From a virus (lineage: Duplodnaviria; Heunggongvirae; Uroviricota; Caudoviricetes), in the IMG/VR virus record IMGVR_UViG_2711768004_000013: a stretch of DNA of 45,436 nt. One strand, 5' to 3'. Shown one piece after another: positions 1 to 45,436 of this stretch. The notes under the pieces were generated by a model. The model searched no databases, had not been told where the DNA came from, and saw only the letters and a list, made by a program, of their open reading frames with translations. The position numbers and the translations under genes were made by a program. The stretch's first letter is position 1, and every line of letters begins with the position of its first letter.

Positions 1-573
1 ATGTTTTGCGAAGAAAAAGTAGCTCAAATGGCTGCATACCTACTTCTTAAGCGAGGTGGGCGCATGGCATATCTGAAATTGATGAAGCTGCTCTATCTGT
101 CTAACCGCAAGTCGATTTTGAAGCATGGCAGGATGATCGGCGAAGATAGCCTTTACTCTATGAAATTTGGTCCAGTCATGTCGAATACGCTGAACTTGAT
201 TCGTGGTAAGGCTGAAGGTATTGGTGACTACTGGTACAACCTGATAGAGACGAACGGGCATGATGTGTTGTTGCGTTCAGATCCGAGGGAAATGGATGCA
301 GACGAGGTCTTTGATGAGTTGAGCCGTGCAGATATCCGGATTTTAGATGAAATCTATTCTCTGTATGGGCATATGAACCGATTTGATCTCGCAAACATGA
401 CGCATTTAGAAAGCGTTTGTCCAGAGTGGCACAATCCTGGCAATTCTCGTAAGCCTATAGACCTGAAAGAAATGCTGATCAGTGAGGGTAAAAGCGAGGA
501 TGAGGCTAATCGTATAATTGGCAAAATGGAAGAATCTCAGAAACTTAAGGAATTTTCTTTGCAATTATCATGA
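1..573 (+). CDS. Panacea-like (DUF4065-type) protein, putative antitoxin; start may lie at or just beyond the window edge
   Basis: 190-aa ORF; N-terminal segment KLMKLLYLSNRK...SMKFGPVMSNTL fits the KLxKLLY...GPV pattern I associate with DUF4065/Panacea; stop overlaps the downstream ORF start by 4 nt (ATGA), suggesting translational coupling. Confidence 0.55.
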   Translation: MFCEEKVAQMAAYLLLKRGGRMAYLKLMKLLYLSNRKSILKHGRMIGEDSLYSMKFGPVMSNTLNLIRGKAEGIGDYWYNLIETNGHDVLLRSDPREMDADEVFDELSRADIRILDEIYSLYGHMNRFDLANMTHLESVCPEWHNPGNSRKPIDLKEMLISEGKSEDEANRIIGKMEESQKLKEFSLQLS

Positions 574-989
574 CGGATTATCAGCCATACAGGAAAGGAA
601 CTGTGCTTGCCCCAACTGGGCCATGCAATCATCTTCATGTGATTTGTAATGATCCTGTTTATTACCCCGTTAACGATTGTTATTGTGTTTTAGTTGTTAA
701 TATTTCTAGTATCAAGGATGGTGTCCCCCACGATCCGTCTTGCGTCTTGAATTCTGGTGATCATCGCTTTATCAAGCATCCAAGTTATGTTGTTTACGCT
801 GAAGCTATAATTTGGCGAGTGGATAACATGGTTAGAAAGCAGCGATCGGGTGAGATTTCCGTTCATGATGATATGCCAGAAGCTACATTCAATAGAATTC
901 TGGACGGTTTTGATATATCTGATGAAGTTACGCCAAAGAACCTTAAATTTAAAAATAAATATTGCGTATCATCTATTGATGATGAGTAA
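570..989 (+). CDS. hypothetical protein, candidate toxin partner of the upstream Panacea-like protein
   Basis: 139-aa ORF coupled to the upstream gene by ATGA overlap; somewhat more AT-rich than the upstream gene; no motif I recognise. Confidence 0.45.
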   Translation: MTDYQPYRKGTVLAPTGPCNHLHVICNDPVYYPVNDCYCVLVVNISSIKDGVPHDPSCVLNSGDHRFIKHPSYVVYAEAIIWRVDNMVRKQRSGEISVHDDMPEATFNRILDGFDISDEVTPKNLKFKNKYCVSSIDDE

Positions 990-1028
990 ACAACAGGAAT
1001 TGTTTCGGTATAGCTTCTGGAGTTTTCT

Positions 1029-1202
1029 ATGGAAGATCAAAAAGCAACCAAGCCACAGGTTAAGTTCGACACAATGAAAGCATTCGCAGGTATGGGTGCT
1101 GCTGTTGAAGTTCTGATGAAGGCTGCTCCTAATGCGTTCACTCACGCTACTGTCTCTGGTAAAGAGCAGCAGGGTAAGCTTCGTCGTCGCAAAGCAGCAT
1201 GA
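1029..1202 (+). CDS. small hypothetical protein (57 aa)
   Basis: ATG at 1029 preceded by GGAG about 8 nt upstream; ends just before a strong intrinsic terminator; below the ORF-track length cutoff. Confidence 0.3.
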   Translation: MEDQKATKPQVKFDTMKAFAGMGAAVEVLMKAAPNAFTHATVSGKEQQGKLRRRKAA

Positions 1203-1222
1203 TCATAGCTGGTGCTTTTTGA

Positions 1223-1248
1223 AAACCCGCCTTTAGGCGGGTTTTTTC
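1223..1248. terminator. bidirectional rho-independent terminator
   Basis: AAAACCCGCC-TTTA-GGCGGGTTTTTT: GC stem flanked by an A-run and a T-run, placed between the convergent plus-strand module and the minus-strand PrtN-like gene. Confidence 0.6.
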
Positions 1249-1249
1249 T

Positions 1250-1531
1250 TTAGTGATGTTCTTTGCCCTTCTGTTTGCCTGTTCTGACCTGTTCCCACTC
1301 GATACGTCCTTCTTCTCGTCTTTTGTCTATGTATTCCGCAAGATCCTGAATATTGATGCAACGTTTTGCTTTTTGTGATGTACCGATGCGATATGTAGGT
1401 ACAGGCAACTTACAAGCGTTTGCTTTTGCTTCTGCTGTGGCTGGACTCATACCAAAGTATTTTTGACTAACTGCTGAGAGTTCAATGTTTGGGGTATTGA
1501 ATTCAGCCATCAGTAAAAACAAGGTATTCAT
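1250..1531 (-). CDS. PrtN-like (pyocin activator family) phage transcriptional regulator
   Basis: 93-aa ORF starting MNTLFLLMAEF... with ...DLAEYIDKRREEG, resembling PrtN-family regulators as I recall them. Confidence 0.65.
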   Translation of the reverse strand: MNTLFLLMAEFNTPNIELSAVSQKYFGMSPATAEAKANACKLPVPTYRIGTSQKAKRCINIQDLAEYIDKRREEGRIEWEQVRTGKQKGKEHH

Positions 1532-1567
1532 ATCATTTCTCCATCATAACCGGCTGCACCCGGTGAG

Positions 1568-2350
1568 TTACTTATTCATTTCAATAATATTATTTTCTAT
1601 CATTGATTTATTTAAAACCAAAGAAGGAGCAAGATGGTTGTCTATTTTAAACAATGCATAACTTTTAAACTGTTGGTGATATCCGTAACTAATAAGGATG
1701 CTAGAAAAATCTCTTAATTCATCTTCTTTTAAAAAATTAAAATGAAATGGGTTGTCACCATTTATGAACAATGAAACATCTATTATGCAGTATTTCTCTC
1801 CGTTGTCATTTGCATAGAAAAAAATATAAGACATTCTGTTTGTTAAGACAATGCCATTAAATTTTCTTATGTCTGTAGCTATTTTGTTTTCCATGTTTGG
1901 TGCTACATATTTATTTTCAGAAATACATTTAATTTCATCTCCAGATGTCGTGATTATATAAAAATGAAACTTATCAGAAATATCTAACTTAACTACGCCA
2001 TCATTATTGTAAAGGCTGCTAAATTTTGGTGGTTCAACTTTTAAAGAATCATAGTTCTTTAAAAGAAGAGGGGAGTCAAATTTAATAACTTGTAGTATCC
2101 CTTTACCTTCAACCTCCATATTGATTGAAGATATAGCAATTGCATTATCTCTTTTATTATTCAGGATTATGGTTGATATATGCATGTCATATATTCTACT
2201 TGCATTTGCTGAATACGACACTGTCACCTTTTTTGATATTTTTTGCACGCCAAAATATATAGTGAAGGCAGCGGCAAGAATAGATAAGAATTTAATGTCA
2301 AATAAGGACCATAGCCACATTAGTTGCTCAATTGCTTCAGAGTTAATCAT
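1568..2350 (-). CDS. membrane-anchored hypothetical protein (AT-rich moron); start ambiguous (in-frame ATGs up to 2383; the 2401 codon is TTG)
   Basis: ORF 1568..2401; single N-terminal hydrophobic helix (LMWLWSLFDIKFLSILAAAFTIYFGV) followed by about 230 aa rich in N/K/I/D; strongly AT-rich versus flanking genes; separated from the upstream operon by a terminator. Confidence 0.5.
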   Translation of the reverse strand: MINSEAIEQLMWLWSLFDIKFLSILAAAFTIYFGVQKISKKVTVSYSANASRIYDMHISTIILNNKRDNAIAISSINMEVEGKGILQVIKFDSPLLLKNYDSLKVEPPKFSSLYNNDGVVKLDISDKFHFYIITTSGDEIKCISENKYVAPNMENKIATDIRKFNGIVLTNRMSYIFFYANDNGEKYCIIDVSLFINGDNPFHFNFLKEDELRDFSSILISYGYHQQFKSYALFKIDNHLAPSLVLNKSMIENNIIEMNK

Positions 2351-2504
2351 TTGCTTTACCATTATCGCTGTAATACAACACATGTGTGTATATATACGCA
2401 ATGCAATTATTTTGCAAGTGCTTCATTTACTATCAATAGCTACGTCACGTTATTGTTTAATGGTTCTTTATAGGGGCGGCAATAGTTAAAATTATCGCTT
2501 CCGT

Positions 2505-2526
2505 AAATGCCCCCGCAGGGGCATTT
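2505..2526. terminator. intrinsic terminator between the early-left operon and the AT-rich moron
   Basis: AAATGCCCC-CGCA-GGGGCATTT: 7-bp GC stem with A and T runs on both sides. Confidence 0.5.
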
Positions 2527-2538
2527 GCAGTAATGAAA

Positions 2539-3363
2539 TCAGGCGGTGAAAGTACCAATAAAGGTTTCTACTTTGCTGTCTTTGAATTTCTCAACAAGCA
2601 GATCACGAAATTCGTTAGCCATTTCTTCCTGTACCGCTTCCAGCTGAATAATGCGCAGAACCAGTACAGGACGATCGCCAGTGATAATGCTGAGGCGTAA
2701 TTTAAACGGACGTTCTTTCAGACCTTCAAACGGAACGCATTTAAATTCAAATGCCACTGGCATAATGTCTTTGGTCTTCGCTTCGACAGACTCCATCAGG
2801 GAGCGTTTGCCGCTGAAGTCATTATCTTCAAAATCAGCGGTCTGGTTCGCTTCAATTGTGATTTTACGGATCGCCGCAGCCGCTTTGGTTGCCTGAATGG
2901 CGTCACCATTAGCATCAAAGCCCACAAGGTAGTCGGCCCAGTCTTCAATCCATTCTGCCAGTGACTTCTGGGAGTTACGCTCGCCATTAACAGACAACAG
3001 AGCAGAGAACGGAGCTGTCTTTTTCAGTTTGAGAGTGGCGGTGTTATCTGCGTGACCTGGTTCATCAATAGTACCCAGGTTAAGAACACTGACGGCACGC
3101 ATATTATCAGCATCGATAAAGCAGCGGGTGCCTTCATCTGCAAGATCTTTAGAATAACGAGTAAAGTCATCGATGCTGGCAGTGGAAAGCGCACCACGGA
3201 AACGGAAACGATTTAAATTTAATTTTTCCAGATCATGAATGCGGAAATTCTCAGGCAATGCCACAGCATCGGCACCAATCTTACTGATAATTTCATTAAC
3301 ACCCTGAGCAGAAATAAGGGCATGGATTTGATTAATTGCGGTTGCGTCTAAGTTCTGAGACAT
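2539..3363 (-). CDS. conserved phage early protein (possibly DUF2303/YfdQ-like)
   Basis: 274-aa ORF with a GTGAGGA Shine-Dalgarno upstream; protein-like composition; the family assignment is from memory only. Confidence 0.55.
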
Positions 3364-3428
3364 AATAAGTCCTCACTATATAAAGATATTCAGTGATGAG
3401 ATAAATAATCGGTTAATTAAGAACGATA

Positions 3429-3790
3429 TTAATGACCTGCTGCGCGGAGTTTTCCGTCAGGTTCACCGGCAAGAGTCAGTAATTGTCCCTGGTCTTCCTG
3501 CAGAATAGTCAGGCGACCACCGCGATTGACATACATCGGCGTTTCGGTGGTGTCTTCTTCGGAAATTTTCCCGCGGTTAGTCGGGCGAACATATGAGAGT
3601 TTGTGTTTGATTTTCACACGGTTCTCATCAAATGGTTCGATTTCCAGGTTGAGTGAGACCTTACCTTTGGTTTTCGTGTTCATCACACCGGAAGCGACTT
3701 CACTGAGAACTGCGCCGATTTTGGTTTCAAATACGCCGCCGTCCAGCTCCCCAATAAATGCCTGCACATCAGTACTGCGTTCGCTAGCCA
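3429..3790 (-). CDS. hypothetical phage early protein (120 aa)
   Basis: ATG at 3788-3790 (minus) preceded by AGGAG; the upstream extension of the ORF track (to 3977) is Cys/His/Arg/Trp-rich and not protein-like. Confidence 0.55.
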
Positions 3791-3838
3791 TTTTGCTGCT
3801 CCTAATCATATCGACCCTGCAAGGTCGGTTGGTTTCTC

Positions 3839-3940
3839 CACAAAACAGAGAAGAACACCTGCGGTGGCAGCCGCCCGGATGGATTTGGTTATGAGCCCGT
3901 CGTCCGGTGATGCTCTTCTCTGTTTTGTAAAAAGAGCGGT
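3839..3940 (-). promoter_or_regulatory. nut-like element: boxA-like CGCTCTTTTTA followed by a large hairpin with 15-bp perfect arms
   Basis: Minus strand reads CGCTCTTTTTAC, then ACAAAACAGAGAAGA ... about 60 nt ... TCTTCTCTGTTTTGT; lies in the leader between the putative PL and the first early-left gene. Confidence 0.3.
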
Positions 3941-4411
3941 ACCAGCCGGAAGCAAGTGTACAAACTGGTACCGCCAAAGCAGTGGCTGTTGTGGTGACCG
4001 GTGCTGATCTCCGGCTTGCGGTTATTTCAGACTCTCACGGGCGTTTAATTGCCCCGCCGAACAGCTCTTTTCCGCATTAGCTGCAATGTCTTTCGCGCAT
4101 CAGCCTGCGCATTCACCACAACGCTGAGAGCACTTAGCCAGTTACGGCACCACACTTTGTCGCGGTTCCATAAATGTCCTCATCGTTGCACCCTGGTCTC
4201 TTCCCAGGCGTCAAACCGAATCGCCACGCTGGTTAGGCGTCTTATCAGCATCATCATTGACTTGCACATTCCGGCTACCTGGTTTGTTTGCCCGAGCAAG
4301 GAGTGGATTGTCCCCTTTAACGTCCCCAGACCGCTAACGACGCATGTGCCATACGCCGTGTTACAACCAAATTTTGTTTAATCTTGCCTGTGCTGTGTTT
4401 CTTTTAGATAC

Positions 4412-4439
4412 ATTATGTATCCCAAAGGTACATTGTCAA
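4412..4439 (-). promoter_or_regulatory. putative leftward early promoter PL with overlapping operator OL
   Basis: Minus strand TTGACA, 17 nt, CATAAT; the spacer contains ATGTATCCCAAAGGTACAT, closely resembling the OR-side site ATGTATACCGGAGGTACAT. Confidence 0.45.
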
Positions 4440-4441
4440 GT

Positions 4442-4466
4442 ATAAAAAAACCTGCCGAAGCAGGTT
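4442..4466 (-). terminator. intrinsic terminator downstream of the repressor gene
   Basis: Minus strand AACCTGC-TTCG-GCAGGTT followed by a T-run. Confidence 0.5.
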
Positions 4467-4477
4467 ATAAATATTGA

Positions 4478-5152
4478 TTAGGCCTTTATTATGTATCTTC
4501 TTGGTTTTCCTGAGAAAATCACTGTACCAATTATAGAGCAATTACCGTTAATCTTAATGTAAGGCTCAGGCCAGTTTGGGTTTAATGCTTTGAGATAACG
4601 CTGTGTTCCATCTTCTATCAACCGCTTGAAGGTGGTTTCGCCTGTATCGTGCATCAATGCAATAACGTCGTCACCGTGGCAGGCAGGGACTTCAGGATCA
4701 ACAAAAATCATGTCTCCCGGGCGGTACTCATCAATCATTGAATCACCAATCACCCGCAAGATATAAGTCATTTCGCCACAGGGTACAGGGCAGGGATAAG
4801 TTTCTGCTGTGCTCAAATCAACCTCAGAATAGCCAACTTCTTTCCATGCTCCGGCCTGTACCCATGATATGACAGGGACTAACGTTATTTGTTTGTTAGT
4901 GATTGAAACGTCAGGTTTTTTTGTGATGTTCGTTGTCTGGTGTTCTTGATCAAGCCATCCGACAGGCAGGTCGAAACATTTTTCGATGTGCCGTGCCATG
5001 CTGTCACCGATATTTTTAGTTGCACCATCTCCCATAAACCTGCTGGTCTGGGTTGGCTCGCGATCAATCATGGTGGCAAAGGAAGAATTCCCGCCAACAC
5101 CATCTCTCAGTTTTCTGGCGTTAGACCGCCGGATGTCATGGACTGTTTTCAT
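4478..5152 (-). CDS. CI-like prophage repressor (N-terminal HTH, C-terminal S24/LexA-type peptidase domain)
   Basis: 224-aa ORF; C-terminal VIGDSM serine motif and downstream FKRL lysine typical of S24 autopeptidases; divergent from a Cro-like gene with palindromic operators between them. Confidence 0.85.
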   Translation of the reverse strand: MKTVHDIRRSNARKLRDGVGGNSSFATMIDREPTQTSRFMGDGATKNIGDSMARHIEKCFDLPVGWLDQEHQTTNITKKPDVSITNKQITLVPVISWVQAGAWKEVGYSEVDLSTAETYPCPVPCGEMTYILRVIGDSMIDEYRPGDMIFVDPEVPACHGDDVIALMHDTGETTFKRLIEDGTQRYLKALNPNWPEPYIKINGNCSIIGTVIFSGKPRRYIIKA

Positions 5153-5168
5153 AAAGAAATTAAAACCT

Positions 5169-5239
5169 TTGTACCGATAAGGTACAAGTATCTTGAAGGT
5201 TCATCTCAATCATGTAATATGTATACCGGAGGTACATAT
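5169..5239. promoter_or_regulatory. OR region: two palindromic operators and putative PR
   Basis: TTGTACCGATAAGGTACAA (5169-5187) and ATATGTATACCGGAGGTACATAT (5217-5239); between them TTGAAG, 16 nt, TAATAT forms a rightward promoter overlapping the second operator. Confidence 0.55.
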
Positions 5240-5242
5240 TGT

Positions 5243-5443
5243 ATGAAAGCGTATTGGGACTCTTTAACCAAAGAACAGCAGGGTGAGTTGGCCGGAAAAG
5301 TTGGCTCAACACCAGGCTACTTACGGCTGGTTTTCAATGGTTATAAAAAAGCCAGTTTTGTGCTGGCTAAAAAACTTGAGCAATGCACGTCAGGTGCAAT
5401 TACGAAATCTGACTTAAGACCGGATATCTATCCGAAAGATTAA
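5243..5443 (+). CDS. Cro-like small HTH regulator
   Basis: 66-aa ORF with GGAGG 9 nt upstream, immediately right of the operators and divergent from the repressor. Confidence 0.7.
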   Translation: MKAYWDSLTKEQQGELAGKVGSTPGYLRLVFNGYKKASFVLAKKLEQCTSGAITKSDLRPDIYPKD

Positions 5444-5474
5444 CAGAACACCTTCAATTTTTAACCACAGAACG

Positions 5475-6038
5475 ATGAGGCTAACCGTGGGTAAGCATCA
5501 CTGGAAAGTAGAAAAACAGCCTGAGTGGTACGTGAAAGCTGTCAGAAAAACTATCGCGGCGTTGCCGGGGGGTTACGCTGAAGCTGCTGAGTGGCTGGAT
5601 GTAACAGAGAACGCTTTATTCAACCGCCTTCGTGCAGATGGCGATCAGATTTTCCCGCTGGGATGGGCAATGATTTTACAGCGCGCGGCTGGCACTCACT
5701 ACATTGCGGATGCTGTCGCACAGTCTGCTGGTGGGGTGTTTGTATCGCTTCCTGAAATTGAGGAAGTAGAGAACGCCGATATAAACCAGCGCCTGCTGGA
5801 AGTCATCGAACAGATCGGGAGTTACTCAAAGCAGATTCGTTCGGCAATCGAAGATGGGGTAGTGGAGCCACACGAGCAGACAGCAATTAATGATGAGTTG
5901 TATCTGTCAATTTCGAAGCTCCAGGAGCATGCAGCACTGGTCTACAAAATCTTTTGCGCTCCAGAAAAGAGTGACGCCCGCGAGTGTGCAGCTCCGGGCG
6001 TCGTGGCGTTTTGTGTCTGTGGAGAAACTAACGCATGA
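5475..6038 (+). CDS. hypothetical early regulatory protein in the CII / YdaT position (possible GTG start at 5487)
   Basis: 187-aa ORF directly after cro; GAGG lies 5 nt before the GTG at 5487, none before the ATG at 5475. Confidence 0.45.
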   Translation: MRLTVGKHHWKVEKQPEWYVKAVRKTIAALPGGYAEAAEWLDVTENALFNRLRADGDQIFPLGWAMILQRAAGTHYIADAVAQSAGGVFVSLPEIEEVENADINQRLLEVIEQIGSYSKQIRSAIEDGVVEPHEQTAINDELYLSISKLQEHAALVYKIFCAPEKSDARECAAPGVVAFCVCGETNA

Positions 6039-6871
6039 ACAGTTTAACGGCAAATAACCGTTTGTCGCAACAGCTGGTGGTCAGCGTCGCTGAACACCTG
6101 TTGTTACGGCATGAATGCAGATTACCAAATCACCTGGCTGTAAGTAACCACAGAGAACTTTACCTGACTGTGGGGGGCGAGTTGTGCAGGAACTTAACCG
6201 CTGGTTTCGTGACGGAAGAGGACTTTATGTTCATGTTATTCGTTGGGAGCCAGAAACACAGCGCGTTATCTATCTTCGCAAAGACTACCCGCATGAGTGC
6301 TTTAGTCCTTTGTGGAAATTCAGGCGTGATTTTGTTGAGTGTGAAGGACCACCAGCACATTGATTCTGCCATTCCGGGACGTTACACTGTTCAGGCACCT
6401 TATAAAGCGGGTGCCGGGATTGGCGTCCTGGAATTGATCAAGGCGATATATGACGCGCCAGCGTCTTTTTTATCGTCCGCATTTGCTCACATCAAAGTTA
6501 TGGTGGGCTGGGCGGGGGCATCGAAAGATGCGCCGGTTTCCTTGATCACCGGTTACGCCAACCCCGTTCAGTTCACCACCAGCGAAATTGGCGTTTCCGG
6601 TGGTGGAAGTATTTCACCGATCAAGGAGGCTGCCATCATGGCTACTGTCCCAGCCCTCACTCGTCTGAATGATGAAGACTTACATAAACTCAGTTATGTA
6701 ACAACTGCACTACGTGCTCTGCGCAAGGTAACTCTTTCGGATCCGCAGGCACATCAGGTTCTGGTAGAAACCCTTCTTAACTTGCAAGCTGAACGTATTC
6801 GTCTGGCGGATAAGGCTAATTTTCATATTCACCGTCTCCTGAATATCAGCGGAGGGCATCGTCATGCTTAA
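6035..6871 (+). CDS. hypothetical protein (278 aa)
   Basis: ATGA overlap with the upstream stop and GGAG about 10 nt upstream; no motif I recognise. Confidence 0.45.
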   Translation: MNSLTANNRLSQQLVVSVAEHLLLRHECRLPNHLAVSNHRELYLTVGGELCRNLTAGFVTEEDFMFMLFVGSQKHSALSIFAKTTRMSALVLCGNSGVILLSVKDHQHIDSAIPGRYTVQAPYKAGAGIGVLELIKAIYDAPASFLSSAFAHIKVMVGWAGASKDAPVSLITGYANPVQFTTSEIGVSGGGSISPIKEAAIMATVPALTRLNDEDLHKLSYVTTALRALRKVTLSDPQAHQVLVETLLNLQAERIRLADKANFHIHRLLNISGGHRHA

Positions 6872-7100
6872 TCCGTTGATCCTCAATATTTGCCGTTTGC
6901 TTCAGCGTAAAAAAATATCAATTCCTACAGTTGGGCAGTGGTACACCACGCCTGCAGGGCATGTTCTACGTGTTAGCCTGGTTGACCGTGAATGCCAGAA
7001 GGTGATTTGTGAACCGCTGGGCCGTAATTACCGCGTCAGTATGCCGCTTATAGCCTTTCGCTCCGGAAAAAACATGAAGCATCTCGGAGGTGCAGCATGA
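6864..7100 (+). CDS. small hypothetical phage protein (78 aa)
   Basis: GGAGGG upstream; overlapping start/stop with both neighbours. Confidence 0.45.
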   Translation: MLNPLILNICRLLQRKKISIPTVGQWYTTPAGHVLRVSLVDRECQKVICEPLGRNYRVSMPLIAFRSGKNMKHLGGAA

Positions 7101-7915
7101 GTATGGAGCTGATGGTTAAAGCGATGAAAATTCGAGTGGGTAATCCATTGCGAAAACTGGTTCTGATCAAGCTGGCTGATAATGCCAGCGATCAGGGTGA
7201 GTGCTGGCCCAGCTACCAGCATATTGCTGACCAGTGCGAAATTAGCAAACGTTCTGTGATGAATCATATTGCGGCCCTTTGTGAGTCCGGGCTGGTAAAA
7301 AAAGTCACCCGGAAAGGTGAAAAAGGTAACTCAAGTAATATCTATCTCCTTCATCTGGATGGTGCAGGAGATTCACTAGGGGGTAGTGCAAATAATTCAC
7401 TATCTGGTGCAGCAAATTCACCAGGTAGTGCAGGAGTTGCACCAGGGGGTAGTGCAGGAGATTCACCCAGAACCAGTCACTCTTTTGAACCAGTCAAAGA
7501 ACCAGTCAATGAACCAATAGCTGTTGGTGCATCAGTTGATGAGTCCGTGCGAGTTCGTTCAAACCGACCGGAATACTCTCCGGAGTTTGAGCAGGCATGG
7601 CTGGCATATCCCAAACGTGCTGGTGGCAATTCAAAATCTGCAGCCTTCAAAGCCTGGAAAGCCCGTTTGAATGAGGGAGTAAACCCCGAAACCATGCTGG
7701 AAGGTGTGAAACGCTACGCGGGATGGGTATCTGCGATGGGTAACAGCGGCACACAATTTGTGAAACAGGCTGTCACGTTCTTTGGTCCGGATCGTCATTT
7801 CGAAGAATTCTGGGAAGTTCCTGCGGTATCTGCAGCCAGACGCGAGGACCCGTACTTCAAAGCCAGTTACGACAACGTGGACTACAGCCAGATCCCGGCA
7901 GGATTCAGGGGGTGA
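7097..7915 (+). CDS. putative replication initiator / replisome organiser (N-terminal winged-HTH, Gly/Ser-rich linker)
   Basis: 272 aa; N-terminus LRKLVLIKLADNASDQGECWPSYQHIADQCEISKRSVMNHIAALCESGLV resembles HTH_36-type phage replication proteins; GGAGG upstream. Confidence 0.6.
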   Translation: MSMELMVKAMKIRVGNPLRKLVLIKLADNASDQGECWPSYQHIADQCEISKRSVMNHIAALCESGLVKKVTRKGEKGNSSNIYLLHLDGAGDSLGGSANNSLSGAANSPGSAGVAPGGSAGDSPRTSHSFEPVKEPVNEPIAVGASVDESVRVRSNRPEYSPEFEQAWLAYPKRAGGNSKSAAFKAWKARLNEGVNPETMLEGVKRYAGWVSAMGNSGTQFVKQAVTFFGPDRHFEEFWEVPAVSAARREDPYFKASYDNVDYSQIPAGFRG

Positions 7916-7917
7916 TC

Positions 7918-8406
7918 ATGAGTCTTTTGAATGAAGTTCAGAAATTCATTGAAGCCCATCCGGGGTGTACTTCCGGAGACATTGCGGATGCTTTTGCAGG
8001 TTACTCACGGCAGCGCGTTCTGCAGTCAGCAAGCAAGTTACGTCAGAGTGGGCGTGTGGCTCACCGTTATGAAGGAGATACACGCAGACATTTCCCACGC
8101 CTGACTGAGAGAGCGCAGGAGCCGGAACCACAACCAGTTCGTGAAACCAGACCTGTGCGCAATTTCTATGTCGGCACTAACGATCCCCGGGTGATTTTGT
8201 GCCTGACCCGCCAGGCGGAAGAACTGGAGTCCAGGGGCTTATACCGTCGTGCTGCAACGGTGTGGATGGCGGCATTCCGTGAAAGCCACTCCCAGCCAGA
8301 ACGAAACAATTTTCTGGCGCGTCGTGAGCGGTGCTTACGGAAAAGCAGCAAGCGCGCTGCATCGGGTGAAGAGTGGTATCTGTCAGGGAATTACGTGGGG
8401 GCTTAA
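7918..8406 (+). CDS. hypothetical protein with a PerC-like motif (possible transcriptional regulator)
   Basis: ATG at 7918 preceded by GGGGG; segment ESRGLYRRAATVWMAAF resembles PerC-family regulators; low certainty. Confidence 0.45.
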   Translation: MSLLNEVQKFIEAHPGCTSGDIADAFAGYSRQRVLQSASKLRQSGRVAHRYEGDTRRHFPRLTERAQEPEPQPVRETRPVRNFYVGTNDPRVILCLTRQAEELESRGLYRRAATVWMAAFRESHSQPERNNFLARRERCLRKSSKRAASGEEWYLSGNYVGA

Positions 8407-9059
8407 TGAGTAATAAATATTGCCAGGCGCTGGTGGAGCTGCGGAACAAACCAGCCCATGAACTGAAGGAAGTGGGCGATCAGTGGCGCACGCCGGATAA
8501 CATTTTCTGGGGAATTAACACCCTGTTTGGCCCGTTTGTTCTGGATCTGTTCACTGATGGTGATAACGCCAAATGTGCCGCTTATTACACTGCGGAAGAC
8601 AACGCGCTGGCGCATGACTGGTCTGAACGTCTTGCGGAGCTTAAAGGTGCTGCCTTTGGTAATCCCCCGTACAGCCGCGCCAGTCAGCATGAAGGGCAAT
8701 ACATCACCGGCATGCGTTACATCATGAAACATGCCAGTGCCATGCGTGATAAGGGCGGACGCTATGTTTTCCTGATCAAAGCTGCCACCAGCGAAGTGTG
8801 GTGGCCGGAAGATGCAGATCATATTGCTTTTATTCGCGGGCGTATTGGTTTTGAACTGCCTGCCTGGTTTATCCCGAAGGACGAGAAGCAGGTGCCGACA
8901 GGCGCTTTCTTCGCTGGTGCTATTGCTGTTTTCGACAAGACCTGGAAGGGACCGGCAATCAGCTACATCGGGCGCGATGAACTTGAGGCATGTGGTGAGG
9001 CGTTTCTGGCGCAGGTTCGCCAGCAGGCGGAAAAACTGGTCAGGGAGATGGCGGCATGA
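8406..9059 (+). CDS. phage DNA N6-adenine methyltransferase (Dam-like, orphan)
   Basis: 217 aa with an NPPY catalytic motif (AAFGNPPYSR); TAATG start/stop overlap with the upstream gene; no adjacent restriction endonuclease candidate. Confidence 0.75.
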   Translation: MSNKYCQALVELRNKPAHELKEVGDQWRTPDNIFWGINTLFGPFVLDLFTDGDNAKCAAYYTAEDNALAHDWSERLAELKGAAFGNPPYSRASQHEGQYITGMRYIMKHASAMRDKGGRYVFLIKAATSEVWWPEDADHIAFIRGRIGFELPAWFIPKDEKQVPTGAFFAGAIAVFDKTWKGPAISYIGRDELEACGEAFLAQVRQQAEKLVREMAA

Positions 9060-9382
9060 CGACGTTAACTCAATGCCAGCAGCAGGTGCTGGATATGCTG
9101 ATTTCTTACCAGAAAGAACGTGGCTTCCCGCCAACCAATCAGGAGGTGGCAACCATGCTGGGATACCGTTCAGTGAATGCAGCGGTGGAACATCTTCGCG
9201 CACTGGAGAAAAAAGGCGTCATCACGATAAAGCGTGGCATGGCCCGGGGTATCACTCTTCATACCGCGGTGAAGGACGACGACAGCGAGGCGGTCGGGAT
9301 TATCCGCTCACTGCTTGCCGGTGAGGAAAACGCCAGGCTGCGTGCAACCCACTGGTTACATGAGAGAGGCCTGAAAGTATGA
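9056..9382 (+). CDS. LexA-like DNA-binding-domain-only protein
   Basis: 108 aa; QQQVLDMLISYQKERGFPPTNQEVATMLGYRSVNAAVEHLRALEKKGVI closely parallels the LexA N-terminal winged HTH; no S24 peptidase domain follows. Confidence 0.65.
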   Translation: MTTLTQCQQQVLDMLISYQKERGFPPTNQEVATMLGYRSVNAAVEHLRALEKKGVITIKRGMARGITLHTAVKDDDSEAVGIIRSLLAGEENARLRATHWLHERGLKV

Positions 9383-9768
9383 AGCTGATCCTGCCTTTCC
9401 CGCCCAGCGTGAACACGTACTGGCGACACCCCAACAAAGGGGCATTTGCTGGTAAGAGCCTGATAAGCGCGGCGGGGCGAAAATTTCAGAGCGCGGCGTG
9501 CGCAGCAATAGTTGAGCAGTTACGTCGTCTGCCAAAACCAACGTCGGCACCTGCTTCAGTGGAGATCGTGTTGTTTCCTCCGGATAACCGGATCCGCGAT
9601 CTGGACAACTATAACAAGGCGCTGTTTGACGCCCTGACCCACGCGGGGGTGTGGGAAGACGACAGCCAGGTGAAAAGAATGCTGGTGGAGTGGGGACCGG
9701 TTATCCAGAAAGGGAAGGTCGAGATCACTATCAGTAAGTATGAGAAACCGGCGGGTGCAGCCGCCTGA
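9379..9768 (+). CDS. rusA: RusA-type Holliday junction resolvase
   Basis: 129 aa; LPFPPSVNTYWRH and DLDNYNKALFDALT motifs characteristic of RusA. Confidence 0.85.
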   Translation: MKLILPFPPSVNTYWRHPNKGAFAGKSLISAAGRKFQSAACAAIVEQLRRLPKPTSAPASVEIVLFPPDNRIRDLDNYNKALFDALTHAGVWEDDSQVKRMLVEWGPVIQKGKVEITISKYEKPAGAAA

Positions 9769-9787
9769 TCAAGAGGAGAAACGAAGT

Positions 9788-10597
9788 ATGAATAATCTGA
9801 TGGTCATTGATGGTATTGAAGTTCGTCGTGATGCTTATGGGCGTTACAGCCTGAACGATCTGCACAGGGCAGCCGGGGGAGAACAAAAAAACCGCCCGAA
9901 ATACTGGCTCTCCAATAAGCAAACCTGTGAATTGATTGAACAACTTTTCACCGAGGGTGGAATTCCGCCTCTGGAACAAAATCAACCAGTTAGCGTCATT
10001 AATGGCGGAAATAACCAGGGGACGTATGTCTGCAAAGAACTGGTGTATGCCTATGCAATGTGGATCAGCCCGTCATTCCATCTGAAGGTGATCCGTACTT
10101 TCGACATGGTAACCAGCGCACCGGAAAAATTATCCGGACAGGCTGCTGACAAGATGCAGGCTGGCGTGATCCTGCTGGACTTTATGCGCCGGGAATTAAA
10201 TCTGTCTAACTCATCAGTGCTTGGAGCCTGTCAGAAGCTTCAGGAGGCTGTTGGCTTACCGAATCTGGCACCGCGCTATGCCATTGATGCTCCTGCTGAC
10301 GCGCCTGATGGCTCAAGTCGCCCCACGCTGTCGCTGAGTGCACTGCTGAAGCAGTATGGTATCCGCCTGACGGCTAATCAGGCATATCACCAGATGGTGA
10401 AGCTGGGGATCGTTGAACAACGCGAACGATACAGCCGTACCGCGATTAACAACATCAAAAAATTCTGGTCGCTGACGGCGAAAGGCTGCATGTTCGGCAA
10501 GAACATCACCAGTCCTGCAAATCCGCGCGAGACGCAGCCGCATTTCTTCGAATCCCGATTCCCTGAGCTGTTAAAGCTGCTCGATACCGTTCATTGA
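9788..10597 (+). CDS. KilA-N domain protein (putative antirepressor)
   Basis: N-terminal MNNLMVIDGIEVRRDAYGRYSLNDLHRAAG fits the KilA-N domain; GAGGAG upstream. Confidence 0.6.
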   Translation: MNNLMVIDGIEVRRDAYGRYSLNDLHRAAGGEQKNRPKYWLSNKQTCELIEQLFTEGGIPPLEQNQPVSVINGGNNQGTYVCKELVYAYAMWISPSFHLKVIRTFDMVTSAPEKLSGQAADKMQAGVILLDFMRRELNLSNSSVLGACQKLQEAVGLPNLAPRYAIDAPADAPDGSSRPTLSLSALLKQYGIRLTANQAYHQMVKLGIVEQRERYSRTAINNIKKFWSLTAKGCMFGKNITSPANPRETQPHFFESRFPELLKLLDTVH

Positions 10598-10598
10598 G

Positions 10599-11594
10599 GT
10601 GACCGTGAGAGCACTACTGACCCCTGAAATTGCCCCGCGTATGGGGATCGTATTGTTCAGGCCAGGTTCAGAGCTGATGCCCCTGTTTATGCAGGGGCGT
10701 GTTCTGCTGGAGCCTGAGCCGGAACGTTATTCATCTTTCGCCAGTGGTGCCGTTCCGGCGGCATCACAACCGCTGGCGGATGATCCTGCCGTTCGGGCCG
10801 TGTTCCGCAATGAGGCAGTGATCCGTCGTGCTGGTGGCGTGGAATGTCTTGAAAGCTGGTTACTTCGTGAAAAAGGCTGCCAGTGGCCTCATTCCGACTG
10901 GCACAGCGAGAACATGACCACAATGCGACACGCTCCGGGCGCAATCCGTCTGTGCTGGCACTGCGATAACCAGCTGCGCGATCAGTTCACGGAACGGCTG
11001 GAATCAATGGCAACGGATAACTGTGCCCGCTGGGTGTTGTCTGTTGTGCGTCGGGATCTCGGTTTTGATGATAGTCACGTTGTGACAATGCCGGAACTGT
11101 GCTGGTGGCTGATTCGTAATGACCTGGCGGATGCCTTACCGGAAAGTGCAGCCCGTAAGGCACTGAGATTACCAAAGCCTGTTGTGCCGTCTGTCACCCG
11201 GGAAAGTGACCTTGTGCCTTCGGTTCCTGCCACCAGCATCATCCAGGATAAGGCAAAAAAGGTGCTGGCGCTGAAAGTGGATCCGGAGTCGCCGGAGTCT
11301 TTTATGTTACGCCCAAAACGCCGCCGCTGGGTTAATGAAAAGTACACGCGCTGGGTTAAGACACAGCCGTGTGCATGTTGTGGAAAGCCTGCTGATGATC
11401 CCCACCACCTGATAGGCCACGGTCAGGGTGGAATGGGTACAAAAGCGCATGACCTCTTTGTGTTGCCTTTGTGCAGAAAGCATCACGACGAGCTGCATGC
11501 GGATACCGTGGCATTTGAAGAGAAGTATGGCTCCCAGCTGGAGCTGATATTTCGTTTTATCGATCGTGCGCTGGCAATTGGCGTATTGGCGTAA
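10599..11594 (+). CDS. DUF968-like protein with HNH-like Cys/His C-terminus (GTG start; alternatives at 10605 or 10638)
   Basis: C-terminal CACCGKPADDPHHLIGHGQGG...CRKHHDELH Cys/His cluster typical of DUF968/HNH-like prophage proteins. Confidence 0.55.
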   Translation: MTVRALLTPEIAPRMGIVLFRPGSELMPLFMQGRVLLEPEPERYSSFASGAVPAASQPLADDPAVRAVFRNEAVIRRAGGVECLESWLLREKGCQWPHSDWHSENMTTMRHAPGAIRLCWHCDNQLRDQFTERLESMATDNCARWVLSVVRRDLGFDDSHVVTMPELCWWLIRNDLADALPESAARKALRLPKPVVPSVTRESDLVPSVPATSIIQDKAKKVLALKVDPESPESFMLRPKRRRWVNEKYTRWVKTQPCACCGKPADDPHHLIGHGQGGMGTKAHDLFVLPLCRKHHDELHADTVAFEEKYGSQLELIFRFIDRALAIGVLA

Positions 11595-11607
11595 GTGGAG
11601 AACGAGC

Positions 11608-12360
11608 ATGAACCTTGAAGCCTTACCAAAATATTACTCCCCAAAATCTCCAAAATTGAGCGATGACGCACCGGCGACAGGCTCAGGTGGTTTAACGATT
11701 ACGGATGTGATGGCTGCGCAGGGGATGGTGCAGTCGAAAGCACCGCTTGGGTTTGCCTTATTCCTGGCAAAAGTTGGTGTTCAGGATCCTCAATTTGCGA
11801 TTGAAGGTCTGCTCAATTACGCGATGGCACTGGATAACCCGACATTGAACAAATTGAGTGAAGAAACCCGGTTACAGATCATCCCTTACCTTGTGAATTT
11901 TGCCTTTGCTGATTATTCCAGGTCTGCGGCAAGTAAGGCTCGCTGTGAGCATTGTGCTGGTACTGGATTTCATAATGTATTGCGCGAAGTGGTGAAACAC
12001 TCCAGAAGCGGGGAATCTGTTATCAAGGAAGAGTGGGTGAAGGAACTATGTCAGCATTGCCATGGTAAGGGAGAAGTCAGCACAGCGTGCAGAGGGTGTA
12101 AGGGTAAAGGTATTGTCCTGGATGAAAAAAGAACCCGGCTTCATGGTGTGCCTGTTTATAAGATTTGTGGGCGTTGCAATGGCAACCGGTTTAGCCGTTT
12201 ACCAACCACACTGGCGCGGCATCATGTCCAGAAACTGGTACCGGACCTGACGGATTATCAGTGGTACAAAGGATATGCAGACGTTATTAATAAACTGGTT
12301 ACAAAGTGCTGGCAGGAAGAAGCGTATGCTGAATCGCAATTGAGAAAAGTGACAAGATAG
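11608..12360 (+). CDS. late-gene antiterminator Q-like protein
   Basis: 250 aa with a CxxC...CxxC zinc-finger-like cluster; positioned directly upstream of a strong promoter plus terminator (PR-prime / tR-prime arrangement). Confidence 0.7.
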   Translation: MNLEALPKYYSPKSPKLSDDAPATGSGGLTITDVMAAQGMVQSKAPLGFALFLAKVGVQDPQFAIEGLLNYAMALDNPTLNKLSEETRLQIIPYLVNFAFADYSRSAASKARCEHCAGTGFHNVLREVVKHSRSGESVIKEEWVKELCQHCHGKGEVSTACRGCKGKGIVLDEKRTRLHGVPVYKICGRCNGNRFSRLPTTLARHHVQKLVPDLTDYQWYKGYADVINKLVTKCWQEEAYAESQLRKVTR

Positions 12361-12391
12361 ATAATTTTCGCCGAAGATGTCGACGTGATAC

Positions 12392-12420
12392 TTGCATTTT
12401 TCAAAAAATATGGATAAGAT
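12392..12420 (+). promoter_or_regulatory. putative late promoter PR-prime
   Basis: TTGCAT, 17 nt, TAAGAT immediately downstream of the Q-like gene and upstream of an intrinsic terminator. Confidence 0.4.
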
Positions 12421-12464
12421 TTTCTCAACGATGGGCCTTGTATGTCTACCGTTGGTAAATGTCA

Positions 12465-12490
12465 AAAACCCGCCGCTGAGCGGGTTTTTT
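12465..12490 (+). terminator. tR-prime-like intrinsic terminator
   Basis: AAAACCCGCCGCTGAGCGGGTTTTTT. Confidence 0.6.
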
Positions 12491-12639
12491 GTGCCTGATG
12501 TCTCATGAAACTATGAAATGGATTGGTGCGTTAAACATTTTTTCTTATTATCTTTTAGATTTTGGAGAGATGGTTAACGTCTGTATTCCAGAAACTCGAT
12601 GGTTATTTAATAAATTAGTTTCAATGATGCTTCTAGGTT

Positions 12640-13065
12640 ATGACTGTAATGAAAAAGGTATTAATAGCAGCGATAGGTTTTTGTTTAGTTGGTTGTGCAG
12701 GTATGAAATTACCTGAGTATTCGCAAGTTAAAGCAAGTCCGTATTATACAGATTGCCGTGCGTTTGCCATGGATGTTTATAAAAATGATGGATACAGCAA
12801 AATTGCGAAAACTACTATCCTTAGCATGGATGATGTGAAAGCTAGATATATTGTGACAGGGTGTGTAGTTGCTATGGGGAAAAACACTGTAGAGGAAATC
12901 AAAGCTGATCTCTCTGCTAAAGGGAGTTCTTTTGGGCTTATCAGTGGAGCTTGTTCTAGTGCGGCATGTCGGGTTGATGTAGAGCAGCAAATGAACGCTT
13001 ATGTACTTGGTAGTTATTATGCTGCAAATAAAAAATTCCCGGATAAAATGAAAGCAGAGTTTTAA
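12640..13065 (+). CDS. lipoprotein (moron), function unknown
   Basis: Signal peptide with LVGC lipobox; AT-rich island bracketed by two near-identical terminators. Confidence 0.55.
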   Translation: MTVMKKVLIAAIGFCLVGCAGMKLPEYSQVKASPYYTDCRAFAMDVYKNDGYSKIAKTTILSMDDVKARYIVTGCVVAMGKNTVEEIKADLSAKGSSFGLISGACSSAACRVDVEQQMNAYVLGSYYAANKKFPDKMKAEF

Positions 13066-13140
13066 GCAAACCTTGTTTTCGATTATATGTCGAAGATAAA
13101 TGTTAGTAACGGCATAATAAGTAAATATATAGCTGTGATA

Positions 13141-13166
13141 GCAACCCGCCACTGAGCGGGTTTTTT
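13141..13166 (+). terminator. intrinsic terminator, near-duplicate of tR-prime
   Basis: AACCCGCCACTGAGCGGGTTTTTT; differs from the 12465-12490 copy at one loop position. Confidence 0.6.
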
Positions 13167-13264
13167 GTACCCGTAAACTTGGTGCAGTACAGTAAACACG
13201 CTGGTGGTCGTGAATACTGACTTTTTATCTTGCTGGCTTTTTAGACAAGAGTTATTGGTATGTC

Positions 13265-13492
13265 ATGTTAACCAGAAGGGAAAAAGACATGCTAAAACAG
13301 CAAGATATGACAGAAACCGCCGCCGCAGTCCTTCATTTCTTACCTGCTGACAAGTGGGTAACGCCACGCATGATGACGAGAACTACCGGAGTAAGCGAAG
13401 CCCGGTGCCAGTTAATACTGACTCAGTTAGTTCTGGCGGGTCTGGCGAAGGATAACGGCGGGTACGGGAATAAATTCAGACGCTGCCAGTAA
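13265..13492 (+). CDS. small hypothetical protein (start ambiguous: 13265, 13289 or 13307)
   Basis: 75-aa ORF with no recognisable motif. Confidence 0.35.
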   Translation: MLTRREKDMLKQQDMTETAAAVLHFLPADKWVTPRMMTRTTGVSEARCQLILTQLVLAGLAKDNGGYGNKFRRCQ

Positions 13493-13642
13493 TGGCGGTT
13501 TCCTGCTGTGAAAATGGGCGGCTGGTGGGTGTTGGTAGCACCTGCCAGCCATTCGCTCATGCTTACTGGTCACAAGCGAACCACGGCCCACTGCTTTAGC
13601 GCAAAAGCAGAGTGAGCCTACCAGAGTTACGCTTACTGATCC

Positions 13643-14695
13643 ATGAAAAATACTGTAAAAATAAACAGTGTTGATTTAATCAACGCTGATTGCCTGCATT
13701 TTATTCAGTCCCTGCCTGATGATTCCATTGACCTGATTGTTACCGATCCGCCTTACTTCAAGGTGAAACCCAACGGTTGGGACAATCAGTGGAAAGGGGA
13801 CGAAGATTACCTTAAGTGGCTGGACCACTGTCTGGCCCAGTTCTGGCGGGTGTTGAAACCTGCCGGAAGCCTTTACCTGTTCTGTGGGCATCGCCTGGCA
13901 TCTGATATTGAGATCATGATGCGTGAACGTTTCAACGTGCTTAACCATATCATCTGGGCGAAGCCGTCCGGACGTTGGAATGGGTGTAATAAAGAAAGTC
14001 TGCGCGCATATTTTCCTGCCACAGAGCGCGTTCTGTTTGCTGAACATTACCAGGGGCCATATCGCGGCAAAAGTGACGGCTATGCGGCAAAAGAAAGGGA
14101 ACTCAAACAGCACATAATGGCACCGCTGATATCGTATTTCAGGGATGCTCGTGCCGAACTGGGTATAACGGCAAAACAAATTGCCGAAGCCACAGGTAAG
14201 AAAAATATGGTTTCCCACTGGTTTGGTGCCAGTCAGTGGCAGTTGCCGAATGAGGCTGACTATCGGAAGTTACAGGCACTGTTTTCCCGTATAGCGGCAG
14301 AGAAGTTTCAGGAACAACAACTGGAACAACCACACCACCAGCTGGTGGCATCTTATGATTCACTGAATCGTAAATATTCTGAATTGCTGGATGAGTTTAA
14401 ATCTCTCCGGCGCTATTTCTCCGTATCAGTCTCCGTGCCTTATACCGATGTCTGGATGCATAAACCCGTTCAGTTCTACCCGGGGAAACATCCGTGTGAG
14501 AAACCGGCGGATATGCTCAGGCAAATAATCAATGCCAGTAGTCGACCAGGTGATCTGGTTGCTGATTTTTTTATGGGATCCGGTTCCACAATAAAAGCAG
14601 CAATGGCGCTGGGGCGTCGGGCCTTAGGTGTTGAGCTTGAGTCAGAGCGGTTTAATCAGACAGTGAAAGAGATAAACGAGCTGGTGGGGAAATAA
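13643..14695 (+). CDS. DNA methyltransferase (N6/N4 type, DPPY motif; orphan)
   Basis: 350 aa; N-terminal IVTDPPYF catalytic motif and C-terminal [11 protein letters not shown]-binding motif; no nearby endonuclease candidate. Confidence 0.8.
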
Positions 14696-14701
14696 TCTGG
14701 T

Positions 14702-14723
14702 GGCCACGTCAGGTGGCCTTTTT
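14702..14723 (+). terminator. intrinsic terminator after the methyltransferase
   Basis: GGCCAC-GTCAG-GTGGCC followed by TTTTT. Confidence 0.55.
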
Positions 14724-14762
14724 ATTTCCATTACACAGCACCCGCATCTGCGAGGTGGGGTT

Positions 14763-14914
14763 ATGAAATCCATGGATAAGTTAACAACGGGTGTCGCCTA
14801 TGGCACCTCAGCAGGTAGTGCCGGGTACTGGTTTTTACAGTTGCTCGATAAAGTCACGCCCTCACAGTGGGCGGCAATAGGTGTGCTGGGTAGTCTGGTA
14901 TTTGGCTTGCTGAC
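14763..14914 (+). CDS. phage-21-type pinholin (S21-like), 3-prime end lost in the assembly gap
   Basis: [50 protein letters not shown] closely matches the phage 21 pinholin N-terminus as I recall it, including the dual-start MKSM motif. Confidence 0.65.
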
Positions 14915-15323
14915 NNNNNNNNNNNNNNNNNNNNNNNNNNNNNNNNNNNNNNNNNNNNNNNNNNNNNNNNNNNNNNNNNNNNNNNNNNNNNNNNNNNNNN
15001 NNNNNNNNNNNNNNNNNNNNNNNNNNNNNNNNNNNNNNNNNNNNNNNNNNNNNNNNNNNNNNNNNNNNNNNNNNNNNNNNNNNNNNNNNNNNNNNNNNNN
15101 NNNNNNNNNNNNNNNNNNNNNNNNNNNNNNNNNNNNNNNNNNNNNNNNNNNNNNNNNNNNNNNNNNNNNNNNNNNNNNNNNNNNNNNNNNNNNNNNNNNN
15201 NNNNNNNNNNNNNNNNNNNNNNNNNNNNNNNNNNNNNNNNNNNNNNNNNNNNNNNNNNNNNNNNNNNNNNNNNNNNNNNNNNNNNNNNNNNNNNNNNNNN
15301 NNNNNNNNNNNNNNNNNNNNNNN
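14915..15323. other. assembly gap (N-run)
   Basis: 409 consecutive N. Confidence 0.95.
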
Positions 15324-15390
15324 TTAAGTCACTGACCGGAACAGATAAACCTGTCCGTGGGCAGAAACCGATAAATCCTGATAAATATCC

Positions 15391-15924
15391 ATGAACGCAA
15401 AAATCAGATACGGCCTGTCGGCTGCCGTTCTGGCACTGATTGCCGTCGGTGCGCCCGCGCCTGATATTCTCGACCAGTTTCTGGATGAAAAAGAAGGTAA
15501 CCACACAACGGCATACCGCGATGGGTCCGGCATCTGGACCATCTGTCGGGGTGCCACGATGGTGGATGGAAAACCCGTTTTTCCCGGTATGAAACTGTCG
15601 AAGGAAAAATGCGACCAGGTCAACGCCATTGAGCGTGATAAGGCGCTGGCATGGGTGGAGCGCAATATTAAAGTACCACTGACCGAGCCACAAAAAGCGG
15701 GTATCGCGTCATTTTGTCCCTATAACATTGGCCCCGGTAAGTGTTTTCCGTCGACGTTTTATAAGCGGCTGAATGCTGGTGATCGTAAAGGTGCATGCGA
15801 GGCGATTCGCTGGTGGATAAAAGATGGTGGGCGCGATTGCCGCATACGTTCAAATAACTGCTATGGACAGGTTATTCGTCGTGACCAGGAAAGCGCATTA
15901 GCCTGTTGGGGGATAGATCAGTGA
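15391..15924 (+). CDS. SAR-endolysin (T4-lysozyme-like muramidase with N-terminal signal-anchor-release segment)
   Basis: Hydrophobic, Gly/Ala-rich N-terminus ([15 protein letters not shown]) followed by the E...D...T catalytic triad region [20 protein letters not shown]. Confidence 0.85.
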
Positions 15925-16388
15925 GCAGAGTCGCCGCGATTATTTATGCTCTGGTTATCTGCATCATCGTCTGCCTGTCGTGGGCGGTCAATCATTACCG
16001 TGATAACGCCATCGCCTACAAAGAACAGCGTGATAAAAAAGTCAGTGAGCTGAAGCAGGCGACCGCCACCATTACTGACATGCAGCAACGCCAGCGTGCT
16101 GCTGATGTACTCGATGCTAAATACACGAAGGAGTTGGCTGATGCGAAAGCTGAAAATGATGCTCTTCGGCGCAAGCTTGATAATGGTGGTCGGGTGCTCG
16201 TCAAAGGAAAATGCTCTGTGCCATCCTCAGCCGAAACCTCCAGCGCCTCCGGCATGGGCAATGATGCCACCGTCGAACTCTCTCCAGTTGCTGGACGAAA
16301 CGTTCTCGGTATCCGGGACGGAATCATCAGAGACCAGACAGCACTGAGAACGCTTCAGGAATATATCAGGACGCAATGCCTTCGATGA
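15921..16388 (+). CDS. Rz-like i-spanin (GTG start at 15921; alternative ATG at 15906)
   Basis: N-terminal TM helix ([19 protein letters not shown]) then coiled-coil-like region; ...VNHYRDNAI.. and ..[17 protein letters not shown].. match lambda Rz. Confidence 0.7.
16141..16347 (+). CDS. Rz1-like o-spanin lipoprotein embedded in the +1 frame of Rz
   Basis: [19 protein letters not shown] lipobox signal peptide followed by a proline-rich segment, fully nested inside Rz as in lambda. Confidence 0.65.
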
Positions 16389-16563
16389 TAGCGATAATTT
16401 TACTCATCATCCTTCACATTTGGCTCTGTAGACAGGGTGGTGATCACTTCTGGAGTGAATCCAGATTAAACATCTCATTGCTGATGCTTGAAGTTGAGCA
16501 TCTGGCGCGCGGTAAGGGGCTGCGTTGAAATAAGAGCCAGTCATTAAAAATACCTGGATTTAG

Positions 16564-16587
16564 CCTCGCATTCGCGGGGCTTTTTAT
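16564..16587 (+). terminator. intrinsic terminator downstream of the lysis cassette
   Basis: CCTCGC-ATTC-GCGGGG stem-loop followed by CTTTTT. Confidence 0.45.
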
Positions 16588-17016
16588 TGCCATTACAAAA
16601 GCCACTCCCTACAGAGTGGCTTTGATAATGGCTTATACCCTACACGGGATAACTTAACTGATATCCCTTTTAACGGATAAAGGTATTCAAGCCTGACACA
16701 TCATGCGCTGTATCGTCGCCGTATTCCCGTATTAACAGAGACCGTAGCCCGACGGGGAACTCCTTCTGCGAGAGTGTGCGGGAATAATCAAAAACGATGC
16801 ACACCGGGTTTTTACCGCGTTTATGGTTCGCGGGTTTGTCCCTCATGCTCGCCAGTCCTGTGCGGGGGTGGAAGAAACAGGATACTCACACAGATTCTTG
16901 TGGGCACGATGCTATTCCTTTCTGGATTATCCCGATGCCATTCATGCAAGGCGCTGTATCAGACGTTCGTCATGTCTGTCAGGCTGACGGGTCCTCCCGG
17001 TGGAGTGGCCTGCCAC

Positions 17017-17110
17017 GGGGCGGGAGCGTCGCGGAAAAAGGCTAGTTTTTGAAATTTCATTCGTCATCACCACCACTGTAATAGATTGATATTACAGTGG
17101 TTTTGTTTTT
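17017..17110. other. putative cos site region (cosN-like GC-rich element plus downstream binding-site-like repeats)
   Basis: GGGGCGGGAGCGTCGCGG followed by TTTTGAAATTTCATTCGTCATCACC resembles the lambda cosN/cosB segment as I recall it; lies about 180 nt upstream of the terminase small-subunit gene; perfect 10-bp inverted repeat CCACTGTAAT/ATTACAGTGG at 17073-17100. Confidence 0.35.
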
Positions 17111-17203
17111 ATGGTGTCGATTTTGATTGTTTTTTGTTCATCACTAACACCGTTTGCCTAAAGTTGTTCGCGAGATGCATGTTTAAAACATTCTGGAGCG
17201 GGT

Positions 17204-17698
17204 ATGGATCGAGAGTTAAAAAATCTGACGCTGAATATCAGTCAACTGGCGGCACTGTCAGGTGTACATCGCCAGACTGCTGCGGCAAGGCTGCAAAATC
17301 TACCCGTTGCAGGGGGGCATGAAAGCAACCTCAAGCTTTATCGGGTGGTTGATATTGTGTCGGCATTTCTGGCATTGCCACCGCCGGTTGCAGAAGGCGA
17401 AATGGACGCGCATGAGCGCAAAGCCTGGTATCAGTCTGAACGTGAGCGTCTTAAGTTCGAACAGGAAACGGCACAACTCATTCCGGCCAGTGATGTCAGA
17501 CGGGAGTTTGCCATCTGGGCAAAAGCGGTCGTGCAGGTGCTGGAGACATTACCGGATATTCTGGAACGTGACTGCGGTCTGCAGCCTGCCGCTGTGAGCC
17601 GTGTTCAGTCCATTATTGATGATCTGCGCGATCAGATAGCCCTGCGGGTGACTGAAGCAGGTGCGGATGATGAGGAGGAATTACAGCAGGAGGAGTAA
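17204..17698 (+). CDS. terminase small subunit
   Basis: 164 aa; N-terminal HTH (LNISQLAALSGVHRQTAAARL), acidic C-terminus, TAATG overlap with the large-subunit start; GGAG upstream. Confidence 0.75.
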   Translation: MDRELKNLTLNISQLAALSGVHRQTAAARLQNLPVAGGHESNLKLYRVVDIVSAFLALPPPVAEGEMDAHERKAWYQSERERLKFEQETAQLIPASDVRREFAIWAKAVVQVLETLPDILERDCGLQPAAVSRVQSIIDDLRDQIALRVTEAGADDEEELQQEE

Positions 17699-19800
17699 TG
17701 CTGAATCAGGAAACCGCAAAGGCAGCACGAACCGATTCAGGTTATATCCTTCGCGCACCGAGACGAATGCGGGTTGCTGATGCCGTTGCTCAGTATATGC
17801 GGGTGCCCATGGGGGCAGGGAACTCAGTCCCGTGGGATCCGCTGGTGGCACCGTATGTTATTGAGCCGATGAACTGCCTGGCCTCGCGTGAATACGACGC
17901 AGTGATATTTGTTGGCCCGGCACGAACCGGCAAGACTATCGGCCTGATTGACGGCTGGGTGATTTACAACGTGATTTGCGATCCTGCTGATATGCTGATC
18001 ATTCAGATGACGGAGGAAAAAGCCCGCGAACACTCCAAAAAACGACTCGCCAGAACGTTTCGCGTCAGCCCGGAAGTGGTCAGTCGCCTGAGTCCGAACA
18101 AAAATGACAACAACGTTTATGACAGAACATTCCTTGCTGGTAACTACCTGAAAATCGGCTGGCCGTCAGTCAATATCATGTCCTCATCAGATTATAAATG
18201 CGTCGCGCTGACGGATTATGACCGTTTTCCGGAAGATATTGATGGCGAGGGGGATGCTTTCTCTCTTGCCTCAAAACGTACCACAACATTTATGTCCAGT
18301 GGTATGACGCTTGTGGAGAGTTCCCCCGGCAGGGATGTGAAGGATGTGAAATGGCGACGGACTTCACCGCATGAGGCTCCACCAACCACGGGGATACTGT
18401 CGCTCTATAACCGTGGCGATCGCCGTCGCTGGTACTGGCCCTGTCCACACTGTGGTGAGTATTTTCAGCCCTGCGGCGATGTGGTTGCTGGTTTCCGTGA
18501 TATTGCCGATCCCGTGCTGGCAAGTGAGGCGGCTTATATTCAGTGTCCTTCCTGTTCAGGACGGATTATGCCTGAACACAAACGTGAGCTGAACGGACGT
18601 GGGGTCTGGTTGCGGGATGGTGAATCCATCAATGCGGATGGCAGTCGTTATGGTGATCCCCGACGCTCACGTATTGCGTCATTCTGGATGGAGGGTCCGG
18701 CAGCTGCTTACCAGACACTCTCGCAACTCGTTTACAAACTGCTTACTGCAGAACAGGAATACGAGACAACCGGAAGTGAAGAAACACTCAAGACGGTTAT
18801 CAATACCGACTGGGGATTACCTTATCTTCCCCGCGCCAGCATGGAGCAACGAAAAAGTGAACTGCTTGAGCAGCGGGCAGAGCCAGTTCCTTCCCGCAGT
18901 GTGCCGGATGGCGTTAATTTCCTTGTGGCGACAGTGGATGTGCAGGCGGGACGTCATCGCCGTTTTGTGGTTCAGGTAACGGGCTATGGCAGCCGTGGCG
19001 AACGCTGGATTATTGATCGTTACAACATCACGCAGTCATTGCGCGGTGACAGCGACGGGGAGAGCCAGCGAATTGATCCGGCCAGCTATCCGGAAGACTG
19101 GGATGTCCTGCTGACGGATGTTTTTCATAAAAGCTGGCCGCTGGCCTCCGATCCTTCTCAACAAATGCGACTGATGGCAATGGCGGTGGACTCCGGCGGT
19201 GAAGACGGGGTCACTGATAATGCCTATAAATTCTGGCGTCGTTGCCGTCGTGATGGCCTTGGTAAACGTATTTACCTGTTTAAGGGCGACAGCATCCGGC
19301 GCGCAAAACTGATCACCCGTACATTCCCTGATAACACCGGACGAACGGGCCGACGGGCGCAGGCCGCAGGTGATGTGCCGCTCTGGCTTCTTCAGACGGA
19401 TGCACTGAAAGACCGGGTGAATAACGCGTTATGGCGTGACTCGCCAGGTCCCGGCTATGTGCATTTCCCTGACTGGCTGGGGAGCTGGTTTTACGACGAA
19501 CTGACGTATGAAGAGCGGAGCAGTGACGGGAAATGGAGTAAGCCGGGTCGCGGTGCCAACGAAGCTTTTGACCTGATGGTGTATGCCGAGGCTCTGGTCA
19601 TTCTGCATGGATACGAAAAGATCCGCTGGCCGGATGCACCGGAGTGGGCGAGCCGGGAAACCTGGCTGGAGTGTGTCCCGGACAGTACCGAACCGTCACC
19701 CTCACCGGAACCGGTATCCACGCCTGTTAAAAAACAAAAACGGAAGAAAACAGTAACTGACGATGTTAACCCCTGGCTGACTTCCGGAGGATGGTTATGA
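17698..19800 (+). CDS. terminase large subunit (lambda gpA-like)
   Basis: 700-aa ORF with a Walker-A-like VGPARTGKT motif, in the canonical position. Confidence 0.9.
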   Translation: MLNQETAKAARTDSGYILRAPRRMRVADAVAQYMRVPMGAGNSVPWDPLVAPYVIEPMNCLASREYDAVIFVGPARTGKTIGLIDGWVIYNVICDPADMLIIQMTEEKAREHSKKRLARTFRVSPEVVSRLSPNKNDNNVYDRTFLAGNYLKIGWPSVNIMSSSDYKCVALTDYDRFPEDIDGEGDAFSLASKRTTTFMSSGMTLVESSPGRDVKDVKWRRTSPHEAPPTTGILSLYNRGDRRRWYWPCPHCGEYFQPCGDVVAGFRDIADPVLASEAAYIQCPSCSGRIMPEHKRELNGRGVWLRDGESINADGSRYGDPRRSRIASFWMEGPAAAYQTLSQLVYKLLTAEQEYETTGSEETLKTVINTDWGLPYLPRASMEQRKSELLEQRAEPVPSRSVPDGVNFLVATVDVQAGRHRRFVVQVTGYGSRGERWIIDRYNITQSLRGDSDGESQRIDPASYPEDWDVLLTDVFHKSWPLASDPSQQMRLMAMAVDSGGEDGVTDNAYKFWRRCRRDGLGKRIYLFKGDSIRRAKLITRTFPDNTGRTGRRAQAAGDVPLWLLQTDALKDRVNNALWRDSPGPGYVHFPDWLGSWFYDELTYEERSSDGKWSKPGRGANEAFDLMVYAEALVILHGYEKIRWPDAPEWASRETWLECVPDSTEPSPSPEPVSTPVKKQKRKKTVTDDVNPWLTSGGWL

Positions 19801-20009
19801 ACCAGAATGATATTGAAGCCATGATTCAGCGTTATACGGAAGCTGAAATGGCGGTGCTGGACGGAAAATCCGTCACCTTTAATGGTCAGCAGATGACCAT
19901 GGAAAACTTATCTGAGATCCGGCAGGGACGGCAGGAGTGGGAGCGCCGCCTTGCGGCTCTGATTACACGACGACGGGGGCATCCCGGGTACCGGCTGGCG
20001 AGGTTCTGA
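19797..20009 (+). CDS. head-tail connector protein (gpW-like)
   Basis: 70 aa between terminase and portal; GGAGG 6 nt upstream; ATGA overlap with terminase stop. Confidence 0.65.
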   Translation: MNQNDIEAMIQRYTEAEMAVLDGKSVTFNGQQMTMENLSEIRQGRQEWERRLAALITRRRGHPGYRLARF

Positions 20010-21517
20010 TGGCAATTCTTGATGATGTGATTGGCGTTTTTTCACCAGGATGGAAAGCGGCAAGGCTGCGTTCCCGTGCGGTGATCCAGGCTTATGAGGC
20101 CGTAAAAACGACGCGGACACACAAAGGCCGGCGGGAAAACCGAACTGCCGACCAGTTAAGCCAGTACGGGGCCGTGTCGTTACGTGAGCAGGCCCGTTAC
20201 CTTGATAACAACCACGATCTGGTTATTGGTGTATTTGACAAGCTGGAAGAACGGGTGGTGGGGAAAAACGGGATTATTGTCGAGCCACATCCGGTATTAC
20301 GCAATGGGGCCATTGCCCGTGACCTGGCTGCGGAGATTCGCACCCGATGGAGTGAATGGTCTGTCAGCCCGGAAGTCACCGGGCAGTTTACCCGTCCGAT
20401 GCTGGAACGTCTGATGCTGCGTACCTGGCTGCGCGATGGTGAGGTGTTTGCCCAGATGGTTTCCGGGCGCATAAACAGCCTGACGCCTTCTGCCGGTGTT
20501 CATTTCTGGCTGGAGGCGCTCGAGCCGGACTTTATTCCCATGACCAGTGATGAGAGCAACAGGCTGAATCAGGGCGTGTTTGTTGATGACTGGGGGCGTC
20601 CCGAAAAATATCTGGTGTATAAAAGCCGTCCCGTATCCGGACGGCAGATGGAAACCAAAGAAGTGGATGCAGAGCGAATGCTGCATCTTAAATTTGTTCG
20701 CCGTCTGCACCAGATGCGCGGGACGTCTTTGTTGTCCGGTGTGCTGATCCGCCTCAGTGCCCTGAAAGATTATGAAGATTATGAGCTGACTGCAGCAAGG
20801 ATCGCCGCTGCTCTGGGGATGTACATCCGCAAAGGCGACGGGCAGAGCTATGAACCGGATGGTAATGGCAGCAAGGATAAGGAACGCGAGCTTACCATTC
20901 AGCCAGGCATTATTTACGACGATCTGAAACCCGGCGAAGAAATCGGAATGGTGAAGTCGGATCGCCCCAATCCTAACCTTGAAACTTTTCGTAATGGTCA
21001 GTTGCGTGCCGTGGCGGCGGGCAGTCGTCTGAGTTTTTCCAGTACAGCGCGCAACTATAACGGCACTTACAGCGCCCAGCGTCAGGAGCTGGTTGAATCT
21101 ACTGATGGCTACCTGATCCTGCAGGACTGGTTTATTGGTGCCGTCACCCGCCCGATGTATCGTGCATGGCTGAAACAGGCTGTGGCATCCGGTGTTATCA
21201 GGCTACCCCGCGATCTTGACCGTTCTTCACTGTATACCGCGGTGTATTCCGGACCGGTGATGCCGTGGATTGACCCTGTTAAGGAGGCTGAGGCCTGGAA
21301 AATCCAGATTCGTGGTGGAGCGGCGACAGAATCAGACTGGGTACGTGCAGGTGGTCGTAATCCGGATGATGTCAAACGTCGGCGCAAGGCCGAAATTGAT
21401 GAAAACCGCAAGCTGGATCTGGTATTTGATACCGATCCGGCCAGTGATAAAGGAGGCAGCAGTGCCGCAACGAAACGACAGGAGCCGCAGCACACCGACG
21501 ACCAGTCCGAAGAATAA
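20009..21517 (+). CDS. portal protein
   Basis: 502 aa in the conserved position after terminase and gpW; TGATG overlap with W. Confidence 0.85.
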   Translation: MAILDDVIGVFSPGWKAARLRSRAVIQAYEAVKTTRTHKGRRENRTADQLSQYGAVSLREQARYLDNNHDLVIGVFDKLEERVVGKNGIIVEPHPVLRNGAIARDLAAEIRTRWSEWSVSPEVTGQFTRPMLERLMLRTWLRDGEVFAQMVSGRINSLTPSAGVHFWLEALEPDFIPMTSDESNRLNQGVFVDDWGRPEKYLVYKSRPVSGRQMETKEVDAERMLHLKFVRRLHQMRGTSLLSGVLIRLSALKDYEDYELTAARIAAALGMYIRKGDGQSYEPDGNGSKDKERELTIQPGIIYDDLKPGEEIGMVKSDRPNPNLETFRNGQLRAVAAGSRLSFSSTARNYNGTYSAQRQELVESTDGYLILQDWFIGAVTRPMYRAWLKQAVASGVIRLPRDLDRSSLYTAVYSGPVMPWIDPVKEAEAWKIQIRGGAATESDWVRAGGRNPDDVKRRRKAEIDENRKLDLVFDTDPASDKGGSSAATKRQEPQHTDDQSEE

Positions 21518-21530
21518 TTCCTGGTTCAGG

Positions 21531-23489
21531 ATGCAGGCTGGTCACCAGAGTGACGCGGATATTTATATTTATGACGAGATTGGTTTCTGGGGTGTTACAG
21601 CGAAGCAGTTTATCAGTGATCTGAATGCACTGGGCGATATCACCCACATTAATCTCCATATTAATTCACCGGGTGGCGATGTCTTTGAAGGCATCGCCAT
21701 TTTTAATGCGCTGAAAACACATGGTGCGTCCATTACCGTTTATGTCGACGGTGTGGCGGCGTCAATGGCGTCGGTCATTGCGATGGTGGGAAACCCGGTC
21801 ATTATGCCGGAAAACACCTTCATGATGATTCATAAACCATTTGGCTTTACGGGCGGTGATGCGGAGGACATGCGCACCTATGCCGACCTGCTCGATAAGG
21901 TTGAGGCGGTTCTGTTACCCGCTTATGCACAGAAAACCGGGAAAACCACCGATGAAATTGCTGCCATGCTGGCGGATGAGACCTGGATGTCCGGTGCCGA
22001 ATGTCTGGCACAGGGATTTGCTGATCAGGTGACGCCAGCCGTTAAGGCAATGGCATGTATTCAGTCAAAACGTACAGAGGAATTTAAAAAGATGCCGGAA
22101 TCCATTCGAAACATGATTACTCCGCCACGCAACAGTGCTCCACGCGTACAGGATGATGAACCTGCAGCCTCCCGGACGCCAGTGCAGGCAGCAGCACCCG
22201 TGGTGGATGAAAACAGTATCCGTGCGCAGGTACTGGCAGAGCAAAAAGCGCGTGTAAACGGTATTAATGATCTGTTTGCCATGTTTGGCGGGCGTTATCA
22301 GACGCTGCAGGCTCAGTGTCTTGCCGATCCTGAATGTTCGCTGGAGCAGGCCCGCGAAAAGCTGTTGAACGAGATGGGGCGCGAGTCCACGCCATCCAAT
22401 AAAAATACCCCGGCTCATATTTATGCCGGAAACGGTAATTTTGTGGGGGACGGGATCCGCCAGGCGCTGATGGCGCGTGCCGGATTTGAAAAAACCGAAC
22501 GTGATAATGTCTACAACGGGATGACCCTGCGTGAATATGCCCGTATGTCACTGACTGAACGGGGTATTGGGGTTTCCAGTTATAACCCGATGCAGATGGT
22601 CGGTGCGGCGTTCACACACAGTACGTCTGACTTCGGTAATATTCTGCTGGATGTTGCGAACAAAGCCATTCTGCAGGGCTGGGAAGATGCCCCTGAAACC
22701 TATGAACAGTGGACGCGGAAAGGTCAGTTGTCTGATTTTAAAATTGCCCATCGTGTGGGTATGGGGGGCTTCAGTGCTCTGCGTCAGGTGCGTGAAGGGG
22801 CGGAATATAAATACGTCACCACCGGAGATAAACAGGCCACTATTGCACTGGCGACCTATGGCGAGCTGTTCAGTATCACCCGTCAGGCCATTATCAATGA
22901 TGATCTGAATATGCTGACCGATGTCCCGATGAAACTGGGCCGTGCGGCGAAATCCACTATTGCCGATCTGGTTTATGCCATTCTGACGTCTAACCCGAAA
23001 ATCTCCACAGATAATGTAAGTCTGTTCGATAAAGCGAAACATGCAAACGTACTGGATAGCGCTGCAATGGACGTGGCATCGCTGGATAAAGCCCGCCAGT
23101 TGATGCGCGTTCAGAAAGAGGGGGAGCGTCATCTGAATATTCGTCCTGCGTTCGTACTGGTACCGACGGCGATGGAGTCTGTTGCTAACCAGGTCATTCG
23201 CTCCTCAAGTGTCAAGGGGGCCGACATTAACGCCGGTATTATTAACCCGGTGAAAGATTTTGCGACCGTTATTGCAGAGCCTCGTCTTGATGATAACAGC
23301 CAGACCACCTTCTACCTGGCTGCGTCAAAAGGCTCCGATACGATTGAAGTGGCTTATCTCAACGGTGTGGATACGCCATATATTGATCAGATGGAGGGCT
23401 TCAGTGTGGATGGCGTGACAACGAAAGTGCGTATTGACGCCGGTGTCGCGCCAGTTGATCACCGCGGTCTGGTGAAATGTACGGCGTAA
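21531..23489 (+). CDS. prohead protease (ClpP-like) - scaffold-like linker - major capsid protein, encoded as one ORF (start uncertain)
   Basis: 652 aa; N-terminal ClpP-like domain (INSPGGDVFEGIAIF...ASMASVIAM), a Pro/Ala/Gln-rich middle, and a C-terminal major-capsid-like region. Confidence 0.75.
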   Translation: MQAGHQSDADIYIYDEIGFWGVTAKQFISDLNALGDITHINLHINSPGGDVFEGIAIFNALKTHGASITVYVDGVAASMASVIAMVGNPVIMPENTFMMIHKPFGFTGGDAEDMRTYADLLDKVEAVLLPAYAQKTGKTTDEIAAMLADETWMSGAECLAQGFADQVTPAVKAMACIQSKRTEEFKKMPESIRNMITPPRNSAPRVQDDEPAASRTPVQAAAPVVDENSIRAQVLAEQKARVNGINDLFAMFGGRYQTLQAQCLADPECSLEQAREKLLNEMGRESTPSNKNTPAHIYAGNGNFVGDGIRQALMARAGFEKTERDNVYNGMTLREYARMSLTERGIGVSSYNPMQMVGAAFTHSTSDFGNILLDVANKAILQGWEDAPETYEQWTRKGQLSDFKIAHRVGMGGFSALRQVREGAEYKYVTTGDKQATIALATYGELFSITRQAIINDDLNMLTDVPMKLGRAAKSTIADLVYAILTSNPKISTDNVSLFDKAKHANVLDSAAMDVASLDKARQLMRVQKEGERHLNIRPAFVLVPTAMESVANQVIRSSSVKGADINAGIINPVKDFATVIAEPRLDDNSQTTFYLAASKGSDTIEVAYLNGVDTPYIDQMEGFSVDGVTTKVRIDAGVAPVDHRGLVKCTA

Positions 23490-23513
23490 ACGTCGCAGAC
23501 AACAACTCTGATG

Positions 23514-23532
23514 GCCCGTAAGGGCTTTTTTT
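23514..23532 (+). terminator. weak intrinsic terminator after the capsid gene
   Basis: GCCC-GTAA-GGGC followed by TTTTTTT. Confidence 0.4.
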
Positions 23533-23575
23533 GTACCTGAAATCAGCCCCTGAACGGGGCTGTGCGGAGACAGTT

Positions 23576-23899
23576 ATGGCAAAGAATTTTGTAGAAGAAG
23601 GAAAAACGGTGGCGATTGTTGCCAGTGCAGCCATCAGCAGCGGAGATCTGGTGCAGGTGGGTGATGTTTTTGCGGTGGCACTGACCGATATTCCACAGGG
23701 TGAAACAGGCGACGGCCTGACCGAAGGTGTGTTTATGCTGCCTAAGCTGAAAACGGATGACATGAAAACGGGTAAGAAGGTTTATCTGAAGTCCGGAAAA
23801 GTTCAGCTGACTAACAGCGGCTCTGATCCGCTGGTCGGGGTTGTCTGGGCAGATGCCGGAACCAGTGCAGAAGAAGTGCCGGTAAAACTCAATGTCTGA
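23576..23899 (+). CDS. DUF2190-like head protein (possible decoration/cement protein)
   Basis: MAKNFVEEGKTVAIVASAAISSGDLVQVGDVFAVA... matches the DUF2190 pattern as I recall it; GGAGA upstream. Confidence 0.6.
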   Translation: MAKNFVEEGKTVAIVASAAISSGDLVQVGDVFAVALTDIPQGETGDGLTEGVFMLPKLKTDDMKTGKKVYLKSGKVQLTNSGSDPLVGVVWADAGTSAEEVPVKLNV

Positions 23900-24167
23900 T
23901 CCCTTTTCCCGGCTGGCAGCGCGTATGGATGCGATCACGGTCAGAAAGATGGGAAAGACAGCCTCGATTAATGATGTCGATATGACTGTGATCCCGGGAG
24001 AAACACTGGCAGAGCTGAATGCTCTGTCCGGACCTGCGGTCTCTCTGGTGGTGTTTTCTTCGGGATACCGCCCACGGCGCGGGGATCGCGTTGTTTATGA
24101 CGGACAACAATGGACGGTCACACGGCATGAACGCTTTAACGGTAAGCCAATGATCTTTATTGAGTAA
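23892..24167 (+). CDS. head-tail joining / head completion protein
   Basis: 91-aa ORF between capsid and tail modules, overlapping the upstream stop. Confidence 0.55.
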   Translation: MSDPFSRLAARMDAITVRKMGKTASINDVDMTVIPGETLAELNALSGPAVSLVVFSSGYRPRRGDRVVYDGQQWTVTRHERFNGKPMIFIE

Positions 24168-24178
24168 AGAGGTGTGGG

Positions 24179-24757
24179 ATGAAGGGGCTTGAGAATGCCA
24201 TCCGCAATCTGAACAGCCTTGATACCCGTATGGTGCCACAGGCCAGCGCATGGGCGATAAACCGTGTGGCACAGAAAGCGGTCTCGGTTGCCACCCGGCA
24301 GGTTGCCGGGAATACCGTTGCGGGAGATAACCAGGTGAAAGGGATCCCCCTGAAACTGGTACGTCAGCGTGTCCGGGTGTTTAAAGCCAGTCCGTCAGGA
24401 AAAATGACGGCCAGGATCCGCGTTAACCGGGGCAATCTGCCCGCCATTAAGCTGGGGACAGCCCGGGTCAGACTGGCCCGGCGTGGTGGAAAACTGCAGT
24501 ACCGTGGCAGTGTGCTGAAGGTGGGTAAATATCTTTTCCGGGATGCGTTTATTCAGCAACTGGCGAATGGTCGCTGGCATGTGATGCGGCGTATTGATGG
24601 CAAAAATCGTTACCCCATTGATGTGGTGAAAATCCCGCTGTCCGGACCGCTGACACAGGCATTTGAAGATGCCCGCGACCGCATCATTGCTGCGGAAATG
24701 CCGAAACAGCTGGGGTATGCACTGAAACAACAACTGAGGTTATGGCTGACCCGATGA
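24179..24757 (+). CDS. tail completion protein (lambda gpZ-like)
   Basis: 192 aa, the same length as lambda Z, in the Z position; GAGG upstream. Confidence 0.55.
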   Translation: MKGLENAIRNLNSLDTRMVPQASAWAINRVAQKAVSVATRQVAGNTVAGDNQVKGIPLKLVRQRVRVFKASPSGKMTARIRVNRGNLPAIKLGTARVRLARRGGKLQYRGSVLKVGKYLFRDAFIQQLANGRWHVMRRIDGKNRYPIDVVKIPLSGPLTQAFEDARDRIIAAEMPKQLGYALKQQLRLWLTR

Positions 24758-25155
24758 ACCGACATACACAAATCCGCCAGGTCGTACTGGCACGCCTTCG
24801 GGAACAGTGTGGAGACAGCGCCACGTTTTTTGACGGGCTTCCGGCATTTGTTGATGCGCAGGAACTGCCTGCCGTGGCGGTGTGGCTGAGTGATGCTCAG
24901 TACACCGGAAAAATGACGGATGAAGATGACTGGCAGGCTGTTCTGCATATTGCTGTCTTCATCCGGGCACAGGCACCGGATTCAGAGCTGGATATGTGGA
25001 TGGAGAGCACCATTTTCCCGGCCTTGAATGATGTACCAGCACTTTCCGGACTCATCGACACCCTGATCCCACTCGGTTTTAACTATCAACGTGATAATGA
25101 GATGGCCACCTGGGCGATGGCGGAAATCACGTACCAGATCACGTACACGAATTAA
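24742..25155 (+). CDS. tail terminator protein (lambda gpU-like)
   Basis: 137 aa between the Z-like and V-like genes. Confidence 0.55.
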   Translation: MADPMNRHTQIRQVVLARLREQCGDSATFFDGLPAFVDAQELPAVAVWLSDAQYTGKMTDEDDWQAVLHIAVFIRAQAPDSELDMWMESTIFPALNDVPALSGLIDTLIPLGFNYQRDNEMATWAMAEITYQITYTN

Positions 25156-25165
25156 GGAGGTGGTA

Positions 25166-25909
25166 ATGACCACACCAAATCCACTGGCAAAAACGAAAGG
25201 TGCGGGAACGACGTTCTGGATGTATACCGGCAAGGGCGATGCGTTTGCGAACCCTTTATCGGACACTGACTGGCTGCGTCTTGCGATGGTGAAGGATCTG
25301 CAACCTGGCGAAATGACCGCTGATGCAGAAGATGACACTTATCTCGATGATGAAGATGCAGACTGGAAAACGACAACCCAGGGGCAGAAATCCGTTGGTG
25401 ATACTTCGGCGACGCTGGCCTGGCGTCCGGGTGACAGCGGGCAGAAAAAACTGGTTCAGTTGTTCGACTCCGGTGAAGTCTGCGCGTTTCGTATCAAATA
25501 TCCCAACGGTACTGTTGATGTTTTCCGTGGCTGGCTGAGTTCACTGGGTAAAACCATTGCCTCAAAAGACGTGATGACCCGCACAGTGAAAATCAGCGGT
25601 GTGGGGCGTCCGTATCTGGCAGAGGAAGGCACTGAAACAGTGAGCGTTACCGGGCTGACGGTGGCACCGGCATCTGCCAGTGTAAAAGTGGGAGCAACCA
25701 CCACGCTGACCTTTACAGTAAAACCTGACGGAGCCAGTGACAAAGCGATCAGTGTGCATTCGACAGATCCACAGACTGCCACGGTGACCCTGAACGGGCT
25801 TGTGGCCACGGTGAAAGGCGTGAAGCAGGGCAGTGTCAGCATTGTGGGCATGACCGCTGACGGGAATTTTGTGGCAGTGGCTACGGTGACTGTCAGCGCA
25901 GCAGGTTAA
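25166..25909 (+). CDS. major tail protein (gpV-like) with C-terminal Ig-like domain
   Basis: AGGAGG upstream; C-terminal SVTGLTVAPASASVKVGATTTLTFTVKPDGASDKAISV...TATVTLNGLVATVKGVKQGSVSIV is a Big_2-like Ig repeat; followed by a terminator. Confidence 0.8.
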   Translation: MTTPNPLAKTKGAGTTFWMYTGKGDAFANPLSDTDWLRLAMVKDLQPGEMTADAEDDTYLDDEDADWKTTTQGQKSVGDTSATLAWRPGDSGQKKLVQLFDSGEVCAFRIKYPNGTVDVFRGWLSSLGKTIASKDVMTRTVKISGVGRPYLAEEGTETVSVTGLTVAPASASVKVGATTTLTFTVKPDGASDKAISVHSTDPQTATVTLNGLVATVKGVKQGSVSIVGMTADGNFVAVATVTVSAAG

Positions 25910-25929
25910 CAGGACGATACTCATCATTT

Positions 25930-25953
25930 GCCCCGGTTATTCGGGGCTTTTTT
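25930..25953 (+). terminator. intrinsic terminator after the major tail gene
   Basis: GCCCCG-GTTATT-CGGGGC followed by TTTTTT. Confidence 0.55.
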
Positions 25954-25966
25954 ACAGGTGGAGAAC

Positions 25967-26356
25967 ATGATGTTTCTGAAACAGGACACGTTTAATTATG
26001 AAAAACAGTCCGTGGTGCTCAGTGAGCTGTCCGGGCTGCAGAGAATTGAATATCTGACGTTTGTTCAGCAGCGAACGGCAAAGTTTGATGCCGGGGAGGG
26101 AGAACTGCCGGAGGCTGAACGACAGATTGCTTTTCTGCGGATGGGGATGGATATCAATGCCTGGCTGGTTTCCCGCTCACTGTGGAATGCGGAACAGTCT
26201 CAGGATGTTGAGACGCTTTACGCATCCGTTATTACAACATGGTCGTATGATGCCCTGGGTGCGGGGGCGGAGATGGTTCTGTCGCTGAGCGGTATGGGGG
26301 CCATTGATAATGCCGGGGATTTGGAGCATGAGGGGCTGACGCCGGAAAAGTCCTGA
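25967..26356 (+). CDS. tail assembly chaperone (gpG-like)
   Basis: 129 aa directly upstream of the tape measure gene; the downstream ORF is open in the -1 frame. Confidence 0.7.
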   Translation: MMFLKQDTFNYEKQSVVLSELSGLQRIEYLTFVQQRTAKFDAGEGELPEAERQIAFLRMGMDINAWLVSRSLWNAEQSQDVETLYASVITTWSYDALGAGAEMVLSLSGMGAIDNAGDLEHEGLTPEKS

Positions 26357-26694
26357 CGCGGGAAATGCAGTTTGTCATGCGGCTTGCCCGGGAGTTCCGG
26401 CGGGCAGACTGGCGGCGGATGCTGTCGGAAATGTCGGCCACTGAGCTTGGTCAGTGGGGCGATTATTTCCGGATGCAGAGCTTCAGTGATGTGTGGATGG
26501 ATGCGCAGTTTGCCTCGCTGAAGGCATTGATCGTGAGAATGGTGTCCGGCAGCAGTGATGCTGCGGTGGCTGATTTCAGCCTTTTACCGGAAGAGAACGG
26601 GATACCGGAGCGAACGGACGAAGAACTGATGCATCTTGGGGAAGGTATTTCCGGAGGTGTGCGTTATGGACCAGATAGCCAACCTGGTCATTGA
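26344..26694 (+). CDS. tail assembly chaperone T-like extension, probably expressed as a G-T fusion by -1 frameshift
   Basis: The -1 frame is open from the end of G to 26694; candidate slip site G_GAA_AAG at 26344-26350, which is similar to but not identical with lambda G_GGA_AAG. Confidence 0.5.
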   Translation, partial: GKVLTREMQFVMRLAREFRRADWRRMLSEMSATELGQWGDYFRMQSFSDVWMDAQFASLKALIVRMVSGSSDAAVADFSLLPEENGIPERTDEELMHLGEGISGGVRYGPDSQPGH

Positions 26695-29600
26695 TTTGGG
26701 GATTGATGCGGCAGAGTTTAAAAATGAAATTCCCCGTATCAAAAACCTTCTGAATGGTGCAGCCAGCGATGCAGAACGGTCTTCTGCCCGTATGCAGCGT
26801 TTTATGGAGCGTCAGACTCAGGCCGCCCGGCAGACAACGCAGGCGGCTTCTTCGGCTGCAACAGCCGCATCCGTCCATGCGCAGACGGTGGAGAAGAACG
26901 CACAGGCTCATGAACGCATGTCCCGCGAGGTGGAGAAAACCCGCCAGCGCATGGAGGCACTGAGCCAGAAAATGCGCGAGGAACAGGCGCAGGCCATGGC
27001 TCTGGCGGAGGCTCAGGATAAAGCGGCTGCTGCGTTTTATCGTCAGATTGACAGTGTGAAACAGGCCAGTGCGGGGCTGCAGGAATTACAGCGTATTCAG
27101 CAGCAGATCCGACAGGCCAGAAACAGTGGCGGGATTGGTCAGCAGGATTATCTGGCGCTGATTTCTGAGGTTACGGCGAAAACCCGTGTTCTTACACAGG
27201 CTGAGGAAGAGGCTACCCGACAGAAAGTGGCGTTTATCCGTCAGCTTAAAGAGCAGGCAACCCGCCAGAATCTTTCATCTTCTGAGTTGCTTCGTGCTAA
27301 GGCTGCCCAGCTGGGGGTAAGCAGTGCTGCAGAAGTGTATATCCGCAAAATGGAGCAGGCAGGAAAAGCCACGCATTCGCTGGGTCTGAAAAGTGCAGCA
27401 GCCCGCCAGGAGATAGGCGTTCTGATAGGTGAACTGGCCCGCGGCAATTTAGGGGCGCTGAGGGGGTCCGGAATAACGCTGGCTAACCGTGCCGGATGGA
27501 TAGACACACTGATGTCACCGAAAGGCATGATGCTGGGCGGGGTTATTGGCGGTATTGCCGCGGCTGTCTATGGTCTGGGTAAAGCCTGGTATGACGGTCA
27601 GAAGGAGGGGGAAGAATTTAACCGCCAGTTGTCGCTGACGGGGCATTATGCCGGAGTCACTGCCGGGCAGCTGTGGACGCTCAGTCGTGCTATTTCCGGG
27701 AATGGTATTACGCAACATGCTGCAGCCGGTGCGCTGGCTCAGGTGGTGGGGAGTGGTGCATTTCGTGGAAACGATATCGGTATGGTGGCGAGAGCTGCCG
27801 CACAGATGGAGCGATCGGTTGGCCAGTCGGTCAGCGATACCATAAATCAGTTTAAGCGGCTGAAGGATGATCCTGTAAATGCCGCGAAGGCTCTGGACAA
27901 TGAGCTGCATTTTCTTACTGCCACTCAGCTTGAGCAGATACGCGTCCTTGGGGAACAGGGGCGGTCCAGTGATGCGGCACGGATAGCCATGTCTGCACTG
28001 GCAGAGGAAACCGGTCGGCGTACTGCGGATATTGATAATAACCTCAATGCGCTGGGCAGTACGCTGAAGTATCTGTCTGATTTATGGAGTCGTTTCTGGG
28101 ATGCGGCCATGAATATTGGTCGTGAAGACTCGCTGGATGAACAGATTTCCGCTTTACAGGAGAAAGTGTCGCGGGCGAAAAGACTCCCCTGGACGGCATC
28201 ATCTTCTCAGGTTGAGTACGATCAGCAGCGTCTTAACGAGCTTCAGGAGAAAAAACGCCAGAAGGATTTGCAGGATGCAAAAGAGCAGGCAGAGCGGAAT
28301 TATCAGGAGCAACAGAAACGCCGTAATGCTGAAAATGCTGCACTGAACCGGATGAATGAAACGGAAGCAGCACGACATCAGCGTGAAATTGCGCGTATTA
28401 ATTCCATGCAGTACGCCGATCAGGCTGTCAGGGATGCGGCGATACAACGTGAAAATGAACGTTACGAGAAAGCCCTGGCATCCGGTAAGAAAAAAACACG
28501 CGAACCCCGTAATGATGAGGCCACCCGGTTATTGCTGCAGTACAGTCAGCAACAGGCACAGGTGGAAGGACAGATTGCTGCTGCCAGACAGTCAGCAGGC
28601 ATTGCCACGGAAAGGATGACAGAAGCGCATAAACAGCTTCTGGCTCTGCAGCAGCGCATCAGCGACCTGGACGGGAAAAAACTGACGGCAGATGAAAAGA
28701 GTGTGCTGGCCCGTAAAGATGAACTGATTCAGGCACTGACGCTGCTGGATGTAAAACAGCAGGAGCTTCAGAAACAGACGGCACTCAACGAGCTGAAGAA
28801 AAAAACAATTCAGCTGACCAGTCAACTGGCTGAAGAAGAGCGCGCTCAGCGTCAGCAACATGACCTGGATATCGCCACGGTGGGTATGGGTGATCAGCAG
28901 CGGCAGCGATATCAGGTACAACTGAGTCTTCGCCAGAAATACCAGCAACAGCTGGAGCAGTTGAGGCGGGATAGTGAGCAGAAAGGAACATATAACACGG
29001 ATGACTACAGAAAGGCCGAGCAGGCGCTGACGGAGAGCCTGAACCGACAACTGAATGAGAATCGCCGTTACTGGCAACAGCTTGAAGTTGTGCAGGGTAA
29101 CTGGAAAAACGGAGTCCTGCGTGCATTTCAGGATTTTACCGTGGATGCAGATAATACGGCAGGAACAGCAGAACAGGTGTTCTCGTCAGCCTTCAGCAAC
29201 ATGGGAAATGGCCTGGCAACTTTTGTCACTACCGGCAAACTCAATTTCAAATCCTTCACCTCTTCTGTGCTGTCAGATATGGCGAAAATCCTGGCGCAGG
29301 CAACCATGATGAAATCGATAAAAGGGATTGGCAGTGTACTGGGATTTGATCTCAGCAGCCTTTCCCTGAATGCCAATGGGGGGATTTATCAGTCTGCTGA
29401 TTTGAGTCGTTACAGTGGCACGGTGGTTAACCGTCCGACGTTTTTTGCTTTTGCAAAAGGCGCGGGTGTGATGGGGGAAGCGGGACCTGAAGCCATTCTG
29501 CCACTGCGTCGTGGTGCTGACGGTAAGCTGGGGGTTGTGGCGGATATTGGTGGTTCAGGTATGGCGATGTTTGCCCCGCAGTACAACATCGAGATCAATA

Positions 29601-29731
29601 ACGATGGCACGAACGGGCAGATAGGTCCGGCTGCCCTGAAGGTGGTTTATGACCTTGGGAAAAAAGCGGCAGCGGACTTTATGCAACAGCAGGCCCGTGA
29701 TGGTGGTCGGTTAAGTGGAGCATATCGGTAA
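26666..29731 (+). CDS. tail tape measure protein (gpH-like)
   Basis: About 1021 aa, long coiled-coil-rich (Q/A/E/R) protein; GGAGG 9 nt upstream of the ATG at 26666. Confidence 0.85.
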   Translation: MDQIANLVIDLGIDAAEFKNEIPRIKNLLNGAASDAERSSARMQRFMERQTQAARQTTQAASSAATAASVHAQTVEKNAQAHERMSREVEKTRQRMEALSQKMREEQAQAMALAEAQDKAAAAFYRQIDSVKQASAGLQELQRIQQQIRQARNSGGIGQQDYLALISEVTAKTRVLTQAEEEATRQKVAFIRQLKEQATRQNLSSSELLRAKAAQLGVSSAAEVYIRKMEQAGKATHSLGLKSAAARQEIGVLIGELARGNLGALRGSGITLANRAGWIDTLMSPKGMMLGGVIGGIAAAVYGLGKAWYDGQKEGEEFNRQLSLTGHYAGVTAGQLWTLSRAISGNGITQHAAAGALAQVVGSGAFRGNDIGMVARAAAQMERSVGQSVSDTINQFKRLKDDPVNAAKALDNELHFLTATQLEQIRVLGEQGRSSDAARIAMSALAEETGRRTADIDNNLNALGSTLKYLSDLWSRFWDAAMNIGREDSLDEQISALQEKVSRAKRLPWTASSSQVEYDQQRLNELQEKKRQKDLQDAKEQAERNYQEQQKRRNAENAALNRMNETEAARHQREIARINSMQYADQAVRDAAIQRENERYEKALASGKKKTREPRNDEATRLLLQYSQQQAQVEGQIAAARQSAGIATERMTEAHKQLLALQQRISDLDGKKLTADEKSVLARKDELIQALTLLDVKQQELQKQTALNELKKKTIQLTSQLAEEERAQRQQHDLDIATVGMGDQQRQRYQVQLSLRQKYQQQLEQLRRDSEQKGTYNTDDYRKAEQALTESLNRQLNENRRYWQQLEVVQGNWKNGVLRAFQDFTVDADNTAGTAEQVFSSAFSNMGNGLATFVTTGKLNFKSFTSSVLSDMAKILAQATMMKSIKGIGSVLGFDLSSLSLNANGGIYQSADLSRYSGTVVNRPTFFAFAKGAGVMGEAGPEAILPLRRGADGKLGVVADIGGSGMAMFAPQYNIEINNDGTNGQIGPAALKVVYDLGKKAAADFMQQQARDGGRLSGAYR

Positions 29732-30060
29732 TGGAGACGTTTCACTGGAAAGTGCGCCCGGATATGAATGTGGTATCAGAGCCGAAAGTGGTGACAGTGA
29801 AGCTGGGCGATGGTTATGAACAGCGTCGTGCGGCGGGACTGAATAACCAGTTGTCGACTTACAGCGTGACGATACGTGTTCGTAAATGTGAACACCCATC
29901 TTTAAAAGCCTTTCTGGAACGGCACGGTGGCGTCCGCGCATTTCAGTGGACGCCACCTTATGACTGGAAGCCGATCAGGGTGGTTTGTCGTAAATGGTCG
30001 GCAAGCGTGGGGGCGTTGTGGGTAACCATAACGGCAGATTTTGAACAGGTCGTGGCATAG
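29731..30060 (+). CDS. minor tail protein (gpM-like)
   Basis: 109 aa, same length and position as lambda M. Confidence 0.8.
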   Translation: METFHWKVRPDMNVVSEPKVVTVKLGDGYEQRRAAGLNNQLSTYSVTIRVRKCEHPSLKAFLERHGGVRAFQWTPPYDWKPIRVVCRKWSASVGALWVTITADFEQVVA

Positions 30061-30069
30061 GAGTCTCTG

Positions 30070-30768
30070 ATGCAGGATATTCCACAGGAAACACATCATG
30101 AGACGACACGCCTCACTCAGTCAGCCCAGGTGGTGCTCTGGGAAATCGATCTGACAGAGGTCGGTGGAGAACGTTATTTTTTCTGTAATGAGCAGAACGA
30201 AAAAGGTGAGCCGGTCACCTGGCAGGGGCGACAGTATCAGGCGTATCCCATTCAGGGGACGGGATTTGAACTGAACGGCAAGGGCAGTGCTGCCCGTCCG
30301 ACACTGACGGTTTCTAACCTGCACGGCATGGTCACCGGGATGGCGGAAGATCTGCAGAGTCTGGTCGGCGGAACGGTGGTCCGGCGTAAGGTTTACGCCC
30401 GTTTTCTGGATGCGGTGAACTTCGTCAACGGAAACAGTGACGCCGATCCGGAGCAGGAGGTGATCAGCCGCTGGCGCATCGAGCAGTGCAGCGAACTGAG
30501 CGCGGTGAGTGCCTCTTTTGTACTGTCCACGCCGACGGAAACAGATGGCGCTGTTTTTCCGGGACGTATCATGCTGGCCAACACCTGCACCTGGACCTAT
30601 CGCGGCGATGAGTGCGGTTATCACGGTCCGGCGGTCGCGGATGAATATGATCAGCCGACGTCCGATATCACGAAGGATAAATGCAGCAAATGCCTGAGCG
30701 GCTGTAAGTTTCGCAATAACGTCGGCAACTTTGGCGGCTTCCTTTCCATTAACAAACTTTCGCAGTAA
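30070..30768 (+). CDS. minor tail protein (gpL-like)
   Basis: 232 aa, same length and position as lambda L; C-terminal Cys cluster; AGGAG upstream. Confidence 0.8.
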   Translation: MQDIPQETHHETTRLTQSAQVVLWEIDLTEVGGERYFFCNEQNEKGEPVTWQGRQYQAYPIQGTGFELNGKGSAARPTLTVSNLHGMVTGMAEDLQSLVGGTVVRRKVYARFLDAVNFVNGNSDADPEQEVISRWRIEQCSELSAVSASFVLSTPTETDGAVFPGRIMLANTCTWTYRGDECGYHGPAVADEYDQPTSDITKDKCSKCLSGCKFRNNVGNFGGFLSINKLSQ

Positions 30769-30773
30769 ATCCC

Positions 30774-31517
30774 ATGACAGAGACAGAATCAGCGATTCTG
30801 GCGCACGCCCGGCGATGTGCGCCAGCGGAGTCGTGCGGCTTCGTGGTGAGAACACCGGAGGGGGAAAGATATTTTCCCTGCGTGAATATCTCCGGTGAGC
30901 CGGAGGAGTATTTCCGGATGTCGCCGGAGGACTGGCTGCGGGCAGAGATGCAGGGTGAGATTGTGGCGCTGGTCCACAGCCACCCCGGTGGTCTGCCCTG
31001 GCTGAGTGAGGCCGACCGGCGGCTGCAGGTGCAGAGTGATTTGCCGTGGTGGCTGGTCTGCCGGGGGGCGATTCACAAGTTCCGCTGTGTGCCACATCTT
31101 ACCGGGCGGCGCTTTGAGCACGGGGTGACGGACTGTTACACGCTGTTCCGGGATGCTTACCATCTGGCGGGGATTGAGATGCCGGATTTTCATCGCGGGG
31201 ATGACTGGTGGCGTCACGGTCAGAATCTCTATCTGGATAATCTGGAGGCTACAGGGCTGTATCAGGTGCCGTTGTCAGCGGCGCAGCCGGGCGATGTGCT
31301 GCTGTGCTGTTTTGGTTCATCGGTGCCGAATCATGCCGCCATTTACTGTGGTGACGGCGAGCTGCTGCACCATATTCCTGAACAACTGAGCAAACGAGAG
31401 AGGTATACCGACAAATGGCAGCGACGCACACACTCCCTCTGGCGTCACCGGGCATGGCACGCATCTGCCTTTACGGGGATTTACAACGATTTGGCCGCCG
31501 CATCGACCTTCGAGTGA
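30774..31517 (+). CDS. tail assembly protein (gpK-like, JAB/MPN plus NlpC/P60-like)
   Basis: HSHP motif (VALVHSHPGG) typical of JAB/MPN; Cys/His residues of an NlpC/P60-like domain. Confidence 0.8.
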   Translation: MTETESAILAHARRCAPAESCGFVVRTPEGERYFPCVNISGEPEEYFRMSPEDWLRAEMQGEIVALVHSHPGGLPWLSEADRRLQVQSDLPWWLVCRGAIHKFRCVPHLTGRRFEHGVTDCYTLFRDAYHLAGIEMPDFHRGDDWWRHGQNLYLDNLEATGLYQVPLSAAQPGDVLLCCFGSSVPNHAAIYCGDGELLHHIPEQLSKRERYTDKWQRRTHSLWRHRAWHASAFTGIYNDLAAASTFE

Positions 31518-32062
31518 AAACGGGGTCCGAAGCCATCCGGGCGCTGGCCATGCAGATCCCGGCGTTTCGTCAGAAACTGAATGAGGGCTGGTATCAGGTG
31601 CGCATTGCCGGGCGTGATGCAGGCGAAAATGAATTATCTGCCCGTCTTAATGAGCCGCTGGCAAATGGTGCCGTGATCCACATCGTGCCGCGTCTGGCGG
31701 GAGCTAAAAGTGGCGGTGTGTTTCAGGTGGTGCTTGGGGCGGCGCTGATTGCGGTGGCATGGTGGAACCCTGTGGGCTGGCTGGGGGCCGCGGCTGTATC
31801 GGGCATGTATGCGGCAGGGGCCAGTATGATCCTGGGCGGAGTGGCGCAGATGCTGGCACCGAAAGCCAGGACGCCCACGGCAGCCAGTACAGATAACGGC
31901 AAACAGAACACCTATTTCTCCTCACTGGATAACATGGTTGCCCAGGGCAATGTTCTGCCTGTTCTGTACGGTGAAATGCGCGTGGGGTCACGTGTGGTTT
32001 CTCAGGAGATCAGCACGGCAGACGAAGGGGATGGTGGTCAGGTTGTGGTGATTGGTCGCTGA
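31415..32062 (+). CDS. tail assembly protein (gpI-like); alternative GTG start at 31514 overlapping the K stop
   Basis: C-terminal hydrophobic Gly/Ala-rich segment and ...NVLPVLYGEMRVGSRVVSQEIS... as in lambda gpI. Confidence 0.7.
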   Translation: MAATHTLPLASPGMARICLYGDLQRFGRRIDLRVKTGSEAIRALAMQIPAFRQKLNEGWYQVRIAGRDAGENELSARLNEPLANGAVIHIVPRLAGAKSGGVFQVVLGAALIAVAWWNPVGWLGAAAVSGMYAAGASMILGGVAQMLAPKARTPTAASTDNGKQNTYFSSLDNMVAQGNVLPVLYGEMRVGSRVVSQEISTADEGDGGQVVVIGR

Positions 32063-32122
32063 TGCAAAATGTTTTATGTGAAACCGCCTCCGGGCGGTTT
32101 TGTCGTTTATGGAGCGTGAGGA

Positions 32123-35100
32123 ATGGGTAAAGGCAGCAGTAAGGGGCATACCCCGCGCGAAGCAAAGGACAACCTGAAGTCCACGCAGTTGCTGAGTGTG
32201 ATCGATACCATCAGCGAAGGGCCGGTTGAAGGTCCGGTGGATGGATTAAAAAGCGTGCTGCTGAACAGTACACCGGTGCTGGACAGTGAGGGGAATACCA
32301 ACATCTCTGGTGTCACGGTGGTGTTCCGGGCAGGTGAGCAGGAACAGACACCGCCGGAGGGATTTGAATCATCAGGTTCCGAGACGGTACTGGGTACGGA
32401 AGTGAAATACGACACGCCGATCACCCGGACCATCACGTCGGCAAACATTGACCGTCTGCGCTTTACCTTCGGTGTGCAGGCACTGGTGGAAACCACCTCA
32501 AAGGGGGACAGGAATCCGTCGGAAGTCCGCCTGCTGGTTCAGATACAACGTAATGGTGGCTGGGTGACGGAAAAAGACATCACCATTAAGGGCAAAACCA
32601 CCTCGCAGTATCTGGCCTCGGTGGTGGTGGGTAACCTGCCGCCGCGCCCGTTCAATATACGGATGCGCAGGATGACGCCGGACAGCACCACAGACCAGCT
32701 GCAGAACAAAACGCTCTGGTCGTCATACACCGAAATCATCGATGTGAAACAGTGCTACCCGAACACGGCACTGGTCGGCGTGCAGGTGGATTCGGAGCAG
32801 TTCGGCAGCCAGCAGGTGAGCCGTAATTATCATCTGCGCGGGCGCATTCTGCAGGTGCCGTCGAGCTATAACCCGCAGACGCGGCAATACAGCGGTATCT
32901 GGGACGGAACGTTTAAGCCAGCATACAGCAACAACATGGCCTGGTGTCTGTGGGATATGCTGACCCATCCGCGCTACGGCATGGGGAAACGTCTTGGTGC
33001 GGCGGATGTGGACAAATGGGCGCTGTANNNNNNNNNNNNNNNNNNNNNNNNNNNNNNNNNNNNNNNNNNNNNNNNNNNNNNNNNNNNNNNNNNNNNNNNN
33101 NNNNNNNNNNNNNNNNNNNNNNNNNNNNNNNNNNNNNNNNNNNNNNNNNNNNNNNNNNNNNNNNNNNNNNNNNNNNNNNNNNNNNNNNNNNNNNNNNNNN
33201 NNNNNNNNNNNNNNNNNNNNNNNNNNNNNNNNNNNNNNNNNNNNNNNNNNNNNNNNNNNNNNNNNNNNNNNNNNNNNNNNNNNNNNNNNNNNNNNNNNNN
33301 NNNNNNNNNNNNNNNNNNNNNNNNNNNNNNNNNNNNNNNNNNNNNNNNNNNNNNNNNNNNNNNNNNNNNNNNNNNNNNNNNNNCATTGCCCGTTACGGTC
33401 GTAACGTCACGAAGATGGATGCTTTTGGCTGTACCAGCCGGGGGCAGGCACACCGCGCCGGGCTGTGGCTGATTAAAACAGAACTGCTGGAAACGCAGAC
33501 CGTGGACTTCAGCGTGGGTGCCGAAGGGCTTCGCCATGTACCGGGCGATGTCATTGAAATCTGCGATGATGACTATGCCGGTATCCGCACCGGCGGGCGC
33601 GTGCTGGCGGTAAACAGCCAGACCCGGACGCTGACGCTCGACCGTGAAATCACGCTGCCATCTTCCGGCACCACGCTGATAAGCCTGGTTGACGGGCAGG
33701 GGAGTCCGGTCAGCGTGGAGGTTCAGTCCGTCACCGACGGCGTGAAGGTGAAAGTGAGCCGTGTTCCTGACGGCGTTGCTGAATACAGCGTATGGGGGCT
33801 GAAGCTGCCGACGCTGCGCCAGCGCCTGTTCCGCTGCGTGAGTATCCGTGAGAACGACGACGGCACGTATGCCATCACTGCCGTGCAGCATGTACCGGAA
33901 AAAGAGGCCATCGTGGATAACGGGGCGCACTTTGACGGCGACCAGAGCGGCACGGTAAATGGTGTCACGCCGCCAGCGGTGCAGCACCTGACCGCAGAAG
34001 TCACCGCAGACAGCGGGGAATACCAGGTGCTGGCCCGCTGGGACACGCCGAAGGTGGTGAAGGGCGTGAGCTTCCTGCTTCGCCTGACCGTGGCAGCGGA
34101 TGACGGCCGTGAGCGGCTGGTCAGCACGGCCCGGACGACGGAAACCACTTACCGCTTCACACAACTGGCTCTGGGGAACTACAGGCTGACAGTCCGGGCA
34201 GTAAATGCGTGGGGGCAGCAGGGCGATCCGGCGTCGGTATCGTTCCGGATTGCCGCACCGGCAGCGCCGTCGCGGATTGAGCTGACGCCGGGCTATTTTC
34301 AGATAACCGCCACGCCGCATCTTGCGGTTTATGACCCGACGGTACAGTTTGAGTTCTGGTTCTCGGAAAAACGGATTGCGGATATCAGGCAGGTTGAAAC
34401 CACAGCCCGCTACCTTGGCACGGGGCTGTACTGGATAGCCGCCAGTATCAATATTAAGCCGGGCCATGATTATTACTTTTATATCCGCAGTGTGAACACC
34501 GTCGGCAAATCAGCATTCGTGGAGGCTGTCGGTCGGGCGAGCGATGATGCGGAAGGTTACCTGGATTTTTTCAAAGGCCAGATAACCGAATCCCATCTCG
34601 GCCAGGAGCTGCTGGAAAAAGTCGACCTGACGGAGGATAACGCCAGCAGACTGGAGGAGTTTTCGAAAGAGTGGAAGGACGCCAACGATAAGTGGAATGC
34701 CATGTGGGGCGTCAAAATTGAGCAGACCAAAGACGGCAAACATTATGTCGCGGGTATTGGCCTCAGCATGGAGGACACGGAGGAAGGCAAACTGAGCCAG
34801 TTTCTGGTTGCCGCTAACCGTATCGCGTTTATTGACCCGGCAAACGGGAATGAAACGCCGATGTTTGTGGCGCAGGGCAACCAGATATTCATGAATGACG
34901 TGTTCCTGAAACGCCTGACGGCTCCCACCATTACCAGCGGTGGAAATCCGCCGGCATTTTCCCTGACACCAGACGGAAAGCTGACCGCTAAAAATGCGGA
35001 TATCAGCGGTAATGTGAATGCAAATTCAGGGACGCTCAACAATGTCACGATTAACCAGAACTGTACGATTAAGGGCATGCTGGAGGCGACCCAGGTCAGA

Positions 35101-35532
35101 GGAGATTTCGTTAAAGCTGTATCAAAAGCCTTCCCGAAAAAAGTCGGTACGTGGGGTAACACGGAAACACCAAACGGTACGGTTACAGTCACCATCAGCG
35201 ATGATCATAACTTTGACCGCCAGATTATTATTCCGCCCATTATTTTTAACGGTATAGCGTATGACGATCCGGGGAGCGGAAATAACCCAGGAGGCACGCG
35301 ATACACGGGTTATGGTTTTGAAGTTCGCAAAAACGGCGTATTAATCGCATCCAGAGAAACTAAAGGGGCCATTCCCGGTAGTTACAGTGCAGTTATTGAT
35401 ATGCCGAGTGGCAGGGGAAGCGTCACTCTGGAGTTTAAGATTTTCCAGAAAGGCAATCAGGGGGCAGGCAATATCACCGACTGTACGGTGATTGTGACCA
35501 AAAAAGCCGCTTCCGGCATCAGTATTCGTTGA
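32123..35532 (+). CDS. central tail fiber / host specificity protein (gpJ-like), interrupted by an assembly gap
   Basis: Total span about 1136 codons, comparable to lambda J; the two flanks of the N-run are in different frames, so the gap length is not the true length. Confidence 0.8.
33027..33383. other. assembly gap (N-run) inside the J-like gene
   Basis: 357 consecutive N. Confidence 0.95.
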
Positions 35533-35554
35533 AATATTTATAACCCCAATAAAG

Positions 35555-35578
35555 GGCGTCAGGAATGACGCCTTTTTT
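35555..35578 (+). terminator. intrinsic terminator after J
   Basis: GGCGTCA-GGAA-TGACGCC followed by TTTTTT. Confidence 0.6.
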
Positions 35579-35602
35579 ATTGCAGAAAAGCGAGAGGTAA
35601 TT

Positions 35603-36202
35603 ATGCGTAAAGTTTGTGCAGCAATTTTGTCCGCAGCCATTTGTCTGGCCGTATCCGGTGCGCCTGCATGGGCGTCTGAACATCAGTCCACGCTGAGCGC
35701 GGGGTATCTTCATGCCTCGACGAACGTCCCCGGCAGTGATGATCTGAACGGGATTAACGTGAAATACCGTTATGAGTTTACGGACACACTGGGGCTGGTG
35801 ACGTCATTCAGCTATGCAGGAGACAAGAATCGCCAGCTGACCCGTTACAGCGATACCCGCTGGCATGAAGATTCCGTTCGTAACCGCTGGTTCAGCGTAA
35901 TGGCGGGGCCGTCTGTGCGCGTGAATGAATGGTTCAGCGCGTATGCGATGGCGGGTGTGGCTTACAGCCGTGTGTCGACTTTCTCCGGGGATTATCTTCG
36001 CGTAACTGACAACAAGGGGAAAACGCACGATGTGCTGACCGGAAGTGATGACGGTCGCCACAGCAACACGTCTCTGGCGTGGGGAGCTGGCGTGCAGTTT
36101 AACCCGACCGAATCCGTGGCCATTGATATTGCTTATGAAGGCTCCGGCAGTGGCGACTGGCGCACTGACGGTTTCATCGTGGGTGTCGGTTATAAATTCT
36201 GA
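35603..36202 (+). CDS. lom: Lom-like outer membrane beta-barrel protein (Ail/Lom/PagC family)
   Basis: 199 aa with signal peptide and alternating beta-strand pattern ending ...GVGYKF; located between J and stf as lambda lom is. Confidence 0.8.
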   Translation: MRKVCAAILSAAICLAVSGAPAWASEHQSTLSAGYLHASTNVPGSDDLNGINVKYRYEFTDTLGLVTSFSYAGDKNRQLTRYSDTRWHEDSVRNRWFSVMAGPSVRVNEWFSAYAMAGVAYSRVSTFSGDYLRVTDNKGKTHDVLTGSDDGRHSNTSLAWGAGVQFNPTESVAIDIAYEGSGSGDWRTDGFIVGVGYKF

Positions 36203-36228
36203 TTAGCCAGGTAACACAGTGTTATGAC

Positions 36229-36255
36229 AGCCCGCCGGTTCAGGCGGGCTTTTTT
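36229..36255 (+). terminator. intrinsic terminator after lom
   Basis: AGCCCGCC-GGTTCA-GGCGGGCT followed by TTTTTT. Confidence 0.6.
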
Positions 36256-36266
36256 GTGGGGTGAAT

Positions 36267-39200
36267 ATGGCAGTAAAGATTTCAGGTGTACTGAAAGACG
36301 GCACAGGAAAACCGGTACAGAACTGCACAATCCAGCTGAAAGCAAAACGTAACAGCACCACGGTGGTGGTGAACACGCTGGCCTCAGAAAATCCGGATGA
36401 AGCCGGGCGTTACAGCATGGACGTTGAGTACGGTCAGTACAGCGTTATTCTGTTGGTGGAAGGATTCCCGCCGTCACATGCCGGGACCATCACCGTGTAT
36501 GAAGATTCCCGACCCGGTACGCTGAATGATTTTCTCGGTGCCATGACGGAGGATGATGCCCGTCCTGAGGCACTGCGCCGCTTTGAACTGATGGTGGAAG
36601 AGGTGGCGCGTAACGCGTCCGCGGTGGCACAGAACACGGCAGCCGCGAAGAAATCAGCCAGCGATGCCAGCACATCAGCCCGTGAGGCGGCAACCCGTGC
36701 GACTGATGCTGCAGGCTCAGCACGAGCAGCCAGCACGTCAGCCGGACAGGCCGCTTCGTCGGCTCAGTCTGCGTCTTCCAGCGCAGGAACGGCATCAGCA
36801 AAGGCCACTGAAGCATCAAAAAGTGCTGCCGCTGCAGAGTCCTCAAAAAGCGCGGCGGCCACCAGTGCCGGTGCGGCGAAAACGTCAGAAACGAATGCGG
36901 CAGCGTCACAACAATCAGCTGCCACTTCTGCATCCACCGCGACCACGAAAGCGTCAGAAGCAGCCACCTCAGCCAGAGATGCGTCGGCTTCAAAAGAGGC
37001 GGCAAAATTATCAGAAACGAGCGCAGCTTCGAGCGCCAGTAATGCCGCTTCCTCGGCAACGGCGGCAGGAAATTCCGCGAAGGCGGCAAAGACGTCTGAG
37101 ACAAACGCTAAGTCCTCTGAAACGGCAGCAGCACAGAGTGCCTCCGCAGCAGCAGGCTCAAAAACAGCGGCTGCGTCGTCTGCCAGTGCAGCGTCAACAA
37201 GTGCCGGGCAGGCCTCAGCCAGTGCTAGCGCCGCCGGAAAATCGGCAGAAAGCGCCGCATCGTCCGCTTCAACAGCCACAACGAAGGCTGGCGAAGCCAC
37301 TGAACAGGCCAGTGCAGCAGCGAGGTCTGCTTCCGCAGCGAAGACATCGGAGACGAACGCGAAAGCGTCGGAGACCAGCGCAGAATCCTCAAAAACGGCT
37401 GCCGCATCGTCCGCCAGTTCGGCGGCGTCATCGGCATCATCGGCGTCTGCTTCAAAAGATGAGGCGACCAGACAAGCGTCCGCAGCGAAGGGCAGCGCCA
37501 CGACAGCATCCACGAAGGCGACAGAGGCTGCTGGCAGTGCGACGGCGGCAGCACAGAGCAAAAGTACGGCGGAATCCGCGGCAACGCGCGCCGAGACAGC
37601 GGCAAAACGTGCAGAGGATATTGCATCCGCCGTGGCGCTTGAGGATGCGAGCACGACGAAAAAGGGGATAGTACAGCTCAGTAGTGCGACTAATAGCACG
37701 TCTGAAACGCTGGCGGCAACGCCAAAGGCAGTAAAAGCAGCCAATGACAATGCTGAGAAACGTCTGCAGAAAGACCAGAACGGCGCTGATATACCCGATA
37801 AGGGACGCTTCCTGAACAACATTAACGCGGTCAGTAAAACAGACTTTGCTGATAAGCGTGGTATGCGTTATGTGCGGGTTAACGCTCCTGCAGGTGCAAC
37901 ATCTGGAAAATATTACCCTGTTGTTGTTATGCGTTCTGCTGGCTCAGTAAGCGAACTGGCATCAAGGGTCATTATCACCACGGCAACGCGAATCGCAGGC
38001 GATCCGATGAATAACTGCGAGTTTAACGGATTTGTTATGCCTGGTGGCTGGACTGACAGGGGGCGTTATGCTTATGGAATGTTCTGGCAATATCAAAACA
38101 ATGAACGAGCCATCCACTCAATAATGATGAGTAATAAGGGCGATGATTTGCGCTCTGTGTTCTATGTTGATGGCGCTGCTTTCCCTGTTTTTGCGTTTCT
38201 CGAAGATGGCCTGTCAATATCCGCACCTGGTGCTGATCTCGTTGTTAATGATACGACCTATAAGTTTGGGGCAACAAATCCGGCGACTGAATGTATCGCG
38301 GCGGACGTTATCCTTGATTTTAAGAGTGGGCGTGGTTTTTATGAGTCTCATTCGTTAATCGTTAACGATAACTTGTCGTGCAAAAAACTTTTTGCCACAG
38401 ACGAAATTGTAGCGCGTGGTGGTAATCAGATTCGAATGATAGGTGGGGAGTATGGTGCATTATGGCGTAATGATGGCGCTAAAACTTACCTGCTGCTTAC
38501 CAATCAAGGTGATGTTTATGGTGGCTGGAATACATTAAGACCGTTTGTTATTGATAACGCAACCGGCGAACTGGTTATTGGAACCAAACTGTCTGCAAGT
38601 CTGAACGGTAACGCATTGACAGCAACAAAGCTGCAAACGCCAAGACTGGTTTCTGGTGTTGAGTTTGATGGTTCCAAAGATATTACTTTAACCGCCGCGC
38701 ATGTGGCTGCTTTTGCCAGAAGGGCAACGGATACATATGCCGATGCGGATGGTGGCGTTCCATGGAATGCCGAATCAGGCGCTTACAATGTCACCCGCTC
38801 TGGCAACAGCTATATTCTGGTTAACTTCTATACCGGAGTCGGAAGTTGCCGGACCTTGCAGATGAAGGCGCATTACAGAAATGGTGGTCTGTTCTACCGT
38901 TCTTCAAGAGACGGTTATGGTTTTGAGGAAGACTGGGCAGAAGTTTATACCTCGAAAAATCTTCCACCAGAAAGCTACCCAGTCGGTGCACCAATCCCGT
39001 GGCCATCAGATACCGTTCCGTCTGGTTATGCCCTGATGCAGGGACAGACTTTTGACAAATCTGCTTACCCGAAACTTGCAGCCGTTTATCCGTCAGGTGT
39101 GATCCCTGATATGCGTGGCTGGACGATTAAGGGCAAACCTGCCAGTGGTCGGGCCGTATTGTCTCAGGAACAGGACGGCATTAAATCGCATACCCACAGC

Positions 39201-39665
39201 GCCAGCGCATCCAGTACGGATTTGGGGACGAAAACCACATCGTCGTTTGATTACGGCACTAAATCCACGAATAACACTGGTGCGCATACCCATAGTTTAA
39301 GTGGCAGCACGAATGCAGCTGGTAATCACAGCCATAGAGATGGCCGTCGATTTAACCCCAGTGTTTTTAAAGATACTTATCAATATGGTTATACAAGCTC
39401 AGGTCAAAATACCTGGGGTGTACAAGGCTCAGTAGGTATGTCTACGGGGTGGTTAGCGAATACCAGTATAGATGGTAATCATAGCCATTCACTGTCCGGC
39501 ACAGCAGCATCTGCAGGTGCACACGCGCATACTGTCGGTATTGGTGCTCATACGCACTCCGTTGCGATTGGTTCACATGGACATACCATCACCGTTAACG
39601 CTGCGGGTAACGCGGAAAACACCGTCAAAAACATCGCATTTAACTATATTGTGAGGCTTGCATAA
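36267..39665 (+). CDS. stf: side tail fiber protein (Stf-like)
   Basis: N-terminus [26 protein letters not shown] matches lambda Stf; long Ala/Ser/Thr-rich repeat region; C-terminal His-rich HxH repeats. Confidence 0.85.
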
Positions 39666-40249
39666 TGGCATTCAGAATGAGTGAACAACCACGGACCATA
39701 AAAATTTATAATCTGCTGACCGGAACTAATGAATTTATTGGTGAAGGTGACGCATATATTCCGCCTCATACAGGTCTGCCAGCAAACAGTACCTATATTG
39801 CACCGCCAGATATTCCGGCTGGCTTTGTGGCTGTTTTCAACAGTGATGAGGCATCGTGGCATCTCGTTGAAGACCATCGGGGTAAAACGGTTTATGACGT
39901 AGCGTCAGGGGACGCGTTATTTATTTCTGAACTCGGTCCGTTACCGGAAAATGTTACCTGGTTATCCCCGGAAGGGGAGTTTCAGAAGTGGAACGGCACA
40001 GCCTGGGTGAAGGATACGGAAGCAGAAAAACTGTTCCGGATCCGGGAGGCGGAAGAAACAAAAAACAGCCTGATGCAGGTAGCCAGTGAGCATATAGCGC
40101 CGCTTCAGGATGCTGTGGATCTGGAGATCGCAACGGAGGAAGAAAACTCGTTGCTGGAAGCCTGGAAGAAGTATCGGGTGTTGCTGAACCGTGTTGATAC
40201 ATCAACTGCACCTGATATTGAGTGGCCTGCGGTCCCTGTTATGGAGTAA
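39665..40249 (+). CDS. tfa: tail fiber assembly protein (Tfa-like)
   Basis: 194 aa immediately after stf with TAATG overlap; same length as lambda Tfa. Confidence 0.8.
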
Positions 40250-40320
40250 TCGTTTTGTGATATGCCGCAGCAACTTGTCATGGCAGGATACTGCGGCTGA
40301 TTTGTGAATTTAAATAGTGT

Positions 40321-40390
40321 NNNNNNNNNNNNNNNNNNNNNNNNNNNNNNNNNNNNNNNNNNNNNNNNNNNNNNNNNNNNNNNNNNNNNN
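40321..40390. other. assembly gap (N-run)
   Basis: 70 consecutive N. Confidence 0.95.
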
Positions 40391-40405
40391 TAATGGATTA
40401 CATAT

Positions 40406-41776
40406 CTATGATATCCCTGAAATGTCCTCTTCAAGCTCTTTTACTGATTTCGCAATTTTAAATTTAAATTTTCTCTCTATTTCACTATTGCTAAGTTTTT
40501 TTTCATTCTCTTTCCCTATCCACATAGAAACAATTTCTCGTTTCTGAGATATATGTAGATTGTCAAAGTTAGGTATGTATTTAAAAGTCTCCGCTCTACC
40601 CCTGCGGAGTTCATAGAAAGTTTTAATCAAAGACTTTGGTTTTATTTCTGATGAAAGGCCGAATCGGCGGATAAGATTATTGATCGTATGATTAACAGCT
40701 CGAAGTTGAGCTGTTGACGTTATTTGTGAGAAGTACGATACCCATCCCAATCGTTTACCTTCAAACACACATCCCGTAATTCTAAGATTTAGTTTCCACT
40801 GACAATATGCAACAGCTCGTTCTTTATCGCGCTTATTTTTAGCTTGTAGTAGAGCGTGTCTATATGCAGTAAAAATTTTTGCTAAGGATGACTCAAATCT
40901 AAGAATGCTCTCATGTTTTATCAATAATTCTCGATTTTTTATGTGGTAGCCCAAAAAGTTGAAACTTTCATCCAAGCTGCCTACTTTGGATTTTGAGTTC
41001 TCTTCATTTAATGGATGTGGGTTTAAATTTAATGATTGAAGCTTATCAATGATATGAGAAGCTATTTTTGTTGCTTGATATTTTGGTGTTAAAATAAGAA
41101 TGTCATCAACGTATCGCATGTACCATATGTCATGCATTTTATTGATTTCATCATCGAAATTAGATAGTGATATTTCAGCTAAAATGTTTGATATCGCTAA
41201 TCCCTGAGGTACTCCTCTGGTATTATTAGGGATACCTTTGCTTCCTGTGGTTCCACTTACAGTAGGCACGATTAATGATGATGTTATTAACTGTCTAATT
41301 TCTTTTTTTCTAATTTTATTTTTTATTGCATTAATTATCAATTTATGTTCAATTGAAGGATAGAAACTTTTAAGATCTATTTTTGCATATTCAGCATATA
41401 GACTGTTGTTTAATGCTTCTTTCAATGAGTCAATTACTGTATGTGGTAGTTTTAATCTGGACTTAGGATATATTTCCGTAAGGCATTCACAGAGAGCTCT
41501 AAGAGTAATTCTGTCCCTAGCAGTTGGTATGGAAATCTGTCTGGGTGTAGAGTTAGCGCCTTTAGATATTAATTTTTCTTTATATGCTGTAAATTTGTAA
41601 TTGCCAGAATTAACCTTTTCAAAAATGAAAGTGATCTCATTTTTTATTGTCAAATCAAGTTTTGATGGGCGAATCCGATCTATGCCAATCGCTCCTGATT
41701 CTTTGATTTTTTCAGAGTATACTTTTAGAAGATTTTTTTTCGAGAATGACTTTTTAAAAATTCTGCTTGCAGTCAT
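40406..41776 (-). CDS. reverse transcriptase (retron / group-II-like catalytic motifs; probable defence-associated RT)
   Basis: 456 aa from the ATG at 41776 (ORF track extends to a TTG at 41782); motifs in order: GIDRIRP, RQISIPTARDR, IDLKSFYPSI (motif A), GVPQGLAISNILAEI (motif B), YMRYVDDILIL (motif C, YVDD), FNFLGYHI (motif E), RITG in the thumb; AT-rich; overlaps the upstream membrane-protein gene by 23 nt. Confidence 0.8.
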   Translation of the reverse strand: MTASRIFKKSFSKKNLLKVYSEKIKESGAIGIDRIRPSKLDLTIKNEITFIFEKVNSGNYKFTAYKEKLISKGANSTPRQISIPTARDRITLRALCECLTEIYPKSRLKLPHTVIDSLKEALNNSLYAEYAKIDLKSFYPSIEHKLIINAIKNKIRKKEIRQLITSSLIVPTVSGTTGSKGIPNNTRGVPQGLAISNILAEISLSNFDDEINKMHDIWYMRYVDDILILTPKYQATKIASHIIDKLQSLNLNPHPLNEENSKSKVGSLDESFNFLGYHIKNRELLIKHESILRFESSLAKIFTAYRHALLQAKNKRDKERAVAYCQWKLNLRITGCVFEGKRLGWVSYFSQITSTAQLRAVNHTINNLIRRFGLSSEIKPKSLIKTFYELRRGRAETFKYIPNFDNLHISQKREIVSMWIGKENEKKLSNSEIERKFKFKIAKSVKELEEDISGIS

Positions 41777-42305
41777 AGTCAATCCAAAGATATATTAATG
41801 GGAGTATATAAAGTGCGGCAGTAATAAATATTCGAAGTAATATCCATAAAATAACAATTATTTTTTCTTTTTGTGTGGGGATCCTCGTCTTAAGTCCAAC
41901 TTGAGTTACCCTTGAAATTTTATCATCTATGTCACGGTGATTCTCAACCTCATTGAGCAAATTAAAATATTTTTCTTTCTGTTCAAGAGATAACTGTTGA
42001 CTGGTGGTAATGTCAAAATAGAGTCGCTGTAGTGCAATATAATTCCTTCTCATGGCTATTGCTCGACCACGAAAATCTAGGTTAGATACGATCAGAGAAA
42101 TACCCAGTAGAGCCACTGAAAGTATCGCCGCAACGACATCTGTATTATCTCCTAGAACCTTTGGAAATCGCAACGTTACAATTGAAAGTACCGCACTCAA
42201 TATAGCATACCAAACGAGGATAAATTGAGAGTGTTTTTCAAGCCATTCTAGTCGATGGTGCGCTTGGATACGTGCTTTATATGTAAACCAAATATTGTCA
42301 TGCAT
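41754..42305 (-). CDS. small multi-TM membrane protein (2TM / SLATT-like), putative effector of the RT system
   Basis: 183 aa; two adjacent hydrophobic helices near the N-terminus, a predicted helical soluble stretch, and a C-terminal hydrophobic helix; AAGGA 6 nt before the ATG at 42305. Confidence 0.6.
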   Translation of the reverse strand: MHDNIWFTYKARIQAHHRLEWLEKHSQFILVWYAILSAVLSIVTLRFPKVLGDNTDVVAAILSVALLGISLIVSNLDFRGRAIAMRRNYIALQRLYFDITTSQQLSLEQKEKYFNLLNEVENHRDIDDKISRVTQVGLKTRIPTQKEKIIVILWILLRIFITAALYILPLIYLWIDYDCKQNF

Positions 42306-42470
42306 AAAAGATCCTTTTTAAAAGCGGAAGGGGCAGGATATATTGGAACCGTTGAACATCCTGCCCGGCAGGATCAGTGAGCATAAGCTCAACAGTAAAA
42401 TATTACTGTTCATTATCAGAGCCGCCCTTGCATGCGCAAGAGGAAAAACCTGCCCCATCCCTTTGAATTA
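42306..42470 (-). ncRNA. candidate structured non-coding RNA / 5-prime leader of the RT operon (retron msr-msd-like or DRT-ncRNA-like)
   Basis: ORF-free interval with a possible promoter (TTGACT, 17 nt, TGTAATAAT on the minus strand), distal inverted repeats GGGGCAGG / CCTGCCCC, and several internal hairpins. Confidence 0.3.
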
Positions 42471-42527
42471 TTACAATTTAATGATCTTAAAGTCAATACA
42501 AGTGAATGGTGTCCAGAGATGATGAAC

Positions 42528-42776
42528 TTAATGAACAAACCACTCGTCAGCAGACTCCCAGGTATCTTTCAGAGTCTCCTGAACAAAAGTTTTAGCTGAA
42601 TCTTTATCAGCGGTGCGCGTAACAGAAAGGCCATCGTTGCTGGTGGCTTTTACGATCACTTCTACATCGTCATAACGTTTACTGATGCGTCGGGTTAATT
42701 CTTCCTTTAACGCATCCACAGCACCGGTTGGCATTTTAGTCATTTTTTCTTTGGCTATGCAGATTTCAATACGCAT
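42528..42776 (-). CDS. DinI-like DNA-damage-inducible protein
   Basis: 82 aa; [11 protein letters not shown]... and ...[16 protein letters not shown] parallel E. coli DinI; GGGGA Shine-Dalgarno; two LexA boxes in its promoter region. Confidence 0.8.
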
Positions 42777-42790
42777 AAAAGTCCCCTACA

Positions 42791-42834
42791 CTGTATTTGT
42801 ATACAGTATTATTTTTAACTGTATGGATAAACAG
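42791..42834. promoter_or_regulatory. two tandem LexA (SOS) boxes upstream of the dinI-like gene
   Basis: CTGTATTTGTATACAG (42791-42806) and CTGTATGGATAAACAG (42819-42834), both CTGT-N8-ACAG. Confidence 0.55.
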
Positions 42835-42836
42835 TG

Positions 42837-43934
42837 TCAAGAGGTCTTATTTCTGCTCCTTTGGAGTTCTTCAAAACGATTATGTAAAGATTTCGGATAC
42901 AGTTCGGTATATACCTGCCATAGCACGTTTAATGAACGATGCCCTGTAACCTGAGCGACTTCCTCAATACTAAAACCAGCCTCAAATAAGCGACTTGCCC
43001 CTTCTCTACGCAAATCATGGTATCTCAGATCTTTAATACCTAATTTGCTTCTTACCCTCTGAAATCCTGCGGTAACAGAAGTGCTGTTATATGGAAAAAT
43101 GAATTCTGATTTTTTGGGTTGTCGCTGGACGATATCCCAGGCTTCCCCAAGCAAGGCAACTTTCATATGGTTGCCTTCCTTTTTACGTGGATCTTTCCTG
43201 TCTCTTACTAGTATAGATTTTTGTTCCTGGTCGAGATCTTCCCATCGTAACCGGCATACTTCTCCGATTCGCATACAGGACCACACAGAAAATTTGAGGA
43301 TATCAACGAACGGAATTTTTGAGCATTTATGAGTAGATCGTTGTTGAAGGCCTTCAATGAGCATGTTCAGTTCATCAGATGCTGGTCTACGATTACGACG
43401 GTTTGATTTACCAATCAAACCGAGTTTAAGTAGATATGGACGAGCGCTTTTCGCCGGGTTTGATGTGTAATTGATTCCGTATACAGGTTTTGCCGCATCC
43501 AGAACACTGCCAAGATAACTAACATCGTGGCTGACTGTTGCTGGGCCTGCACCAGCGTTGTTTCTTAGCCTGCAATGTTCAATTACGTCATTTTCTGTCA
43601 GTTCAGATAGTTTGATCGCGGAGATGTCACTATCCATAAGCAGTTCCAGCACATATCTTTTAGTACGGCCTGCTTTACCTCCGGCATTTGGGTCATTTAA
43701 ATATTTGTGTAGTAAGTCACGGACTGTAAGTCCGTCAACAGCATTTGATGATGGAATGCCATATAGATCTAATTCCATCACTTTCTGTGCGCCCCATGTT
43801 TTGGCATGAGCATGTTTAGGGAATGTTTTGCTTTCCCTGTAAGTGATAACACCTTTTTCTTTGATAATCACATTACAGCGATAGCGTGGTGTGCCATCGG
43901 ATTTTAGTCGTTTCTCTATGTTATAGTACGCCAT
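42837..43934 (-). CDS. int: tyrosine integrase (dusA-associated type)
   Basis: 365 aa; C-terminal catalytic residues in HDLRREGASRLF, VTGHRS and LWQVYTE; immediately adjacent to dusA. Confidence 0.9.
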   Translation of the reverse strand: MAYYNIEKRLKSDGTPRYRCNVIIKEKGVITYRESKTFPKHAHAKTWGAQKVMELDLYGIPSSNAVDGLTVRDLLHKYLNDPNAGGKAGRTKRYVLELLMDSDISAIKLSELTENDVIEHCRLRNNAGAGPATVSHDVSYLGSVLDAAKPVYGINYTSNPAKSARPYLLKLGLIGKSNRRNRRPASDELNMLIEGLQQRSTHKCSKIPFVDILKFSVWSCMRIGEVCRLRWEDLDQEQKSILVRDRKDPRKKEGNHMKVALLGEAWDIVQRQPKKSEFIFPYNSTSVTAGFQRVRSKLGIKDLRYHDLRREGASRLFEAGFSIEEVAQVTGHRSLNVLWQVYTELYPKSLHNRFEELQRSRNKTS

Positions 43935-43953
43935 TACACGACCTCGTTATTTC

Positions 43954-43989
43954 GGGTTCCCATAAAGCGTGGGAACCTGTGCGGGAACC
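43954..43989. repeat. GGGAACC direct repeats with one inverted copy in the int-dusA intergenic region (possible recombinase or regulator binding sites)
   Basis: GGGTTCCC at 43954-43961, then GTGGGAACCT and GCGGGAACCT at 43969-43990. Confidence 0.3.
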
Positions 43990-44022
43990 TAACGCGAGAA
44001 AAATAGCCTGAAATGTTCAAAA

Positions 44023-45060
44023 ATGCACGATAATCCTGAAACACAGAAAACTAATCAAACCAGCGTGATGCCTGAAAAAACTGGCGCTTACTGGAGTTCT
44101 CGGTTTAGCATTGCTCCTATGCTCGACTGGACGGACAGACATTGCCGCTATTTCTTGCGTCTGCTTTCCCGCAATACGTTGCTGTATACCGAAATGGTGA
44201 CCACAGGGGCGATTATTCACGGTAAAGGTGATTACCTGGCGTACAGTGAAGAAGAACATCCGGTAGCGTTGCAACTCGGCGGTAGCGATCCGGCGGCGCT
44301 GGCACAGTGTGCGAAGCTGGCAGAAGCGCGTGGATATGATGAGATCAACCTGAATGTCGGCTGCCCGTCTGACCGGGTGCAGAACGGCATGTTTGGTGCG
44401 TGTCTGATGGGTAATGCGCAGCTGGTTGCCGACTGCGTGAAAGCGATGCGCGATGTGGTGTCGATTCCAGTGACGGTGAAAACGCGTATTGGCATCGATG
44501 ACCAGGACAGCTATGAATTTCTCTGCGATTTCATCAACACCGTTTCCGGCAAAGGCGAGTGTGAGATGTTTATCATCCACGCACGTAAAGCCTGGCTTTC
44601 GGGGTTAAGCCCGAAAGAAAACCGTGAAATCCCGCCACTCGATTATCCGCGTGTGTATCAACTGAAGCGTGACTTTCCGCATCTGACAATGTCGATTAAC
44701 GGTGGTATCAAGTCGCTGGAAGAGGCCAAAGCACACCTGCAACATATGGATGGCGTGATGGTCGGGCGCGAGGCGTATCAGAATCCGGGTATTCTGGCGG
44801 CGGTAGACCGGGAGATCTTTGGTTCCTCGGATACCGATGCCGATCCGGTGGCGGTAGTGCGCGCCATGTATCCGTACATTGAGCGTGAACTCAGCCAGGG
44901 GACGTATCTCGGCCATATTACCCGGCATATGTTGGGCTTGTTCCAGGGTATTCCTGGCGCGCGGCAGTGGCGGCGTTATTTAAGTGAAAATGCCCATAAA
45001 GCGGGTGCAGACATTAATGTGCTGGAACACGCGCTCAAACTGGTGGCGGATAAGCGTTAA
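44023..45060 (+). CDS. dusA: tRNA-dihydrouridine synthase A
   Basis: 345 aa with the conserved ...[16 protein letters not shown]... region and active-site context NLNVGCP; recognisably E. coli DusA. Confidence 0.9.
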
Positions 45061-45142
45061 CTTTTCACCAAAAAGTAGTCAAATTCACCACGCCCTGCGC
45101 ACCGTCGCGGGGCGTTTTGCTGTTAAATCAATAGATTATTTT

Positions 45143-45158
45143 TGGCATGATTCTTGTA
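45143..45158 (+). promoter_or_regulatory. putative sigma-54 promoter of pspG
   Basis: TGGCATG-ATTC-TTGTA fits the -24/-12 pattern TGGCACG-N4-TTGCA at 10 of 12 positions. Confidence 0.4.
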
Positions 45159-45193
45159 ATGCCAGCAAGAGATTTCATATTTGGGAGAGCATC

Positions 45194-45436
45194 ATGCTGG
45201 AACTACTTTTTGTGATTGGCTTTTTTGTCATGCTGATGGTCACCGGCGTTTCGTTGCTGGGCATTATCGCCGCGCTGGTTGTGGCGACGGCCATTATGTT
45301 CCTCGGCGGTATGCTGGCATTGATGATTAAGTTGCTGCCGTGGTTACTACTGGCGATTGCGGTGGTGTGGGTTATTAAGGCGATTAAAGCACCAAAAGTG
45401 CCGAAATATCAGCGTTATGACCGCTGGCGTTACTAA
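45194..45436 (+). CDS. pspG: phage shock protein G
   Basis: 80-aa very hydrophobic protein; sequence and position downstream of dusA match E. coli PspG. Confidence 0.85.
   Translation: MLELLFVIGFFVMLMVTGVSLLGIIAALVVATAIMFLGGMLALMIKLLPWLLLAIAVVWVIKAIKAPKVPKYQRYDRWRY

Follow-up and report, generated by a model that had tools for sequence, protein, structure and literature searches.

A lambdoid prophage in the 5' end of Escherichia coli dusA and putative arm-type sites of its dusA-associated integrase

The DNA under study, termed the window throughout, is 45,436 nucleotides long. At its right end, the gene of a tyrosine integrase (int) and the gene dusA are arranged divergently, with the ATG of int (43934-43932, minus strand) facing dusA. 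The coordinates of the features discussed below are collected in Table 1. The original prediction had placed the stop codon of int opposite dusA at a spacing of 88 bp; the spacing was correct, but it is the start codon that faces dusA, as int is encoded on the minus strand. The gap between the two genes was identical to the corresponding part of the free-phage attP of mEp460 and SKA5 save for single-base changes. No sigma-70-like promoter or terminator was found in a scan of positions 43800-44200, which included the gap. A direct repeat of CCTGAAA, present three times (44007, 44035 and 44071), was set aside as unremarkable; its last copy also occurs in native dusA.

Table 1. Features of the window at the integrase-dusA junction and near the far prophage end
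Feature	Position	Strand	Remarks
Lambdoid prophage DNA	1..44118		starts ~250 bp inside the far (dusA-remnant) junction
PrtN-family gene	1250..1531	-	Pfam PF11112 PyocinActivator, E = 3e-23
dusA-specific tyrosine integrase, 365 aa	42837..43934	-	Pfam PF00589, E = 8e-21
Divergent gap between int and dusA start codons, part of attP P arm	43935..44022	.	88 bp
Inverted copy of the putative arm motif, GGGTTCCCA (minus strand TGGGAACCC)	43954..43962	-	GGGAACC at 43955-61
Putative arm-type repeat, copy 1, TGGGAACCTG	43970..43979	+	GGGAACC at 43971-77; -148 from core start
Putative arm-type repeat, copy 2, CGGGAACCTA	43982..43991	+	12 bp after copy 1; GGGAACC at 43983-89; -136 from core start
dusA, 345-aa hybrid DusA	44023-45060	+	Pfam Dus E = 8e-105; NCBIfam DusA TIGR00742 E = 6.5e-175
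Phage-supplied replacement dusA 5' end, codons 1-32	44023..44118	+	uninterrupted allele matched at 78/96 nt and 22/32 aa
Common core ATGCTCGA, dusA codons 33-35 (M-L-D)	44119..44126	+	sole stretch identical in attR, attL, attP and attB
Host-derived rest of dusA	44127..45060	+	with 44023-44126 forms an intact 345-aa hybrid DusA

The dusA allele of E. coli strain M15 was used as uninterrupted reference. Upstream of 44019, no similarity to the M15 locus was found; codons 1-32 were 81% identical (78 of 96 nt), and from 44119 onwards the identity was 99.3% (935 of 942 nt), the change occurring exactly at ATGCTCGA. Based on these three zones, the 5' end of dusA is foreign but homologous in this DNA, and the encoded N terminus does not match that of the uninterrupted allele exactly (Table 1). 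The hybrid gene keeps the reading frame and the length of 345 aa. Segment 44023-44118 was also present in the genomes of the free phages mEp460 and SKA5, in the latter with the annotation 'tRNA-dihydrouridine'. The proposal that the element supplies a replacement 5' end of dusA was borne out by the difference between these first 96 nt and the remaining 942 nt.

For localization of the core, attR of the window, attP of mEp460 and SKA5, attL of strain CDF6, and attB of M15 were aligned. In this five-sequence alignment, attR consisted of the left part of attP followed by the right part of attB, and ATGCTCGA was the one block common to all sequences. The att sites of strain H10407 gave the same picture as those of CDF6. 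Eight E. coli elements are listed in Table S1 of Farrugia 2015 (PMC4482086), among them that of H10407 at 4684277..4723914; these coordinates correspond to the final base of the stranded dusA 5' remnant (start) and the final base of ATGCTCGA (end). The heptamer TGCTCGA (44120-44126) would represent the 7-bp crossover or overlap region with its core-type half-sites: in attP it lies between the perfect inverted pentamers TCCTA and TAGGA, and in attB it is flanked by CACCA-A and C-TGGA. The att core had been expected in or just upstream of the first dusA codons, within a junction spanning 43935-44110. It was found 96 nt inside the coding sequence, at codons 33-35, and the proposed span ends 9 nt before it.

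The attL site and the P' arm were read in near-identical relatives; those of the window prophage fall beyond the window. In CDF6, a 105-nt pseudogene annotated as 'tRNA-dihydrouridine synthase, missing C-terminus' is located at the far prophage end beside the normal upstream neighbour of dusA. This native 105-nt 5' end of dusA is kept as a pseudogene at the far junction of both near-identical prophages, CDF6 and H10407. Positions 1-49 of the window are the start of a Panacea-domain gene; in CDF6, this gene and the dusA remnant are 253 bp apart, which places the second junction just beyond the window start. The assumption that the other junction lies outside the window was hence accurate, the distance past the window start being ~250 bp, and the direct repeat sought there would be ATGCTCGA, which is common to attR of the window and attL of CDF6 and H10407. 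A location of both junctions inside the window was rejected, as no attL-like copy was found within it. A 139-aa open reading frame (570-989), for which no family match was obtained, shares 4 nt with the SocA/Panacea-domain gene (1-573; Pfam E = 1.8e-18). Situated at the prophage end by the far att junction, the two genes look like an antitoxin-toxin-type pair.

The integrase belongs to the dusA-associated integrase (DAI) family of Farrugia 2015 (PMC4482086). DAIs were described there, from over 200 genomes, as tyrosine recombinases whose genes adjoin the start of dusA. Their islands provide a new dusA 5' end, are bounded by semi-conserved 21-bp attL and attR sites, and are excised as circles. 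DAIs were described as Rci-like, the shufflon recombinase Rci being the closest characterised relative (Farrugia 2015, PMC4482086). The integrase of the window was identical in 362 of 365 residues to the integrase of the H10407 dusA prophage listed in Table S1 of that study, and showed identities of 99.2% and 98.1% to the integrases of phages 1720a-02 and mEp460, respectively. Residues R222, H306, R309, H332, and Y342 were invariant in 22 homologues and aligned with the catalytic motifs of XerA. Besides the catalytic residues and the homology to a listed DAI, the locus displays the position of int beside dusA, a replaced dusA start (with the stranded native remnant seen in the near-identical prophages of CDF6 and H10407), and an att site at the codons for A-P-M-(M/L)-D-W. 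These codons are conserved between attR of the window (...GCATTGCTCCTATGCTCGACTGGAC) and attR of Acinetobacter baumannii D1279779 (TCAGTGTAGCTCCAATGATGGACTGGAC). The A. baumannii att site given in the supplement of Farrugia 2015 (PMC4482086) comprises the homologous A-P-M-M-D-W codons, and the integrase start is likewise directed toward dusA. The involvement of a dedicated dusA-targeting integrase family, which had been suggested before, was thus confirmed by 99% identity to a catalogued member. The integrase of mEp460 is annotated as INT_Rci (cd00796) and a distant phage match is named shufflon-specific recombinase; both names are depositors' annotations only.

Comparison to characterised dusA elements revealed few differences. 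DAI islands and the H10407 prophage (PMC4482086) share with the window the divergent int-dusA arrangement, the target codons, the 5' replacement, the far remnant, and a prtN gene near the far end. No essential difference was found; 21-bp att sites are given in the paper, and the term 'arm-type' does not appear in its main text. The Stx2 phage 1720a-02 (Phi-stx2dact) integrates 100 bp into dusA of Citrobacter rodentium; a 7-base core is common to its attL, attR, attP, and attB, and attP reads regenerated in vivo were recovered (PMC6328086). The DNA from int to the core is ~97% identical between the window and 1720a-02 (96.7%) or mEp460, whereas the cargo and late regions differ, the window carrying a UG17 reverse transcriptase and a SLATT protein beside int; Shiga toxin genes were not noticed among its genes. 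Excision of circles with restoration of native dusA has been reported for Acinetobacter and Pseudomonas islands (PMC4482086) and for 1720a-02 (PMC6328086). For IMEVchUSA3 and the dusA-specific elements of Vibrio, the integrase and a PrtN-family factor encoded across attP suffice for integration and excision (Durand 2021, PMC8409611). IMEVchUSA3 uses the same dusA 5' target as the window prophage; it belongs to plasmid-mobilised islands, whereas the window holds a tailed prophage.

A prtN gene is given for E. coli islands in Farrugia Table S1 (PMC4482086). In dusA-specific elements, excision depends on RdfN, a PrtN homologue whose gene is located on the other side of attP from int (Durand 2021, PMC8409611). 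The PrtN-family gene of the window lies ~1.5 kb from the far junction and across attP from int, as in mEp460 and CDF6. By analogy, its product is likely a recombination directionality factor homologous to RdfN. Taken together, the comparison with H10407, 1720a-02, RdfN, and the relatives of the integrase identified a known system of which the window copy is a routine member.

A full lambdoid structural gene set was present in the window. Positions 20500-45436 were at most 99.1% identical, over 97% of the length, to dusA-inserted prophages of other strains. A 701-nt probe across the junction detected the junction in 740 of 5426 complete E. coli genomes (~14%). The dusA part of the probe was matched in all 5426 genomes and the integrase side in the same 740 only; in the remaining genomes, similarity extended either from the dusA start codon, with ~94-95% identity, or from position 44110 of the window, with ~97-98%. 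From the junction anatomy and the family membership, the right end of the window is interpreted as the integrase-proximal junction of an ordinary E. coli lambdoid prophage that entered dusA through the action of a dusA-associated tyrosine integrase (probability roughly 0.9).

The 701-nt junction probe was matched with 100% identity in E. coli AR434 (NZ_CP029122.1, ~4557000-4596000). The distance from dusA to malK is only ~37 kb in this strain, so the dusA element there must be much shorter than the window prophage, and the integrase module is shared with a different or degraded element. AR434 was left out of the reading of the far junction because it carries this shorter element.

The prophage might also be a fossil, i.e., placed by the integrase but no longer able to excise, with repeats and core as relics. 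E. coli O157:H7 strains hold only a 10.8-kb remnant at the same site (Farrugia Table S1, PMC4482086), and spontaneous excision of dusA islands is rare (<1e-7 or <0.001%; PMC4482086, PMC8409611). Against this stand the full-length int with all catalytic residues, the intact PrtN gene, the complete structural gene set, and arm and core sequences equal to those of the plaque-forming or induced phages mEp460, SKA5, PhiR phages, and 1720a-02. A fossil is therefore considered improbable. The window prophage may be active: int with its catalytic residues, the PrtN gene, and the att sites show no defect and correspond to those of phages that have been isolated.

The gap between int and dusA contains GGGAACC twice on the plus strand and once on the minus strand, in agreement with the direct and inverted copies reported in the original prediction. 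The inverted pair is formed by GGTTCCCA and TGGGAACC (8 nt). The repeats had been regarded as part of the junction itself; they lie 130-165 bp away from the core and are not the att direct repeat. The pair GGTTCCCA/TGGGAACC was rejected as a hairpin or terminator, since a T-run is missing and only 24 of the 66 related loci contain the inverted copy, the direct pair being general. Chance occurrence in an A+T-rich intergenic region, together with an accidental position of the integrase beside an intact dusA, was also considered. The repeats are short, and GGGAACC occurs just three times in the 45.4-kb window, below the ~5 copies expected from shuffling. The three copies are confined to 35 bp (P ~2e-6), the dusA 5' end is demonstrably replaced, and a tandem pair of altered sequence is kept in related loci, as described below. 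Coincidence has been refuted by these comparative data and is given next to no weight.

For comparison of related loci, one genome per species was scanned. This yielded 351 relatives of the integrase, of which the best 80 (52-99% identity) were used. Among these 80, the gammaproteobacterial orders Enterobacterales, Vibrionales, Alteromonadales, Aeromonadales, and Oceanospirillales were represented, and in 53 loci a divergent dusA was located ~90 bp upstream of int. The others of the best 80 were on contigs too short to tell, had different neighbour genes, or, in one case, contained an intact attP. A G+C-rich tandem pair with a spacing of 11-12 bp was found in the related loci at a median distance of 34 nt from the int start (best 80 of 351). 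The sequence of the pair varies by lineage and includes GGGAACC/GGGAGCC, GGGGTGC, GGTGTAC, GGTGTCC, GGGATAC, GGGTACC, GGGGTAC, and GGGGCAC. An automatic detector called the pair in 66 loci with full-length integrase from the best 80 of 351 relatives. Strong tandem pairs (score >= 8) were detected in 51 of these 66 loci and in 1 of 79 control segments inside int.

The intact attP was found in locus L050, a contig of a Shewanella metagenome-assembled genome, and consists of a dusA-like 5' segment, a ATGCTGGA core, and GGGATAC/GGATCCC repeats. The presence of an attP instead of a dusA junction indicates that the element is excised or has not integrated. Roughly one in four close relatives among the best 80 of 351 keep the tandem arm repeats but adjoin genes other than dusA (loci L031-L044, L054, L056, L062, L077, and L081), some with a dusA-like 'ATGCACGAAAAT' start. 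Neighbours in these loci include a DEAD-box helicase-like open reading frame (L038), an NlpC/P60-like lipoprotein (L041), and a 6-phosphogluconolactonase-like open reading frame (L032). Preservation of the repeats beside other genes suggests that the core specificity was retargeted.

A scan of IMG/VR with the integrase alignment retained, in its best 80 matches, only near-identical E. coli copies (89-100%) and no divergent attP. Divergent attP sites were obtained by tblastn against GenBank phage genomes. A second tandem pair of the respective lineage motif was found past the core in the intact attP of mEp460, SKA5, YeP1, IME1369_02, C5a, and Kp4882-1. The pair reads TGGGAGCCTAT-TGGGAACC in the E. 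coli phages, GGGGTGCTatTGGGGTGC in YeP1, GGGGTGCTatTGGTGTCC in IME1369_02, GGGGTTCTatTGGGGTCC in Kp4882-1, and GGGTCCCCatTGGGGGAC plus an inverted GGGTGACC in C5a. In the four attP measured (mEp460, SKA5, YeP1, and C5a), the repeats were located at -148, -136/-137, +50/+51, and +61/+62 from the core start. These offsets held at integrase identities of 69% (YeP1) and 54% (C5a). The attP of mEp460, SKA5, and YeP1 also contain the inverted copy, with an offset of -164/-163 relative to the core. In phage cdtI (NC_009514.1, 23116-23652; hits H76 and H111), integrase fragments of ~40-49% of the length and 94-97% identity were detected; annotated as two hypothetical proteins, they are an apparent integrase pseudogene.

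The N-terminal part of the integrase was examined for a domain that might bind such repeats. No arm-binding family was found with Pfam (E <= 10) in residues 1-180, where a weak Int_N match over the core-binding region was the only result. The NCBIfam search of the integrase gave only sub-threshold Xer and integron models, and the PDB sequence search only XerA/XerC-like catalytic matches. An AlphaFold model based on an alignment of 22 sequences (mean pLDDT 83.9) showed three domains. The N-domain was modelled with strands at 2-10, 16-26, and 29-38 and a helix at 41-58 (block pLDDT 84-92), followed by a low-confidence linker, a helical core-binding domain, and the catalytic domain. Modelling of the N-domain alone and without alignment gave a pLDDT of 51; this model was discarded. 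The top Foldseek matches of the integrase model were the Tn1549 integrase and lambda Int. Full-length lambda Int aligned over 358-372 columns compared to 291 for lambda Int(75-356); the rmsd was high, so that the domain-level equivalence is suggestive rather than proven.

Sharing of the repeat motif between loci was predicted by the identity of the N-domains with an AUC of 0.93 (2145 locus pairs), a value to which shared ancestry and physical linkage may contribute. For the same pairs, the AUC was 0.68 for the core-binding domain and 0.68 for the catalytic domain. The non-repeat DNA flanking the repeats, which serves as a partial control for shared ancestry and linkage, gave AUC values of 0.60 and 0.72. 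In a joint logistic model, the N-domain alone retained a clear positive weight. A fixed geometry combined with a changing but internally concerted sequence looks like the arm sites of an intasome, and the GGGAACC repeats are probably arm-type sites that are read by the integrase N-domain, as judged from sequence comparison and the structural model.

The repeats could alternatively be bound by another protein of the element or the host, such as the PrtN-family factor, a phage repressor, or a regulator of the divergent int and dusA promoters. They immediately precede int in a divergent gap of promoter type, and a PrtN gene accompanies many dusA elements. Tandem direct repeats in one att arm are, moreover, bound by the excision factors of other phages, such as lambda Xis. 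Unlike excision-factor sites, tandem pairs are present in either arm, each at a set distance from the core, and the identity of the motif tracks the integrase N-domain and not the flanking DNA. Many islands in Farrugia Table S1 are without a prtN entry, and the integrase is the only universal gene (PMC4482086). Binding by another protein is considered rather unlikely, and recognition by the integrase N-domain is preferred.

The system resembles that of lambda in several respects. Three domains, including an N-terminal three-stranded sheet plus helix, are predicted for the window integrase as in lambda Int; both attP types contain repeated non-core motifs on both arms with a tandem spacing of one helical turn; and a 7-bp overlap with inverted half-sites and a separate excision factor, as in lambda, are likewise predicted for the window prophage. 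In contrast, the structure-based sequence identity is ~17%, the arm motif and the target differ, and arm binding is deduced by comparison for the window integrase. With somewhat less confidence than for the arm sites as such, a lambda-style intasome is proposed for DAIs, in which the N-domain would read four to five arm repeats (-164 inverted, -148, -136, +50, and +61). The N-domain and its arm sites may have been swapped as a module among lineages while the dusA core specificity stayed constant. Arm sites are not mentioned in the main texts of Farrugia 2015 (PMC4482086) and Durand 2021 (PMC8409611). A full-text literature search for dusA together with arm-type retrieved a survey of genomic islands and a general review on conjugative elements as its sole results.

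The following course of integration is proposed. The free-phage attP comprises, in this order, the int start, 88 bp, the 96-nt diverged copy of the dusA 5' end, TCCTA, TGCTCGA, TAGGA, and the P' arm. The integrase would exchange strands inside TGCTCGA, the partner being the same seven bases at dusA codons 33-35. This would fuse the 5' segment brought by the phage to the host reading frame, so that a hybrid DusA of full length is encoded; the native start of dusA would end up ~44 kb away as the 105-nt pseudogene. Phage 21 and e14 integrate in the housekeeping gene icd and bring along a diverged copy of the gene end that they displace, which keeps the gene intact; there, the 3' end of icd is replaced, whereas the window prophage replaces the 5' end of dusA including the start codon and the promoter region.

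The one inverted and two direct GGGAACC copies would act as P-arm sites bound by the N-terminal beta-sheet/helix domain, and together with the second tandem pair ~50 bp past the core in the P' arm they may organise a lambda-like intasome. Excision would require the PrtN-family factor. Since the P-arm sites closely precede the int start codon and thus separate it from any int promoter, the integrase could repress its own gene through them, and an influence on the transcription of the rebuilt dusA is conceivable as well.

Between the tail-fibre assembly gene and int, the prophage carries further cargo. A UG17 reverse transcriptase (RT) is encoded on the minus strand in the region 40406-42305 (PADLOC RT_UG17, E = 1e-158) and is preceded and overlapped by the gene of a SLATT_5 two-transmembrane protein (PADLOC RTasSLATT, E = 1.5e-56; Pfam SLATT_5). 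The two are a candidate defence-associated RT pair; a DinI-like gene (42528-42776) is located alongside. The tail-fibre assembly and RT genes converge on a spacer with a run of 70 N (40321-40390), which lies 15 nt beyond the RT stop codon. In CDF6, only 26 nt (GTTTATTGCTTTATATATAAAGGATT) are found in its place, so the masked stretch differs in length.

The gene dusA is a common insertion site of prophages and islands, and the junction mostly confirms textbook-level biology of mobile elements. For annotation, the prophage end can be set with single-base precision at 44119-44126, codons 1-32 of the annotated dusA derive from the phage, and the hybrid dusA should not be called disrupted. The dusA-targeting system is already known and common, and the modest addition made here is the comparative evidence for arm-type sites. 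Lineage-specific arm repeats of fixed geometry that covary with the N-domain offer a testable handle on the assembly of the recombination complex, and on arm specificity evolving independently of target specificity.
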